In this document: piece after piece, positions 1 to 64,000 of the stretch
How positions within the stretch are numbered: the first letter of the stretch is position 1
Layout: every line of letters begins with the position of its first letter
Assembly (NCBI GenBank): GCA_963666015.1
Contig: OY762555.1
Coordinates: forward strand, 3,375,607 to 3,439,606
Length of the DNA stretch: 64,000 bases
Reading direction: 5' to 3'
Origin: an uncultured Sphaerochaeta sp.
GTDB taxonomy: Bacteria; Spirochaetota; Spirochaetia; Sphaerochaetales; Sphaerochaetaceae
Program-made: the position numbers and the translations under genes
The notes under the pieces: model-generated
What the model was told of the DNA's origin: nothing
The model's input: only the letters and a program-made list of their open reading frames with translations
Databases searched by the model: none

Positions 1-735
1 GTACATCTGGTTGGCTTCAAGTGGTATCAGAATCTCTTTGCTGATGAGTATTTCTACCTGGCATTGAAGAACAATATGTGGATTGTCTTTGTCTCAGTGT
101 TTGGACAGATACCCCTCGGATTCTTTCTAGCCTATGTGCTGTACCGTGGGATTGTGAAGTTTGCAGATTTTTTCCAAACCATGATCTATCTTCCTACCGT
201 CATATCCACCGTTGTCATTGGTATTCTCTGGAAATCATTCTTTGCCCCCTATGGTGCATTCCCTGAACTGGTGCGGTTATTCAATCCTCAGTATGAGTAT
301 GGGATAAGCAATCACCCAATGTTGCCGGTTCTCTTTGTTATCCTGTGGATGTATACCGGTATGTATTTGATCATTTTTATTGCCAACCTGCAGAAAATTG
401 ATAGTGCTGTCATTGAAGCAGCCCGAATCGATGGTGCGACTGAGGGGCAGACACTTCGCTACGTCATTCTTCCTGCACTCTCAGGGGTATTGGTTACCAC
501 AGCGATTCTTGCTATCAGCGGATCTCTGAAGAGTTTTGACCTTATTTACGTGATGACTGCTGGGGGGCCGGCAAACCGTACCAGTGTGCTCTCCATCTAC
601 ATGTTCGACAAGGCCTTCAAGGGGGCCCCGAGATATCCTCTGGCCAATGCAATCAGTACGGTGATGGTAGTCATCAGTTTTATTCTTATTGGCTTGACCA
701 AGTGGGTTGAGAGAAAGTTCGGGGGGAGGGAATAG
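1..735 (+). CDS. carbohydrate ABC transporter permease (MalF/UgpA-like); 5' end lies outside the window
   Basis: Frame 1 is open from base 1, with no stop before the listed TTG at 64. The translation is polytopic and hydrophobic, with an EAA-type loop IEAARIDGATEGQTLRYVILP. Confidence 0.85.
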   Translation, partial: VHLVGFKWYQNLFADEYFYLALKNNMWIVFVSVFGQIPLGFFLAYVLYRGIVKFADFFQTMIYLPTVISTVVIGILWKSFFAPYGAFPELVRLFNPQYEYGISNHPMLPVLFVILWMYTGMYLIIFIANLQKIDSAVIEAARIDGATEGQTLRYVILPALSGVLVTTAILAISGSLKSFDLIYVMTAGGPANRTSVLSIYMFDKAFKGAPRYPLANAISTVMVVISFILIGLTKWVERKFGGRE

Positions 736-737
736 CC

Positions 738-1589
738 ATGCGTGATGTGAAAGATACCCGCTCAACCAGGGCAAAAATCAATCTGGGTTTGACCTACGCG
801 GTCATGATTTTCTTTACGGTCATGGCAATTTATCCTCTGCTCTGGCTTGTGATGAACTCCTTCAAGACCACTACTGAGTTCCAGTTGAATAAGCTGGGCA
901 TACCGCAAGATTGGGTTCTGATCAACTATCAGGATGCTTGGGTCAGAGGGAAATTCCCCAGTCTGATTCTCAACAGTATCATCTACACAGGTATTACCAC
1001 GGTAGCAACATTGGTGTTCTCCTTCATGGCAGGCTTTGCATTTGCAAAGATTCCCCATAAGGCTACCAAGTATATCCATGGCTCCTTTGTTATAGGGTTG
1101 CTCTTAACCCTCCAATCCATCATGGTTCCGCTCTTCCTGATCATTAACTGGGTGGGATTGTACAATTCCCGTCTCGGTGTTCTGATTCCCTATATAGGTA
1201 TAGCAATGCCAATGGGTATCTATCTTGGCACTGAGTATATCAAATCCATTCCCACTGCCTTGGTTGAGTCTGCACGTATTGATGGCGCAACCTATATGAA
1301 GATATTCATTTCAATTATTGTCCCGATGGCAGCTCCGGTTGGAGTGACGGTTGCAATCCTTACTGTTACCGGTACGTGGAATGAGTTCATGTTGATCAAT
1401 ATCCTGACCAGTAGTGATGCTCTCAAGAGCCTGCCGGTTGGAGTTCAGAAGTTTGCAGGAGCTCTGAGTAGTGACTTCGGAAAACAATTCGCTGCATTGG
1501 TGATAGGGCTGATTCCGATGTTGCTCTTCTACATGTTCTTCCGCAAGGAGATTACGAAGGGTGTAGCCGCCGGCGCTGTAAAAGGCTAA
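738..1589 (+). CDS. carbohydrate ABC transporter permease (MalG/UgpE-like)
   Basis: The ATG lies 3 nt after the upstream stop. EAA loop VESARIDGATYMKIFISIIVP and about 6 hydrophobic segments. Confidence 0.85.
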   Translation: MRDVKDTRSTRAKINLGLTYAVMIFFTVMAIYPLLWLVMNSFKTTTEFQLNKLGIPQDWVLINYQDAWVRGKFPSLILNSIIYTGITTVATLVFSFMAGFAFAKIPHKATKYIHGSFVIGLLLTLQSIMVPLFLIINWVGLYNSRLGVLIPYIGIAMPMGIYLGTEYIKSIPTALVESARIDGATYMKIFISIIVPMAAPVGVTVAILTVTGTWNEFMLINILTSSDALKSLPVGVQKFAGALSSDFGKQFAALVIGLIPMLLFYMFFRKEITKGVAAGAVKG

Positions 1590-1760
1590 CAGCTGAAACT
1601 GTTTGACAGCTGGGATTTGTGATGGTAGCATTAGTTTGTACAAAGTATGAACTAAAAATAGGGATTACTTCACACCTGCAATATGGTGTGGTGAAACAAG
1701 AACCGAGCGGATGGGGAGTCCACCCGCAGGAATGTAGGAAGAAGTCATTAGGAGGTAAAA

Positions 1761-3119
1761 ATGACTGGTTTGAAGAAAATTTCCGTTCTGGCGCTTGCGC
1801 TGTTGCTGGTGGTAACATCAGTATTTGCTCAAGGTGCCAAGGAAGATGCTAGTGCATCTGGGCAAGTAGAGCTAACCGTGTTGAACTACATTGACATGTC
1901 CGAGCCAAACAGTGCCAATGAGATCAAGATGGTTTGGGACAAGTTTGAGGAAGAAAATCCAGACATCAAGCTGGTACGTGAGGATCTGTTCAATGAGCCT
2001 TTCCACCAGAAGACCGAAGCCTATGTTGCCAGTGGCCAAGTTCCTGATGTGTTGTACATGTGGCCCAGTGGTCGTTCCACCAGCCTGCATACTACCAATA
2101 GCGTGAAAGACTTGATGCCGTTCCTTGAGAAAGATGGTCTGGTTGACGATTACAATCCAGCAACCACTGCTCCACAGTTCGCAGGATATCTTGCTGAACT
2201 TCCCAATGGTGTCACCACCACACACATGCTTTATGTGAATGCAAAGGTGCTCCGTGAGAATGGTTTTGATATTCCCAAGAGCTATGATGAGATGAAAGCT
2301 ATGGTCAAGCCCTTGAAGGCTAAAGGCATTGATTTGATCGCCATGGATAACATGGATGCTTGGGTCATGCAGAGTTGCCTCTTCTCCATGGTCGTTGGAC
2401 GTTACGGTGGAGTTGACTGGTATGACCAGCTTGCTGCTGGCAAAATCGACTTTACTGATGACTGGTTCGTGAAGTCCCTTGAGTTGATCGATGATATGTA
2501 TAGCTCTGGAATGCTGAACAGAAACAGCCTGAGCAGCCCTTACGGTTCATCACGTGGTAGTTTTGCAAGCGGAAAAGCTGCTTTCTACATTGATGGCGAC
2601 TGGTCCACTGCATCCTTCCAGACTGATATCACCACCGGCAAGGCTCTGGTCAGCCCCGAATCCCAGCAGAACGATTTCGAGCTTATGGTTATTCCCAACC
2701 TTCCTGGCGAAGTTATCAAGAACTCCAATAGTGGTGTTGTAGGAACCGGCTGGGGAATGAGTGCTAACATTCCTGCTGGCTCTGCCAAGGAAGCTGCTGC
2801 CTGGAGATTGATCAAGTACTTGCAGGGAGAGTATGTACAGACTTACCGTCTGACCACTGGTGCTTCCTTCCCCTCCAATCTCAATGTTGATGTTGAGAAG
2901 GTGGTTGAAGAAAAGAATCTTGAGCCGTTCATTGCCAAGAGAGCTGCCTACTATGCCGCTCACACCCCGATTACCCCGGTTATCGATGGTGTCTTGCACA
3001 GTGATGTCTACAATGTCATCAATACCGGTTTGCAGGAAATCGGTCTTGGAGACAAGAGTCCTATGCAGGTTGCCTCTGAAGTACAGAAAGCTTGGGACAG
3101 CTGGAAGAAGAACCAGTAA
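1761..3119 (+). CDS. extracellular sugar-binding protein of ABC transporter
   Basis: AGGAGG lies just upstream of the ATG. Signal peptide MTGLKKISVLALALLLVVTSVFAQG. Size (452 aa) and composition fit family-1 solute-binding proteins, and it follows two permease genes. Confidence 0.8.
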   Translation: MTGLKKISVLALALLLVVTSVFAQGAKEDASASGQVELTVLNYIDMSEPNSANEIKMVWDKFEEENPDIKLVREDLFNEPFHQKTEAYVASGQVPDVLYMWPSGRSTSLHTTNSVKDLMPFLEKDGLVDDYNPATTAPQFAGYLAELPNGVTTTHMLYVNAKVLRENGFDIPKSYDEMKAMVKPLKAKGIDLIAMDNMDAWVMQSCLFSMVVGRYGGVDWYDQLAAGKIDFTDDWFVKSLELIDDMYSSGMLNRNSLSSPYGSSRGSFASGKAAFYIDGDWSTASFQTDITTGKALVSPESQQNDFELMVIPNLPGEVIKNSNSGVVGTGWGMSANIPAGSAKEAAAWRLIKYLQGEYVQTYRLTTGASFPSNLNVDVEKVVEEKNLEPFIAKRAAYYAAHTPITPVIDGVLHSDVYNVINTGLQEIGLGDKSPMQVASEVQKAWDSWKKNQ

Positions 3120-3143
3120 GTACAGACAAGCATAACAATCAAT

Positions 3144-3170
3144 GGGGGAGCCGTGAGGCTCCCCTTTCTT
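3144..3170 (+). terminator. rho-independent terminator after the binding-protein gene
   Basis: GGGGAGCC-gtga-GGCTCCCC hairpin followed by TTTCTT. Confidence 0.7.
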
Positions 3171-3246
3171 GTCATTCTATCTCAGTAAGATTTAACAACA
3201 TATACAGAAAGAAGAATTTTCTTCTAGCGAGGAATAATAATTGCGC

Positions 3247-5745
3247 TTAGTGACTGCTTCCCCAAAGATCATATATCTTCAGTTGCTTCTTGAAATCTTC
3301 CAGACTGACTTCTTCTCTCGGCTTGAAGGTGACCACTTTCTGTGCAGTAGGACGGATTGCAAACAGATTGTCGCTGAATACACCACTGATGCCCTCAGCT
3401 TCCAGTGCGACCTCGAAAGCAGGATAGGTACAACTTACGGTGACGGAGAATCCTCCTGCTGTTTTTGAAACCTCACGCTTTATCCCAGGATCCTTCAGAT
3501 TGCTTCGCTTCGGTTTTTCCAGCATAAGTTGGTTCTCGATGTACAGATCATCGCTTTTCAGTTTCAGATAGATGAAGGTGTTCTCCCGATCAATCTTGCG
3601 TTTCTTATGGAGGTTGATGGTGCACATATGAGAGCTGCTTCTTGCCTTGCAGTCCATACGGTATTCCATCTTGCTCAGCTTCTTGCCTTCATAGGTACAG
3701 AACTTGACCGAAAGTTTTGCATCCTTGATCTCCTTTGGTCCATCGTTTACCACATAGACCTCTACGATGCCATCTTCCTTCATGTATGCAATCGGGAGTG
3801 AGGGGCTATAGAACCGTTTTGCTGCATAGTGAAGTAGTTTCCAGTTACCGTAGTAGTCGATTGAGGACCAGGAAGCAACTGGCCAGTTGTCATTCAGCTG
3901 CCAGTAGAGTGCTCCCATGCAGTGTGGCATGGTGGTTCTCCAGTATTCAATCGCCATCTTCATTGCTTTTGCCTGCTGTACCTGTGAGAGGTAGAGCATT
4001 TGGGCGAATGAGGAGGGGAAGCGGTAATACCTGGTGAAGTTTTCCATGATGATGGAATTCCCACGTGGATTCTTCTGGTGGTGTTCCATCACCTTGCTGG
4101 TAAGATTCCACATCTCTTCAGTTGCGTAGCTCTTCACCGTATCCAGCAGGGGAAAACTCTGGAAGCCGAACTCACTCACAAAACGCGGGTTGATGGAGTA
4201 GTATTCCTCGAAGCTTTTCCCTTCATGCCAGACTGACCAGAAGTGCATATCGCCCTTGCTGTCATCATGCCAGTTGTCCGAGTAGTCATTCTCTCCAGCA
4301 CTTGGGCTGCTTGGCCACCACTGCCTATGGGGATCAAGTTCCTTTATGACCTTTCCTACCACCCCCTCATTGAGTCGGTCGTAGTCGATGACATAGCGGA
4401 TATGATTCTTTCTGGACTCTTCGTACCAGGAGATGGCACCCAGATCCTCATTGTTCCCACACCAGAGGGCAAGGCTCGGATGATCCTTCAGCCTTGGTAC
4501 TTGGTAACGGAGCTCTGCCTCAACACTGGAGAGGAACTCAGCATTGGTTGGGTACATTGAGCAACTGAACATGCAGTCCTGCCAAACAAGCAGTCCTTTC
4601 TCATCGCAAAGATCATAGAACACCTCTTTTTCGTAGAGGCCACCCCCCCATACGCGGATCATGTTCATGTTGGCTTCAACACAGGATTGCAACAAATACT
4701 CATAACGATCGGGGGTCAACCGACTGGGGAGGGCATCAAGAGGGATCCAGTTGGTGCCTTTTGCAAAGATATCACGCCCATTGACGTTGAATACCATGGG
4801 CTTGCCGCCATCTGGTTCTGCTTCGGTGCGTAAAAGCAAGGTCCTAAAACCGATACGTTTTTCTGTTTGTTGGCTTCCTACGCTCAGTTGCAAAGGATAA
4901 AGCGTTGCCTTTCCTTCTCCGTTGGGCCACCATCGTTTTATCTGTTTACACTGAAGACGGAACTCTAACTTGTTGAGCCCTTGCTGCATGTGCACTGTCC
5001 CTTCTTGCTTTGAGCCAGCCAGCATGAGACGGCAATCAAGGCTCTGTTCCTGTTTTGCGTTGTAGATAACCCGAACTACCGCGTCCCATCGGTCTTTTCC
5101 CATCTCAATGGTATCGCAGGTTATTTCCTCGATGATGCCTTCATCAATGAAAGAGAGTTCAATTGGTTCATAGACCCCCATGGCAAGAATGCAAGGGCCC
5201 CAGTCCCACCCACTGTGACATTGGGTCTTGCGTACCAGGTTGCGATGCTTGGCACTGACAGGATATTCAGAGTAGGGGATCGGATAGGGAAGTGATTCCG
5301 CCAATGCCACGGCTTTCTTCTCAGCACTGGTGAAGGTCAGGGTGAGTATGTTTTCTCCTTCCTTAAGTTTTCCTGCCAGATCAAAACGCCAACGACGGAA
5401 CTGATTGTCCGATTTGCCTACCTCTTCACCGTTCAGGTGGATGGTGATGAAGGTGTCAGCCATCTTTAGGGTGAGTATCGCTCTTCCTTCAGTGAGCATT
5501 GACTCATCCACATCGAACCTCTTGCTCAGTACCCAGTCGTATTTTCCGACCCATTGTATGTCCAGTTCCTGCTGACCGATATAGGGGTCTGCGATCACAT
5601 CTGCTGCCAGAAGGGCTGAGTGAATATCGCCAGGGAGACTGCAAGGTAAATTCTCGTGTTCTAAGAAATATGAGCAATAGGGGGAAATTGCTTTGTTGTC
5701 CAAGGGGCTCAAACGCCAGATTCCATTCAAATTCAGTGTTTGCAT
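3247..5745 (-). CDS. beta-mannosidase (glycoside hydrolase family 2)
   Basis: 832 aa. Motifs I associate with GH2 beta-mannosidases: WWPNGEG, KGTNWIP, NMIRVWGGGLYE, VWQDCMFSC. GGAGG lies 10 nt upstream of the ATG. Confidence 0.8.
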   Translation of the reverse strand: MQTLNLNGIWRLSPLDNKAISPYCSYFLEHENLPCSLPGDIHSALLAADVIADPYIGQQELDIQWVGKYDWVLSKRFDVDESMLTEGRAILTLKMADTFITIHLNGEEVGKSDNQFRRWRFDLAGKLKEGENILTLTFTSAEKKAVALAESLPYPIPYSEYPVSAKHRNLVRKTQCHSGWDWGPCILAMGVYEPIELSFIDEGIIEEITCDTIEMGKDRWDAVVRVIYNAKQEQSLDCRLMLAGSKQEGTVHMQQGLNKLEFRLQCKQIKRWWPNGEGKATLYPLQLSVGSQQTEKRIGFRTLLLRTEAEPDGGKPMVFNVNGRDIFAKGTNWIPLDALPSRLTPDRYEYLLQSCVEANMNMIRVWGGGLYEKEVFYDLCDEKGLLVWQDCMFSCSMYPTNAEFLSSVEAELRYQVPRLKDHPSLALWCGNNEDLGAISWYEESRKNHIRYVIDYDRLNEGVVGKVIKELDPHRQWWPSSPSAGENDYSDNWHDDSKGDMHFWSVWHEGKSFEEYYSINPRFVSEFGFQSFPLLDTVKSYATEEMWNLTSKVMEHHQKNPRGNSIIMENFTRYYRFPSSFAQMLYLSQVQQAKAMKMAIEYWRTTMPHCMGALYWQLNDNWPVASWSSIDYYGNWKLLHYAAKRFYSPSLPIAYMKEDGIVEVYVVNDGPKEIKDAKLSVKFCTYEGKKLSKMEYRMDCKARSSSHMCTINLHKKRKIDRENTFIYLKLKSDDLYIENQLMLEKPKRSNLKDPGIKREVSKTAGGFSVTVSCTYPAFEVALEAEGISGVFSDNLFAIRPTAQKVVTFKPREEVSLEDFKKQLKIYDLWGSSH

Positions 5746-5897
5746 GTAGGGTAAACCTCCAAGGCTGAGTATAGCATAGACGTCTTGTAATAGGGATGGA
5801 ATTGTTGCCTGCTTCTCTTGTGGCTTGTAGATAACACTCCTATACTACAAGAGAAAAACCGAAATTATAATTGTGGGCAAGAACCAAAGGAGTTGGA

Positions 5898-7253
5898 ATG
5901 CTACAGATAAAGGCAAAAGCCAATTTGCAATGGAATCTGAAGGCTTTTATGCTGGCATCTCTCTTGACCATGCTCTTGTTGATCACAACTTATGGGCTCT
6001 ACTCAGGCTGGAAAGAGCAATACATTGAAGAAGGAAAGCATCGTGCCCAGACAGAACTTCTGAACTTGCGCAAGAACATGTTTCTACTTCTTGGCAACCA
6101 GGAGATGTTCACTACCCTCTATGGCTTGCGCCTTGAAGAGAGTTTGCAGGAAGGAATCATCCCTGATCTGGAAGATCTTCGCTCATATCTCACCGTATTG
6201 GAGAAGGATAAGCAATCCTTCAGCTTTGCTTCCCTGGCTATGGATGGCCTGGTCATCGACCAGTATCCTAAGGAGGGAGGCCGTCAGGTAGGCTTTGATC
6301 TGAAATCCCTTCCCATGTATCGCCAACATATTGAACACCTTATGAGACAGGCCTCTGTAAGTATTGACGGTCCCCTCTACCTGGATGATGGGAAACCTTA
6401 TCTGGTGTTTCGTTATCCTCTTCTGGTGGAGAACAAGCAAGCATGGGGACTGTTGAGTCTTTTCTTTGAAATGGAATCATTTCTGCTCGGAGCTGGTTTG
6501 GAAGATCTCTCCCCGCAGTATCGCTATCATTTTTCATTTTCTCACCTTGGAGGGGATGATACCTATACATGGGGAGACCCAAACCTAGGTGATTACGACC
6601 CGGCTTCATTGATCCTCTCATACTCACTCCTGACTTGGAAAATGGAAATTGCTCCTGTAGATTCATGGGACAGCGGTGAAATAGTCTTGGTCCTGTACGC
6701 GATCTTGGGGAGCTTGGTTTCCATTGGTGCAGGAGTATTGAGCTATTTCAGGCAAATCAAGCTACAAACATTCATTAATCGTTCCCATACGGACAGCCTT
6801 ACCGGACTCCTGAACAAACGGGAATTCCTTTTACAGCTACAGAATGAGCTGAAAGGGGGCTGTCCTTTCGCACTTGCATTGCTTGATATCGACAATTTTA
6901 AATTGCTCAATGATACCCATGGTCATATAAATGGAGACAAGGCACTGCTGAGGTTGGTATCAACCATGAAGGAGCGCCTGAGACGTGATGACCTGATAGG
7001 TCGTTTTGGAGGTGATGAATTCATAATTATTCTCAGGGGATGCACTCAGTGTGAGACCTGTTTTCGCATCTATGAATACATTTCTCATGTTTCAGTCCCC
7101 TTGGATGGAGACAATATTGAATTCGCAATCAGCATGGGTGTGGCTTTTTCTCCCAATGATGGCAGTACAAGCGAAGCATTGCTGGAAGTTGCAGACAAGC
7201 GGCTCTACCAAGCCAAGAGAGAGGGGAAGGGAAGAATTCTCTGCACTGACTAA
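5898..7253 (+). CDS. sensor diguanylate cyclase (periplasmic sensor domain, TM, GGDEF)
   Basis: RFGGDEF active site, with an RRDD (RxxD I-site) five residues upstream. N-terminal TM, a roughly 230-aa extracytoplasmic region, then a second TM. Start moved to ATG 5898, which is preceded by AAAGGAG. Confidence 0.85.
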   Translation: MLQIKAKANLQWNLKAFMLASLLTMLLLITTYGLYSGWKEQYIEEGKHRAQTELLNLRKNMFLLLGNQEMFTTLYGLRLEESLQEGIIPDLEDLRSYLTVLEKDKQSFSFASLAMDGLVIDQYPKEGGRQVGFDLKSLPMYRQHIEHLMRQASVSIDGPLYLDDGKPYLVFRYPLLVENKQAWGLLSLFFEMESFLLGAGLEDLSPQYRYHFSFSHLGGDDTYTWGDPNLGDYDPASLILSYSLLTWKMEIAPVDSWDSGEIVLVLYAILGSLVSIGAGVLSYFRQIKLQTFINRSHTDSLTGLLNKREFLLQLQNELKGGCPFALALLDIDNFKLLNDTHGHINGDKALLRLVSTMKERLRRDDLIGRFGGDEFIIILRGCTQCETCFRIYEYISHVSVPLDGDNIEFAISMGVAFSPNDGSTSEALLEVADKRLYQAKREGKGRILCTD

Positions 7254-7284
7254 AAACCGGATCACCATATGCGGTAATCCGGTT
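7251..7284 (-). terminator. putative terminator of pfp
   Basis: On the minus strand: AACCGGAT, a 14-nt loop, ATCCGGTT, then TTTTA. Confidence 0.45.
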
Positions 7285-7305
7285 GAATGAGATACTTTTT
7301 GTAGG

Positions 7306-8964
7306 CTATTTTGCCTGCTCCAAGGCAAGTGTGACCGTTGTCAGGTCGCACACTTCTGCAGGTCCATAGTACTGCACGGCACCTGGGTAGGTGTAGCAGG
7401 TCTCACGAGCCCAGTTGTCACGATGCGCAGCAAAGTACTGGAAGGGCTTTCCATCAAGTTCCACCAGGGCTTTCTTGATAACAGGCTTATCTTCCCCATG
7501 GCGTACCTCCATGTTCATCATCATGGTGATGGGGATACCACCAGCTTCCCACTTCCCAGCAGGTTCTGCGAGGTTGGTGACCGATGAAAGATACCCAGAG
7601 AGACCACTAGCGATCAACATGAATGCATTATAGCCAAGACTGTAGCAGTAATCTGCATCAAAGTTGGTCGGGAACGCACAACGGCCCTCATAGCCAAAGA
7701 AGTGGGTCATGGAACTGAATTTGCCAGTATAGCTACCTTCCTTCTTCATCACTGAGAGCCTCTCTTCAACCATCTGTGCAAGCAATTTGTCAGTCTCAAT
7801 CCTGGAAACTTGAACGTTCCCATGGGGATCGCGGTCCATCAGGAGCTGCTTCTGGATCTCTTCAGGAAGAATGGTAAATACCTGGGCTGCTTCCTTACTG
7901 AGTCGCTCTGCAACAAAGGAGATACGCTCACTGCTGTCAACGATCTTGTTGAATGCCTTCTCTTCCTTGGCAAGGAGATTATTGATCTGGCTAATCAAGA
8001 TCTTGATCTCAGGGATAAATTCGATCAAACCTTCAGGAATAAGTGCAACACCAAAGTTGTTCCCATCTTCTGCGCGTTTTGCAACAACCTTTGCAATGTA
8101 CTCCACAATGCTTACCAGACTCTGTCCCTTGGACTCCACCTCCTCGCTGATCAGGCAGATATTGGGTTGGGTTTCAAGCGCACATTCAAGGGCAATATGA
8201 CTGGCAGAGCGACCCATGAGTTTGATGAAGTGCCAGTATTTTTTTGCACTGTTGGCGTCTCTCTCAATGTTGCCGATCAATTCACTATAAGTTTTGGTAG
8301 CTGTATCAAATCCAAAGGAGATTTCAATGGATTCGTTTTTCAGATCCCCGTCGATTGTCTTGGGACAGCCGATGACCTGAATGCCGTGGTTCTTGGCAAG
8401 GAAGTACTCAGCCAAGACAGCTGCATTGGTGTTTGAATCATCACCACCGATGATGACCAGGGCATCAATCTCATGCTTCTTGCATACTTCAGCGCATACC
8501 TCAAACTGAGCCTCAGTCTCAAGCTTTGTTCTCCCACTTCCGATGATGTCAAAACCGCCGGTGTTGCGGAATGCAGCAAGATATTCCTCGTCAATGATCC
8601 TGTAGGAGTCTTCCAGAATACCGGAAGGGCCACCTTTGAAGCCATAGAGAGTATTCTCCGTATTAGCTGCCTTCAGTGCATCAAAAATTCCACTGATGAC
8701 ATTATGTCCACCAGGAGCCTGTCCTCCGCTCAGTATCACTCCAACGTTTCGCTTCTTGCTGATATCGGTATTATCTCCGGTTATGAACGAAACTCTCGGG
8801 AGTCCGTATGTGTTGGGAAAGAGTGCCTTGATCTGATCTGTGTCAGATTGTGCACTGGTAGCTTCTCCCTTCTTGGGGGTTACCTTGGTGATGCTCTCCC
8901 TCAGAATTGTGGGTAGCTTGGGTTGATAGGCATAACGTACTTTTTGCAAAGGGGAAATGTCCAT
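7306..8964 (-). CDS. pfp: diphosphate--fructose-6-phosphate 1-phosphotransferase (PPi-dependent phosphofructokinase, long type)
   Basis: PFK-family translation ([24 protein letters not shown]). Start placed at the internal ATG 8964 ([11 protein letters not shown]...), preceded by GAGGAG at 6-nt spacing. This removes the overlap with the neighbouring gene. Confidence 0.85.
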
Positions 8965-9087
8965 GCTGAACTCCTCTCTAATTTGGTCTCTGAATTTCTT
9001 AACCATAGAACAAAAAGGCTTCCCGTTTCAAGCATCGTCGCTTGCTCAGGTGCATTTGCTCTGCTATACAGAGAAGGGGAGGATCCA

Positions 9088-11427
9088 ATGTATCAGGAAA
9101 AACCGGTCAACGACCACTGGCTGTTCCGCCACGGCTTCAGCGAAGATTTTCTCGTTAGCGAAATAGACGAATCTGCCTGGCAGCAGGTCTCGCTTCCCCA
9201 TACACCCGTACAATTCGCCCCCGGGTATCATGAGGAGCAGTTTCACTGGGGACCCTACACCTACCGTAGGCATTTCTCCCTTGCCTTGACCGATTCCCAG
9301 CAGGTTTCCATCAGATTTGAAGGGATTGCAAATAAAGCAGACTTCTATGTGGATGGGGTGTTGTCTGGCAGCTGCGAGGGAGCCTATCTTCCCTACACGC
9401 TGGATTTGGGAACTCGCTCTTCTTTTACCCTTACTGTGGTTGCCTCAGGGGATGAGGATCCCTCCTTTCCTCCCTTTGGTGGGAGCATGGACTACATCTC
9501 CTTCTGTGGCATCTATAGGGAAGCAAGCCTCATCATCCGAGAGAATCGTTACTTTACCTTTCTCGGTGTGGAGAGTCACCAGACGGATTCGCTGTCGCTC
9601 AAGGGGAGGGCTGAGGCTTCGGATGGTCTGGATGTAGTGGCAACCCTGCGAGAGGGCAGTACAGTACTTGCGGAGACATCGGCAATTATTGAAATGGGTG
9701 TCTTTTCACTCAAAATGGAAGGACTGACCTTGCATCCATGGACACTGGAAGATCCCTTCCTCTACACCATTGAGGTCAAGCTTGGACAGAGCGACAAAAG
9801 AGTACTCACCTTCGGAAGTAGGAGTGCACGGTTTACCAAGGATGGTTTCTTTCTCAATGGAACTTTAATTCCACTGGTCGGGTTGAATCGTCACCAGGAC
9901 TATCCTTATCTTGGATACGCAGCCCCCCCTTCACTGCAGAGGGAAGATGCAAGCATTTTGAAAAAGCTCGGGGTGAATCTGGTCAGGACAAGCCACTATC
10001 CACAACACCCCGCATTCCTGGATGCTTGTGACCGACTGGGCTTGCTTGTCTTCGAGGAGATTCCAGGATGGCAACATATCGGGAAGGAAAAGCATTGGAG
10101 AGAGCGGTGTGTGCGGAATGTGCAAGGGATGATTGAGCGAGACTACAACCATCCATCCATCATCCTATGGGGAGTGAGGATCAATGAATCCCCTGATGAC
10201 GAGAACCTTTACCAAGAGACCAACCGCGTAGCGAGGACTCTTGACCCCCATCGTGCCACGGCAGGGGTTCGGAACTTGAAGAAGAGCCAATTCCTTGAAG
10301 ATGTGTACACATACAATGATTTCTCGTATGCAGGGAAAGGACGTCCTCTTCAAAAGAAGAGCCGGGTTTGTGAGAAAGCTGTTCCGTACATGGTGAGTGA
10401 GTTTTGCGGCCATATGTATCCCTGCAAATCGTTTGATTCCCCAAAGATGAGGGCAGAACATGCACTGCGCCATGCAAGAGTGCTTGATCAGGGTCTGGCC
10501 ACAGAGGGCCTGAGTGGGGTCATCGGGTGGTGTATGCATGACTACTTCACCCATGCCAATTTCGGAAGTGGGGACCAGATTTGTTACCACGGGGTGATGG
10601 ATATATTCCGCACCGATAAGGCTGCTGCCCACATATATCGTAGCCAAAAGAATAGCCCCTATGTTCTGTCAGTGCTTTCTTCCATGGATGGTGGGGATTA
10701 CCCGGGCGCAATGCTCCCCTCCGCAGTGATTGCCACCAATTGTGAAGAGGTCAGGTTGCGCTACAATGACCGTGTGGTAGGGGTCTTCCAACCTGAGAGA
10801 AAGATGTTTCCTCATCTTTCCCATCCACCGGTTATCATCGACGATTTCATCGGAGATCGACTACAGGCAGAACCTTACTTGAGAGAGCGGGAGAGACCAT
10901 CCCTTGCCCGTCTGCTTGGAAAAGTGGGGAGACAGGGAGGATCACTGAAAACCGGTGATCTGCTCAAGATGGGGCTATTCCTGAAAAAGCATCAACTTCG
11001 TTACCAGGATGCTGTCGATTTATTCACCAGGTATGTTGGTAATTGGGGAAGTGAGGGAGGCCTCTGGGTCTTTGAGGGATTGGTAGGAGGGAAAGTAGTA
11101 GTAACTGAGACATGCAGCCAAGGGGGCAAGCCTTCCCTCCATCTTATTGCTGACCGTTCCAATCTCAGCACAAAGGAAGCAACTTACGATATGGTCTCCG
11201 TACGCGTGGAGGTGCGGAAGGAAGGGGGGCATTTACCTTTGCCCTATGCGCATATCCCCCTCTTGGTCTCTGTCTCTGGAGTATTATCCTTGGCAACTCC
11301 TCCACAGATGAGCACCATCGGAGGTAGTGCTGTAATCTATCTACGTACCATGGGGGGGGTGGGAGAGTCTGTATTGCATGTCTCCTCTCCCGTGGGTGAC
11401 AAAACCCTCCAGTTTACGGTAGTCTAG
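9088..11427 (+). CDS. glycoside hydrolase family 2 protein (beta-galactosidase/glucuronidase-like)
   Basis: NLVRTSHYPQHP, NHPSIILWGVRINE (acid/base Glu) and SEFCGH motifs. Start at ATG 9088, preceded by GGGGAGGA. The listed 8923 start would overlap pfp. Confidence 0.75.
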   Translation: MYQEKPVNDHWLFRHGFSEDFLVSEIDESAWQQVSLPHTPVQFAPGYHEEQFHWGPYTYRRHFSLALTDSQQVSIRFEGIANKADFYVDGVLSGSCEGAYLPYTLDLGTRSSFTLTVVASGDEDPSFPPFGGSMDYISFCGIYREASLIIRENRYFTFLGVESHQTDSLSLKGRAEASDGLDVVATLREGSTVLAETSAIIEMGVFSLKMEGLTLHPWTLEDPFLYTIEVKLGQSDKRVLTFGSRSARFTKDGFFLNGTLIPLVGLNRHQDYPYLGYAAPPSLQREDASILKKLGVNLVRTSHYPQHPAFLDACDRLGLLVFEEIPGWQHIGKEKHWRERCVRNVQGMIERDYNHPSIILWGVRINESPDDENLYQETNRVARTLDPHRATAGVRNLKKSQFLEDVYTYNDFSYAGKGRPLQKKSRVCEKAVPYMVSEFCGHMYPCKSFDSPKMRAEHALRHARVLDQGLATEGLSGVIGWCMHDYFTHANFGSGDQICYHGVMDIFRTDKAAAHIYRSQKNSPYVLSVLSSMDGGDYPGAMLPSAVIATNCEEVRLRYNDRVVGVFQPERKMFPHLSHPPVIIDDFIGDRLQAEPYLRERERPSLARLLGKVGRQGGSLKTGDLLKMGLFLKKHQLRYQDAVDLFTRYVGNWGSEGGLWVFEGLVGGKVVVTETCSQGGKPSLHLIADRSNLSTKEATYDMVSVRVEVRKEGGHLPLPYAHIPLLVSVSGVLSLATPPQMSTIGGSAVIYLRTMGGVGESVLHVSSPVGDKTLQFTVV

Positions 11428-11431
11428 GCAC

Positions 11432-11977
11432 ATGTTCACCCTATATGTAGATGCGGACTCCTGTCCGCGAAATCTGAGACAGATCATACTCAAGGCGGTA
11501 ATCCGGCGTAATCTCACGGTATACTTTGTTGCAGACCGAGTGCTCAAGGATGTGGAGCAAGCCTACCAACAACATACCAATACCTTGCGAAGTGAAGCAA
11601 AAATGCAGGGAATAGATGACCAGATTGCCCTCAGGGACGTGAAAAGCCCTATCAATCAGGTGCAGGTGGAGAAGGGTGATGACAGTGCCGATGACTGGAT
11701 TGTCGACCATGCTGTACCACCTGCCCTTGCCATCACCCACGACATTCCTCTCGCTGGCCGTTTGGTAGAGAAAGGTATCACTGTACTTGATGATCGGGGA
11801 AACACGTATACCGAAGAGAACATGGCAGAGCGACTTTCCATCCGTAATGCCATGACAGAGTTCAGGGAGTTGGGTATTTTCAGTGAACAACACTCCAGGA
11901 TGAGTGGTAAGCAGACCAAGGCTTTCAGTGATTCGTTTGATGCATTGCTTACCAGTATGCTGAAGCAATATACCTGA
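11432..11977 (+). CDS. YaiI/YqxD family protein (UPF0178/DUF188)
   Basis: N-terminus MFTLYVDADSCPRNLRQIIL, and a ...DIPLAGRLVEKGITVLDDRGNTYTEENM... block typical of the family. Confidence 0.8.
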   Translation: MFTLYVDADSCPRNLRQIILKAVIRRNLTVYFVADRVLKDVEQAYQQHTNTLRSEAKMQGIDDQIALRDVKSPINQVQVEKGDDSADDWIVDHAVPPALAITHDIPLAGRLVEKGITVLDDRGNTYTEENMAERLSIRNAMTEFRELGIFSEQHSRMSGKQTKAFSDSFDALLTSMLKQYT

Positions 11978-11996
11978 ACTGCCCTCTTAGGAGGAC

Positions 11997-12554
11997 ATGA
12001 ACCATGAAACAATCTTACTCTACCGCAACGCCTTTGAACGGGAAAGGATGCTGAGTCGACTGGCAGGGTATCCCCAGCTGAGACTACATGCACACCGTCT
12101 TGGTACTGAATCCCCAGAAATTGAGATGAGAAACTGTATCTGCTACTGCTCGGACCTTCCCTCGGTTGTGCAGATGAAGAGGATGTTACCGTCTAAGAAC
12201 CTTCTCATCTTTTGTCCGAAATCAATGAAAATGATGTGTTCCTTGCTGGAAGACCAGTACACAATTGTACTCTCTCTTACCTGTAGTGAGCCACTGCTGG
12301 AGATGATGCTGGGGAGATTTCTCTCCGCTCCCCATCCTCATGACGGAGTCAATGAACATCCAGCTGTTCTGACCAGGCGGGAACATCAGGTGCTTACCCT
12401 TATGGTGAGTGGCCAGGAAACCCGTCAGATTGCCTCTCTCCTGGGTATCAAGGTGTCGACAGTCATCGCACATAAGAAGCATCTGTTCCTCAAGAGTGGG
12501 GTGCATACTACCAGCCAATTGATTGTCTGGGCATTGTTCTCGCTTTATCAATAA
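11997..12554 (+). CDS. LuxR-family transcriptional regulator (C-terminal HTH; N-terminal receiver-like region)
   Basis: C-terminal LTRREHQVLTLMVSGQETRQIASLLGIKVSTVIAHKKHLFLK, a GerE/LuxR HTH. AGGAGG lies upstream. Confidence 0.75.
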   Translation: MNHETILLYRNAFERERMLSRLAGYPQLRLHAHRLGTESPEIEMRNCICYCSDLPSVVQMKRMLPSKNLLIFCPKSMKMMCSLLEDQYTIVLSLTCSEPLLEMMLGRFLSAPHPHDGVNEHPAVLTRREHQVLTLMVSGQETRQIASLLGIKVSTVIAHKKHLFLKSGVHTTSQLIVWALFSLYQ

Positions 12555-12576
12555 AAAAGGCGGCTTATGCCGCCTT
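12551..12576 (-). terminator. rho-independent terminator of asnS, between convergent genes
   Basis: On the minus strand: AAGGCGGC-ataa-GCCGCCTT followed by TTTTTTAT. Confidence 0.65.
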
Positions 12577-12580
12577 GTCC

Positions 12581-13969
12581 TTAGAAGTCTGCCAGTTTTG
12601 GAGCCCTTGGGTAGGGTATGACATCCCGGATATTTCCCATCCCTGTGACGTACTGCACCAAGCGCTCAAATCCAAGGCCGAAGCCGGCGTGAGGTACTGT
12701 ACCGAATCGTCTCAGATCAAGATACCACCAGTAATCATCAGGATTGAGATCCAGTTCTTCCATGCGTTTGGTCAAGATGTCCAGATCTGCTTCACGTTCA
12801 CTGCCGCCGATGATCTCACCCAGGCGGGGTACCAGTACATCCATGCCCCGCACTGTCTTCCCATCCTCATTCAGCTTCATGTAGAAAGCCTTGATTTCCT
12901 TGGGATAGTCGGTCACAATCACTGGTCGTTTGCATATTTCTTCGGTAAGGAACTTCTCGTGTTCACTCTGCAAATCGCTGCCCCAGGAGACGGGGAATTC
13001 AAACTTGTCATTGTGCTTGGAAAGTTCCTCAATCGCCTCAGTGTAGGTCAGGTGGGCAAACGGTGTCTCCACGATCGACTTGAGCGTTTCCTGTACCCCT
13101 GATTGTACAAACTTGCTGAAGAAAGCCATATCTTCTGTACACTCCTCCAGCACGGTCTTGAACAGGTATTTGAGGAATTCCTCAGCCAGCTCCATATTTC
13201 CTTCAAGCGTACAGAAAGCCATTTCAGGTTCAACCATCCAGAACTCAGAGAGATGTCGCTTGGTGTTGGAATTCTCTGCTCTGAAGGTAGGACCAAAGGT
13301 GTAGATGTTTTTCAGTGCCATTGCATAGGTTTCACCCTCAAGCTGCCCACTTACGGTAAGATAGGCTTCACGGCCAAAGAAGTCCTTCGTGTAATCAATC
13401 TTTCCATCTTCGCTGCGGGGAATGTTGTCCATGTCCAGGGTGGTGACCAAAAACTGCTCACCGGCTCCTTCACAATCACTTGCACTGATGATCGGGGTAT
13501 TCACATAGGAGAACCCATGTTCTTGGAAAAAAGTGTGGACAGCATAGCTCAAGGTATTTCTAACACGCGCTACTGCACCAAACATGTTGGTTCTCGCTCT
13601 CAGGTGGGCAATCTCACGAAGATACTCGATGGTATGCCGTTTTTTCTGGAGAGGGTAGGTATCCACCGGACAGGGGCCCACTACCTGTACGTCAACAGTA
13701 GCCATCTCAACTGCTTGGTTACCCCCTGCGCTTGCAACGATTGGGCCCTTGCAGATAACTGAACAACCGGTGGTGATATCGTTGAGTATGGAGAGGTCAG
13801 GAAGCTGCTCCTTGTCGATGACAACCTGCAGTCCCTTCAGACACGAACCATCATTAACCTCAAGGAAGCATACATTCTTACTGTCGCGCTTGGTCCTTAC
13901 CCAGCCTTCTGCCACAACAAATTCAGCCTGAGGTTCTCTCTTGAGCAATGTAGATATTCGTTCTTTCAT
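12581..13969 (-). CDS. asnS: asparagine--tRNA ligase
   Basis: Class II aaRS motif 3 [15 protein letters not shown], plus an N-terminal OB-fold region. Start at the second ATG (13969), preceded by AAGGAGAG. The ORF could instead start at 13990. Confidence 0.9.
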
Positions 13970-14128
13970 GGAAAAGTCTCTCCTTATCATAATAGGGCAT
14001 TATGATTTGTTTCCCTATAAAGAGTCAATAATGATGACATTTCTCGTAGTTTTGGCTCTGCTTGAGAGATTTCTCCTAGGTGTAGGAAATATAAAGAGAA
14101 AGGTTGTAGATATATTTATTTTGACAGA

Positions 14129-14157
14129 TTGACAAATAATGAAAATGTGTTTATATA
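14129..14157 (+). promoter_or_regulatory. candidate sigma70-type promoter for the acyl-CoA ligase gene
   Basis: TTGACA (14129-14134), a 17-nt spacer, then TATATA (14152-14157), in an AT-rich divergent intergenic region. Confidence 0.4.
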
Positions 14158-14185
14158 GTAGATAGTACCATACACGGAGGTAACT

Positions 14186-16105
14186 ATGTATAAGACCATA
14201 CCACAAATATTTGCAGAGGTTGTTACACAATATCCCGCATACACCGTTCAGATGAGCAAGGACAAAAACGGCGTTTTTCAGTCGATCTCCTATTCTGATC
14301 TCTATAGTGAAGTGAACAGCTTGGCTGCCAGCCTAATGGATCATGGTGTCAAACGCGGAGATCTGGTTGGCCTGATCAGTGACAACCGCCGTGAATGGCT
14401 CGCCAGCGATTTGGCTATTCTCAGCCTGGGGGCTGCTGATGTTCCCCGTGGTCGGGATGCAATGCCCTATGAAGTAAGTTTCATTCTCTCTGTAACTGAA
14501 GCATCATTCTGTTTTGTAGAGAATGCGGTACAGTTACGCAAGATTCTCAACATCAGCGAAAATCTTCCTGCATTGCAACACTTGATCGTCATGGATCGCG
14601 AGTTTACTCATCAACAACGTGATGAGGCTGCATCCACCACCAAGATTGAGATTCTCTGTTATCAGGATCTCGTTGATGAGGGTAGGGCACTCCTTGATGA
14701 TCATGCGATGGCAAAAAAGGTAGAGAATGAACGAGCCAAAGGGGACAGTGAGGAGATTGCAACAATTATCTTTACCAGTGGTACCACTGGTGACCCGAAG
14801 GGGGTCATGCTTACCCATGCAAACTTTGCTTACCAGCTGGATGCTGTTCCCAAGTTGATCGAAAGGTTTGCACCTGGTCAGCGCTGGCTCAGTGTTCTTC
14901 CCGTCTGGCACTCTTTTGAACGAATTCTACAGTATGTCATTATTGGCAACGCATCAACAGTTGCCTACTCCAAGCCGCTGGGCTCAATCCTGCTCGCTGA
15001 CTTGGCGCTTGTGAATCCCCATTGGATGGGTTCTGTTCCCCGTATATGGGAAGCAGTAAAGGCTGGAGTATTTGCCAGTATGAAGAACAAGAGCCCCGTT
15101 GCAAAAGGGTTGTTCTCCTTCTTTATCAAGGTTGCAAGTGTGTACAGCAGAAGTAGGGACTTAGTACTCGGAGAGGTTGCTACATTCAAGAAGCGCAGCC
15201 GCATCCTTGATGTATCAATAGGACTTCTGCCGATGGTGTTGCTCTACCCACTCTATAAAGCTGGAGACCATCTGGTATTTTCTAAGGTTAAGCAGAAACT
15301 GGGCAAGAATTTCATTGCCGGTGTCAGTGGTGGAGGCTCGCTCAGTGCAGGGGTGGATATCTTCTTCGCCTCAATCGGGGTGAAGTTGCTTGACGGGTAT
15401 GGACTGACAGAGAGTGCCCCTGTGGTAGCGGTGCGTCCTCTGCTCCATGGGGTTAAGCGTACGGTAAGTCCACTTGAAGGAACCGAAGTACGTATTGTCA
15501 CTGAGCAAAACCAGGAAGCAAAGCCCGGTGAGAAAGGCATCGTCATGGTTCGTGGGCCACAGGTGATGAAGGGCTACTACAAGCGTCCTGATCTTACCCG
15601 ATTGGTCTTGGATGAGAATGGTTGGCTTAACACCGGTGACCTAGGTATTTGGACCCACCGCGGTGAGTTTGCTCTCAGCGGAAGGGCAAAGGATACCATC
15701 GTCCTGGCAGGTGGTGAGAACCTTGAACCGGTACCCATCGAGGCAAAACTCTGTGAGAGTGAGTTCATTGAACAAGCCATTGTACTGGGGCAGGACAAGA
15801 AGTATCTGGGAGCCTTGATCGTGCTTAACAAGCAACGCATTGAGGAGTACCTCAAGGAGAAGGAAATCCCTTACCTCGCCGATAAGGTGTATCAAATGCA
15901 GGAAGTGAGAAGCCTGATTGAGCAAACAATCGGAGATATCATCAACAGTAAACATGGTTTCAAGAGTTTCGAGCATATCGTTCGCTTCCGCCTCCTCTCC
16001 AAGAGCTTTGAGGTGGGTAAGGAACTGAGTGCAAAGCAGGAACTAAAACGCTTTGAGATCAACCGCCTCTATCAACGTGAGATTGATGAGCTCTTCGTGA
16101 GTTGA
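14186..16105 (+). CDS. long-chain-fatty-acid--CoA ligase (AMP-binding enzyme)
   Basis: AMP-binding motifs IIFTSGTTGDPKGVMLTH, GYGLTE, TGDLG. 639 aa. Confidence 0.8.
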   Translation: MYKTIPQIFAEVVTQYPAYTVQMSKDKNGVFQSISYSDLYSEVNSLAASLMDHGVKRGDLVGLISDNRREWLASDLAILSLGAADVPRGRDAMPYEVSFILSVTEASFCFVENAVQLRKILNISENLPALQHLIVMDREFTHQQRDEAASTTKIEILCYQDLVDEGRALLDDHAMAKKVENERAKGDSEEIATIIFTSGTTGDPKGVMLTHANFAYQLDAVPKLIERFAPGQRWLSVLPVWHSFERILQYVIIGNASTVAYSKPLGSILLADLALVNPHWMGSVPRIWEAVKAGVFASMKNKSPVAKGLFSFFIKVASVYSRSRDLVLGEVATFKKRSRILDVSIGLLPMVLLYPLYKAGDHLVFSKVKQKLGKNFIAGVSGGGSLSAGVDIFFASIGVKLLDGYGLTESAPVVAVRPLLHGVKRTVSPLEGTEVRIVTEQNQEAKPGEKGIVMVRGPQVMKGYYKRPDLTRLVLDENGWLNTGDLGIWTHRGEFALSGRAKDTIVLAGGENLEPVPIEAKLCESEFIEQAIVLGQDKKYLGALIVLNKQRIEEYLKEKEIPYLADKVYQMQEVRSLIEQTIGDIINSKHGFKSFEHIVRFRLLSKSFEVGKELSAKQELKRFEINRLYQREIDELFVS

Positions 16106-16189
16106 CACGATTCTGCAAACTGTCTGGTTTCTTGCCTTTTTACCCTGTCTACTATACTATGAAGATGTATAGAGACGACAGGGGAAGGC

Positions 16190-16525
16190 ATGATTCAGAT
16201 TATCGGAACGAAAAAATGTAAAGAAACAGCGAAAGCAATCAGGAGCTGCAAAGAACGTAGCATCGCCTTTCAGTTTGTTGACTTGAGCCAACGCACACTC
16301 TCCGAAGGGGAGTGGCGTTCGCTTCTTGGCACATATACAGCTGAAGCGTTGATTGATGAGTCTAGTGCCTATTATACAAAAGAAGGCTATGCATGGAGAA
16401 GCTTTGATGCTGCCCAGGAGTTGGCAGAGCATCCTCAGTTGCTTAAGACTCCAGTACTTCGCTATAAGGGCAAGGTTCACCTAGGCTATGATCCAGCAGT
16501 ACTTGCTGCATGGGGAACGCTTTAA
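16190..16525 (+). CDS. ArsC/Spx-family thioredoxin-fold protein
   Basis: MIQIIGTKKCKETAKAIRSCKERSIAFQFVDL... has the N-terminal Cys pattern and the size (111 aa) of ArsC/YffB-like proteins. Confidence 0.7.
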   Translation: MIQIIGTKKCKETAKAIRSCKERSIAFQFVDLSQRTLSEGEWRSLLGTYTAEALIDESSAYYTKEGYAWRSFDAAQELAEHPQLLKTPVLRYKGKVHLGYDPAVLAAWGTL

Positions 16526-17301
16526 TGGTTCAGTATGCCATTCTGGGCAGTGGGTCCAGTGGAAACAGTTATCTTTTCACCGATGGTACCGTCTCCATCT
16601 TGATTGACCAGGGGTACAGTGTTGTGGAGCTTTCAAGACGTCTGTCTCAATTCTCCGTGCCACTTTCTACCGTTCAGGCGGTATTCCTCACCCATCTCCA
16701 TCCTGACCATGCCCGTGGTGTCGGAGTACTATCCCGGAAACTACCCATACCTGTCTATGCCCACGATCGTATGGTTGCTGAGCAACCGCTGGTAATCGAG
16801 AAGTTGGGTATCCCAGAGGGAAATCTGCAGACAGTGTGTACATCGGAACTTGTTACAGTCGGTTCTTTCTCCCTGTTCTGTTTCGATACAAGTCACGACA
16901 GCAGTGGTTCTGTTGGTTGGTATATTACCCACCAGGATACCCATTACATGGTATTAACCGATACGGGTATCACCAGCGAGCAACAGATGATGCTTGCAGA
17001 GGGTGCTACATTCCTATTTCTGGAAGCGAATTATGATGAACAGATGTTGAAAACCGGCCCCTACCCAGCAATGCTTAAACGGAGGATTTCCGGTAATCTG
17101 GGGCATCTGTCCAATGAACAAGCCTTGCAGTTCCTCTGTGAGAGTGGCTTCAAGGGTGAACATGTCTATTTCATCCATCTCTCTGAATGTAATAATGATC
17201 CTGTGATTCTGGAAAAAGTAGCTCAGTCCAAGACTGACCTTCCCTTTACTGTATGCAGGAAAAATCAGTGGTATGGACCAAAAAACGAGGTGCATTTATG
17301 A
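16525..17301 (+). CDS. MBL-fold metallo-hydrolase
   Basis: HLHPDHARG (HxHxDH) motif. ATG 16525 overlaps the upstream stop (TAATG). An alternative ATG lies at 16510. Confidence 0.75.
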   Translation: MVQYAILGSGSSGNSYLFTDGTVSILIDQGYSVVELSRRLSQFSVPLSTVQAVFLTHLHPDHARGVGVLSRKLPIPVYAHDRMVAEQPLVIEKLGIPEGNLQTVCTSELVTVGSFSLFCFDTSHDSSGSVGWYITHQDTHYMVLTDTGITSEQQMMLAEGATFLFLEANYDEQMLKTGPYPAMLKRRISGNLGHLSNEQALQFLCESGFKGEHVYFIHLSECNNDPVILEKVAQSKTDLPFTVCRKNQWYGPKNEVHL

Positions 17302-19106
17302 AGAAAAAACAAGCAGAAGTATGGTCCTTGAAGAGAATAAAAAAACTCAAGCGTGAAGATGGTCTTACCATGAAGACCGTGAACAAGTATACAATGGACG
17401 CAGTGGTTGACTGTACATCCAGCCGAAATGGGGACGGGATTGCCTTACGTACCTACCGTGAGGAGGGTAGTGAGATTACCTATGCCCAGTTGAAGTTGAT
17501 GAAGGATGCCATTTCCATTACCCTCCTCGAGGCTGGATTCTCCCGTGGGGATAAGATTGCCATCATGGGAGAGAGCTGCCCTACTTGGATGGTTGCCTAT
17601 TTCGGTATCACCTCCATCGGATGTGTAGCTGTTCCGATCCTTCCCGATTTTTCGGCCAAGGAAACCACCCAGATCCTTGAACATGCAGGGGCGAAAGGTG
17701 TTGTCATTAATGCCAAGCATTTCGAGAAGGCAAAAGGGTACGTCCATGCTAATGGCACCTATCTGGTGAGGATGGAAGACCTGTTCCACATCCCCTCATC
17801 CATCGTGCAAGGGCTGGAGGACAAGACTCAGTTTGCAGCCGCACCTGGCAAGGATATAAGCCGTAGAAAGATAGATGAGAAAGGAAGGAAGCTTCGAGAA
17901 GCTTCCCTTGCTCAGGAAGATGATCTGGCCTCCCTGATTTATACCAGTGGCACCACCGGCAGCAGCAAGGGAGTGATGCTCACCCATAAGAATCTTGTAT
18001 GGAATGCTGATATATCGACTGATGTGTATGTAGATCTCAATCACAAGTCCAAGGTGCTCTCAATATTGCCCGTAAGCCATGTCTATGAGTTTACCACCGG
18101 ACAAATATTGGAGCTCATGTGTGGTTGTGAAATTGTATATCTGGGCAAGCCGCCGGTTACATCGATCCTGCTTCCCGCGCTCAAGGACGTCAAGCCGACG
18201 ATTGTGATGACTGTCCCCTTACTTATCGAAAAGGTATACCGAAGCGCCGTGCTTCCTGTTACCAAGGGTAACGAAAAGATCAAGAAATGGATGCGTTACT
18301 CCTTTACCCGCAAGTTGATCAGCAAGGCAATTGGTAGAAAACTGAAGATGACCTTTGGTGGACACATGAAGTTCTTCGGTATTGGCGGGGCTCCACTTGA
18401 CCGAGAGGTAGAACAATTCCTTGCTGATGCAAAGTTTCCCTATGCCATAGGCTACGGGCTTACCGAGACAGCTCCCCTGATTGCTGGTGGGAAACCCAAG
18501 AAACACTATGTTGGGGTCATCGGGAAATTGGTTGAACATGTTGATGTGAAACTGGCCGACCCTGATCCGGAAACCGGTGTGGGAGAAATCTTGGTGAAGG
18601 GCCCGAATGTCATGCAGGGATACTACGACAATCCTGAGCTGAACAAGGCAAGCTTTACCGAGGACGGATATTTCAGGACAGGAGATCTGGGACACCTGGA
18701 CAAGAACGGTCGACTTTCCATCAAGGGAAGGACCAAGACCATGATTCTGGGTAGTGGAGGGGAGAATATCTACCCGGAGCTGATCGAGTCGGTAATAAAC
18801 AATCAGGATTTTGTCACTGAATCATTGGTTATCCCAGAACAAGGTGGCTTGGCTGCGTTGATCAAGATTGACGTTGAGGCTTTTGCCAGCAAGATGGCAT
18901 TGAATGTCAATGAGGCAAAGGATGAAGCCCTGAAATATGTCGCAAAAATCCGGGAGGATGTGAATAAGGAATTGAGTGCTTTCAGCCGACTCAGCAGTGC
19001 TGAGTTGCAGGAAGAGCCGTTCCAGAGAACACCGACCCAGAAGATCAAGCGATTTCTGTACTCCAGAGGAAAGGATGATACAGCAAAGGAAGCCGAAAAG
19101 GGTTGA
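17298..19106 (+). CDS. long-chain-fatty-acid--CoA ligase (AMP-binding enzyme), second paralogue
   Basis: LIYTSGTTGSSKGVMLTH, GYGLTETAP, TGDLG. ATG 17298 overlaps the upstream stop (ATGA). Confidence 0.8.
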   Translation: MKKKQAEVWSLKRIKKLKREDGLTMKTVNKYTMDAVVDCTSSRNGDGIALRTYREEGSEITYAQLKLMKDAISITLLEAGFSRGDKIAIMGESCPTWMVAYFGITSIGCVAVPILPDFSAKETTQILEHAGAKGVVINAKHFEKAKGYVHANGTYLVRMEDLFHIPSSIVQGLEDKTQFAAAPGKDISRRKIDEKGRKLREASLAQEDDLASLIYTSGTTGSSKGVMLTHKNLVWNADISTDVYVDLNHKSKVLSILPVSHVYEFTTGQILELMCGCEIVYLGKPPVTSILLPALKDVKPTIVMTVPLLIEKVYRSAVLPVTKGNEKIKKWMRYSFTRKLISKAIGRKLKMTFGGHMKFFGIGGAPLDREVEQFLADAKFPYAIGYGLTETAPLIAGGKPKKHYVGVIGKLVEHVDVKLADPDPETGVGEILVKGPNVMQGYYDNPELNKASFTEDGYFRTGDLGHLDKNGRLSIKGRTKTMILGSGGENIYPELIESVINNQDFVTESLVIPEQGGLAALIKIDVEAFASKMALNVNEAKDEALKYVAKIREDVNKELSAFSRLSSAELQEEPFQRTPTQKIKRFLYSRGKDDTAKEAEKG

Positions 19107-19152
19107 GCCTCATCGCTGAGACGTGGTATACCTTCCCAAAGGAATAATCAGC

Positions 19153-20229
19153 ATGGCAAACGTAGATATCAGAATTAAGCAGGTTGAACCACTTGCTACA
19201 CCGCAGCAGGTAGTCTCACTGCTGCCGGTTGATGAAAAAACCGCCGAATCCATACGTCGAAGCCGGCAGACGGTGAACGATATCATCCAAGGAAGGGACC
19301 AGCGATTGCTTGCAATCATCGGTCCCTGTTCTCTGCATGACCCCAAAGCAGCACTCGAATATGCAAGGAAGCTCAAGAAGCTTGCAAGTGAGATCGAGGA
19401 AGAGATGTTTGTGGTGATGCGTACCTATTTTGAGAAGCCGAGGACCGTAGGTGGTTGGAAAGGCTTGATCCTCGATCCAAAAATGGATGGCTCCTATGAT
19501 ATCGGTGGAGGTATCATGGCTGCCCGTTCTCTCCTGCTGGACATCGTGAAGATGGGCCTTCCGGTAGGGTGTGAGGTGCTCGACCCCATTATCCCCCAGT
19601 ACATCGACGAGTTGATGAGTTGGTCTTCGATCGGTGCAAGAACAACCGAGAGTCAGATCCATCGCAACCTTGCAAGTGGTTTGAGTGTGGCTGTCGGGTT
19701 CAAGAACAGTACCAGCGGGGACCTGTTTAATGCAATTAACGCTATCAAGAGCGCCCATCAACCAGCATCATTCATTGGCATGGATGCCTCAGGTGCCAGT
19801 GCCATCTTTAGGACCACCGGTAATGATTGTTGTCACTTGATCCTTCGTGGTGGAGACCAGAGTCCCAACTATTATGAGGATGATGTAGAGAATGCAAGGG
19901 TCTTTATGCAGAAGGAGGGGGTGAATCCCTCAATTATCATCGATTGCAGTCATGCAAACTCCAGAAAACACTATGAAAGACAAAAACGGGTATTGCGTTC
20001 TCTCATTGACCAGGTTTCCTGGGGTGAAAAGGCCATTCGTGGCTTCATGTTGGAAAGCAACCTGGAGCAAGGATGCCAAAAGATTCCTGAAGATCTATCT
20101 ACCTTGAAATATGGAGTCTCCGTAACTGATGCATGCATCGGTTGGGATGAGACCGAACGAATAGTGCACCATGCTTGCGATTTGCTTCGCAAGGCTCGCA
20201 GCGAAGGCGGCATTATCCAGCCGCTGTGA
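19153..20229 (+). CDS. 3-deoxy-7-phosphoheptulonate (DAHP) synthase, class I
   Basis: IIGPCSLHD, FEKPRTVGGWKGL and IDCSHANS motifs. Start at ATG 19153 (MANVDIRIKQ...). Confidence 0.9.
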   Translation: MANVDIRIKQVEPLATPQQVVSLLPVDEKTAESIRRSRQTVNDIIQGRDQRLLAIIGPCSLHDPKAALEYARKLKKLASEIEEEMFVVMRTYFEKPRTVGGWKGLILDPKMDGSYDIGGGIMAARSLLLDIVKMGLPVGCEVLDPIIPQYIDELMSWSSIGARTTESQIHRNLASGLSVAVGFKNSTSGDLFNAINAIKSAHQPASFIGMDASGASAIFRTTGNDCCHLILRGGDQSPNYYEDDVENARVFMQKEGVNPSIIIDCSHANSRKHYERQKRVLRSLIDQVSWGEKAIRGFMLESNLEQGCQKIPEDLSTLKYGVSVTDACIGWDETERIVHHACDLLRKARSEGGIIQPL

Positions 20230-20246
20230 AAAATGGAGGTCTATAC

Positions 20247-20798
20247 ATGGTTCCCTCAGTTTTAGTGATCCTTGCAGAAGGATTTGAAGAGGTCGAAGCT
20301 ATCACACCGATTGATTTGCTTAGGCGAAGTGGGGCAAAAGTCACCGTAGCTTCCCTTGATACTCTTGCCGTAAGGGGTTCTCATGGCATTGTAGTCCATG
20401 CTGACACCACCCTGGCCTCTTGTAAGAATAATTCATTTGATTGTGTGCTTCTCCCAGGAGGAGGGCAAGGGTCGAAGAATCTTGCTGCATCCTTTGAGGT
20501 GCTGGAGAAGGTTATCGAGACTGCCCAAAGTGGGGTGGTCGCGGCCATTTGTGCCGCTCCCGCAGTCGTCCTTGGCAAGACCGGCTTGTTGGACGGTAAA
20601 CGGGTGACAGGATATCCAGGGACAGAAGAGACCTGCCCTGGGTTGGTGCTAGAGAATGAATCATTCATCGTGGACGGTTCGTTGGTTACCGGACAAGGAC
20701 CTGGGGCTGCCATGCCGTTTTCTTTGGCGCTTATCGGTGTATTGTTTGACCAACGGACGCGAGAAGCTATAACAGAACAACTGCAGTACAAGGGGTAA
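20247..20798 (+). CDS. DJ-1/YajL/PfpI-family protein
   Basis: VLVILAEGFEEVEA and the nucleophile-elbow VAAICAAP. ATG 20247 is preceded by GGAGG. Confidence 0.8.
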   Translation: MVPSVLVILAEGFEEVEAITPIDLLRRSGAKVTVASLDTLAVRGSHGIVVHADTTLASCKNNSFDCVLLPGGGQGSKNLAASFEVLEKVIETAQSGVVAAICAAPAVVLGKTGLLDGKRVTGYPGTEETCPGLVLENESFIVDGSLVTGQGPGAAMPFSLALIGVLFDQRTREAITEQLQYKG

Positions 20799-20803
20799 GA
20801 AGC

Positions 20804-22321
20804 GTGGGTGCAATTGGATTTGACAATGAGAAATATCTGGAGGAGCAACGTCATTATATCCTCGAGCGAGTGAAGCAGAGTGATGGGAAGCTCTATCTGG
20901 AATGTGGTGGTAAGCTCCTGTTCGACTATCATGCATCACGCGTACTTCCTGGATTTGATCCGAATGTGAAGATGCGCGTATTCCAATCACTCAAGGAACA
21001 GATTGATGTTATCATCTGTATTCATAGTGGTGATATAGAACGACGAAAAATGCGGAGTGATTTCGGAATCACCTATGATACGGATGTATTCAAGATGATT
21101 GACGACTTCTCCAAGTGGGGGTTGAAGGTCACCCGTGTGGTAATTACCCGATTTGATGAGGAACCAGGCTCGGTCCACTTCAAGAATATTCTTGAGCAAC
21201 GTGGGATTACCGTCTACACCCATCGTGCAACACACGGATACCCGAACAATGTAGACCTGATTGTCAGTGACGAAGGGTATGGCGCAAACCCCTACATTGA
21301 AACCGATCGACCGGTCGTTATCGTGACTGGTCCCGGTCCAGGTTCAGGTAAGCTCGGTACCTGCCTCTCACAGATGTACCACGATTATAAGGCTGGACGG
21401 CATAGTGGATATTCAAAGTTCGAGACGTTCCCGATCTGGAACCTGCCCATTGATCATCCGGTGAATATTGCCTATGAGAGTGCAACCGCTGATATCGGGG
21501 ACAAGAACCTGATCGACCACTTCCATGCAAGTGCCTATAACCAGATTACGGTCAATTATTCCAGGGACCTGGAAGCATATCCTCTTCTTAACAGGATCTT
21601 GAGCAAGATTACCGGCGAGGATTGTCTTTATAAAAGTCCCACCGATATGGGAGTCAATCGCTGTGGGTTTGGCATTATCGACGATGAGGTTGTCAGGAAA
21701 GCTGGTGAACAGGAGATTATCAGGCGCTACTATCGAGCTGCCTGTGAATATGTCCAGGGAATCGGCACCAAGGAAACCGTCGAGCGGAGTCTTTCCATCA
21801 TGGATGGTGCGAAGCTTTCCAGTGAGAATCGAAGTGTGGTCCCTGCAGCCAAGCAGGCTCTCGAGAGAGGCATAGAAAGGAATAAGGGGATAAACGGGAT
21901 TGTATGTGCAGCGGCAATTGAATTGCCTGATGGGCGAATCGTCACCGGGTGCAATTCACCTTTCCTGCACGCTTCTTCTGCCCTGATCCTCAACGCAGTG
22001 AAGGTGCTTGCGGATATCGATCACGAGATTGACCTCATCCCTCCTGCAATCGTGCAGTCTGTGACAGAGATGAAGCGTGATGTGCTCAAGGGCAGGGGTG
22101 TAAGCCTGAATCTTGATGAGGTGCTTATCTGTTTGGCTATGAGTTGCGCAATCAGCGAAGATGCCAAGAAAGCGAGTGAGGTCCTACCGCTTCTTCATGG
22201 CTGTGAGGTTCATATGACCCATATTCCCAGTAGTGGAGACTCCTCAGGTTTGAGAAAACTGGTACTCAATGTTACCAGTGACCCACGCTTCCCTACCTCT
22301 TCCATGTATAACCCAGCCTAG
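20804..22321 (+). CDS. DUF1846 (UPF0371) family protein
   Basis: N-terminus GFDNEKYLEEQRHYILERV...LYLECGGKLLFDYHASRVLPGFDPN closely resembles UPF0371 proteins as I recall them. GTG start. Confidence 0.8.
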   Translation: MGAIGFDNEKYLEEQRHYILERVKQSDGKLYLECGGKLLFDYHASRVLPGFDPNVKMRVFQSLKEQIDVIICIHSGDIERRKMRSDFGITYDTDVFKMIDDFSKWGLKVTRVVITRFDEEPGSVHFKNILEQRGITVYTHRATHGYPNNVDLIVSDEGYGANPYIETDRPVVIVTGPGPGSGKLGTCLSQMYHDYKAGRHSGYSKFETFPIWNLPIDHPVNIAYESATADIGDKNLIDHFHASAYNQITVNYSRDLEAYPLLNRILSKITGEDCLYKSPTDMGVNRCGFGIIDDEVVRKAGEQEIIRRYYRAACEYVQGIGTKETVERSLSIMDGAKLSSENRSVVPAAKQALERGIERNKGINGIVCAAAIELPDGRIVTGCNSPFLHASSALILNAVKVLADIDHEIDLIPPAIVQSVTEMKRDVLKGRGVSLNLDEVLICLAMSCAISEDAKKASEVLPLLHGCEVHMTHIPSSGDSSGLRKLVLNVTSDPRFPTSSMYNPA

Positions 22322-23379
22322 ATACCACCGAAAAACCCAGCTATCAAGGGAAGTACCCCTAGGACCGCCAGGATGCGAAATGTATGCATCAGGACGATCT
22401 TAGGGGTTTCCAGTCCCAATTCATCACTGATCAAACCCATCTCTTGGATTCCTCCAGGGGTGGAGGAGAAGAGACTGGTAGCCCAATCCAAACGACAGAC
22501 TTTGTGTAGGATTGCCGCTGTGACAAATGCCATGAAAAAGAGTTCAATGGTTAGGATGAGTGCAGGGAGCAACAACACCTTGATTTCAAAAAGAGTCTGC
22601 ACAGTGATTCTGCTTCCTATATAGGATCCTGCCGCTATTTGCACCAACATTTTCAGTATTCTTGGATAGGTTGCCTTGTCGCTCACAAGGTTTAACAGTG
22701 CAACCCCTACGATGGAACCAAGGATTGCCCCTGCAGGGATTGCCGCGGCATTGAAAAACAACCCACCGGTCAATGCACAGGCGATGGTGGCAAAGAACCA
22801 AGAAGGAGAGACCAAACTGGATGTACCAACCCGTGCTGTTTCTTCTACTCCGGAAGTATGATCATCGATCTTGAGCATTGCCCTGATCATGGGGGGAAAT
22901 ACTATGATAACGGATACCAAGCGGAAGAGTTGCAAGAGTGCTACGTGTTCCATTACTGCCCCGAAATCAGTAGCCACCAGAGCCAAATCCGATACTCCCC
23001 CAGGAGCACATGCAAAGAAACTTGTCATAAAACTCAAGCTGGTAAAATGTTGCATGATGAAGGCAAAGAGGAGGTTTGTCGAGAGTAGTACCACCACCAG
23101 GATGATGATCGGGAATACCATGGTTTTCAGCGTTTTGATATCGCCTCGGGTGAAACGGGTACCAATCACCAAACCACTGAAGATCTGGACAATGATACGT
23201 AGATCTTCAGGATATGTAGTGGGAGCGGACTGAAAACTGTTGAGAATCATTACCGCAACAAGGGCTCCGATTAAGGTTCCCGCAGGTATTCGAAACCGCC
23301 GTAAAAGCAGTGCCCCTGTAGCCCCGACACCATGCAAAATGAGTAATGGAAGTAAATTCATAGGAAATCCTTGGTGCAT
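22318..23379 (-). CDS. AbrB-family (duplicated 'putative ammonia monooxygenase' type) integral membrane protein
   Basis: 353 aa with about 10 hydrophobic helices and an internally duplicated architecture. Start uncertain (23379 or 23361). Confidence 0.55.
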   Translation of the reverse strand: MHQGFPMNLLPLLILHGVGATGALLLRRFRIPAGTLIGALVAVMILNSFQSAPTTYPEDLRIIVQIFSGLVIGTRFTRGDIKTLKTMVFPIIILVVVLLSTNLLFAFIMQHFTSLSFMTSFFACAPGGVSDLALVATDFGAVMEHVALLQLFRLVSVIIVFPPMIRAMLKIDDHTSGVEETARVGTSSLVSPSWFFATIACALTGGLFFNAAAIPAGAILGSIVGVALLNLVSDKATYPRILKMLVQIAAGSYIGSRITVQTLFEIKVLLLPALILTIELFFMAFVTAAILHKVCRLDWATSLFSSTPGGIQEMGLISDELGLETPKIVLMHTFRILAVLGVLPLIAGFFGGI

Positions 23380-23529
23380 TGCTCCAGCAGAGAATTGTTG
23401 TATACCATCTATCTAATGATTACGGGTGCTATTGTACCATATGTAGGGTGATTGGTGAACTGTTTGTATACAATGAATGTCCTCTCTCCAACGCTTGACG
23501 TTGTGATTGCCTACTGATACCTTCTAGAT

Positions 23530-23937
23530 ATGAAATTATCGACAAAAGGTAGGTACTCGTTGCAGACTATGGTCTATTTGGCCACCTGCAAGGAGAATTG
23601 CAGTATACGCTCGATCAGTGAAGCGACTGGTATCAGCAGTGGATATCTGGAGCAATTGATGATCCCCCTTAGACGTGCAAAACTCGTTGTTGCAGAGCGA
23701 GGTGTGCAGGGAGGGTATCGTATTGCTCGTAAAGGAATTACTTGCCATGATGTACTGAATGCAAGTGAAGGTGATTTTCATCCGGTACCTTGTAAGGATT
23801 GCACGAGGACAGAAGCCTGCAAAACACACCAGATCTGGGCGTTGCTACAGAATGCAGTGGTAAACTATGCAAAGCAGGTTTTGATTGAGGACCTAGCCTC
23901 ACACTTGGTTGAACATGAGGTGGGGGGAGGTATATGA
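23530..23937 (+). CDS. Rrf2-family transcriptional regulator, Cys-containing (possible Fe-S type)
   Basis: MKLSTKGRYSLQTMVYLA winged-helix N-terminus, plus a C-x2-C-x5-C cluster (PVPCKDCTRTEAC). Confidence 0.8.
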   Translation: MKLSTKGRYSLQTMVYLATCKENCSIRSISEATGISSGYLEQLMIPLRRAKLVVAERGVQGGYRIARKGITCHDVLNASEGDFHPVPCKDCTRTEACKTHQIWALLQNAVVNYAKQVLIEDLASHLVEHEVGGGI

Positions 23938-24350
23938 AGATTTCTACACGAGGTCGTTACGGCCTAAGATTGCTTGTAGATTTGGCTGAGCACCAGAGTG
24001 AAGGTCCGGTTGCTCTCTCCCATGTAGCACACCGACAGGATCTCAGTGAGAAATACTTGCAGCAAGTTGCGCTGCTTCTTACCCGTGGAGGATTTTTAAT
24101 CTCTATCAAGGGAGCTGGAGGCGGGTACCAGCTCAAGGAAAGCCCAGATAAGATTTTCATTTATGATGTGCTCGATCTGCTGGAAGGGAATATTACCTTT
24201 GAGGAAAGATCTCAAGGACAGGAATCAGCCATCGAGAGAGTTATCAGGTTGCACTTCTACCAAAAAATAGACCAGGAAGTACGCAAGGTGTTTGAAAATG
24301 TCACCTTGGCTGAGGTGACCAGGGCTGAGTGGTTTACCTACATGATCTGA
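23934..24350 (+). CDS. Rrf2-family transcriptional regulator, Cys-less (CymR-like)
   Basis: MKISTRGRYGLRLLVDLA N-terminus with no cysteine in the whole protein. ATGA overlap with the upstream Rrf2 gene. Confidence 0.8.
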   Translation: MKISTRGRYGLRLLVDLAEHQSEGPVALSHVAHRQDLSEKYLQQVALLLTRGGFLISIKGAGGGYQLKESPDKIFIYDVLDLLEGNITFEERSQGQESAIERVIRLHFYQKIDQEVRKVFENVTLAEVTRAEWFTYMI

Positions 24351-24360
24351 GGGGTTGGCC

Positions 24361-24416
24361 TTGACAGAAGCCTGTGTTTTAAATACTATAAATTCTATAA
24401 TAATACTATGATATAG
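24361..24416 (+). promoter_or_regulatory. candidate cysK promoter with overlapping AT-rich operator
   Basis: TTGACA (24361-24366), 17 nt, TACTAT (24384-24389). It runs directly into an imperfectly palindromic CTATAAATTCTATAATAATACTATGATATAG block. Confidence 0.4.
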
Positions 24417-24440
24417 ATACGCGGCAATGGAGGCTACCCG

Positions 24441-25370
24441 ATGAGTGGACATATTTACCAAGATATCACAGAGAAAATTGGCAAAACACCTTTGGTCAAG
24501 ATACATCGACTTCATGATGGGGATGCGACAGTGCTTGCTAAGCTTGAGAGCTTCAACCCACTCTCCAGTGTGAAGGATCGTGTGGCCCTGTCCATGATTG
24601 AAGGAGCCGAGAAGCGTGGCTTGCTTTCAGCTGATTCGGTCATCATAGAGCCTACCAGTGGGAACACCGGGGTTGGATTGGCCTATGTTGCTGCGGTGAA
24701 GGGCTATCGGTTAATTATCACGATGCCTGAGACGATGAGTGTTGAAAGACGTAAACTCCTCTCTGCATTGGGGGCTGAATTGGTCCTGACCGAAGGTGCT
24801 CTTGGTATGAAGGGGGCTATTGCGAAGGCAGAGGAACTAGCCAAGCAGAATCCCCATGCTTTCATTCCAAGCCAATTCGATAATCCTGATAATCCAGCTG
24901 TTCACTATCGTACAACTGGTGTGGAGATCTGGGAGGATACTGCACACACCGTCGATCTTTTTGTTGCAGGTGTCGGTACCGGGGGAACTATCAGTGGGGT
25001 GGGTAAGTACCTCAAGGAACAGAATCCCCAAGTAAAAATTGTTGCCGTGGAACCCTCAACCAGTCCAGTACTGAGTGAAGGATATGGCGGTCCTCACAAG
25101 ATTCAGGGTATTGGTGCAGGGTTTGTTCCCGGTAATCTCGATCGTTCTGTAATCGATGAGATAGTGACAGTGGAGGATGCAAAAGCAGGGAAGACTGCAC
25201 GGTCTCTTGCCAAGCAGGAGGGGCTGCTGGTTGGTATTTCCAGTGGGGCGGCAATGCATGTTGCGCTTCAGTATGCTGCAGATCCAGCCTGGAAGGGTAA
25301 GACTATCGTTGTCCTGCTCCCTGATTCTGGAGAGCGATATTTATCCACCTGGTTGTTCGAAGAAGACTAG
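24441..25370 (+). CDS. cysK: cysteine synthase A (O-acetylserine sulfhydrylase)
   Basis: PLSSVKDR (PLP lysine) and TSGNTG motifs. 309 aa. GGAGG lies 7 nt upstream. Confidence 0.9.
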
Positions 25371-25400
25371 GAAAAAGTATCGATTGTGATATAATTACGT

Positions 25401-25832
25401 ATGAGAGCGTTGTTCAGATTACCACAGATAGAGGCAGCAAGAACAGCCGCTTCCTATAAGCTGCTGAGCGATGACGCTTTGTATGCCATGGGGGTCGCCT
25501 ATGTTGAGGAAGCCCTTCATGAGATGGGGTATACGGTTGTTTTCCGTAGTGGTAGCAGAAGTCGATATCCCCAGCTCAAGGCTCAGAAGCAAAACGGCAA
25601 GCTTTGGTGGGTTATTGTTGGAGTGGGTATGTACCCCAATCGTCCTCACCTAAGTGAAGAGGTGGTCAAACAGGTACTCAAACATGCACCCGAAGAACAA
25701 GCAAAAGTTTATTTTGCTCCAGTGATGTTTATCAATACCCGCTCCCAGAATGTGTCCCTGCCGAGTCAGAATGGATCGTTTACGGCCCTATTCAATGGCT
25801 TGACTCCAGTAACTAGACGTTCCCGTCGGTGA
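25401..25832 (+). CDS. hypothetical protein
   Basis: 143-aa ORF with no obvious RBS and no family recognised. Its 3' end overlaps the convergent gene by 20 nt. Confidence 0.4.
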   Translation: MRALFRLPQIEAARTAASYKLLSDDALYAMGVAYVEEALHEMGYTVVFRSGSRSRYPQLKAQKQNGKLWWVIVGVGMYPNRPHLSEEVVKQVLKHAPEEQAKVYFAPVMFINTRSQNVSLPSQNGSFTALFNGLTPVTRRSRR

Positions 25833-26481
25833 TATAGGTGGGAATGGCTCGACCACCGATGTCTTTCTCCAGCCCCCAGGTCAGGGTGAATGGTACATCG
25901 ATTAGTGTTGAAAAAAGATGAGACAGGAAGAACTCATCGCTACATGCCACCCTATAGCAGGCATACCGCTTCTTTGTAGGTTCAGCTTGCATGAGAGATC
26001 TATGGACATTCTTAAGAAGGTTATATAGTTCTTTCTCTGAAGGTTCATCTATCAATATTTTCACCAAGGGATCTTCAAGATACGAGAGAGCTCTCTCCTC
26101 CAGTTCTCCTTGGTTTTTCCCCAATGCTACAATAGTGGTGAGACCCGTTTCGTAGTCAACGGCAACCAGGGCCTCGCAGTTTCCTGTCTTCCCATATTCT
26201 GCCGCACGATCAAGTAGCTGACATTGCATGCCAAAATCTAGAGTATTGTAGATAGCAGATATTTCTGGAAAGGCTTGTAGATGTAAATCGGCAAAGCTGA
26301 AAGGATAATGCAGCGAGAAGGAATCATCATCAAGCGTAGAGAGAACCTGTGCAATTGTCTTTATCTGTCCCAGATCAAAATATGATAAGAGCGTTCTTTT
26401 TTCATGAATCATGAATCGATAGCGAGAAATTAAGATATTATCACGTACACTTGTTCGCTTTCCCGTCTTTCCTTGATTCAT
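25813..26481 (-). CDS. hypothetical protein
   Basis: 222-aa ORF. Composition looks like a soluble protein. No recognised motifs. Confidence 0.5.
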   Translation of the reverse strand: MNQGKTGKRTSVRDNILISRYRFMIHEKRTLLSYFDLGQIKTIAQVLSTLDDDSFSLHYPFSFADLHLQAFPEISAIYNTLDFGMQCQLLDRAAEYGKTGNCEALVAVDYETGLTTIVALGKNQGELEERALSYLEDPLVKILIDEPSEKELYNLLKNVHRSLMQAEPTKKRYACYRVACSDEFFLSHLFSTLIDVPFTLTWGLEKDIGGRAIPTYITDGNV

Positions 26482-26575
26482 GGAAGGCAGTATAGCACAA
26501 TGGCGAAATAATGGCTAATAGAAGTGATGCATGCTTTGCTTGAAAGATGCGAAGAGCTTTGCTATTGTTTCGGCT

Positions 26576-27337
26576 ATGAATGATACCCTGATTAATCTTG
26601 AGGCAACGTTGTTTTGTGGGCAAACATTTGCTTGGACCAAGGAAGGTTCAACCTATAAAGCGGTGTTGGGAGGGCGTCATATCATGTTTGAGGAAGCTGA
26701 CTTCCCCACATTGGTGGCAGAGGATGCTCTTTTCTCTCATTACTTCGATATGGAGTGGGAGTATGATGAGGCTGAGCGTGTGCTCAGCTCTCTTGACCCC
26801 CATCTCTCTATGCTCATCAGTCAGTATCGGAGTATTCACATACTCAACCAAGATCCATGGGAAGTGTTGGTCAGTTTTCTCCTCAGTCAGAACAACAATA
26901 TCAAGCGGATTCGTGGTATGTATCAAACCCTTTCCAGAACCTATGGAACAGAGGTTTCCCCCGGTGTCTTTGCCTTTCCCCGACCAGAGCAGCTTGAGGA
27001 GGTGAGTGAGACAGCGTTTAGGGCACTGGGCATGGGGTTCAGGGCTCCCTACCTTATCAGCGCCATCTCTCATGCATATCTGCTGGAATCCATCGAATGT
27101 CTGGACTATCTACCTGCAAAAGAGTTGCTCAAGAGCATCAGGGGAGTAGGGGAAAAGGTTGCCTCATGTATTTTGCTGTTTGGGTATCATCGTATGGAAG
27201 CCTTCCCTCTCGATACCTGGATGCAGAAGGTGATGAAGCGACACTATCCCACAAAAGATGAAACATTCTTTGCACCGTACGCTGCACTTGCTCAGCAGTA
27301 CCTGTTCCATGGGGAACGTCTAGGAGGTAAGCAGTGA
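26576..27337 (+). CDS. 8-oxoguanine DNA glycosylase/AP lyase-like (OGG N-domain plus HhH-GPD)
   Basis: LFCGQTFAW (OGG N-terminal signature) and an HhH-GPD block IRGVGEKVASCILLFGYHRMEAFPLDTW. Start uncertain (26531 or 26576). Confidence 0.7.
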   Translation: MNDTLINLEATLFCGQTFAWTKEGSTYKAVLGGRHIMFEEADFPTLVAEDALFSHYFDMEWEYDEAERVLSSLDPHLSMLISQYRSIHILNQDPWEVLVSFLLSQNNNIKRIRGMYQTLSRTYGTEVSPGVFAFPRPEQLEEVSETAFRALGMGFRAPYLISAISHAYLLESIECLDYLPAKELLKSIRGVGEKVASCILLFGYHRMEAFPLDTWMQKVMKRHYPTKDETFFAPYAALAQQYLFHGERLGGKQ

Positions 27338-29052
27338 TACCTGTATCAGTAGTTGGGATCCGTTTTGACCAGTTCCCTCCTTCAACCCATTCGAAATTCT
27401 CATTCACTGAAAAACAGCTTAGTACCATAACCATTAAACTGCGTAAGCAAACACGTAGTGATGCGGTTATCCTGCTTTCCACTTGTGACCGTGTGGAAGT
27501 GTGGTGTGAGAACCCACAAATTGATTGCAAGGAGCCGTTCCTCAGGGTACTCTCTCTTCCTGTGCTCATATGGGCTGAGCATACCTACAGCATCTTCGGC
27601 GAGGAGGCAATCGAGCATCTGTTCGCATTGGCATCTGGACTGCTTAGCCCCCTATTTGGTGAGGACCAAATTATCAGCCAGATACACACAAGCCTTTTGA
27701 GGAGTCGAATCCATGGCTGTGCTTCACCGCATATGGAGTATCTCTTCAGGGAAGCGATTACCACGGCAAAAGCAGTACAATCGAAGGTTGACCTGCAGGT
27801 TCCCGATGAGTCCCTGCCTGAGGCGGTGCTTACGCTTCTTGAGAAGCGGGAAGTCGACAAGAAAGTACTGCTTATAGGTAGTAGTGCCCTGGCACGTCTT
27901 GTAGCAAAGGTCCTCTGTGGAAAGGGATATAAGGTAACCATGACATTCCGTGATTTAGAAAAAGCGGAGCTTTTGCTGCCAGAGGGCGTAATGGCACTCG
28001 CCTATGAGGAGCGTTTTGATCATTTTGCTTCATACAGCGTGGTGCTCAGCGCTACCAAAGGAATGGAGTACACGGTTGATCTCGACAGCCCCAATGGCCC
28101 CGGGCTGTATATCGACCTTGCTCCTGTGAGGGATATCAATCCAGTTCTGGCTGAGAGAAAAGGGGTTGAAGTACTGACGCTGAAAGACTTTTCTGTACCT
28201 CTGCCTCGTAGGGAAGCGGCTACTGCCGAAGCAAGGAACATCGTCTCTGATCGACTGGGTAAGGCTTTGCACTATCTCACCTATCGACATCAGGTAGAGG
28301 CAGTGCAACGTATGGCAGGCCAGGCTGCAAACGACTTGGTATATCGGCTCAATAGCATGCTGGTTTCACACAAGCTGGACCTTGATTTTCGTAAGGATCT
28401 CTATGAGACCGCCAGGAAGGCCTTCAGTCATCAACTCTACCAGGAGAGGAAGAGGGAAGCTGCCATACAGCGGTATGACCTTTCCATATGCCTGGAAAGT
28501 GGCCATGCGATTTATGATGGGGACCCTGATACCATTCTCGAACCATTGCATACCATTGAGAGAGAGGGGTGGGCTCTGACCAGGCTCTCACTTGGTTCTC
28601 ATACAGGTACCCATATGGACAGCCCTTCTCATCTGTTGAAGGAAGGAAAAACTCTCGATACCTACCCGCTCTCCAGGTTCTTTGCCACTGCCTATGTGAT
28701 GGATTGCAGGAATCTTGAAATGATTGACCCAGAAGATATTCCTGAACTCGATTCTTCCTGTAATGCAGTTCTGTTCTGTACTGATGGTAATGCCCAACTG
28801 AGTATGGCTTCTGTGCATAGTCTCCTGGCCAGGGGTGTTCGACTATTTGGCTTTGATACCCCAAACTGTGATCGTAGTGAAGATATCTCGTTCCCTGTTC
28901 ATCATGCCATCTTTGCTCAAGATGCCCTGATTCTCGAGAACTTGGTCAATTTGGATAAGGTAGTCTCCAGGGTGGTACAGCTTACCTGCCTTCCTCTCTC
29001 ATTCAAGAAAGCGGATGGATCTCCTACTCGGGTGATAGCCACTATATGGTAG
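27334..29052 (+). CDS. glutamyl-tRNA reductase (HemA)-like protein fused to a putative cyclase/arylformamidase-family domain
   Basis: N-terminal about 375 aa: LLSTCDRVEVW (compare STCNR), GEDQIISQI, and a Rossmann-like VLLIGSSALARLV. C-terminal about 190 aa: HTGTHMDSPSH (HxGTHxDxPxH). GTG start overlaps the upstream stop, with AGGAGG 7 nt upstream. Confidence 0.7.
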   Translation: MIPVSVVGIRFDQFPPSTHSKFSFTEKQLSTITIKLRKQTRSDAVILLSTCDRVEVWCENPQIDCKEPFLRVLSLPVLIWAEHTYSIFGEEAIEHLFALASGLLSPLFGEDQIISQIHTSLLRSRIHGCASPHMEYLFREAITTAKAVQSKVDLQVPDESLPEAVLTLLEKREVDKKVLLIGSSALARLVAKVLCGKGYKVTMTFRDLEKAELLLPEGVMALAYEERFDHFASYSVVLSATKGMEYTVDLDSPNGPGLYIDLAPVRDINPVLAERKGVEVLTLKDFSVPLPRREAATAEARNIVSDRLGKALHYLTYRHQVEAVQRMAGQAANDLVYRLNSMLVSHKLDLDFRKDLYETARKAFSHQLYQERKREAAIQRYDLSICLESGHAIYDGDPDTILEPLHTIEREGWALTRLSLGSHTGTHMDSPSHLLKEGKTLDTYPLSRFFATAYVMDCRNLEMIDPEDIPELDSSCNAVLFCTDGNAQLSMASVHSLLARGVRLFGFDTPNCDRSEDISFPVHHAIFAQDALILENLVNLDKVVSRVVQLTCLPLSFKKADGSPTRVIATIW

Positions 29053-29131
29053 TTATTTCTCCATCTTGCTCGATGGGCACCTGCACACTCTCCATTGGTA
29101 TGATATACTCTAGATAGTGGAGGGACCTTAT

Positions 29132-29773
29132 ATGAGTACAAACACCGTATTTACCATTGGACGACAGTTTGGAAGCGGCGGACGGCAAGTAGGGAAAAAT
29201 CTGGCGGAAAAACTGGGAATTCCCTTCTATGACAAAGAACTCATAGCAATCAGTGCACAGGACAGTGGCCTGAGTGAGGCGCTTTTCTCAAACGCTGATG
29301 AGAAAGCGACCAGCAGTATTTTCTACTCTCTTGTAATGGGTAACTATCCTATGGCCAGTGGAGCCCTGGGTGTTACAGAGATGCCGCTGAATGACCAACT
29401 TTTCCTCATCCAGAGCAAAACGATCAAGCGACTCGCCTCAGAAGGGTCTTGTGTGATTGTCGGCAGGTGTGCCGATTACATTCTCAGGGAGATGGAAAAT
29501 ACCATCAATATATTTATCCATGCAGATTTGGAGACTAGGGCAGTACGTGCAACTCGTGTATATGAGATTGAAGAGAAGAAGGCAGAGGATGTATGTCTGA
29601 AAACAGACAAGCAGAGAGCCAACTTCTACAACTATTACAGTGATCGGAAGTGGGGTATGTGCCGTACCTACGATCTGAGTCTTGACAGTGGAAAGCTTGG
29701 TATTGATGGTTGTGTAGATCAGATCATCAATTACGAACAGCTTTGGCAGAAGAATAAAGGTAAGGCAATCTGA
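29132..29773 (+). CDS. cytidylate kinase-like family protein
   Basis: FTIGRQFGSGGRQVGKNLAEKLGIPFYDKELI N-terminus, typical of the Cytidylate_kin2-type family. Confidence 0.65.
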   Translation: MSTNTVFTIGRQFGSGGRQVGKNLAEKLGIPFYDKELIAISAQDSGLSEALFSNADEKATSSIFYSLVMGNYPMASGALGVTEMPLNDQLFLIQSKTIKRLASEGSCVIVGRCADYILREMENTINIFIHADLETRAVRATRVYEIEEKKAEDVCLKTDKQRANFYNYYSDRKWGMCRTYDLSLDSGKLGIDGCVDQIINYEQLWQKNKGKAI

Positions 29774-30162
29774 TGCTAGTTGATCTCTTGGACAATCTTG
29801 AATGGTATCGTGCCCTGCATCCCGCGATGCAGGGTATTATCACCATAATGGACCGTAGTCTTCCCTATGATGATGAGGAGGGAGTGTATAACGTTGATGG
29901 TATTCCCTATAAGGTGATGGAGTATGAGAGCTCGGTGGCAGGAGAGCTCGACCAAGCTGTAGGGAACCAGGTGCATATTCTCCTGGAAGGGGAAGAGATA
30001 CTCAGTCTACAGCGTGAGGCATTGGTGGAGGTGGTGACCCAGTGTACCACTGGTTTATTTGTCATGCTTAGGAAGGGAGAGCGTTTCCGTCACAAGCAGA
30101 ATCGAACTTCACAGACCAAGGTTAGGAAGGTGATTTTTACCCTTCCTGATCCTGCTTCTTGA
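29773..30162 (+). CDS. YhcH/YjgK/YiaL (DUF386) family protein
   Basis: N-terminal LLDNLEWYRALHP resembles the family's ...NLxxYxxLHP start. 129 aa. Its start overlaps the upstream stop. Confidence 0.5.
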   Translation: MLVDLLDNLEWYRALHPAMQGIITIMDRSLPYDDEEGVYNVDGIPYKVMEYESSVAGELDQAVGNQVHILLEGEEILSLQREALVEVVTQCTTGLFVMLRKGERFRHKQNRTSQTKVRKVIFTLPDPAS

Positions 30163-30793
30163 ACTGATTACGTTTTCTCCAGAGATGGGCGAGCATGAAA
30201 CGCTCGCCTTTTATTGCGTCATGATCTTTGATAGCTGCAACCAGCTTCCTGTGCTCGTCCTGGGTCTTTTTCAGTCCACGCTTATTTAGTGTCTGACTGA
30301 ATAGCAAGGCAGCCTCCCCTAGATTCAATCGGCTGTAGGTGAGGGTGAGTAGGTCATTGCCTGCAAGCGATACCAACTCAAAGTGGAACTGATAGTGTAG
30401 TTCGCTGAATTTCTGTATGTGGAAAGGTCCCTTTCCTTCTATTAATCCATCCATGGTATCAAGAATTTGTTCCAATGCAGTTGCATCAGCATGTTGCTCA
30501 CAAGCAGAGCGGATGGCAAGCGCTTCGAGGTATGCTCGTACCTCAGTCAGATGCTGGTATTCCTGCATGGTCAGGTCTTTTACATAGGTCCCACTATGGG
30601 CGATGGTAACAACAAATCCATCCTGGTCCAAGCGCTTGAGCGCCTCTCTTACCGGAGTCCTGCTGCATGCAAATGTTGCTGCCAATGTATTTTCAGAGAG
30701 CTTCGTGCCCCCAGGGAGTACTCCTCTTCGAACCTGGTCCCGTAGGGTATCATAAATATGATCAATCAATTGGCTGTTTATGGTTTCTGACAT
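30137..30793 (-). CDS. GntR-family transcriptional regulator (FadR/FCD subfamily)
   Basis: LPGGTKLSENTLAATFACSRTPVREALKRLDQDGFV winged-helix region, plus an all-helical C-terminal domain. Start taken at the MSETINSQ... ATG. Confidence 0.8.
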   Translation of the reverse strand: MSETINSQLIDHIYDTLRDQVRRGVLPGGTKLSENTLAATFACSRTPVREALKRLDQDGFVVTIAHSGTYVKDLTMQEYQHLTEVRAYLEALAIRSACEQHADATALEQILDTMDGLIEGKGPFHIQKFSELHYQFHFELVSLAGNDLLTLTYSRLNLGEAALLFSQTLNKRGLKKTQDEHRKLVAAIKDHDAIKGERFMLAHLWRKRNQFKKQDQEG

Positions 30794-30886
30794 GAAATCA
30801 GTATATCCAAAGTAGGGTAGGATGCCTAGTAACGAAAACGGGCCACGGATAAGATCCATGGCCCGGTATAATCAAGAGAGAGAAAC

Positions 30887-32140
30887 TTAGTTTTCGATAC
30901 TGACGAGCTCAATGTCAAAGACAAGCAGTGCATTGGGAAGAATGGTATCGGTTCCTGCTTCACCATACCCAAGGGTTGGGTGGATCCAGGTCCTTACCAC
31001 ACTTCCGGTGTTCATGGTAAGCAACGCTTCAGTGAACCCGTCGATCAATCCATCTACAGGGAAGTGAGCGGTCTCCCCTCGGTCGTAGGAACTCTCGATG
31101 ACAGTCCCGTCAACCATTTGCAACTGATAGTTTACCTCTACGGTATCACTCTTGGTAGGCTTCTTTCCTTCTGCAGGGGTCAGTACCTGGTATTGCAGGC
31201 CACTAGCTGTGGTGATGACACCCTCATTGGACTTGTTCTGTTCCAGGAAGGCCTCAGCCTCCTCGAGGTTCGTTACTGCAACTTCAGCAAGCCATGCATC
31301 ATACTCTTTTTCCAGTTCCGCCTGGTATTCGATGAAGGCAGTCTGCATTTCAGCCTCATTCATCAGGAGATGATTGCCGCATGCGTAGTCCAAGGCTCCG
31401 CTTGCATAGAGGTCTCCATTGACATGGATACCCTGGCCGGACATATTCAGTGCCAACAGGTAACCATAGGTGTAACTGAAGGCATCTGCAATTCCCTCTG
31501 GCTTATGCAGGCCTCTTACATCATCGATACTGTCATAGGACTTACCATAATCGGTTTGGGCAAGACCGAGACTCCAGATTTCTGCCTGATACTGCTCAAC
31601 ATTGGCATACAGCTCTTCAAGGGTGTAATATCCACTCATTGAATCGCTCTGGGAGTCCTTGTATCCATCGAGGGCACCCTTTACATAGTAGCCTGCATCG
31701 AAGAACAGTCCCTGGTTTGCAAAAGACTGGATCAACATAAATCCATAGGTGTAGCTGAAACGGTCCTCAAGGCTCTCCAGTTCTGTTGCCTGTGCAGTGC
31801 TGATGTTGTAGGGAAGTACACCGGTAGCAACCAAGGGGTTGATGTAGCGGATATGTGAGGCAATGCCATTCTCTACTACTACTTCCAAGTAGTCTCCTCG
31901 CGAAAGCGATTCAACGGGGTATGTTGACTCTGTCATTTTGTTTGTCATGAAGACAAAGTCCACGTTTTCCAAGGTCCTGACAGTAAAAGCTCTCTGGCCT
32001 TGCTGGTCGAAAGCGGAAAGTACTCGCACAGTGACTGCGTCGGGATGGGCTTCTTTTGCCCCAGCTGCAAATAGTGCAGTGGAGATGAGCATCATCACCA
32101 ATAAGGTCACAATCATTTTTGTTCGATTAGGTTTGTTCAT
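30887..32140 (-). CDS. secreted FKBP-type peptidyl-prolyl cis-trans isomerase with duplicated N-terminal domain
   Basis: C-terminal FKBP domain GLQYQVLTPAEGKKPTKSDTVEVNYQ...LVFDIELVSI. Two FSYTYG(F/Y)... N-domain repeats and a signal peptide. Start at ATG 32140, preceded by AAGGA. Confidence 0.85.
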   Translation of the reverse strand: MNKPNRTKMIVTLLVMMLISTALFAAGAKEAHPDAVTVRVLSAFDQQGQRAFTVRTLENVDFVFMTNKMTESTYPVESLSRGDYLEVVVENGIASHIRYINPLVATGVLPYNISTAQATELESLEDRFSYTYGFMLIQSFANQGLFFDAGYYVKGALDGYKDSQSDSMSGYYTLEELYANVEQYQAEIWSLGLAQTDYGKSYDSIDDVRGLHKPEGIADAFSYTYGYLLALNMSGQGIHVNGDLYASGALDYACGNHLLMNEAEMQTAFIEYQAELEKEYDAWLAEVAVTNLEEAEAFLEQNKSNEGVITTASGLQYQVLTPAEGKKPTKSDTVEVNYQLQMVDGTVIESSYDRGETAHFPVDGLIDGFTEALLTMNTGSVVRTWIHPTLGYGEAGTDTILPNALLVFDIELVSIEN

Positions 32141-32365
32141 AGTCATTCCTTTTTGTATGTTCGTTGCTTCTTGCAACTTACTCTAATGTACGTGCTCTTT
32201 TAAGAAACGTCAATGCAAGAAGATTTTGGGCACCATGAAATATATGCCCTTAGCCCTTGTCATGACATTAGATATCCTCTTCATGAAGTTTTATGTACTT
32301 ACATCCGATTGTCATCCCTTGTCTCTCATGATAGGGTAGTGATACTAGAATAGAGAGGAGTTGTC

Positions 32366-32875
32366 ATGCCTATTATCACAAGAAAGAAACCCAATGAACA
32401 AGATATTCAGTTGTTGTATGAAACAGTCAGAATTGCTCATCAGGCAAAAGAGAAAGGTAACCATCCCTTTGGTGCCTTGTTGGCCGACAAGGATGGAAAG
32501 ATCCTGCTTGAGCAGATGAATGATTTCGAGGAAGGCGGTTCTGCAATGCATGCAGAGACCCTTCTGCTCTTCAAGGCCAGCAAATTGTATGACCCAGAGT
32601 TTCTTGCAACGTGCTCGCTCTATACCAATGCTGAGCCTTGCGTCATGTGTACTGGAGCAATGTACTGGACCAATGTAAAAAGGCTGGTATTTGGGATTAC
32701 TGAGGAGAAACTCCTTGAGCTGACCGGAGCCGATGAGCAGAATCCCACGTTCAATCTTCCCAGCCATGAGGTTCTCGCCCACGGTCAGAAGGATATGGAA
32801 GTGGTAGGGCCAGCGGAGGATGAAGAGCTGATGAGAGCAATCGTGGAAGATCATCTTTCCTTCTGGGTGCATTGA
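32366..32875 (+). CDS. CMP/dCMP-type zinc deaminase (nucleoside/nucleobase deaminase)
   Basis: HAE...PCVMCTGA zinc-binding signature. GAGGAG RBS. Confidence 0.8.
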   Translation: MPIITRKKPNEQDIQLLYETVRIAHQAKEKGNHPFGALLADKDGKILLEQMNDFEEGGSAMHAETLLLFKASKLYDPEFLATCSLYTNAEPCVMCTGAMYWTNVKRLVFGITEEKLLELTGADEQNPTFNLPSHEVLAHGQKDMEVVGPAEDEELMRAIVEDHLSFWVH

Positions 32876-33882
32876 TGATTACCTTGCCTTACCTCCTCAG
32901 GAGTGAGAATATTGCTCGAATTGAGGGTAAATATCTCCTGATCGGGGATAGGCGGGTCTATCCGTTTGAAAAACGCTTTGAGCGTTGCTCAACCATTCCT
33001 GAGATCGCTTCTGCCCTGAAGCGGATGGTCACCCAGGGTGGCGGGCCTTTGGAAGTAGCCCTTACTGCGATGGTCTTTGTCGCAGAGCAGATGAAAGAAG
33101 GTTCAGTTGAGAAGGAGTTCAGAGAGCTTGAAATTGCAGCAGCAATGCTTATCGCTTCGCGTCCAACCAACACCACGATGAAACGGACCTTGCTTTCACT
33201 TCTCGATGAAATTCGAGGAAATCCTGGTTTTATCGAGCAGGTGGCCCCTTTGGTGGAAGCCCGAAAGGATGCTTTTGACCAGCTCTATCACCAACTTGGC
33301 AGAGCCGGAAGCTCGCTCATTCCTGAAAAGGCTGGTGTGCTGACCACTTGCTTTGCCGAGCATACCTTCATCCTCTCCCTTGCATATGCAAAGGAGGAGG
33401 GAAAAGAAATCAGGGTATTTGTGCCTGAGACCAGACCGTATTTGCAAGGAAGCAGGCTTACCGCTCCCTCTCTCCAGGAGATGGGTATCGAGGTCAGTGT
33501 GATCACAGATGGAATGGGGGCTACGTTCCTTGGAACAGGAGATGCAAACCTCTACATGACTGCAGCAGACTTAGTCTGCATGGATGGGACCGTTGTGAAC
33601 AAAGTGGGGACCCTAGGCAATGCCATAGCAGCGAAACGTTTTCAGGTTCCCTATTATGCCTTTTCCATCTCCCCTGATCCAACAAAACAGGATGTAAGCG
33701 GCATACAGATGGAATGGCGTTCGGCCGAGGAGATAACCCAGTGTATGGGAAAGGCTACCTCCTCACATGGTATGAAGGCACTCTACCCAGCCTTTGACAT
33801 CATTTCTCCTGATCTGGTAACAGGGGTTGTCACGGGAAAGGGTGTACTTAAACCGGAAGAAATTAAAAGGAATTTTCAATGA
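32872..33882 (+). CDS. eIF-2B alpha/beta/delta family protein (methylthioribose-1-phosphate isomerase-like)
   Basis: C-terminal TAADLVCMDGTVVNKVGTLGNAIAAKRFQVPYYAF matches the GADRI..NG...NKIGT core of the family. ATGA overlap with the deaminase gene. Confidence 0.7.
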   Translation: MMITLPYLLRSENIARIEGKYLLIGDRRVYPFEKRFERCSTIPEIASALKRMVTQGGGPLEVALTAMVFVAEQMKEGSVEKEFRELEIAAAMLIASRPTNTTMKRTLLSLLDEIRGNPGFIEQVAPLVEARKDAFDQLYHQLGRAGSSLIPEKAGVLTTCFAEHTFILSLAYAKEEGKEIRVFVPETRPYLQGSRLTAPSLQEMGIEVSVITDGMGATFLGTGDANLYMTAADLVCMDGTVVNKVGTLGNAIAAKRFQVPYYAFSISPDPTKQDVSGIQMEWRSAEEITQCMGKATSSHGMKALYPAFDIISPDLVTGVVTGKGVLKPEEIKRNFQ

Positions 33883-34598
33883 GAGCAATTATTGGTGGCA
33901 CCGGAGTCGATACCTTGGAAGGGATCGATTCACAGCGGAAAGTAGTGGATACTCCCTATGGAGATGTTGAGTTGTTCGTTGGTAAAGGAAAGGATGCTTC
34001 CTTGGTCTTTCTTCCTCGCCATGGGTCGGACCACTCAAACCCTCCTCACCTGATCAACTATCGAGCTAATGTAAAAGCACTTGAGATGCTTGGGGTTACC
34101 CATGCAATAGGTATCTATGCAGTAGGGTCCATCACTGAGAAACTACCTCCAGGAAAGGTTGGTATGGTCAGTGATTTTATTGACCTCTCCTCAGGGAGAG
34201 ACCATACCTTCTTCACAGGAGGGTCAAGCGGAGTGGTTCACACATCCATGGACGAAGTCTTCGATGCATCGTTGAGATCTCGTATCATAAAGGAGGATAA
34301 GTCCCTCCTGGATGCGGGCGTGTACATCTGTACCAATGGTCCGAGACTGGAAACCCCAGCAGAAATTCGCTATCTGCGCCATATCGGTGGCGATACGGTA
34401 GGAATGACCTTGGCAACAGAGGTTTCCCTTCTTCGCGAGGTAGGCATATCCACGCTCGCCCTTGCCTACAGCATCAACTGGGCAGCAGGGGTTGAGCATG
34501 GTCAGGTTACGTTCATTACCGACGAGCAGATTGCCTCGTTGAAGGGTAGAATGACTGAGCTCTGCCGCAATGTGCTTCAGTCAAGTTCCTCCAAGTGA
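33879..34598 (+). CDS. MTAP-family purine nucleoside phosphorylase (S-methyl-5'-thioadenosine/thioinosine phosphorylase)
   Basis: IIGGTGVD...FLPRHGSDHSNPPHLINYRANVKAL...GVTHAIGIYAVGS. ATGA overlap with the upstream gene. Confidence 0.8.
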   Translation: MRAIIGGTGVDTLEGIDSQRKVVDTPYGDVELFVGKGKDASLVFLPRHGSDHSNPPHLINYRANVKALEMLGVTHAIGIYAVGSITEKLPPGKVGMVSDFIDLSSGRDHTFFTGGSSGVVHTSMDEVFDASLRSRIIKEDKSLLDAGVYICTNGPRLETPAEIRYLRHIGGDTVGMTLATEVSLLREVGISTLALAYSINWAAGVEHGQVTFITDEQIASLKGRMTELCRNVLQSSSSK

Positions 34599-35494
34599 TA
34601 GGGAGTGTTCTGGTAAACATGGTAGTTCAGCCAGTTGCTGAATAATAGGTTTGCATGGCCTCTCCAAGTAACCTGAATTTCCCCTGTAGGATCATCTCCT
34701 TTTACGTAGTTGACCGGGATTTGGGCGTCGAGCCCTGCCTTTCGGTCTCTCGTATACTCATCAAGGAGTGTTCTCTCGTCATATTCACTATGCCCAGTGA
34801 CATACACCTGTCTTCCATTCTGGCTTGCCGCCAGATAGACTCCTGCTTCCTCACTGGTTGCAAGGATCTGAATATCATTGTGCTTTGCGAGGCTCTCCTC
34901 ATCGAGCCTGGTATGTCTGGAATGGGGTGCCCAGAATTGGTCATCAAACCCACGTACCAGTGGATGGTTCCTCTCCAGCACCGTATGGTGGTAGATGCCT
35001 GAGAGTTTCTGGTCCAACACCTGTTTTCCGATACCATAGTAGTGGTAGAGGGCTGCCTGCGCAGCCCAACACACGAACAATGAGGCAAACACATGCTTAT
35101 CGGCCCAACGGAGGATTGTCTCCAGCTCCTGCCAATAGGCAACTTCCTCAAATGCAAGGGTCTCCACAGGGCTTCCTGTGATGATGAGAGCATCGAAGTG
35201 CTCCTCCTTCACATGTTCAAAGGTCTGGTAGAAGGCCTTCAGGTAGGAAGAAGGGGTATGTTTGCTTTTATAGCTTGCAGTGGTGAGGAAGGTTATCTCC
35301 ACCTGCAGGGCAGTATTGCCGAGAAGACGGAGAAACTGCTCCTCTGTCCTCATCTTATTGGGCATAAGGTTGAGGATGGCTACCTTGAGTGGGCGGATAT
35401 CCTGGTGTATTGCCCTCTCAGCGGTCATGAAAAAGATATTTTCCTGTTTGAGGACCTCAGCGGCAGGGAGGTCCTTTGGGATGGTCACTGGCAT
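34577..35494 (-). CDS. metA: homoserine O-acyltransferase (MetA type; acetyl or succinyl specificity not determinable)
   Basis: MPVTIPKDLPAAEVLKQENIFFM N-terminus and the VCWAAQAAL catalytic Cys region. 305 aa. Confidence 0.9.
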   Translation of the reverse strand: MPVTIPKDLPAAEVLKQENIFFMTAERAIHQDIRPLKVAILNLMPNKMRTEEQFLRLLGNTALQVEITFLTTASYKSKHTPSSYLKAFYQTFEHVKEEHFDALIITGSPVETLAFEEVAYWQELETILRWADKHVFASLFVCWAAQAALYHYYGIGKQVLDQKLSGIYHHTVLERNHPLVRGFDDQFWAPHSRHTRLDEESLAKHNDIQILATSEEAGVYLAASQNGRQVYVTGHSEYDERTLLDEYTRDRKAGLDAQIPVNYVKGDDPTGEIQVTWRGHANLLFSNWLNYHVYQNTPYHLEELD

Positions 35495-36786
35495 GATGCG
35501 TCCTCCCCAAGTGCCTGAGACAGGTCTGCAAGCAAGTCATCGATATGTTCACAGCCAATCGAGAGACGTACTGTGGTCTCTGAGATACCCTGACTCTCCA
35601 GCTCTTCCTTGGTGAGTTGGGAGTGGGTAGTGGTTCCCGGATGGATTACCAGAGACTTAACATCTGCTACATTGGCAAGAAGGCTGAAAATCTCCAACCG
35701 GTCAATGAACGCCTTTGCATCCGCTCCTGTTCCCTTGATATCAAAGGTGAAGATAGAGATACCACCTTTAGGGAAGTAGTGCTTGTAGAGTGTGTGGTAC
35801 GGGTTATCTTCCAGACTGGGATGCTGCACTTTAGCAACGCAAGGATGGCCAGCGAGGAATTCGACCACTTTGAGTGTATTCTGTACATGCCTCTCTAGAC
35901 GGAGGGGAAGGGTTTCCAGCCCCTGGAGGAACAGGAATGCATTCAGTGGCGCAATGCACGGACCAGTGTCCCTGAGCAGTACTGTACGTGCCTTGGTGAT
36001 CCAGGCAGCCTTACCTGCAGAATCAAGAAAACTCAACCCATGGTAACTGTCATTCGGTTCTGTTACCGATGGGAACTTTCCGCTCTGTTTCCAGTCGAAG
36101 TTTCCGCTGTCAATAATGACGCCACCGAGGGATGTCCCGTGGCCACCGATGAACTTTGTTGCAGAATGAACCACGATGTCAGCACCGTGCTCGATAGGAC
36201 GAAGCAGGTAGGGGGTTGCGAAGGTGTTGTCTACCACGAGAGGTATCTTATGGCTATGGGCTAGATCAGCTAGGGCCTTCAGATCACAAAGGGTGGCATT
36301 TGGATTACCGATGGACTCTACAAACAGAGCCTTGGTATTTTCCTTGATGGCACTTTCAACTTCTGCAATATTTGTGGCATCAACAAAGGTGGTGGTGATG
36401 CCCCACTCAGGGAGTGTGTGTGCAAAAAGATTGTAGGTCCCCCCGTAGATGGTCTTTGCTGAAACGATATGGTCCTGGTTTTTCGCAAGGTTGAGTATGG
36501 AGAGCGTGATGGCTGCCGATCCACTGGCAACAGCCAAGGCACCAACACCCCCCTCCAGGCGGGCCATCCGATTCTCAAACACTTCCTGGGTTGGGTTTCC
36601 AAGCCTCGTGTAGATGTTTCCAGCCTTGGAGAGGTTGAAGAGAGACTCGGCATCGTCACAACTGTCAAAGACATAGCTGGTGGTCTGGTAGATGGGTACT
36701 GCGCGGGATCCAGTTGCGCTGTCTGCTTTTTCCTGTCCTGCGTGTAGTGCTAGGGTTTCAAAGTGGTAAGTGTTGTTGGTTTTCAT
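35485..36786 (-). CDS. metY: O-acetylhomoserine aminocarboxypropyltransferase (sulfhydrylase)
   Basis: Cys/Met-metabolism PLP enzyme with HSATKFIGGHG (PLP lysine). 433 aa. Overlaps metA by 10 nt. Confidence 0.9.
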   Translation of the reverse strand: MKTNNTYHFETLALHAGQEKADSATGSRAVPIYQTTSYVFDSCDDAESLFNLSKAGNIYTRLGNPTQEVFENRMARLEGGVGALAVASGSAAITLSILNLAKNQDHIVSAKTIYGGTYNLFAHTLPEWGITTTFVDATNIAEVESAIKENTKALFVESIGNPNATLCDLKALADLAHSHKIPLVVDNTFATPYLLRPIEHGADIVVHSATKFIGGHGTSLGGVIIDSGNFDWKQSGKFPSVTEPNDSYHGLSFLDSAGKAAWITKARTVLLRDTGPCIAPLNAFLFLQGLETLPLRLERHVQNTLKVVEFLAGHPCVAKVQHPSLEDNPYHTLYKHYFPKGGISIFTFDIKGTGADAKAFIDRLEIFSLLANVADVKSLVIHPGTTTHSQLTKEELESQGISETTVRLSIGCEHIDDLLADLSQALGEDASCQ

Positions 36787-37035
36787 GATTTACTCCTGAA
36801 TGATGAGATTGACAAGGCAACGCCTGGTCTTCTTATTCTGTTCAGAAGCCTCGCATGTGGTCGGTTACCGACCCACAACGTGGATGTTTTGCATGTTTCA
36901 TGATGATTCCTTGAAGGTCTTAGGCGAGTGCATATTGGCACATGTCAGATTCAATACTGTCTTGCATGCTTTGCATCATTAATGTGCCTCCTTCAAGAAA
37001 TTACCTACCGAATGGCTAGGGATTGGAGCAAGTAT
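36787..37035 (-). promoter_or_regulatory. long structured 5' leader of metY-metA (candidate riboswitch or attenuator, class unassigned)
   Basis: About 245 nt lie between the predicted promoter and the ATG. Nested helices: CTTGAAGG/CCTTCAAG (36910-36997) enclosing GGCACAT/ATGTGCC. A second hairpin sits at 36857-36876. Confidence 0.4.
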
Positions 37036-37040
37036 AGGGA

Positions 37041-37069
37041 AACTTACACATGCGGTCAAGTGGTCAAAT
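37041..37069 (-). promoter_or_regulatory. candidate sigma70-type promoter of metY-metA
   Basis: On the minus strand: TTGACC (37069-37064), a 17-nt spacer, then TATACT (37046-37041). Confidence 0.5.
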
Positions 37070-37090
37070 ACAAGAATCGGCTAAGGCGTA

Positions 37091-37117
37091 AGAAAACCGG
37101 GGGTGAGCCCCCCGGTT
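37091..37117 (-). terminator. rho-independent terminator of putP
   Basis: On the minus strand: AACCGGGGG-gctca-CCCCCGGTT followed by TTCTT, 8 nt after the stop codon. Confidence 0.8.
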
Positions 37118-37124
37118 CTGCTTC

Positions 37125-38621
37125 TTAGTCTTCTGTAGCTATAAAGGCATCGAACTCCTTGAAGACCTCTTCATCAGGATGCTTCTCAAGCAAGCTGAAA
37201 ACAACCATACAGAGGGAAGCAATGATGAAGCCAGGGAGTAATTCATAGACATCGAATATGCCACCTGAGAGTTGCTTCCATACAACGACGGTAATACCAC
37301 CACCAAGCATAGCTGCCACAGCTCCATTGCGACTGGCGCGTCTCCAGAAGAGAGAGGCGAGGATGACAGGTCCAAAGGTTGCCCCGAATCCTGCCCAAGC
37401 ATAACTTACTACATCGAAGATGGAGGAATTTGGATCCATCGCCAGGAAGATTGCTATGATGGTAATTGCAACTACGGTGAGTCTGCTGACCAACAAGGTC
37501 TCCTTGTCAGATGCATCTTTTCTGAGAACTGCCTTATAGACATCCTTGGAGAAAGCAGAAGAGGCAACCAGGAGCTGGCTGTCAGCGGTACTCATGCTTG
37601 CAGCAAGAATAGCACAGAGGAAGAACCCTGCAATGAAGGTCGGGAAGATTTTCTGCATACTGACAATGAATACAGCTTCTGCTGCACTCTGGGAGTCAAA
37701 TGTGGTAGGGAGAAGGAAGATTTTTCCCACCACACCAACGAGCAATGCTGCTGCCATGGCAATAATTACCCAGACCATTGCAATTCTGCGGCTGGTCTTT
37801 ACCTCATGATTACTCCTGATGGACATGAAGCGAATCAGGATGTGAGGCATGCCAAAGTAGCCGAGTCCCCAAGCAAGGGCACTGAGAATCTGGAGGAAGC
37901 CATAGCTGGTTCCTGGTGGTGTAACAAACGGGTTGATGAAGTGCTGGCCGAATTGGCTGAGCTGTTCGAATGTATGGGCAGGTCCTCCGATTGCGAATAC
38001 GGCAATTACGCCGGTCATTACCAATGCAAAGAACATCAGGGTTCCCTGTAGGAAGTCAGTTGCTACCACAGCCAGATAACCACCAAGCAGGGTGTATCCA
38101 AGGATGACCAGTACGCCCAAAATGAGCGCAGCATAATAATTCATACCGAAAACAGCGGTGAACAGTTTTGCAGAGGCAAGAAATCCACTTGCCGTATACA
38201 CAATGAAAAATACAAGGATGATGATCGAGCTGATGGTCTGCAACAGCTTGCTCTTGTCATGGAAACGGTTGGTGAGGAATTCAGGGATGGTGATGGAATC
38301 CTTGGCGTGAATGGAATATTTTCTCATTCTCTTTGCAACCAATAACCAGTTGAGGTAGGTTCCTACCAGCAAACCAACTGCGGTCCAGAACGCTTCCTGG
38401 AGCCCAGTGAAGTAGGCAAGACCTGGAAGACCCATAAGCAACCATCCAGACATGTCACTCGCTTCAGCGCTGAGTGCTGTAAACCATGGACCGATCGAGC
38501 GGCCACCGAGAAAGTAGTCACTGGTGGATTTTGTTTTTCTAAACGTGAAAAACCCGATTGTTAGCATAAGCCCCAAATAGAGTGCAAAAGCCAAGGCTGT
38601 GATGAGCTGATAACTGTTCAT
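37125..38621 (-). CDS. putP: sodium/proline symporter
   Basis: SSF-family translation with TALSAEASDMSGWLLMGLPGLAY, and about 13 TM segments. Start taken at MNSYQLITALAF (38621). Confidence 0.85.
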   Translation of the reverse strand: MNSYQLITALAFALYLGLMLTIGFFTFRKTKSTSDYFLGGRSIGPWFTALSAEASDMSGWLLMGLPGLAYFTGLQEAFWTAVGLLVGTYLNWLLVAKRMRKYSIHAKDSITIPEFLTNRFHDKSKLLQTISSIIILVFFIVYTASGFLASAKLFTAVFGMNYYAALILGVLVILGYTLLGGYLAVVATDFLQGTLMFFALVMTGVIAVFAIGGPAHTFEQLSQFGQHFINPFVTPPGTSYGFLQILSALAWGLGYFGMPHILIRFMSIRSNHEVKTSRRIAMVWVIIAMAAALLVGVVGKIFLLPTTFDSQSAAEAVFIVSMQKIFPTFIAGFFLCAILAASMSTADSQLLVASSAFSKDVYKAVLRKDASDKETLLVSRLTVVAITIIAIFLAMDPNSSIFDVVSYAWAGFGATFGPVILASLFWRRASRNGAVAAMLGGGITVVVWKQLSGGIFDVYELLPGFIIASLCMVVFSLLEKHPDEEVFKEFDAFIATED

Positions 38622-38787
38622 GTTCACAATTCTCCCAACATTTAATACATGTTGGTCCAGAATACCCGTTGAAAAAGAGGGTGACAAGGGCAATAGAAGT
38701 TTTCCTGCAAAAAAAATGCATAAATATGCATAAATTCGGGGTACGAATTGAATCTTTTGCCTCTATCTAATGAAACAGAGGCGCCAG

Positions 38788-39591
38788 CTAACTGCTGGCA
38801 GCCACTGTCTTGAGGAACTTTCTGAAGAAGAATGCAATCATCATGGTACCCAGAATCATGACAAAGGTGAGTGCGTTTATCACTGGGGATACACCATAGC
38901 GGATCATTGAGTAGACATACAGGGGTAATGTTCCTGAACCAGGACCCGAGACAAAAAAGGTGATGACAAAGTCCTCAAGTGACATGGTTATGCACATCAG
39001 GAATCCTGAGAGTACTGCAGGTATGATGGAAGGAATAATAACCTTGAGCAGAGTCTGCCGCTCATTGGCTCCCAAGTCACGTGCAGCTTCCAGGGTGGAG
39101 TAGTCAAACTCATCCAAGCGTGCACTCACCAACATGAATACAAAGGGAAGGTTGAAGGTGGTATGTGCAACAAAGATGGTAAATAAGCCGAGACGAATCT
39201 TCACCGCAGAGAAGAAAATCAACATGGAAATACCGATGATTACCTCAGGGAGGACCATGGGAAGGTAACTGACTGTGGTAATGTAGCTTCTTCCTTTGAA
39301 TCGGTACCATTTGATGCCGATGGCTGCCAGGCTTCCAAGCACTGTAGCAGATATGGAGCTGGTGAGCGCTATGATAAGACTATTCCTGAACGCAGCCCAA
39401 AGCGATGGGCTTTCATAGATAAGAGTCTTGTACCAGATAAGGCTAGCACTCTCCCACTGCATTCCTTTAACGCTGTTGAAGGAGAAGAATACCACGACAA
39501 ACAGTGGGATGAAAAGGAAGACAATGACCAAGGACAGCATGGTATAGGAGAAAGAAAAGTTGGTTCTGGAGGTATTTCTTTGATGACTCAT
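38788..39591 (-). CDS. potC: polyamine (spermidine/putrescine-type) ABC transporter permease
   Basis: EAA loop LEAARDLGANERQTLLKVIIP, 6 TM segments. ATGA overlap with potB. Confidence 0.8.
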   Translation of the reverse strand: MSHQRNTSRTNFSFSYTMLSLVIVFLFIPLFVVVFFSFNSVKGMQWESASLIWYKTLIYESPSLWAAFRNSLIIALTSSISATVLGSLAAIGIKWYRFKGRSYITTVSYLPMVLPEVIIGISMLIFFSAVKIRLGLFTIFVAHTTFNLPFVFMLVSARLDEFDYSTLEAARDLGANERQTLLKVIIPSIIPAVLSGFLMCITMSLEDFVITFFVSGPGSGTLPLYVYSMIRYGVSPVINALTFVMILGTMMIAFFFRKFLKTVAASS

Positions 39592-40514
39592 CTCTTCCCC
39601 CGTTGGCTATGGTGCAGCTTGATGTTCTGCTCAAGCGCCTGTTGATTGCTCTTCTTCTGATGTTGTTCTCTTTTGCCACTGTACAACATCCAGAATACTC
39701 CAATCAGGGAGATTAGGGTCAGTACCATGGAGAAGGCAGAGGCAAGAGGCCAGTTCCTGGTCTTGGAGACTTGGTCGACGATGATGTTTCCGATCATGGT
39801 GGAGTCCTTGCCACCTACCAATAGTGGCACGGTGTAGGCACCAAAGATAGGAATAAAGGTAAAGATAAAGGCAGTACTCACTCCGCTCTTGATGTTGGGA
39901 ATCATGACTTTGATGATCGACTCCAACTTAGTTGCCCCCAAGTCCCTGGCTGCATCGAGCAAGGCAAAGTCGAACTTGTCTATGGTCGTGAAGAGCGGAA
40001 GAATCGCAAAGGGAAGGTACATGTAGATCAGGACAACAATAACTGCCTGGTTGTTGTAAATCAGGGAGAGGCTCTGGTCAATCAGACCAAGGTTCTTCAG
40101 AAGCGAGTTAAGAAATCCTTCACTCGATAGTATGGAGATCCAGGCATAGATGCGGATCAGGGAGTTGGTCCAGAAGGGTATGATGATCAAGAACAGGAGG
40201 AAGGTCTGATGTTTGCTCTTTGCCATCGCATAGCCACAGGGTAGGGCAATGAGAAGACAGAGCAATGTTGAGACAATACTGATCCACATCGTCCTGAGCA
40301 GTACCTTGGCAAAGCTTGGGTTGAACATCTGCTGGTAGGCAGAGAGAGAAAACTCCCACTCAACACCTCCATAGAGACCCCGTTTGAGGAAACTGTAGAG
40401 TATGATGATACTGATGGGAATCGTGAAGAAAAGTGTGAACCAGAGCCCCATGGGAGCGCTATAGAGCGTTCCTAGCAATCGCTCTCGTTCCCTTGGTTTG
40501 AGAATTCGTTTCAT
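39588..40514 (-). CDS. potB: polyamine ABC transporter permease
   Basis: EAA loop LDAARDLGATKLESIIKVMIP. Start taken at MKRILKPRE (codon 23 of the listed ORF), overlapping the potA stop. Confidence 0.8.
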   Translation of the reverse strand: MKRILKPRERERLLGTLYSAPMGLWFTLFFTIPISIIILYSFLKRGLYGGVEWEFSLSAYQQMFNPSFAKVLLRTMWISIVSTLLCLLIALPCGYAMAKSKHQTFLLFLIIIPFWTNSLIRIYAWISILSSEGFLNSLLKNLGLIDQSLSLIYNNQAVIVVLIYMYLPFAILPLFTTIDKFDFALLDAARDLGATKLESIIKVMIPNIKSGVSTAFIFTFIPIFGAYTVPLLVGGKDSTMIGNIIVDQVSKTRNWPLASAFSMVLTLISLIGVFWMLYSGKREQHQKKSNQQALEQNIKLHHSQRGKR

Positions 40515-41641
40515 TGCTCCGTGTCCTTTACTAGGTAGCCGTCGTTTGCACTCCAGCTTACATAGACCGTATCCTTCCACTGGATCTCAGGACCTTCTTC
40601 CAAGAATACTGTATGTTGCTTGAATACTTTCACCAGTGTGTCAGGTTCCTTTTCCAATTTGACAAAGAATTTCGATTGGAATCCTGAATAGATGGGTTCT
40701 TCCACTATTCCCTTGAAGGTGTTCATGGTTGTACTGTTGCTTCGTGGAGGATTGGGCGAAATCCTGATTTTCTCTGGACGGACGGTAAAGTCGAGCAAAG
40801 AGCCAACTTCCTGGGCTTCGGAATCAGTCACATACACTTCACCTTGCAGCTGAGGTACCTCAACGCGTAGGAGGTATTCTTCTCCTTGTGGTTCACAGGA
40901 GCGTACAGTACAGGGGAATATATTGGACTCCCCGATGAAGCTGGCAACAAATCTGGTTGCTGGAGCTTCATAGATTTCATAAGGCGTCCCTATCTGCAGT
41001 ACCTTGCCCTTATTCATGACTGCAATACGATCGGAAACTGAAAGAGCTTCACTCTGGTCATGAGTTACATAAATAAATGTTATGCCGACTTTGTCATGGA
41101 TGAGGTCGAGTTCCACCAACAGGTTCTGTCTCAGTTTTGCATCGAGGGCAGAGAGTGGTTCATCAAGCAGGAGTACCGCTGGTTCATTGATCAGGGCACG
41201 TGCAATGGCTACTCGTTGTTTTTGCCCTCCACTGAGCATGGAAGGTTTCTTGTAAATATGTTCTTCCAGTTGTACTAGTTTTACATATTCCATGACTTTC
41301 TGTTCCACGGTTGCCTTATCGGTACGACGAAGTCGCAACGGGAAAGCGATATTCTCGTAGACTGTGAGATGAGGGAACAATGCATAGGTCTGGAAGACGG
41401 TATTTGCCTGACGTTTCTCAGGGGGGAGGGGGAGGATGTCCTTGTTGTCGAAGGCAACGCTTCCCGAGTCCGGATAATCGAATCCAGCGATAATCCTCAG
41501 CAGTGTGGTCTTGCCACAACCAGAAGGACCCAACAGCGAGAAGAATTCTCCCCTCTTGATTTGTACGCTTACATCATCAAGAGCCTTGAAATCACCATAG
41601 GAACGGGATACCCGTTGAGCAGTTACTTCAACACCTTTCAA
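40511..41641 (-). CDS. potA: polyamine ABC transporter ATP-binding protein
   Basis: Walker A GPSGCGKTT, signature LSGGQKQRVAIARAL, Walker B LLLDEPLSALD, and a C-terminal TOBE-like domain. TTG start. Confidence 0.85.
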   Translation of the reverse strand: MKGVEVTAQRVSRSYGDFKALDDVSVQIKRGEFFSLLGPSGCGKTTLLRIIAGFDYPDSGSVAFDNKDILPLPPEKRQANTVFQTYALFPHLTVYENIAFPLRLRRTDKATVEQKVMEYVKLVQLEEHIYKKPSMLSGGQKQRVAIARALINEPAVLLLDEPLSALDAKLRQNLLVELDLIHDKVGITFIYVTHDQSEALSVSDRIAVMNKGKVLQIGTPYEIYEAPATRFVASFIGESNIFPCTVRSCEPQGEEYLLRVEVPQLQGEVYVTDSEAQEVGSLLDFTVRPEKIRISPNPPRSNSTTMNTFKGIVEEPIYSGFQSKFFVKLEKEPDTLVKVFKQHTVFLEEGPEIQWKDTVYVSWSANDGYLVKDTEQ

Positions 41642-41719
41642 TCTTTTCCATTTCCTCCACTCGTTTCAGGCATAGAATTTCCAAAAGAGGTGTTTTGGAG
41701 CCTTCACGATGGTAATGCG

Positions 41720-41748
41720 AATATCGAATATTTACCCCCCACTGTCAA
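41720..41748 (-). promoter_or_regulatory. candidate promoter of potABC
   Basis: On the minus strand: TTGACA (41748-41743), 17 nt, GATATT (41725-41720). Confidence 0.4.
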
Positions 41749-41809
41749 GCATTCATCCGATAAAATTTCAATGAATTTGTATATTCATACCTTAAAGGAA
41801 AGAGAGTTC

Positions 41810-42001
41810 TTAACGCTGGAAATCTATTCGTACAACCTCACCGGTTCTGGGGTCTTTTCTGTATACTGCTGGGCCTTCCTCGTCATAGCCATACCAGATG
41901 AGCCGAGAGAAACGTAGAAGGTCCTGTTCCTTCGGTGGATCGAAGACTCTGCAATAATCAAAGCGAAATGTGGTTTGTACGCGCAAATCATAGCCCAGCA
42001 T
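41810..42001 (-). CDS. small hypothetical protein (63 aa)
   Basis: AGGAGGAG lies 5 nt upstream of the ATG. No family recognised. Confidence 0.4.
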   Translation of the reverse strand: MLGYDLRVQTTFRFDYCRVFDPPKEQDLLRFSRLIWYGYDEEGPAVYRKDPRTGEVVRIDFQR

Positions 42002-42169
42002 ACAACTCCTCCTAAGGCCTCAATCACCGTCCTATGATTGAGGCGATTGTGTCATAAGCGTAGATGAGCATTGGTGACTCGTCAAGGGTATTGGAGCAAC
42101 AGAGAGGATATTCGTGTTTGGTAGTGTCTCTTCTATGATTGTTTTGCTTGCAGGTGTGGCTTAGGCAGG

Positions 42170-42205
42170 AAAAAAAATACAGTACCGACCAAAAATGATC
42201 GGCAC
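42170..42205 (-). terminator. orphaned terminator downstream of the displaced tRNA-Arg 3' half
   Basis: On the minus strand: GTGCCGA, a 10-nt loop, TCGGTAC, tgta, then TTTTTTTT. It starts 11 nt after the orphan tRNA 3' segment. Confidence 0.4.
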
Positions 42206-42215
42206 CAAAACTCTA

Positions 42216-42260
42216 TTACGCCAAAGAGGTCTCGAACCTCTGACCTACTGCTTAGAAGGC
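42216..42260. repeat. att-type direct repeat (distal copy): orphan 3' 45 nt of tRNA-Arg
   Basis: TTACGCCAAAGAGGTCTCGAACCTCTGACCTACTGCTTAGAAGGC is identical to 45505-45549. Confidence 0.9.
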
Positions 42261-42272
42261 CCAAAATTAGGT

Positions 42273-42298
42273 TTATCAACTGTTATCAGAGATTATCA
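42273..42298 (+). promoter_or_regulatory. three helically phased TTATCA repeats next to the distal att repeat
   Basis: TTATCA at 42273, 42283 and 42293, exactly 10 bp apart. A further TTATCA/CTATCA pair lies at 42347 and 42357. Confidence 0.35.
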
Positions 42299-42368
42299 TA
42301 AGATATTAATAAATAAAGAAATACATGCATTATAAAGCAAGTAGTTTTATCAGGAACTATCAGTGTTT

Positions 42369-42407
42369 CTACATCAATATTAGAGAGTATTAGGAAATTT
42401 GATGTAG
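42369..42407. promoter_or_regulatory. inverted pair of the 9-mer TTGATGTAG (candidate arm-type or operator site)
   Basis: CTACATCAA (42369-42377), 21 nt, TTGATGTAG (42399-42407). The same 9-mer recurs at the integrase end of the islet. Confidence 0.4.
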
Positions 42408-42586
42408 AATTGGTGTAGGCATATAGAAAAGGTATTCTGATTTGGAAAGTTGTATTTTTAAAATTAGAGAGATGAAATCTTTCAATATTTATGTATAGCT
42501 ATTATTATAGTCTAATGGGCTTCATTGTTGTAAAAACAATAAGAGATAACTGAATTGCTTTCTAGAATATTAAAGGAGATTTGAAA

Positions 42587-43282
42587 ATGGCAGAGTATAA
42601 ACCAGAGCTAGGCCAAAGCGGAAAGGATTGGGTAATCTCTTTAACTAGAGGTGGGCTTGGTGCTATTCCAGTTGTAGGTTCGATAATTGGAGAAATTGTT
42701 TGCAATTTGATTCCAAATCAAAGAATTGATAGGTTAGAAAAATATCTCAATTATCTAGAACAGAGTTTGTCTAGTGCTATTGAAAGATTTGATTCTTTTA
42801 GAAGGAATATTTCTAGTCCACAAGGTATAGAACTTTTTGAGGACTGTTTACTCTTAGCTGGTCGTGCTTCAACTGATATTAGAAAACAACGATTAGCAAG
42901 GCTAACCTTTTCAGGTTTGTCTTGTGATACATTTAATTACAGTGAAACCAAGAAAATGGTGAATTTGTATTCAGAACTTACAGATGAAGAATTAATAACG
43001 CTCGTTTATTATAGAGAAACTATATATCTAGAATCAGCTAGTAATCCAAGCGATTATCATAATCTCATGAGAAAAAAGTATCCAGAGATACTAGAACCAA
43101 TTTCAGCTTCGTTAGGACAAGATGAGGAAGTATATAGGCGAAAAGCATTACAAGATAGTTTTAGGGATACCTTAATACAAAAAGGTTTAGCAAAAAATGA
43201 TCGTAGTTTTTCAATTACACGACTAGGCAAGATTCTAGCTGAGTATATTTTTTTAGATGGCGAAGAAACTCATGATGAATGA
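42587..43282 (+). CDS. islet cargo protein A, hypothetical (about 231 aa)
   Basis: AAAGGAG lies 8 nt upstream of ATG 42587; the listed ORF starts at TTG 42581. It has an N-terminal small-residue hydrophobic segment GGLGAIPVVGSIIGEIVCNLIP, and the rest looks helical. No family recognised. Confidence 0.6.
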   Translation: MAEYKPELGQSGKDWVISLTRGGLGAIPVVGSIIGEIVCNLIPNQRIDRLEKYLNYLEQSLSSAIERFDSFRRNISSPQGIELFEDCLLLAGRASTDIRKQRLARLTFSGLSCDTFNYSETKKMVNLYSELTDEELITLVYYRETIYLESASNPSDYHNLMRKKYPEILEPISASLGQDEEVYRRKALQDSFRDTLIQKGLAKNDRSFSITRLGKILAEYIFLDGEETHDE

Positions 43283-43348
43283 AAATAGTGTTTGGGTCGG
43301 GAGCTGTGAATCCTAGGTCAATATTTGATCTAGGTGTGAAATTTCAAA

Positions 43349-43960
43349 TTAATTGAACTCAGATTCAATATCTTCATTGAAACTGTTTAAGTAGTTGAGA
43401 TAATCAAAGTTATTAAAAAAGGACTTGATCATATCATAAAGTATCAGATACTCATCGTAAAAAATCTTTATATTTATATGCATTAACTGATTATCAAGAT
43501 GATTATGACCCTTAATGTCGGTTCTGTATCTAAAAGTCTCACCATTATCATCTATGTCAATAATTTTTCGTATCGAATTGGGTATCTCTTTTTGGAATTT
43601 CTCTAGGTCAAGACGGATTTCTGGAATGGAACGAGAGTGGTCTTTTAACATATTGAATAGATTTATTAGGTTATGGCCTTTGAAGATAGCTTTTTTAACT
43701 AATTTCGTATCATCAAGACGAACAACTTCTCTTAAAGAAATTTTCAGTGCTATTTCAAGAGAATGCCGAGCATTGAAAACTATTGGATAAATTAGTGTGT
43801 CCGCAAGGGACCTGTCATCCGAAAGTACGGCTAAGCACAACCGCTTAGTAGCTTCTGAATACCCTTCAAAATAATTATAGTCTGATACTCTTCCGTTTGT
43901 ACCAACACAAGCGTTAAACGGCCAAAAACTTATATCACCCAAATCAATCAAATCTTTCAT
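43349..43960 (-). CDS. islet cargo protein B, hypothetical (203 aa)
   Basis: GAGGAG lies 9 nt upstream of the ATG. AT-rich codon usage. Contains R146-x5-H152 (RTDIKGH) and KGHNLINLF. No family confidently recognised. Confidence 0.6.
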   Translation of the reverse strand: MKDLIDLGDISFWPFNACVGTNGRVSDYNYFEGYSEATKRLCLAVLSDDRSLADTLIYPIVFNARHSLEIALKISLREVVRLDDTKLVKKAIFKGHNLINLFNMLKDHSRSIPEIRLDLEKFQKEIPNSIRKIIDIDDNGETFRYRTDIKGHNHLDNQLMHINIKIFYDEYLILYDMIKSFFNNFDYLNYLNSFNEDIESEFN

Positions 43961-44093
43961 ATTTCTAAACTCCTCGTAGATTATGAACTGAAAGAACCAT
44001 CAAAGTATATTACAGATATGGAACCTCTGGTTTATCTATTGCTCCATATCTGGCCGTTTAGGCTTTTTCAGGACTCTTTGGAGTCCTCCTAAT

Positions 44094-44124
44094 AAAGACA
44101 AAACCTTGGCTCAATAACCAAGGC
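44094..44124 (-). terminator. possible terminator downstream of the integrase
   Basis: On the minus strand: GCCTTGG-ttattga-GCCAAGG followed by TTTTGTCTTT. Confidence 0.35.
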
Positions 44125-44236
44125 TCTGAAAGAAAAATCTCTGAATACTTCTCTTCTGTTGTTATGTATATTTTGAGTGAGCTTGCTTACCAAAATCACC
44201 GAGTGTAGTGGAAACTTTGGCTCTTAACTATGATTG

Positions 44237-45387
44237 TCAGAAAAGCCCATCAAATGCATCCTCGTGTTCAAGGACTCTGCTATAACTATCCTTCAAAGAA
44301 GGGTGGTTATATCTCTCTGTCATGCTCTCTGAACTATGACCAGTTGTCTCCTGTAGAATCTCCAAGGGAAGAACATTCCTCAAAAGGGTATTGTAGGTAT
44401 GTCGAAAACTATGAATTACCAAATTCCTACCTTCACTCTTTATTTTTGCTTCCTCCAAGGCTTTCTGGAATCTGTTCTGCAGCGTCTTTCCCATGATTGG
44501 CCTGCTGCCATTCCTACCATAGAAAATCAAATCCTCTGGATCATTGAAAGGCGTACTCGCTTTCCAATATTCCAGAATCTCCTCTGCTCTCTGGCTCAAT
44601 ACCACAACTCTGCTTTTTCCTGTCTTGGTGCTCCCAGTGGAATCATCGTTCTTGATGGATTCTTCAATCAATAAACCATTTCGCTTCTTGTCCTCGATGA
44701 CATGTTTCCATTTCAAAGCTCTGGCTTCACCTCTTCTCATCCCTGTTGTTGCCAGGATAAAAAAGAAATATGCATACTCTTCTTCCCTCCAAATCTTCGT
44801 CAGCGCTTCGAGGTCGCTCGGGAACAGCTTCTTCAGCTCTGCTTGGGAAAATACATCTCTAGTCTTTGGCTGAACCGCTAGAGACTCAACAATGGAAAGA
44901 CAGTTGTAGGGAATAATACCTTCTCGCTCCGCTTCTCTGAGAACAGTTCGAAAGGCATAGAGAATATGATTCTTCGTCTGATTGGAAAGTTGCTCTCCAG
45001 TGATACCAGCCAGTTCTCAATCTCCACCCGATTCAATGAGGACAATGAACGCTTCCCAAACTGGGGTAGAATGTAATTAACAAGGTGGTCTCTTCGCAAC
45101 TTTGAATTGGTCTTGGAAAATCTCTTTCCTTTTGCCAGCTGACGTTTGATATACAAACATTCATCCCATACAAAGAACGTCTTCGTATAATCATTCAATG
45201 CACGGTCATTGGTGTCGTTCTGTACAAGAAACTTTTCTACCACAGCAACGGCTTCATGCTTCAGTGATTTGCCTGTGGATTTAGGTTTCCTCGTCCCATC
45301 CTCATCATAGTAGTAGAAGAACCAAACAACGCCTTTCTTGTTCTTGGCATCCTTGTAGCGCTTGAAAAGAGTGTATTCATGTCTCAT
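44237..45387 (-). pseudogene. tyrosine-type site-specific integrase, interrupted by a single frameshift
   Basis: Two ORFs (44878-45387 N-terminal; 44237-44740 catalytic, with RRGEARAL, HSFRHTYNTLL, GHSSESMTERYNH). My hand translation of the catalytic-domain frame stays open upstream to about 44985 (NQTKNHILYAFRTVLREAEREGII...), so one indel near 44983-44990 splits the gene. Confidence 0.8.
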
Positions 45388-45398
45388 GGTCTCTAGTT

Positions 45399-45419
45399 TT
45401 GATGTAGATTTTGATGTAA
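45399..45419. promoter_or_regulatory. direct pair of TTGATGTA(G/A) just upstream of the integrase start
   Basis: TTGATGTAG (45399-45407) and TTGATGTAA (45411-45419), 12-32 nt upstream of the integrase ATG on the minus strand. Confidence 0.4.
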
Positions 45420-45504
45420 GTCAAGGGTAGTTGAGTTGGTGTTAAAAAGAAAAGATACCAGCTATTTAGCCAGTATCTTCTTTCTTTATAGTAGTTTATT
45501 TCTT

Positions 45505-45579
<75 letters not shown>

Positions 45580-45787
45580 ATCGCTTACAGGTCTTACGTC
45601 CCTGAAACGAGCAAACAGTAACGCAAAAATAAAAAAAGGTAAAGATGGTTAGAAAAAATTGTTTAATGCATGAAATATAATCGTGTTCCATTATATTTTG
45701 GCTTGCCTAATGGGGGAAATCTATGTATACTTACTAATACCTAGTTAAAAACTAGGAAATAAACATACGATACATAGGAGGTATTTC

Positions 45788-46408
45788 ATGTTTAAGCAAG
45801 TTGAACTTTCCTACGGTTTTGATGCGTTGGAACCGCATATCGATGAATTAACCATGGTCACCCACTACACGAAACACCATGCCGGATATACAAAGAACCT
45901 TAATGCTGCGGTAGAGAAGGATCCAAGCCTGAAAGATCGCTCCATTGAAGACATACTCAAGAACCTCGATTCTATCTCCGACGAGAAGCTTAGAACCGCT
46001 GTGAGAAATAATGGGGGAGGGTATGCTAACCATAATCTCTATTTCTCAATACTCAGTCCATCTGCCGCTCATACGCCTAAAGGCTCGTTACTCGATAGAA
46101 TCAAGAAAGATTTTGGAAGCCTTGATGCTTTGAAAGAAACACTAAACAGCCAGGCAGCAGGAAGATTTGGTTCAGGCTGGGCGTTCCTTGTTGCACATTC
46201 TGACGGATCCCTGGAAGTAAAGAATACCCCGAACCAGGATACACCCTTGATGGACAAGAAGGGTGGGGTGCCCATTCTTGGCATTGATGTTTGGGAGCAT
46301 GCATACTACTTGAAATACAAGAACCTTAGGGCAGAATACCTGAACGCAATTTGGAATGTCCTTGATTGGGCAAAGGTAGAAGAAGACTACCTGAAACTCC
46401 TTTCATAG
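45788..46408 (+). CDS. Fe/Mn-family superoxide dismutase
   Basis: LEPHIDELTMVTHYTKHH, plus GIDVWEHAYYLKYKN metal-ligand motifs. AGGAGG RBS. Confidence 0.9.
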   Translation: MFKQVELSYGFDALEPHIDELTMVTHYTKHHAGYTKNLNAAVEKDPSLKDRSIEDILKNLDSISDEKLRTAVRNNGGGYANHNLYFSILSPSAAHTPKGSLLDRIKKDFGSLDALKETLNSQAAGRFGSGWAFLVAHSDGSLEVKNTPNQDTPLMDKKGGVPILGIDVWEHAYYLKYKNLRAEYLNAIWNVLDWAKVEEDYLKLLS

Positions 46409-46426
46409 ACGTATTGTACTCTCCAT

Positions 46427-46456
46427 GGCCCCCCTGAAATAGGGGGGCCGCTTTGT
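46427..46456 (+). terminator. terminator after the SOD gene
   Basis: GGCCCCCC-tgaaata-GGGGGGCC followed by GCTTTGTG, a weak T tract. Confidence 0.55.
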
Positions 46457-46602
46457 GATGGGCTCCGTCACCAGAAAGGTTCAGAGATATACAAAAGCAA
46501 AAATATGAATAATAGATAACGGTAAGATACAAATAGAGAGCGGAACAATACAAAAATATTAGTCTATCAGTACTTGATTATCGAATAGTAATTCAGTAAA
46601 AT

Positions 46603-47052
46603 ATGGCCATGATACAGAACGAGGACAAGGAGACCTATATGGATAACCACGATATACAGAAAAGACAAAGCATCGAGTACATGATCAAGAACTCTGACAT
46701 GTTCCTGGACGCAGACTATGAACGTCTCGCTTCACACATTGAGGGACACCGCTACTTTCTTGGAAAGAACCTTTCCATGCCAATTACCTGGGATGAGGCA
46801 ACCTACTCCTGGATGAGTAATATCTACCAGCCAATCAGCCAGGTCATGGAAAACTGGGCAACCCAGCTGAGTTTTCCTGGAAGAAGGAAAGCAGACCTCT
46901 TTTTCGAGATTTGTGACCATCAGTATTTCCTGAGCCTGAAACAGCAGAAGGAAGTCGATGTGTACAATGCTGCACTTGACTACGACATACAGTTTGGCAA
47001 GACCATCGGAAGGATCATTGCAAGGATTCTCTCTTCCAACAATGCGGCATAA
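46603..47052 (+). CDS. hypothetical protein, possibly DUF4032 family
   Basis: The HRYFLGKNLSMPITWDEATYSWMSNIYQP block resembles the DUF4032 core as I recall it. 149 aa. Confidence 0.45.
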   Translation: MAMIQNEDKETYMDNHDIQKRQSIEYMIKNSDMFLDADYERLASHIEGHRYFLGKNLSMPITWDEATYSWMSNIYQPISQVMENWATQLSFPGRRKADLFFEICDHQYFLSLKQQKEVDVYNAALDYDIQFGKTIGRIIARILSSNNAA

Positions 47053-47074
47053 AAGCCAGAAGCAAAATACATAG

Positions 47075-47106
47075 GGCATGCGGTCTAATGGCTGTATGCC
47101 TTTTTT
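47075..47106 (+). terminator. putative terminator
   Basis: GGCATgC...GtATGCC imperfect hairpin followed by TTTTTTAT. Confidence 0.45.
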
Positions 47107-47340
47107 ATGCCATTGTTGATCGACCAAACCTATACACATACCACAACATTCCTTTGATATGTTTTCCACTTGAGTAGGTGACCCCTTGCTGTAAGAGAAT
47201 AGCGCAAAATGAACACAGGAAACCTAGTAAGATGTTTAAAATTCAGTTTTGTCTAGGCCATGAACCTATGATAGGGTTAGCAAGGGAAGATTGAATATTA
47301 AATATGCATTCTCCCGATTCCTTATTACAAGGATGAGTAC

Positions 47341-48087
47341 ATGTGGCAGTATGACATGATTTATAAACGGAAGTCCTTCCATCTTTTTCGAGGCGTAGAG
47401 CGCTCACTTACAGATGAGGAGCTAGAAGAGATCAATACAGCCTTAAGTGAGTGCAAACCTCTTGTCAGTGATATCAAGGTTGCAACAAAGATTGTTCCGG
47501 CCAATGAGACAACCTGCAAGCGAGGGGAAACACACTGCATCATGTTCTACAGTGAAAAGAAGGAAGGGTCCTTGGAGAATATCGGTTATATCGGGGAACA
47601 GATTGATCTCTATCTGGCATCGAGAGATATCGGTGCTCTCTGGTATGGGATCGGGAAGAAAAAAGAGGAGAACCACTCGGGGCTTGAGTATGTCATCATG
47701 ATAGCCATCGCAAAAATGCCGCCAAAAACATTTCGTAAGGATATGTTCAAGGCTAAGCGAAACATGCTTGCAGAAATCAGAGCAGGCGAGGGCTTTGATG
47801 AGATCCTGGATATTGCACGATTCTCCCCAAGTGCATGCAACAGCCAGCCATGGTATGTTTCCTGCGAGAAGAAAACGCTTGCTGTGTATCGCTACACCAG
47901 GGAAGGGAAGCGTGGAATAATGCCAGAGGGGAGCGTCTTGTACTACAACCAGATCGACATAGGCATATTTCTTTATATACTTGAAATCTGTATGGAACAT
48001 GGAGGTCTTGTCTTTGCAAGATCCCTCATGTTTGAACCTAGTGATCTTGAGAAGAATCTCACAGCGCAATACCAGATAACCACATGA
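47341..48087 (+). CDS. nitroreductase-family protein
   Basis: RFSPSACNSQPW motif, and the size is typical of NAD(P)H nitroreductase-fold proteins. Confidence 0.7.
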   Translation: MWQYDMIYKRKSFHLFRGVERSLTDEELEEINTALSECKPLVSDIKVATKIVPANETTCKRGETHCIMFYSEKKEGSLENIGYIGEQIDLYLASRDIGALWYGIGKKKEENHSGLEYVIMIAIAKMPPKTFRKDMFKAKRNMLAEIRAGEGFDEILDIARFSPSACNSQPWYVSCEKKTLAVYRYTREGKRGIMPEGSVLYYNQIDIGIFLYILEICMEHGGLVFARSLMFEPSDLEKNLTAQYQITT

Positions 48088-48722
48088 AGAAAAAAGCAGT
48101 TCTCTACATACACGGTAAACATGGCAGCAAGGAAGAACTAGATCGTCTGAGACCATTGCTTCAAACTAAAGAGTATGATGGGTACGCCATAGACCTTCCA
48201 GGGCATGGCCAAAGTACAGAAGATCTCGTAAGTTTTACTCCATGGGGTACCAAGCCTCTATTACAAACCTCCTTTGGAATGCTTTCAAGGGAATATACTC
48301 AGGTCACGCTAGTTGCAAACAGCATTGGGTGTTACTTCTCCATGCATGCATTGCAGGGTAACCCTATAGATAATGCCTTATTCATTTCTCCCATTCTATC
48401 CATGGAGCGGCTTATCACAGATATGATCGCTTGGGCAGGTATTACTGAGGCAGCGTTGCAGAAGAAAAAAGAATTTCATACGGAATTTGGAGAAATACTT
48501 TCGTGGGATTATCTTCAATATGTTCGAAATAATCCTAGTAATTGGAAAATCCCTACCTCTGTGCTTTATGCAGGACACGATATGATGACCTCCAGGGACA
48601 CCATCGATTCCTTCATCAGTGCGCACAATGCTGCTCTCACAGTCTATGAAGAAGGGGATCATTGGTTCCATACTCCTGAGCAATTGGAGTTCCTAGATCA
48701 GTGGCTCCTGAAGCAACTATGA
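48084..48722 (+). CDS. alpha/beta-fold hydrolase
   Basis: VLYIHGKHGS, a nucleophile-elbow-like VANSIGC and a C-terminal GDHWF. ATGA overlap with the upstream gene. Confidence 0.6.
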   Translation: MKKKAVLYIHGKHGSKEELDRLRPLLQTKEYDGYAIDLPGHGQSTEDLVSFTPWGTKPLLQTSFGMLSREYTQVTLVANSIGCYFSMHALQGNPIDNALFISPILSMERLITDMIAWAGITEAALQKKKEFHTEFGEILSWDYLQYVRNNPSNWKIPTSVLYAGHDMMTSRDTIDSFISAHNAALTVYEEGDHWFHTPEQLEFLDQWLLKQL

Positions 48723-48825
48723 GTGTCATATTGTATATCTACTCTAAATGCTGAAACAAATTGAATTACTCTTTGTTGTGTGAATTTGGTTGTCGCAGAC
48801 TGGCCCCTGAGTTGGTCTCGGGATA

Positions 48826-48860
48826 CAAAAAAGGACGAACTGAGAAACTCAATTCGTCCT
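48826..48860 (-). terminator. rho-independent terminator after tRNA-Pro
   Basis: On the minus strand: AGGACGAA, a 12-nt loop, TTCGTCCT, then TTTTTTG. Confidence 0.7.
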
Positions 48861-48867
48861 AAGTAGA

Positions 48868-48940
48868 TCGGGGCGAAAGGACTCGAACCTTCGATATCCT
48901 GCTCCCAAAGCAGGTGCCCTAGCCACTGGGCTACGCCCCG
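48868..48940 (-). tRNA. tRNA-Pro (anticodon TGG)
   Basis: Minus-strand fold: CGGGGCG-TA-GCCC-AGTGGCTA-GGGC-A-CCTGC-TTTGGGA-GCAGG-ATATC-GAAGG-TTCGAGT-CCTTT-CGCCCCG-A. Confidence 0.9.
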
Positions 48941-49000
48941 AAACTTTTTGGAGTATACGCACTTGAGCTTGAAAGCGTCAAGGGGGTAGGATACAGAAAT

Positions 49001-49642
49001 ATGGATAAGAATACATACGCGAGTTTGATATACGAACGATTGGACACACTCCTACCAGAAGATATTCAGTTTTTGGAGCAACGTGACCCCTTCAGATTCC
49101 TGATCAGTGTCATCCTCTCAGCCCAGACAACTGACCGAACCGTCAACGCAGTGGTACGAACGTTGTTTGCCCTCTACCCTGATGCTCCTTCCCTTGCCAA
49201 GGCAAGAAGGGAGGATGTGGAAGAGATCATCTTTCCCACCGGCTTCTATCGAAACAAGGCAAAGCATATCATTGCCTGTGCACAGGCACTCGGAGATTGC
49301 GGGCTTCCTGAAACCATGGAAGAGTTGGTCAAGCTTCCTGGAGTGGGGAGAAAGACAGCCAGCTGTGTGCTGGGTGATATCTATGGAAAGCCGGCCATTA
49401 TTGTCGACACACATTTTGGAAGAGTTGTGAACCGGCTTGGGTTGGTTTCAACCAAGGATCCGGAGAAAATCGAGAAGGAAGTAGCTTCTCTCTTGGAACC
49501 TCGATTTCATTACCGGTTTTCCATGACAGCCAACCTGTTTGGGAGAACGACCTGTCATGCAAAGAAACCAGGTTGTGAGGATTGTCCGTTCAGTGATTTC
49601 TGTCCGAGTCGAGATGCTTTTCTGAAGAAACATTCCAAGTGA
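49001..49642 (+). CDS. nth: endonuclease III (DNA-(apurinic or apyrimidinic site) lyase)
   Basis: HhH LVKLPGVGRKTASCVL, plus the 4Fe-4S cluster loop CHAKKPGCEDCPFSDFC. Confidence 0.9.
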   Translation: MDKNTYASLIYERLDTLLPEDIQFLEQRDPFRFLISVILSAQTTDRTVNAVVRTLFALYPDAPSLAKARREDVEEIIFPTGFYRNKAKHIIACAQALGDCGLPETMEELVKLPGVGRKTASCVLGDIYGKPAIIVDTHFGRVVNRLGLVSTKDPEKIEKEVASLLEPRFHYRFSMTANLFGRTTCHAKKPGCEDCPFSDFCPSRDAFLKKHSK

Positions 49643-50111
49643 TGAGATCACCCTCTCTCTGGACGCTGAGAATGGCAAGCGATACATCCTTGATCATGAT
49701 AGGTTCAACCGGGAAAGTAGTATCCATCTCACCAAGATAGATACCATCATACGGGTAGTCTGTTCCCAATTGCTCGCGAATCTTTGTAAACGGTGTGCCC
49801 GGAATGGGAAGATGCAGGAGCCCATATTTGTAGGAGGCTACGCCAAGTGTAGATAGAGGAAGGTGTGGACAATCGACAAAAGGCAGTGCCTCCTGCTTGT
49901 CAGCCGGGCCAAGGATGATGCATGCTTCCAGTGCAAGCAAACTGGGGTTTCCATGCTGTTTGTATAAACTGTCCCTGAATAGTTTCAGGTTTCTTCTCAG
50001 CTCTTTGCCCAATCGAAGGATGTAATAGTTCTCCATGGGTGTAGCATACTGAAGGAGATAGGCCTCAGCAAGGGAAAAAACAGAAAAGATGATGCCTTTG
50101 TCTTTACACAA
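49590..50111 (-). CDS. hypothetical protein
   Basis: 173-aa ORF that overlaps the nth 3' end by about 50 nt. Start uncertain, with an alternative ATG at 50036. No motif recognised. Confidence 0.4.
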   Translation of the reverse strand: MCKDKGIIFSVFSLAEAYLLQYATPMENYYILRLGKELRRNLKLFRDSLYKQHGNPSLLALEACIILGPADKQEALPFVDCPHLPLSTLGVASYKYGLLHLPIPGTPFTKIREQLGTDYPYDGIYLGEMDTTFPVEPIMIKDVSLAILSVQREGDLITWNVSSEKHLDSDRNH

Positions 50112-50272
50112 AAGCTGTTATCTGGTAATTTGGCTAAGGTTGAAGTCTATTTGTACGACACCCTTGTACTACTGCTCACGGGCAAGGGCTTGCCTGGACA
50201 AGGTGATGCGTGATTTCGACAGGCCCTGGTTCGGCCAACGAATGAATTATTAAGGATAAGGTGGATATAGCT

Positions 50273-50503
50273 ATGGCTCGTAGATGTGAGATTTGCGGAA
50301 AAGGAACGGTTGCAGGAAATAGTGTTCCGAGAAAAGGACAAGCCAAGAAGCATGGCGGTGTTGGTCAACACATTGGTGTTACCACAAAGCGCGTATTCCG
50401 CCCCAACATCGTGTCTGTGAAAACTCTGGTCAAGGGAACTCCCCGTACCATTAAAGTTTGCACACGTTGCTTGCGGAGCGGTAAAATCGAGAAGCTCGTA
50501 TAA
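50273..50503 (+). CDS. rpmB: 50S ribosomal protein L28
   Basis: MARRCEICGKGTVAGNSV... is typical of L28. Start at the second in-frame ATG. Confidence 0.85.
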   Translation: MARRCEICGKGTVAGNSVPRKGQAKKHGGVGQHIGVTTKRVFRPNIVSVKTLVKGTPRTIKVCTRCLRSGKIEKLV

Positions 50504-50530
50504 TCATACGCACGTCATCTCGATTACCAG

Positions 50531-50556
50531 AAGAGCCCAGCATTGGGCTCTTTTTG
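50531..50556 (+). terminator. rho-independent terminator of rpmB
   Basis: AAGAGCCCA-gcat-TGGGCTCTT followed by a T tract. Confidence 0.8.
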
Positions 50557-50624
50557 TATAATTTTACAAGACTAATTTTCAGTGTTTTGTTCACTATGAT
50601 GAATTTTTCTCGGAGGTGTTGGTA

Positions 50625-52997
50625 ATGAATGACATACGGGTACACGCAGTAGAAAGCATCAATCTTGTTTCACAGGATGGTTTGGAAAAGCTCATCCGAA
50701 TTCTTCGTACCTCCGGAGAGACACACCAGGTAGTAGTACTTGCTCCATTCACTGATGATAACCTTGAACTCACCAACCTCTTGCACCTTGCCATGCAACG
50801 TGATGAGAGGCTCTGGTCCATGCAGGAGCAACGCTTTACCCGTTGGACAGCCTTGGTTGAAGACCTTCTTTCTGTACCTGCCGGGACCAAGGTCCTGGAC
50901 AGGATAAAGCAAGGATTTGCAGACCTGGAAGATATCCTTCGCTCAATCTGGTTGGTTCAGGAGATCAGTGAAGGAGTACAGCGCTATGCAGGTACTCTCT
51001 GTGACAGTTGGGTTGCTGATCTTGCTTGCCATTGGGCCAATTTGCATAACCTTCCATCCAATCTCCTTGGCTATGCCGATTCCCTGAAGAAGCATAGAGT
51101 TGAGGAATCATCACTGTTTATTTATGGCGCGGTAAAAGATGGCCAAAGCGAATACGCTGCAGCATCCCTTGCTGCACAGCTTGAAGCAGTTGGGGTAACG
51201 TTCTGGAACAATAGTTCATTACTCCATAATGCTGACCACAGGGAAGTTCCTTCTGCGTTGGTTATCCGCTCTCTCTCCTATGCTGAAGCAACTGAGCTCA
51301 GCTTCTTTGGGGCTCCCATTATTCATTCTCATGCACTTGTCCCTGCCATTGCTGCCTCCTTGGATGTGCAGCTTCGCTGTTGGAAAGACGAAGAAGATCC
51401 AGGTACCATCATCAGTAAGCATGGAGACAAGAGAGAACCAAATAGAGTGAAGGGCTTTTCCATCATCCATGATATAGCCCTTATCAATGTGGAAGGAGCA
51501 GGAATGAGTGGTGTTATTGGCATCGCTAGTCGCCTCTTTTCAGCCATGAGAAAAGCTTCCATCTCCGTTGTGCTTATCAGTCAGGCTTCCAGTGAGTATT
51601 CCATCTGTTTTGCTGTTCCCGAGAGGGAAGCAGATCGTGCCTGCGCCACTGCTAGGAAGGAGTTCGCTCCCGAGCTTGAGGCTGCCTCCATTCAAAGTAT
51701 TGAGGCTGAAACCGGGCTTGCAGTCCTTGCAGCTGTTGGAGAGCAAATGACAGGCCAGGCAGGAGTTGCTGGGAAGTTTTTTTCTTCCTTGGGCAAGGCA
51801 GGGGTAAATGTCATTGCCATTGCACAGGGTTCAAGTGAGACCAACATCAGTGCAGTTATCAAGGGAATTGACAGCAAAAAGGCATTGAGGGCGCTTCATG
51901 CACGGTTCTTCCTCTCCAAGCGAGCGATCTCGGTTGGTTTGCTCGGCCCAGGAAATATCGGCGGTACGTTATTACAGCAAATCTCCAAGGAGACAACCAG
52001 ACTGAAAGAACAGTTTGGGCTCGATATTCATATCCGGGGTATTGCGAACTCTAGAAAGATGTTGCTTGACCAGGATGGGATTGATCCAGGCGCCTGGAAA
52101 GAACGCTTTGATAAGGAAGCTGTTGAGCTCGACCAAGACCTCTTTACCCGCCACATTGGTGCTACCTACTTCCCACACTCCCTGATCATAGACTGCACTA
52201 CCAGCAGCAAACTTGCTGAGCAGTATGTGTCGTGGTTGGAGTCAGGGATTCATGTCATTACCCCGAACAAGAAGGCTGGGACGGCTCCTATGGCGTACTA
52301 CCAGAGCTTGCTGGAGACTTCCATGAGAACCGGAAAACGATTTCTCTATGAGACCACCGTCGGTGCAGGGCTTCCTATTATCTGGACCTTGAAAGACTTG
52401 GTCCAGACAGGGGATACCGTACACCGCATTGAGGGTATTGTCAGTGGTACCCTTGCCTGGCTCTTCTCCAGCTATGATGCAAGTATTCCCTTCAGCTCCC
52501 TGGTAAGACAAGCAAAGGAGATGGGGTATACTGAACCGGACCCGAGAGATGATCTCTCAGGTATGGATGTTGGGCGGAAGACAGTCATTCTCGCCAGAGA
52601 GTTGGGCTATTCCTTGGAAGTGGAAGACATTCCCATACAGAGTCTGGTACCTGAGTCTTTGGATGGTTGTTCTTCAAGTGAGTTCATGGAGAGATTGGAG
52701 GCAATCGATCCTATCATTGAAAAAGCTTACAAAGATGCCGCAGAGAAGGGTGAAAAGCTCCGCTATGTCGGGATTGTAGATGAAGAGGGCAACTGCAGTG
52801 CTTCCTTGAAGAGCTATGCGGGCAACCATCCCTTTGCCCAGGCAAATGGAACTGACAATGTGATCTGTTTTACCACCGACCGGTATTTGAGCCAACCTCT
52901 GGTGATCAAGGGACCGGGAGCAGGAAGGGAAGTTACCGCCGGTGGTGTATTCTCTGATATTCTTCGATTGGCAGCCTATCTTGGGGCCAGGATTTAG
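50625..52997 (+). CDS. ThrA-architecture protein: aspartokinase-like domain (motifs degenerate), two ACT domains and homoserine dehydrogenase
   Basis: The C-terminal HSD domain looks intact (GPGNIGG, VITPNKK, YETTVGAGLPII, GYTEPDPRDDLSGMDVGRK), and the ACT region is intact. The N-terminal kinase motifs are replaced (see findings). GGAGG lies 8 nt upstream of ATG 50625. Confidence 0.8.
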   Translation: MNDIRVHAVESINLVSQDGLEKLIRILRTSGETHQVVVLAPFTDDNLELTNLLHLAMQRDERLWSMQEQRFTRWTALVEDLLSVPAGTKVLDRIKQGFADLEDILRSIWLVQEISEGVQRYAGTLCDSWVADLACHWANLHNLPSNLLGYADSLKKHRVEESSLFIYGAVKDGQSEYAAASLAAQLEAVGVTFWNNSSLLHNADHREVPSALVIRSLSYAEATELSFFGAPIIHSHALVPAIAASLDVQLRCWKDEEDPGTIISKHGDKREPNRVKGFSIIHDIALINVEGAGMSGVIGIASRLFSAMRKASISVVLISQASSEYSICFAVPEREADRACATARKEFAPELEAASIQSIEAETGLAVLAAVGEQMTGQAGVAGKFFSSLGKAGVNVIAIAQGSSETNISAVIKGIDSKKALRALHARFFLSKRAISVGLLGPGNIGGTLLQQISKETTRLKEQFGLDIHIRGIANSRKMLLDQDGIDPGAWKERFDKEAVELDQDLFTRHIGATYFPHSLIIDCTTSSKLAEQYVSWLESGIHVITPNKKAGTAPMAYYQSLLETSMRTGKRFLYETTVGAGLPIIWTLKDLVQTGDTVHRIEGIVSGTLAWLFSSYDASIPFSSLVRQAKEMGYTEPDPRDDLSGMDVGRKTVILARELGYSLEVEDIPIQSLVPESLDGCSSSEFMERLEAIDPIIEKAYKDAAEKGEKLRYVGIVDEEGNCSASLKSYAGNHPFAQANGTDNVICFTTDRYLSQPLVIKGPGAGREVTAGGVFSDILRLAAYLGARI

Positions 52998-53009
52998 GAG
53001 GACGTAACG

Positions 53010-54278
53010 ATGAAGTTTGTATCAACAAGAAAGGAAGCTCCCAAGGTGAGTGCCAGCGAAGCAATCATGCAAGGTCTTGCACCAGACGGGGGACTCTATG
53101 TTCCTGAGTCCTTTCCCTCCCTTTCTCACCTGAATGTACATGAGATCTCCTCATACCCTGAGCTAGCCTATGAAGTGCTTGCTCCTTTCTTTGAGGATGA
53201 TCCTCTGAAAGATGACCTGGCTCAGATTTGCATGGACGCCTTCAATTTTCCGGTTCCCTTGGTTCCCCTAAAGGGGAAGGAGATGGTCCTTGAGCTCTAT
53301 CATGGGCCGACTGCTGCATTCAAGGATTTTGGTGCACGATTCCTTGCTGCAAGCATGGAGAAGATCCTGGAGAAGCAAAGCCGAAAGCTTACCATTCTGG
53401 TAGCAACCAGTGGTGATACCGGTGGGGCGGTAGCCGCAGCCTTCGCTGGACGAAAGGGTATTGATGTAAAGGTACTTTTTCCCAAGGGTAGGGTAAGCAA
53501 GAGGCAGCAAACCCAGCTCACCTGTTGGGGTGGCAATATTGAGGCCTATGAGGTCGATGGCAATTTCGATGACTGCCAGAAGATGGTCAAGGATGCGTTC
53601 ATGGACCAGGAGATTGCCACCAAGTGGGGACTCAGTAGTGCAAACAGCATTAACCTGGGCAGGCTCCTTCCCCAGAGTGTTTACTATGTCTATGCTTCCC
53701 ATCTCTACTTCCAGGCAACTGGAAAGAAACCAACCTTCATCATTCCCAGTGGAAATGTGGGCAACAGCTGTGGTGCCTACTGGGCCCTGAGTATGGGATC
53801 TCCCATTGAAAGGATTGTCCTCTCAGTGAATGAGAACAAGACCATTCCTGACTATCTGTTTTCCGGCAACTATGAGAAGCGTCCCTCTGTAGCTACCTTG
53901 GCCAATGCCATGGATGTTGGGGCTCCGAGCAACATGGAGCGTTTGTTCGATCTCTATCCAGATATCGATACTATGCGAAAGATGGTAAGCGCTTGGTCTG
54001 TTGATGACGAGACCATCAGGAAGACGATCAAGGAAGTGTATGATGAGTCAGGGTATATCATGTGCCCCCATACCGCTACAGGAGAGCGAGTGAGAAGAGA
54101 CCATTTCAGTGGCAAACCCACCATTGTCATTTCTACTGCCCACCCAGCAAAGTTTGAGCAGGTGGTAGAACCACTGCTTAATACAGAGGTACCCGTTCCA
54201 GAGAACCTGAAGCAATTGCTTGATAAGAAGACTTCTTTCAAACAGGTAGGGAAGGAGTATCGGGAGTTGTTTGAGTAG
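53010..54278 (+). CDS. thrC: threonine synthase
   Basis: PLP-lysine motif HGPTAAFKDFGARF and ATSGDTGGA. 422 aa, immediately downstream of the ThrA-like gene. Confidence 0.9.
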   Translation: MKFVSTRKEAPKVSASEAIMQGLAPDGGLYVPESFPSLSHLNVHEISSYPELAYEVLAPFFEDDPLKDDLAQICMDAFNFPVPLVPLKGKEMVLELYHGPTAAFKDFGARFLAASMEKILEKQSRKLTILVATSGDTGGAVAAAFAGRKGIDVKVLFPKGRVSKRQQTQLTCWGGNIEAYEVDGNFDDCQKMVKDAFMDQEIATKWGLSSANSINLGRLLPQSVYYVYASHLYFQATGKKPTFIIPSGNVGNSCGAYWALSMGSPIERIVLSVNENKTIPDYLFSGNYEKRPSVATLANAMDVGAPSNMERLFDLYPDIDTMRKMVSAWSVDDETIRKTIKEVYDESGYIMCPHTATGERVRRDHFSGKPTIVISTAHPAKFEQVVEPLLNTEVPVPENLKQLLDKKTSFKQVGKEYRELFE

Positions 54279-54299
54279 GGTGATTTGGCAGAAAATATC

Positions 54300-54341
54300 G
54301 CCACACTGTAAATCAATACCTGATTCCCAGTGTGGCTTTTT
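54300..54341 (+). terminator. rho-independent terminator of thrC
   Basis: GCCACACTG, a 19-nt loop, CAGTGTGGC, then TTTTT. Confidence 0.7.
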
Positions 54342-54381
54342 GGATTGCTAAATTAGCTGAAAATTATTCTAGGTCCATTGA

Positions 54382-56250
54382 TTAAGACATCTCGGCTATC
54401 AGTCCTCCGATATACTCAACCAATTCCCAATTTGTAAGCGAATGCGCAGTGGTTCCGTCAGTAATCGAAAGCTTCATATACTCTTCGCTTACGTCATAAG
54501 AACCGTAGAACGCCGCCATGGCTGTCCCAAATGAATTCTGATTCGCAAAAATGCTTGAGAGATCTTCCAGATACGTATCAATATCATCCAGTCTCGTTGC
54601 TTTGATTGGCTTCAAGGCAAATTCGATGACAACGGGATGATCATAAACAGTGACATCTGATTCCCCTGCAACACCAATCGTGTTAGTCGCGATGCTGAAC
54701 TGTAAGGAAATGTATACATCACCATCTATCCATAGCGGGTTATCTGTTGATGGTATCTGGTACTGCAAGTTCTTGATGCCAAAATCGATGAACAAGCCAG
54801 TAGCTAGCTTGATCCCATTAGATTCTTCAATTGACATGAAAGAGGAAACACCGAAATTTCCTTCTGCAAAGATATCTCCAATTATGTCAGAAATAGCATC
54901 AAAGTCTGGTTTGTTTTCATTAGTTAGAGGCATATCAGCTGCTGTTTCAAGTAATTCCAGCAAATCGGAGACTTTCGCTTTCATTTCCAAATCGAGATGA
55001 TCGATAGTAAAATCTAACAATGTATCATAGGTGCCTTCTGTTTCGCCTGGTTGAACTATAGAGAGATTTTCATCTTCTAGGCTGATACTGAAGGTGGATG
55101 AAAGCGCTCTTGTGGTAGGATGTGCATTTCCTTTAATGGTTTCAGTAAAAGCAGTTATCGTTCCACCAAATCCAGAATTAAGTGTTCCTTGAAGGAATGC
55201 CATGAAGCTCTCATCATTAAAACCTGGCAGTGTATAAGGATCAATATCTACTCCGGTTTCCAGAGGAACGTCCGTCAAAGTTGCAACTCTATAATCTCTG
55301 ACATGAGTGGCAAATATTTCTGTCCACTTCGCATAGAGCGTTGTATCAGCGCTCACATCAGTATTGAAATCCCATGCAGTTGTTAATCCAGTGTCAGAGA
55401 ACCAACCCGCAAAGGTGTACCCCTCTTTTTCAGGATCTGAAGGTTTTGTAAATGTTGAGCCTTTTAAGATGGTTTGCTCAAGAACATTACTCCCACCGTT
55501 TGAATCAAACACTCCTTTAACCGTATTACTGGTCCATTTAGCATACAGTGTCATATCAGCATTCACAGGATTACTAAAATTCCATGCAGTTGATAGTCCC
55601 GCATCAGAATACCATCCACTGAATGTATACCAATCTCTTGTGGGAGCTGTTGGTGCTGTAAGGGTTGCTCCCTTTTCAACTGCTACTCCGTTAACAAAGC
55701 TTCCACCATTGGAATCGAACGTAATATCGACAGGGTCTGTCAGCCATTGAGCATAGAGGGTCATGTCCTCGTGTACTACATCCGTTGAAAAGTCCCACCG
55801 ATAGGTGAATGCGCTGTCTTTATACCATCCACTAAATATTTTTGATCCATTGGCATTTGGAGCAGCTGGTGCTGTTAATTGTGTATCATAATTTGCTTGA
55901 ACAGTAGTATTCTGTTGTGCGCTGTTATAATCATACGTTATATCGAGTGAACTTGGTGTCCACTTGGCATACAGTATGATATCTGTAGTGATTGCAGTGG
56001 AAAAATTCCAAGCGTTTGCATAACTCTGGTCAGTATACCAACCAGCAAATGTATGTCCCGTTTTCGTAGGTGCCGACGGAGCTGTAACTCTTTCACCTAC
56101 GGTAACAGATTTAATTTGCATGATATCATCAGTATAGAATGTGACAGAGACCTTCTCTTCAATTTCTGGTCCAGCCATATCGCACCCAATCATACTCACC
56201 AATGTGAACAGTATTAATAATGGAATAGTATATAGCAATGATCTTTTCAT
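54382..56250 (-). CDS. lipoprotein with five InlB-type B-repeats (Listeria-Bacteroides repeat) and an uncharacterised C-terminal domain
   Basis: Lipobox LVSMIGC. Five copies of ...G(H/Y)TF(A/S)GW(Y/F)xDxxxxxxW(N/D)FxxxxxxDxxLYA(K/Q)W. About 300 C-terminal residues carry no recognised motif. Start at ATG 56250, preceded by AAGGAA. Confidence 0.75.
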   Translation of the reverse strand: MKRSLLYTIPLLILFTLVSMIGCDMAGPEIEEKVSVTFYTDDIMQIKSVTVGERVTAPSAPTKTGHTFAGWYTDQSYANAWNFSTAITTDIILYAKWTPSSLDITYDYNSAQQNTTVQANYDTQLTAPAAPNANGSKIFSGWYKDSAFTYRWDFSTDVVHEDMTLYAQWLTDPVDITFDSNGGSFVNGVAVEKGATLTAPTAPTRDWYTFSGWYSDAGLSTAWNFSNPVNADMTLYAKWTSNTVKGVFDSNGGSNVLEQTILKGSTFTKPSDPEKEGYTFAGWFSDTGLTTAWDFNTDVSADTTLYAKWTEIFATHVRDYRVATLTDVPLETGVDIDPYTLPGFNDESFMAFLQGTLNSGFGGTITAFTETIKGNAHPTTRALSSTFSISLEDENLSIVQPGETEGTYDTLLDFTIDHLDLEMKAKVSDLLELLETAADMPLTNENKPDFDAISDIIGDIFAEGNFGVSSFMSIEESNGIKLATGLFIDFGIKNLQYQIPSTDNPLWIDGDVYISLQFSIATNTIGVAGESDVTVYDHPVVIEFALKPIKATRLDDIDTYLEDLSSIFANQNSFGTAMAAFYGSYDVSEEYMKLSITDGTTAHSLTNWELVEYIGGLIAEMS

Positions 56251-56400
56251 TGTTGTTTTCCTTTTGATTGCATTTCGGTTTTGATTTGAAAGCTGCTTTT
56301 TAAAACAAAAAAGCATTATTCAACGCCTAGGTCAGGAAAAGGCGTAAGTAATTTGCCCTTTTAAGAAAGAACCTGATCTGGCGGCGGTAGGTTGGAGTAG

Positions 56401-57107
56401 AGGGAACTATCCCATCCCGCTTTTCTAGAACAGTTGGGATGAATATTGCATTGCAAACCTGACATACAAGCCCAATAGTCGTTTGGCAGTAACATCATTC
56501 CTGATTTCTTCCAAGTTTGCCGCATTATCCCTCCAAATACCTGCAATCCTCCAGAGCATATGTAACCTGGGGATTTGAGACGCATACGATATTTGGAGCT
56601 ACAGTATTCTAGTACTGCATGAGCCTCATTCTCATTGAGTTTGTTCTTATTCGTAGAATACCAACAGTTTTATGGAACTGTAAAGAAAAATATGACACAA
56701 GGTATGAATAGTAATATAGTGTTAGGGACTATCCCATCCCGCTTTTCTAGAACAGTTGGGATGAATATTGCATTGCAAACCTGACATACAAGCCCAATAG
56801 TCGTTTGGCAGTAACATCATTCCTGATTTCTTCCAAGTTTGCCGCATTATCCCTCCAAATACCTGCAATCCAGAGCATATGTCCAGAGGATAGGTTGTAA
56901 CCTGGATTTGAGACGCATACGATATTTGGAGCTACAGTATTCTAGTACTGCATGAGCCTCATTCTCATTGAGTTTGTTCTTATTCGTAGAATACCAACAG
57001 TTTTATGGAACTGATATGTAAAGAAAATACAGGACTATGAACAACAAGGAGAATCCTTGGTGGTTTTACAAAGGAATATGACACAAGGTATGAATAAATT
57101 ACGTTAG
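56401..57107. repeat. tandem duplication of a roughly 323-bp non-coding unit (2 copies, second copy with indels)
   Basis: Unit 1 is 56401-56723. Unit 2 is 56724 to about 57107. Long identical runs are shared (for example ACTATCCCATCCCGCTTTTCTAGAACAGTTGGGATGAATATTGCATTGCAAACC...). Unit 2 carries an insertion of about 15 bp and another of about 55 bp. Confidence 0.85.
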
Positions 57108-57196
57108 GGATCGCATGATATATGAAAATATGATGAAATAATCACTATAATATTACAAAAAGTATAACAAATGAGGAAAAACATATGACATAAAGA

Positions 57197-57231
57197 AGCA
57201 CCCCAATATAATCTCTTCTATCAGGGTGCTT
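57197..57231 (-). terminator. possible terminator after the beta-rich protein gene
   Basis: On the minus strand: AAGCACCC, a roughly 19-nt loop, GGGTGCTT, then CTTTAT. The loop is long and the T tract weak. Confidence 0.3.
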
Positions 57232-57249
57232 GTCAGGGATTTCCTTCTT

Positions 57250-59820
57250 TTATTTCGAGAATTTCCCCTTTATCGTGAGCTTTGAAGTAAGTGCATCATC
57301 ACTGTTGTCAACAATTGAATCATAATAACTCACTTCAAAGAGGGCAGACGTTGAGATTGGACCAAAGCGTTTGTCGATCCCCGCTGAGCCTGTTATCTTG
57401 AACGCTTCAAGGGAGCTCTTGAACGCTTGGTCAAGTGAAGCTGTGAAGGTAATCGTATCGAAGAACGCTTGTTTGATGGAGAACTTCGCATCATAGCCAA
57501 ATGTTGTCAGGCTATCTGTCTCTGTGCTCCAAGCTTGGTCAAAGCCAAGGGAGATTGCATACCGACTGAAACTCGTTCCAGCTGAGAGAGCATAGGAGAA
57601 CTCCCAGAACGTGGACCCATCCTTGACCCCATCACTCTGGATGTTTGTGACGAAGGAGTCCTTTGTCTTCGCACCAAAGTTTGTGGACACATCCCCAAAC
57701 TTATACCTTGCACTCTTCCACCTCAGTTCACCGGTATGGGTGCTGGAGATGTCATTGGTCGTGGCAGTAGAAATTGCTGTTGCTACGCTTGCATCAGTTG
57801 CTTTTTCTGCCAAAGCCTCAGCATTGGTTGTCTCATAGAGGAATGTATAATCCAAGGCTAACGTTCCGAAGTGGGTAAGTTGTGGGAAGTCGACACCCGC
57901 CTGTACCTGGTGAACAATGTTGGAAATATCATTTGCTGAGGTTGGAGTGGAATCGGGGGCTAGGTCAGGTTTCACCAAAGCGATGATATCGTTGAACAGA
58001 ATATCAGCGATATTATTCTTGTTCCTTTCATACCCTGCGGAGAACGTGAAATCATTGATCCCCTTCTCAAAAGCCAACCCATAAGAAAACTCATCGGTAG
58101 CAACTGAAGCGCCAAGGCTCTTGTAGGTACTATCTGTTTTCCGTATCCACGTCTGGATACCAAGAGAGGGTACCTCTACCTCAGCCCCGTAGCTCACGCC
58201 CCACAGTGTTCTGTTGATGACTCCACTGATCAAACCATTGGTAGGGAGGAAGTAGTCCAGGACCGGGAAGATTGATTGGACCTTGTCCAAGTATCCCAGG
58301 TAGGAGCTTACATCGGGTCCTCCCTGATCCTCTAGGTCTGTCGCCAGCTGGTCAACATCAAGGACGTCACTTGCATCATCATTGTAGAGGCTCAAGGAGA
58401 AGGATGCGTCAAGGTTAAATAGCTTGTTCTTTGAGCCACTGCTCAAACCAATGACCATATTCTGTTCTGGCCTGATGTCATCAAGATCATACAAATCACC
58501 GATGGGGGAATCGGCTCCACTCTTGAGATTCTCATAGCGTCCCTGTAGGGAGCTGATGAAGGATATATTGGTCTGCAGATAGAAGGCCTCCCTGGCCTTA
58601 CCAGCCATCTTGAAACCGAAGAAGTTCTGAGGCCACGCTGTTTCAGCCACGCCAAGATCACTCAAACCCTTTGCCACTTTCAGTTCAAAGAACGGGAGAT
58701 CAATACCGACTGCTGTTCCCCTAAAGGAAAGATCATTGATAGTCTCTTTCTGGAAATACACCTTCTGGTCGCCAAACTGGTAGGTGAGGGCAGGACCGAA
58801 GAGAGATATCTTCAGCAGCAATTGGTTGTCGTTCTCGTACTTTCTTGCCTCCTCACCTGTCCAGTCAAACTCGTTGGCAAAGTTGATCGGGTTGTACAAG
58901 TTCAGGTAATTCTGCAGGTCTGCAATCAAAGTGTTGGGGTATGCCTCAGTAATATCGGTAACAGCAACAGTATCCTTGAAAACAGCAGACCCCTCCATGA
59001 CAAGTGGACCGACCTTCATATACCCATCGCCTCCAAGTTCGTAGGAGATGTCCAGATTCTGGCTCACATCGCTGAATACCGCTTGTACATCTGTTTGGTT
59101 CTCACTCTCTCCAAACCCAAGGATATACTCAACCTCAAGGTTTGCACGGTACGAACCATCAAAGGCGAAGGTTGGTGCTTTCTCTGCAGTAATCGTGAAG
59201 GTATACTCCTCTGTTGCAATATTACCGTAGCGGTCTTCCATCTCGATGGATATTACCGCATCATCGCTTTCTTCAGGGGTGATCAGGAAGGAAAGGTATC
59301 CGCCAAAGACACCACTTCTCGTAAGTGTTTGCCCGTCTCTGGTGATATTGAAGCGAGTGAGTGCACTCTCATCAGCAACACCAAACACTACCAGTTGTTC
59401 CTTTCCCTCCACCAGCTCAAACGAACCTGGGCTTACCAATTCAAGGGTAGGAGCTTCCTTGTCCTGCAGCAGCCTGGCCTTGTGTTCTCCAATCTTAGGG
59501 TCGCGGATGTATTTACCATCACTATTCTGCATGATCGTGTAGTAGATCAGTTCATCGGAGGTGAGATAGGTGTAGGGGACGGTAGTCCTCCACACCCCCT
59601 TATCTTCGACAAACTCACTATAACGTGGTTCACGCTCACCATTCTGGTAGAAGAAGAATCGTGCCTCCTGTACTGTACCATCGGCCTCCGCACTTGAAAG
59701 CGTTACCTCAAGGTTCTCATATGCTTTCACTTCTCCAGGAACATCAACCTGCAATGCAAAAAGGGAAGCACTCAACAGACTGATTACAACAATCAAGAAT
59801 AACGTATGTGTATTTTTCAT
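57250..59820 (-). CDS. exported beta-rich protein (N-terminal Ig-like region plus putative outer-membrane beta-barrel-like C-terminal region), function unknown
   Basis: Signal peptide MKNTHTLFLIVVISLLSASLFA. After it there is no long hydrophobic helix. There are long stretches of alternating-polarity segments rich in Y/F/G/S/T/D/N. AGGAGG RBS. The gene starts 14 nt after the stop of the upstream giant gene. Confidence 0.55.
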   Translation of the reverse strand: MKNTHTLFLIVVISLLSASLFALQVDVPGEVKAYENLEVTLSSAEADGTVQEARFFFYQNGEREPRYSEFVEDKGVWRTTVPYTYLTSDELIYYTIMQNSDGKYIRDPKIGEHKARLLQDKEAPTLELVSPGSFELVEGKEQLVVFGVADESALTRFNITRDGQTLTRSGVFGGYLSFLITPEESDDAVISIEMEDRYGNIATEEYTFTITAEKAPTFAFDGSYRANLEVEYILGFGESENQTDVQAVFSDVSQNLDISYELGGDGYMKVGPLVMEGSAVFKDTVAVTDITEAYPNTLIADLQNYLNLYNPINFANEFDWTGEEARKYENDNQLLLKISLFGPALTYQFGDQKVYFQKETINDLSFRGTAVGIDLPFFELKVAKGLSDLGVAETAWPQNFFGFKMAGKAREAFYLQTNISFISSLQGRYENLKSGADSPIGDLYDLDDIRPEQNMVIGLSSGSKNKLFNLDASFSLSLYNDDASDVLDVDQLATDLEDQGGPDVSSYLGYLDKVQSIFPVLDYFLPTNGLISGVINRTLWGVSYGAEVEVPSLGIQTWIRKTDSTYKSLGASVATDEFSYGLAFEKGINDFTFSAGYERNKNNIADILFNDIIALVKPDLAPDSTPTSANDISNIVHQVQAGVDFPQLTHFGTLALDYTFLYETTNAEALAEKATDASVATAISTATTNDISSTHTGELRWKSARYKFGDVSTNFGAKTKDSFVTNIQSDGVKDGSTFWEFSYALSAGTSFSRYAISLGFDQAWSTETDSLTTFGYDAKFSIKQAFFDTITFTASLDQAFKSSLEAFKITGSAGIDKRFGPISTSALFEVSYYDSIVDNSDDALTSKLTIKGKFSK

Positions 59821-59834
59821 GGTGCTCCTCCTTC

Positions 59835-62800
59835 CTACCAACCAAATCCGGGTGAGCCATCATATCCACCACCCATGAATCCAGGTGCGCCGCCATAGCC
59901 ACCGCCTCCAAACCCTGGGGCTCCTCCATATCCGCCGCCGAATCCAGGATCACTGAAGAAAGAGTCCATATATCCTCCAAGTCCTGGGTCAGGAGGTGCT
60001 CCTCCCATACCCGGTCCAAATGGATCGGGGAAGTAAGGAGGCATGTATGGATCTACCGGTACTCCCATGTTGAACGATTCTGGAGGTGGCTCCATTCCAG
60101 CTCCCATAGGATCGTAATTGGTCTCATATCCTGTGCCGGCCGGTGTGCCGGATGCAGGAGTTTCCTGTGTCTCTGGCTCCTTAGGTTTCTCTGTACTGTT
60201 GACCTGCACTACTTGGTGTGCAGCTGCCATTGTACCGTCACTGCCGTATGCACTGGCTGTGATGATATGTTCAGCGGCTGTAAGATCAAGCGAAGCGAAG
60301 GAGAGTGTTGAACCTTCAGCGAGCACTCCATCGAGGTGTGAGCTCCAGGTGAAGGCATCTTCACCCAAAGGTGAACCGTCCTTATTCTTGCCTACTGCTT
60401 TGAGCTCGGTACTCGCCCCCTTTATCAGGATGATCAGGGGTTGTGGATCGACAATCTGTACCTCCACAGTTCCTATGACATCCAAGAGGATGGTAGCGGA
60501 ACCTACCAAGTTTCCTCCTGCATATGCCTCAGTGGTTATCGATCTCTTTCCTGCAATAAGTCCAGCTTCGCTGAGATCGAGGCTGTACCCGGTAGAGAGA
60601 GCTTCCTCACTAAGGTCACTCTTCCAGTCGATACGATCCACTCCCGCCAGCCCTGAAACAGTTGCTGTGAGTAGTGAGCTTCCACTGGAAAGTTCGTAGG
60701 AAGGAGGAGCATTGTCGATGAAAACGCCCTGCCTCTCAGCGTAGAGATTGAGGCTGAACTGCTTTCTTTGAACAAGTGAACCTTCACTTGCTTGGACAGT
60801 CATTTCATAGACCCCCTCCGTAGCAAAGACTCCCGGCTGTATGACCGCGCTCGCTGTCCTGGTTCCTTCCCCAATCATCCAAGAGATCGGAAGTGGCGTT
60901 TCCCCGAGCAATAGCTGCATCGTAGGTTCCCTAAATCCAGTGAGCGCAATCTGTAAGGTGATTTCCTCACCAAGACGGATGATACTCTCGGTAGAAGGAC
61001 TCAAAAGCTCTAAGGTAGCAGAGGAGGTGAGGTTCAATGGGACTTCACGCTTTATTGTCTCCTGTGCACCCAGTGGGTCGGAGATGACCATGCTGACCAC
61101 AACCGGTCCAGCCTGAAGGTTGCTTATCTCTCCGTATCCCAAGTAGATCTCTTTTCCTTGCTTCTCAAGCACCTTGTTTCCTTGCTTGACCTGCCAGGTT
61201 ACCTCGGGGTTTACACCACCCTTGAACTCTGAGCGGAGAGGGAGCGGAGGCGAACTCTCAGCTATCAGATAGTTTGGCAGGTTGTTGTTCACCACTGCCT
61301 GCACATTGTTGATCGGCTCAAAGCTGTAAAGGGTAGTAGCGATACTGCCAACCAGTCCCATGGAGTCAGTTGCCTCTGCCCTGATTCGTTGTTCCCCCAC
61401 TACAGTGGGAGTAAATGCAAAGGCTTTCCCTTCCCCAAGCACTGTTCCCTCAGCATCCTTCCAACGTATAGTTCCTGTGAAGGCTTGGTCATCCTTTACC
61501 TCAACTGCCAGTACGATGGGTCTGCCAAGCGGAGCACTGGTTCCTTCAGCAAGATTGATGAATGAGAGCACTGGTCTGGTGTTCACCGTGAAAGAAATGC
61601 TTGCCTGTTCGCTGGCATCCTCCTCACTGTAGACTGCAACCAAAGTACATAAGCCTCCAATTTCAGGTGCTGCAAGATTTCCAATATCATCAACCTCCAG
61701 TCCATTGAGATACCACTTTACAAGACCTTCCTTTTGGTCGCTGGGAAGTCCAATCAGCGTTGGGCTAAGCTTTGTTCCCGCATTCACGATACTGCCATGG
61801 GGCCAGTTGATCGAGAGCTTCAATGGTTCCTTATCAATGCTAACGGTGGTACGTTTCCTGGATCGTTCCCTGTTGTTTGTATCCACAAAGACCGTGGTGA
61901 TTTCAACCAAACCGGTGCCTTTTGCCGTGAACAGGACATTGCTTCCCGTAAGGGAATCATTGCTTGCTGCGGGGTCATCAAGATAGGTGATGGTCCACTG
62001 GTAGGTGCCTTCCGCCGCCTCATTGAGTGTTGCGATCAAGGGTACCTCATAACCAAGGAAGAAAGTCTGTTCTTTCTTGGGAGAGAGTATTTCCATGGGA
62101 AGCTGGGCCTTCGATACCTGTATGGCTGCTCTTACTATCGTTTCTGCTCCCATACTGTCCTCTGTACGGGCTTCCAGAATATGATTACCGACATCAGCCT
62201 CAGTCAAGATTCGTTGATTCGCTCCTTCAATAGGAACCCCATCAAAACGATAGGTGACAATCTGGTTGGCTTTCTTGTCCTCTGCGTCAAATGCAGTGGC
62301 AGCCCAAGTGAGGGGCTCTCCTGTGTACTGAAGAGGAGGAACCGAGAGGGTAAGCGTCGGGCTTTGGTTGGGTGTTAATGTAAAACTCACCCTTCTCTGG
62401 CTACTCCTTCCAAAGGCTGTAGTGACGAGCGTCAACTGGATATTTCCAGAGGCTCCTTTAGGATCGAAGCTGGTTTCCTTTCCAACTGCAACCACCTGAT
62501 CGGCAAGCTTCCACTGATAGGTTGCTCCTTGCTCACCGGAAGCAGAGAGCGCTATTTTCTCACCTGTTTTGTAGGTAATGTTTTGTGCTTGCAGGGGAGA
62601 GAGAATAGAGGGCTCAGCGATATCGCGGACAGTGATGCTCCGCTCTGCTGTGGTGCGAACCATCGCTCCATTTGCATAGCGTGCCTGGATGGTAAAATTA
62701 CCGCTTCTCTCAGCCTTGAATTGGTAACTCAACCCCATCTCGCCGGTACTGGTTCCATTTACATACCATGTAATGCGTGAAGCTGCATCCGAAAGGTCGA

Positions 62801-64000
62801 AGGACGAACCCACTACCTTATCAACTCCTACCATGCAGGGAACCTGCGTGCCGATCATGGTAGTGGTTGCGTCAAAGGGAGCGAGCAAGTTGAGCTGGAA
62901 GTCGTTCTGGACTTCAACCCGTACTTGTTTGGTTGTTACATTTCCCAATGGATCCCTTGCACTGGCAGATATGGTGTGCTTTCCTGGTTTCAGCATGCCA
63001 AGTGTCCCGCTTAGGAAGTTCGAATTGGGAACGACAGTCGCATCCAGCCTCCATGTAACCAAGTCAATTGCACCTGCAATCAATTCCAGATTACCCTTGA
63101 TCACTGTCTCTGGTGAGAGACGTTGTCCCTCTAGCGGCTTGGTAATCGTGAAATCCAAAGGTTTAAGTACTTCAATACGTTTTTCAGCAGTTCTAGTGTT
63201 TCCAAATACATCAATTGAAGTAATGGTTATGGTATGTGGTCCTGCTTTCAGCGTAGGTATGGAAAACTCTCGTCCAGCTGGTCTCTGATGTTGTGCATAC
63301 TTTACCCCGTCAACCGAGAGTGCTAGAGTAGCAATCAGATCAGTAAGTCCTTGCTCCACCAAGAGAGCCTTTACAGTAATAGCACTTCCTTCCAGAACTT
63401 TTTCAGGAGCTTCTATGTTCGTCACTCCTTGCCTGTCAGCAACCTGGATGTCCCGTCCTGTAATACCGTCGGTATTGGTTGGGAGATAATCACCCATGGT
63501 ACCATCAGGAAGTCGTACTGAGGTTGCATAGCCATCGACATCGATGCTGTGCATTCCTTGCGTGAAGGTAACAGTAGGACTGTTGTATTCCTTTAGGTTT
63601 ACTTTCCAGACCACCTTGTCGATATCCCTACTCTCATAGAGCAGAGGGATCGGAATGCTCGGTGGATAGAGATTCTCAAAGGCCAGTTCCTTAGGAAGAA
63701 TAATACTGATATATGGATCGATGACCCTCACATAGAAGTGCTTGTCGACGGTTATAGAGTTCCGCTCGCCCCTGACCATGATGGTCATTTCCTTTTGGGA
63801 TGCGCTTGGAGTAAAGGAGTAGGTTGCTCCTTGTGCAGTAAGCTGGTTGTCTACATACCACTTGAATGTTTCGTTGGCTTCCCCACTTGCAATCAAGTTG
63901 TAGCGTTCTCCTGCGATGAGGCGATCATTATTGCTGATTCCGTTCACCTCAAATTTGGGAGGAGTGGTCTGAGCAACACTGAAGGTGATTTTCTGCGCAC
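59835..64000 (-). CDS. giant surface-type protein with at least 13 Ig-like repeat modules and a Gly/Pro/Tyr/Phe-rich C-terminal tail; 5' end outside the window
   Basis: The reading frame stays open to base 64000, upstream of the listed GTG at 63947. It has recurrent modules of about 90 aa, each with a W-containing strand (FKWYVDNQ, ITWYVNGT, YQWKLADQ, VKWYLNGL, IRWKDAEG, VTWQVKQG, FTWSSHLDG...). The last 117 aa are low complexity. Confidence 0.75.
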   Translation of the reverse strand, partial: AQKITFSVAQTTPPKFEVNGISNNDRLIAGERYNLIASGEANETFKWYVDNQLTAQGATYSFTPSASQKEMTIMVRGERNSITVDKHFYVRVIDPYISIILPKELAFENLYPPSIPIPLLYESRDIDKVVWKVNLKEYNSPTVTFTQGMHSIDVDGYATSVRLPDGTMGDYLPTNTDGITGRDIQVADRQGVTNIEAPEKVLEGSAITVKALLVEQGLTDLIATLALSVDGVKYAQHQRPAGREFSIPTLKAGPHTITITSIDVFGNTRTAEKRIEVLKPLDFTITKPLEGQRLSPETVIKGNLELIAGAIDLVTWRLDATVVPNSNFLSGTLGMLKPGKHTISASARDPLGNVTTKQVRVEVQNDFQLNLLAPFDATTTMIGTQVPCMVGVDKVVGSSFDLSDAASRITWYVNGTSTGEMGLSYQFKAERSGNFTIQARYANGAMVRTTAERSITVRDIAEPSILSPLQAQNITYKTGEKIALSASGEQGATYQWKLADQVVAVGKETSFDPKGASGNIQLTLVTTAFGRSSQRRVSFTLTPNQSPTLTLSVPPLQYTGEPLTWAATAFDAEDKKANQIVTYRFDGVPIEGANQRILTEADVGNHILEARTEDSMGAETIVRAAIQVSKAQLPMEILSPKKEQTFFLGYEVPLIATLNEAAEGTYQWTITYLDDPAASNDSLTGSNVLFTAKGTGLVEITTVFVDTNNRERSRKRTTVSIDKEPLKLSINWPHGSIVNAGTKLSPTLIGLPSDQKEGLVKWYLNGLEVDDIGNLAAPEIGGLCTLVAVYSEEDASEQASISFTVNTRPVLSFINLAEGTSAPLGRPIVLAVEVKDDQAFTGTIRWKDAEGTVLGEGKAFAFTPTVVGEQRIRAEATDSMGLVGSIATTLYSFEPINNVQAVVNNNLPNYLIAESSPPLPLRSEFKGGVNPEVTWQVKQGNKVLEKQGKEIYLGYGEISNLQAGPVVVSMVISDPLGAQETIKREVPLNLTSSATLELLSPSTESIIRLGEEITLQIALTGFREPTMQLLLGETPLPISWMIGEGTRTASAVIQPGVFATEGVYEMTVQASEGSLVQRKQFSLNLYAERQGVFIDNAPPSYELSSGSSLLTATVSGLAGVDRIDWKSDLSEEALSTGYSLDLSEAGLIAGKRSITTEAYAGGNLVGSATILLDVIGTVEVQIVDPQPLIILIKGASTELKAVGKNKDGSPLGEDAFTWSSHLDGVLAEGSTLSFASLDLTAAEHIITASAYGSDGTMAAAHQVVQVNSTEKPKEPETQETPASGTPAGTGYETNYDPMGAGMEPPPESFNMGVPVDPYMPPYFPDPFGPGMGGAPPDPGLGGYMDSFFSDPGFGGGYGGAPGFGGGGYGGAPGFMGGGYDGSPGFGW

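Follow-up and report, generated by a model that had tools for sequence, protein, structure and literature searches.

Two convergent, AT-rich genes, hereafter A and B, lie side by side on a small islet inserted at a tRNA gene of an uncultured Sphaerochaeta sp. An earlier note on this DNA described them as orphan genes and as a candidate defence or abortive-infection module, possibly an effector/sensor pair. The question raised by the locus is whether A and B are indeed one system or two unrelated passengers, and what each of them may do. The islet, its relatives in other genomes and the two protein families were analysed starting from the window, i.e. the whole stretch of 64,000 nucleotides in which the islet is contained.

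Anatomy and base composition of the islet

The islet, whose features are collected in Table 1, is 3.3 kb long and consists of a frameshifted tyrosine integrase and of the intact genes A and B. Repeats of the tRNA 3' end at its borders, and an integrase adjoining the tRNA, identify it as a tRNA-integrated islet with a tyrosine recombinase; related islets in two other loci, L006 and L059, are bracketed by this att sequence too. The C-terminal ORF of the integrase matches Pfam Phage_integrase (3e-22). By tblastn, the L006 integrase aligns with that of the window in two frames, at 62-66% identity, while identity to the L059 integrase is 84%. Since its integrase carries one frameshift, the islet is probably no longer mobile by itself. 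The stem-loop found between integrase and gene B suggests that the latter is transcribed from its own promoter.

Table 1. Location of the islet features within the window
Feature	Position	Strand	Remarks
attL, distal direct repeat	42212-42260		49 nt; copy of the tRNA-Arg 3' part, 98% identical to 45501-45549
Cluster of 10-mer TTGATGTAGA-type motifs	42368-42419		42368-42377 (-), 42399-42408 (+), 42410-42419 (+, TTGGTGTAGG)
Cassette with gene A	42420-43334	+	915 bp; missing from sister strain
Gene A	42587-43282	+	231 aa; ATG at 42587; ORF and ribosome-binding site
Intergenic hairpin	43312-43334		CCTAGGTCA-ATATT-TGATCTAGG
Gene B	43349-43960	-	203 aa; ORF; stand-alone form of an uncharacterised all-helical domain
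Terminator-like stem-loop and T tract, between integrase and gene B	44099-44128	-	Pattern scan: 13 pairs and T-rich tail
Tyrosine integrase pseudogene	44237-45387	-	One frameshift within 44989-45010
Third exact TTGATGTAGA copy	45399-45408	+	Adjoins integrase start
attR	45501-45549		Within tRNA-Arg(TCT)
tRNA-Arg(TCT), integration target	45505-45580	-	ARAGORN; Rfam tRNA, 69.8 bits; direct repeat

GC and GC3 are 0.339 and 0.194 in gene A and 0.327 and 0.314 in gene B, against 0.46-0.48 and about 0.48 in the flanks, confirming the foreign base composition previously proposed for the two genes. Both starts are preceded, at 8-10 nt, by ribosome-binding sites of the AGGAG/GGAG type, and the description of a convergent AT-rich pair with good translation signals, carried by a tRNA-integrated islet, was found to be accurate. 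It also holds that the two genes are the only cargo: Rfam reveals just the tRNA within the islet, tandem repeats are absent, and no repeated or structured RNA was found of the kind featured by type III toxin-antitoxin systems, retrons or other RNA-containing defences.

The exact TTGATGTAGA 10-mer occurs three times in 64 kb, against 0.14 copies expected, and all three are at the ends of the islet. A tandem arrangement of such motifs also adjoins the distal att of L059, and the copy next to the integrase start is kept in the sister strain contig L061. We consider these motifs as candidate arm-type sites of the integrase.

A removable cassette and a variable slot

The two genes are separated by a 66-bp spacer, and the hairpin reported within it is real: as plus strand RNA it forms 10 pairs, with fold z values of -1.8 (plus strand) and -2.5 (minus strand). 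Comparison with a sister strain, represented by contigs L061 and L062 (core DNA 89% identical), defines a discrete cassette, since in both contigs position 42419 is joined straight to 43335. The empty site consists of TTGGTGTAGG followed immediately by TGTAAAAC, while the filled site of the window reads TTGGTGTAGG...TTGATCTAGG, an imperfect 10-bp direct repeat with 8 matches out of 10. The left copy is the last motif of the distal cluster, the right one (43325-43334) is the 3' arm of the hairpin. A role of the latter as bidirectional terminator was not retained, in view of the lack of a U tract on either strand and of the coincidence of its 3' arm with the boundary repeat: the hairpin may equally well serve for recombination or binding, or act as a weak terminator that travels with the cassette.

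The same sister contigs lack, in addition to exactly the A cassette, the segment 44225-45395 containing the integrase, and retain tRNA-Arg, attL and a B pseudogene, indicating that B is dispensable there. Related islets show further combinations. The L006 islet is reduced to integrase and B between two att sites, for a total of 2.2 kb. L002 contains tRNA-Pro, tRNA-Arg, a 78-aa integrase remnant and an intact B. In L059, integrase and B are followed by a convergent Ser/Thr kinase gene, located in the slot which in the window is held by A, and TTGATGTAGA motifs are found at the ends. In all three loci the integrase is immediately followed by B, which thus accompanies this integrase family constantly. 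The nearest B homologues suggest Sphaerochaetaceae as the family of the organism. The slot beyond B may be empty, or contain either A or the kinase; in a degenerate islet copy of L006 it hosts a DUF2806 gene.

Besides the window, 10 loci with A and 113 with B were searched with HMMs, and none of them holds the partner. The conserved co-occurrence or adjacency typical of two-gene defence systems is thus missing, and the effector/sensor pair, which the earlier note had itself staked on co-occurrence of the homologues, has to be abandoned: both genes are found together in 0 of 123 other loci, and A is missing from the sister strain, where B persists as a pseudogene. Because the slot holds the A cassette separately from B, the two genes are best seen as independent single-gene accessory modules, neighbours by chance. 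The explanation that we favour, and regard as probable, is accordingly that of a decaying tRNA-Arg(TCT) islet with an integrase and B as its core and with a variable slot, A being a distantly Abi-alpha-like module of its own. Minimal islets of this type would be built on a tyrosine integrase and gene B, with room for variable cargo between the latter and the distal att site; in the window genome this slot holds the cassette carrying gene A.

Gene A, a probable remote relative of Abi-alpha

In the A protein, whose AF2 model has a pLDDT of 75, an N-terminal Gly/Pro-rich hydrophobic segment and the invariant IPNQR motif precede a helical body. The suspicion of a membrane-active-looking N-terminus finds support in the hydrophobic segment, which spans residues 24-42 with a Kyte-Doolittle mean of 1.92; this IPNQR-containing N-terminal region, rather than a DNA-binding helix, is also the most conserved part of the protein. 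The window protein gave no significant match in Pfam, PADLOC, NCBIfam or PHROGs. Neither gene, however, deserves the label of orphan: A, with more than 2,100 clusters, and B, with more than 800 proteins, are both members of large families without annotation. A profile search with a threshold of E <= 1e-3 yielded 2,140 clusters of A relatives at 50% identity, mostly from Proteobacteria and Spirochaetes, not Firmicutes.

A homologues recur as stand-alone genes on prophages and mobile islands, as in the window islet. In L001 the gene is part of a prophage lysogeny module, beside Dcm and a GHKL ATPase; in L055 it lies in a defence island, between two TIR genes and DUF4365; in L012 it is found on an inovirus-like contig and in L013 next to what, judged from its sequence alone, is probably a transposase. 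A scan of genome contigs for A returned 2 loci only and missed the genome of the window itself. The only apparent phage match proved to be an Acinetobacter chromosomal contig.

The one family recurrently matched by A relatives is Abi_alpha (Pfam PF14337, formerly DUF4393), to which Abi-alpha, the EF2833 protein of Enterococcus faecalis V583 prophage 6, belongs. Abi-alpha is a single-gene, prophage-borne abortive-infection protein causing premature lysis, and EF2833 is the only member of this Pfam family with a known phenotype (PMC6356687). PF14337 is matched by 14 of 66 A-family members, with a best E of 1.4e-6, and by none of 51 B-family proteins. In one A-family protein (P0246), residues 116-299 align collinearly to positions 2-194 of the 196-position model. 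Scores stay below the Pfam gathering threshold of 29 bits, ranging where shown from 13.6 to 25.4 bits in the relatives, and the window protein has no match at E <= 1; the positive control, phiNM1 ABF73047, scored 153.6 bits. Another phiNM1 protein, ABF73033, initially taken as the DUF4393 one in place of ABF73047, is unrelated to A.

By hhalign, the A family is collinear with our own Abi_alpha alignment over 147 columns, at a probability of only 1.4% (P = 0.036); probabilities were also low for profiles A4 or A1 against Abi_alpha. A local HMM, built on 11 Abi_alpha sequences, separated the A family marginally (top score 12.6 bits, against at most 8.8 for reversed or shuffled controls) and gave -1.3 for the window protein. 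Foldseek searches of PDB with the A model produced no match with E < 0.3, and the sequences of PDB, searched with profiles A1, A2, A3, A4 and A5, returned chance-level matches only (Cry7Ca, designed proteins, sliding clamp, sodium channel, MukB, ferritin); PDB 3H35, said in the literature to resemble Abi-alpha, was not among them. On the basis of the recurrent, though sub-threshold, Pfam matches, A appears to be a remote relative of Abi-alpha.

By analogy with Abi-alpha, A may bring about abortive infection by itself. Its membrane-directed or effector end could be the hydrophobic Gly/Pro-rich segment ending in IPNQR, and the helical body might keep the protein inactive until infection, when the cell would lyse, or stop growing, too early for the phage.

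Gene B, a conserved helical domain often near defence genes

The B family comprises 835 relatives, mostly proteins of about 430 aa with the B domain at the N-terminus; this longer form is present in Acinetobacter baumannii, Pseudomonas aeruginosa and Vibrio vulnificus. In an alignment of 51 sequences, the residues N16-A-C-V-G-x-N-G23, D54, R65, E69, K73, H96, D137, R144 and H154 are invariant, and at least 90% of the sequences also have H66, which adjoins R65. This constellation of Asn, Cys, Asp, Arg, His, Glu and Lys looks like a catalytic or ligand site.

As far as could be judged from the searches performed, B matches no described family. The window protein gave no significant match in Pfam, PADLOC, NCBIfam or PHROGs, and its AF2 model (pLDDT 78, pTM 0.78) found nothing with E < 0.3 when compared by Foldseek with PDB and BFVD. 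The nuclease-type motif suggested previously was not substantiated, as no nuclease family emerged from any of these resources or from PDB sequences. PDC-S23 was considered and rejected because a single relative out of 51 matches it (P0083, residues 139-265, E 5.6e-6), and the window protein has no PADLOC match. Searches by tblastn of GenBank phages, with B and with P0083 as a long form, found nothing, and no link of B to any experimentally tested protein was found.

B homologues lie near putAbiC, VapBC and AbiJ_NTD4, near AbiH and PLDc_2 (PLD-like), and near DpnII restriction-modification genes; viral or prophage contigs account for twenty of the B-family loci. The majority of B-domain proteins are not beside an integrase: in Acinetobacter baumannii the gene stands alone between metH and transketolase, and another site is a cassette-like array adjoining putAbiC and VapBC. 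Given the recurrence of Abi, toxin-antitoxin and restriction-modification genes and of prophage ends among its neighbours, a stand-alone anti-phage or exclusion function would be the most likely role of B.

Alternative explanations

A model in which the two genes work only as a pair, with A as effector acting on membranes and B as nuclease or sensor, would account for their adjacency and convergence, for the AT-richness of both and for their being the only intact cargo; each gene, moreover, has defence-type relatives or neighbours. We give this hypothesis hardly any probability, in view of the lack of co-occurrence in 123 other loci, of the clean cassette junction in the sister strain, which keeps B but not A, and of the related islets containing B alone or B and a kinase. 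Furthermore, the convergent orientation excludes co-transcription, and GC3 differs between A (0.19) and B (0.31). It is also very unlikely that, on an islet reduced to a decaying remnant, neither gene is currently functional in the host. The frameshifted integrase of the window would fit, as would the sister strain, with its integrase deleted and B reduced to a pseudogene, but the A and B ORFs of the window are full length in comparison to their homologues, keep all family-invariant residues and are provided with good ribosome-binding sites.

Other explanations reassign the role of a single gene. B could serve the mobile element, either as an integrase accessory for directionality or regulation, or as an addiction-type gene stabilising the islet, A being then the only defence cargo. 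This is rather unlikely: B does follow the integrase directly, and in the same orientation, in four islets (window, L002, L006 and L059), and is the sole cargo in L006, but most B-domain proteins are encoded away from integrases, such as at the A. baumannii metH/transketolase site and in the putAbiC/VapBC array, B is intact in L002, where the integrase is a 78-aa remnant, and a terminator-like site separates the two genes. To our knowledge, in addition, a 200-aa protein with an enzyme-like set of invariant polar residues is unlike known excisionases. A, in turn, might be a winged-helix transcription regulator encoded by phages or islands and devoid of abortive-infection activity. MarR, PrfA and MotA-type proteins are indeed the weak Foldseek/HMM neighbours of its helical body, and the L001 homologue adjoins the cI-like repressor region of the prophage; against this, which makes such a role quite improbable, these matches are non-significant (E > 0.4, TM <= 0.56, small targets), conservation peaks in the hydrophobic IPNQR segment, Abi_alpha is the sole recurrent family match and other homologues sit in the TIR/DUF4365 island. 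Finally, the islet family might be a minimal cassette-capture platform, with an integrase, a constant B and, next to the presumed TTGATGTAGA arm sites, a slot gaining or losing single defence genes such as A, the L059 kinase or the L006 DUF2806 gene; the boundaries of the A cassette, being degenerate copies of that 10-mer, would then suggest a recombinase-mediated exchange, somewhat integron-like, and B would represent a new, widespread family of single-domain anti-phage enzymes; taken as a whole, we hold this to be unlikely.

Significance of the locus

Within the favoured explanation of two independent modules on a decaying islet, the defence or abortive-infection idea survives for each gene taken singly, for A by virtue of its probable relation to Abi-alpha and of its genomic contexts, for B by virtue of its neighbours, and not as a two-gene module. 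A defence role for each gene alone is thus plausible. The data establish the anatomy of the islet, the size of both families, their failure to co-occur, the cassette indel and the remote similarity of A to Abi-alpha, while the defence activity and mechanism of both proteins are what we infer. More generally, two genes are not a system merely because they adjoin on a very small island, and the comparative data describe two separable units. Through A, a large unannotated family (over 2,000 clusters at the 50% identity level) would be tied to the lysis-type single-gene defences of the Abi-alpha/DUF2806 group, stretching this group far past Firmicutes prophages; P43, R46 and R49, in the IPNQR..R motif, and E36 are conserved residues suited to mutation. 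B is a conserved domain without a Pfam family, present in important pathogens and repeatedly found beside genes for Abi, toxin-antitoxin and restriction-modification systems. Its inclusion in defence screens seems reasonable, the short form, of about 200 aa, being handy to test. The variable slot, with its 10-mer boundaries, is a compact and manageable model for studying the gain and loss of single cargo genes by islands.

Comparison with known systems

B shares with HEPN Abi/toxin proteins a compact all-helical bundle, conserved Arg and His residues and an association with defence islands. Resemblance at the structural level is weak and non-significant (PDB 2q00, E 2.3, prob 0.41, TM 0.54; a BFVD HEPN protein, E 1.2, prob 0.47), and Pfam HEPN is matched by one of 51 relatives, at E 0.02. 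The catalytic Rx4-6H motif of HEPN proteins, placed at the start of the last core helix, is not conserved in the 51-sequence alignment, the invariant Arg and His of B being R65, with H66 adjacent, and R144 with H154, at a spacing of 9. As far as we know, the N-terminal NACVGxNG loop, invariant in B, is not a HEPN feature.

Like Abi-alpha, A is a stand-alone single gene, encoding about 230-285 aa and found on prophages and islands, and in both the N-terminus is Gly/Pro-rich and partly hydrophobic. The A motifs '..A.RA.S..R..IAS..', 'LL.LL.EL.D.E.IWL', 'L.RLGL' and C-terminal '.IT.LGK.L' occur in this order, collinear with their Abi_alpha counterparts 'ALEASKFYI..IR.MFA.LIASSMD', 'FVEIIKQLSPLDA..L', 'NL.RLGL' and 'T.FGK.F'. 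In contrast, the invariant IPNQR of the A family is without counterpart in our Abi_alpha alignment, the family stays throughout below the Pfam gathering score, and its members come chiefly from Proteobacteria and Spirochaetes rather than Firmicutes. Belisama, a DUF2806 protein of the Vibrio cholerae superintegron, is a validated, toxic, single-gene defence of the lysis type, reported to be homologous to Abi-alpha (bioRxiv 10.1101/2024.07.02.601686). A DUF2806 (PF10987) gene occupies, as described above, the cargo position of the degenerate L006 islet copy; A-family members match Abi_alpha, not DUF2806, and hhalign aligned the A family to the L006 DUF2806 protein over the last 27 columns only.

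With small tRNA-integrated islets carrying tyrosine integrases, finally, the present islet shares the duplication of the tRNA 3' end as attL and attR, the integrase beside the tRNA and the AT-rich cargo. It differs from them in that this type is of unusually small size, with 2.2 kb in L006 and 3.3 kb in the window, and combines one constant cargo gene with a single variable slot, bounded by 10-mers resembling the presumed arm sites.

Islet anatomy

The anatomy described by the earlier note is confirmed: genes A and B converge on a 66-bp spacer containing a hairpin, each is preceded by an AGGAG/GGAG-type ribosome-binding site 8-10 nt 5' of its start codon, and the GC content of both lies below that of the islet flanks, as expected for foreign DNA. 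The islet itself is real, being delimited by direct repeats at a tRNA-Arg(TCT) gene and carrying an identifiable tyrosine integrase, whose coding sequence a single frameshift divides into two ORFs. The folding energy of the spacer hairpin is modestly better than that of shuffled sequences (z -1.8 on the + and -2.5 on the - strand), and a U tract is absent. Terminator-like stem-loops with T tracts were seen at two other places, and the one following the integrase ORF suggests a separate promoter for B. RNA families other than tRNA and tandem repeats were searched for in the islet, and none was found.

Features of the islet (window) and of related loci in other genomes
Locus	Feature	Position	Strand	Details
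Window	Gene A (ATG to stop)	42587-43282	+	ORF, 231 aa; GC 0.339, GC3 0.194
Window	Gene B	43349-43960	-	ORF, 203 aa; GC 0.327, GC3 0.314
Window	Islet flanks			GC 0.46-0.48, GC3 about 0.48
Window	Spacer hairpin	43312-43334		CCTAGGTCA-ATATT-TGATCTAGG
Window	tRNA-Arg(TCT)	45505-45580	-	integration-site tRNA gene
Window	49-nt direct repeat	42212-42260, 45501-45549		islet att copies
Window	Integrase frameshift	within 44989-45010
Window	Stem-loop with T tract	44099-44128	-	after integrase ORF
Window	Stem-loop with T tract	45450-45481	-	after tRNA-Arg gene
Window	TTGATGTAGA, exact copies	42368-42377 (-), 42399-42408 (+), 45399-45408 (+)
L006	Islet att copies	4566-4609, 6761-6804		enclose integrase and B only; 2.2 kb
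L006	Second islet copy, degenerate	2939-4609		adjoins the integrase and B islet; end segment, integrase C-terminal remnants, partial att
L006	DUF2806 (PF10987) gene	3107-4078	-	cargo position of degenerate copy
L002	tRNA-Pro, tRNA-Arg(TCT)			integrase remnant of 78 aa, intact B
L059	Islet between att copies			integrase, B, convergent Ser/Thr protein kinase gene in A's position
L059	Kinase gene	4767-5906	-	GC 0.28
L001	Prophage lysogeny end	145-6476		integrase, Dcm-type methylase, 626-aa GHKL (HATPase_c_3) protein, A homologue, convergent 264-aa Cys-rich protein, cI-like repressor
L055	Deltaproteobacterial MAG	5687-10181		TIR protein, unknown gene, TIR (ThsB-like) protein, A homologue, unknown gene, DUF4365 protein

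Independence of A and B

The two genes had been proposed to form an effector/sensor pair. Both family HMMs were run against six-frame translations of 10 other A loci (L001, L008-L013, L034, L054, L055) and 113 other B loci (L002-L007, L014-L033, L035-L041, L061-L140), and not one locus had homologues of both, an outcome that the earlier note had named as refuting the proposal; the unequal GC3 of A and B (0.19 and 0.31) is a further sign against pairing. The pair reading is thus refuted. We regard each gene as a module of its own, independent of the other, and the defence-like reading is kept for each of them separately.

Comparison with a close relative, represented by two metagenome contigs about 89% identical in DNA over the left flank and the neighbouring superoxide dismutase gene (L061 1-3013 and L062 1-4827, against window 41414-47106), gives the plainest evidence against a pair. 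The same tRNA-Arg islet is found there, but exactly 42420-43334, containing A and its flanks, and 44225-45395, an almost exact deletion of the integrase ORF, are missing. The junction empty of A reads TTGGTGTAGG|TGTAAAAC, while the window features TTGGTGTAGG (42410-42419), 915 bp, TTGATCTAGG (43325-43334) and then TGTGAAAT; A thus occupies a discrete cassette with an imperfect (8/10) 10-bp direct repeat at its borders; the copy on the right is the 3' arm of the spacer hairpin. B is present in these contigs as a pseudogene, interrupted by stop codons in L061 and by a frameshift in L062, so that, with integrase and A absent too, the islet is eroding differently among close relatives.

Three exact copies of the 10-mer TTGATGTAGA are present in the 64-kb window, where 0.14 would be expected, and each lies within 110-190 bp of an islet end. 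Degenerate copies at 42410-42419 and 43325-43334 coincide with the boundaries of the A cassette, which starts immediately 3' of a tandem pair of the motif. The motif, including the tandem pair 11 bp apart, recurs at equivalent places in the related islet L059 and in the sister strain (L061). Judging from this placement, the TTGATGTAGA sites are probably arm-type sites of the integrase. Cassette-like gain or loss of A at repeats resembling such presumed sites is the least expected feature of the islet.

A family of islets with a variable slot

The window integrase shares 84% identity with its counterpart in L059, the closest related islet, and 62-66% with the one in L006. From the contents of the L006, L002 and L059 islets, B is the cargo that stays constant, and what fills the slot beyond it varies. 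A DUF4062 gene lies just outside the L059 islet, and a Prim-Pol/VapE primase gene upstream of the degenerate islet copy in L006.

Gene families

Neither A nor B had a significant match when scanned directly against Pfam, PADLOC, NCBIfam and PHROGs, and a word-indexed protein search retrieved only 9 relatives for A and 14 for B. The label "orphan", given to both genes, does not survive profile searches, which gathered 2,140 clusters for A (representatives at 50% identity) with E <= 1e-3, of which 540 reach E <= 1e-30; almost all of these A relatives stand alone and are about 230-250 aa long. For B they gathered 835 proteins, most of about 380-460 aa with the B domain N-terminal. Pseudomonas, Acinetobacter and Vibrio are among the sources of the B relatives, all of which are named "hypothetical". 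For both genes, the GC content of homologues is consistently below that of the surrounding DNA.

Gene B

B belongs to an undescribed domain family, no Pfam family covering its domain. The AF2 model (pLDDT 78, pTM 0.78) is an all-helical bundle, and a 51-sequence alignment features the invariant residues N16-A-C-V-G-x-N-G23, Y30, G33, D54, P59, R65, E69, K73, H96, D137, G140, F143-R144-Y145, H154-L155 and I162, along with a nearly invariant H66, a pattern suggesting a site for catalysis or ligand binding. DUF5764 is weakly matched by 6 of the 51 members, over the C-terminal half of the long forms. Hints of HEPN are each non-significant (Pfam HEPN E 0.02 in one relative, PDB 2q00 with prob 0.41, a BFVD HEPN protein with prob 0.47), and, unlike in HEPN proteins, no conserved Rx4-6H motif was found in the alignment. 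The PADLOC candidate PDC-S23 was rejected as the family of B, being matched by a single member, P0083, at 5.6e-6.

A phiNM1 protein unrelated to A or B, ABF73033 (L042 1402-2334, - strand; 310 aa, between excisionase and repressor), contains the R-N-x-x-x-H motif (AYSMRNIINH) typical of HEPN RNases.

It is genomic context that links B to defence. Homologues lie between putAbiC and VapBC, with AbiJ_NTD4 close by, near AbiH and a PLD-like gene, near a DpnII restriction-modification system and a phage-type DNA polymerase A, on 20 viral or prophage contigs and within a Pseudomonas region bearing phage tail genes. The long form P0083 (430 aa) is a lone insert between the metH and transketolase genes of Acinetobacter baumannii (L035-L039 8001-9293); its gene, unannotated, is indexed in 748 collection blocks, and its cluster has 443 contigs in the homology search. 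By these contexts B is a candidate mobile accessory or defence gene. The main rival reading, that B serves the islet itself rather than defence, stems from the strict linkage of B to this islet's integrase family, immediately downstream of which it is found in four islets. We put a defence-related role for B at or somewhat under an even chance; the short form would then be an enzyme-like helical domain working alone, and in the long forms a C-terminal domain, perhaps sensory or regulatory, would be coupled to it.

Gene A and its probable relation to Abi-alpha

The nearest A homologue (63% identity, L001) is flanked by a Dcm methylase and GHKL ATPase pair and by a prophage cI-like region, in what may be a multi-gene defence hotspot; the Cys-rich protein next to it has no Pfam match. 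The L055 region looks like a defence island, and other homologues lie on an inovirus-like contig and next to a probable transposase. These contexts agree with the probable link to Abi_alpha described below. One record named "Acinetobacter phage MD-2021a" (CAKLQH020000009.1, L034), where the A homologue follows acnA, is evidently a bacterial chromosomal contig and not a phage, since it also carries tyrB, prpBC and fabB.

Conservation is best in the N-terminal 50 residues (D14, G25, P28, G31, E36 and an invariant I-P-N-Q-R..R). The sole strongly hydrophobic stretch of A is residues 24-42 (Kyte-Doolittle 19-mer mean 1.92); in relatives keeping the motif it typically falls just before IPNQR (median offset -18 residues), and the family median for the most hydrophobic 19-mer is 1.57. 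In the AF2 model (pLDDT 75) residues 1-45 are disordered and the remainder is helical with a small C-terminal hairpin; Foldseek returned no significant structural neighbour.

A Pfam scan of 66 A-family members found Abi_alpha (PF14337) in 14 (best E 1.4e-6), any other family being matched by at most one member, and the same test found no Abi_alpha match among 51 B-family proteins. A relatives match PF14337 collinearly and over almost its entire length (P0246 116-299 to model 2-194 of 196, P0147 86-228 to 34-192, P0139 45-193 to 5-149). All of the matches fall under the Pfam gathering score, and the window A protein has no direct match. An Abi_alpha alignment was built here from phage proteins; phiNM1 ABF73047 matches PF14337 at 8.8e-45. 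Aligned by hhalign, the A family and Abi_alpha are collinear over 147 columns with matching motif order, at a low support of P = 0.036, and a small local Abi_alpha HMM separated the A family only marginally from controls. On these alignments A is a probable, not a proven, member of a sister family of Abi_alpha and, with the same reserve, a new, divergent branch of the known Abi-alpha/DUF2806 group.

Abi-alpha (EF2833) is a single-gene, prophage-borne abortive-infection protein causing premature lysis (PMC6356687); in phiNM1 lysogens it exceeds every other prophage protein in abundance (bioRxiv 10.1101/2025.10.23.684294). "Belisama", a related DUF2806 protein, is toxic and has been validated by experiment as a lysis-type defence (bioRxiv 10.1101/2024.07.02.601686). 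By analogy, the chances that A is an Abi-type defence gene are about even. If so, its hydrophobic N-terminal IPNQR segment would act on or at the membrane, held silent by the helical body until a phage cue, and the outcome would be premature lysis or growth arrest, as with Abi-alpha and Belisama.
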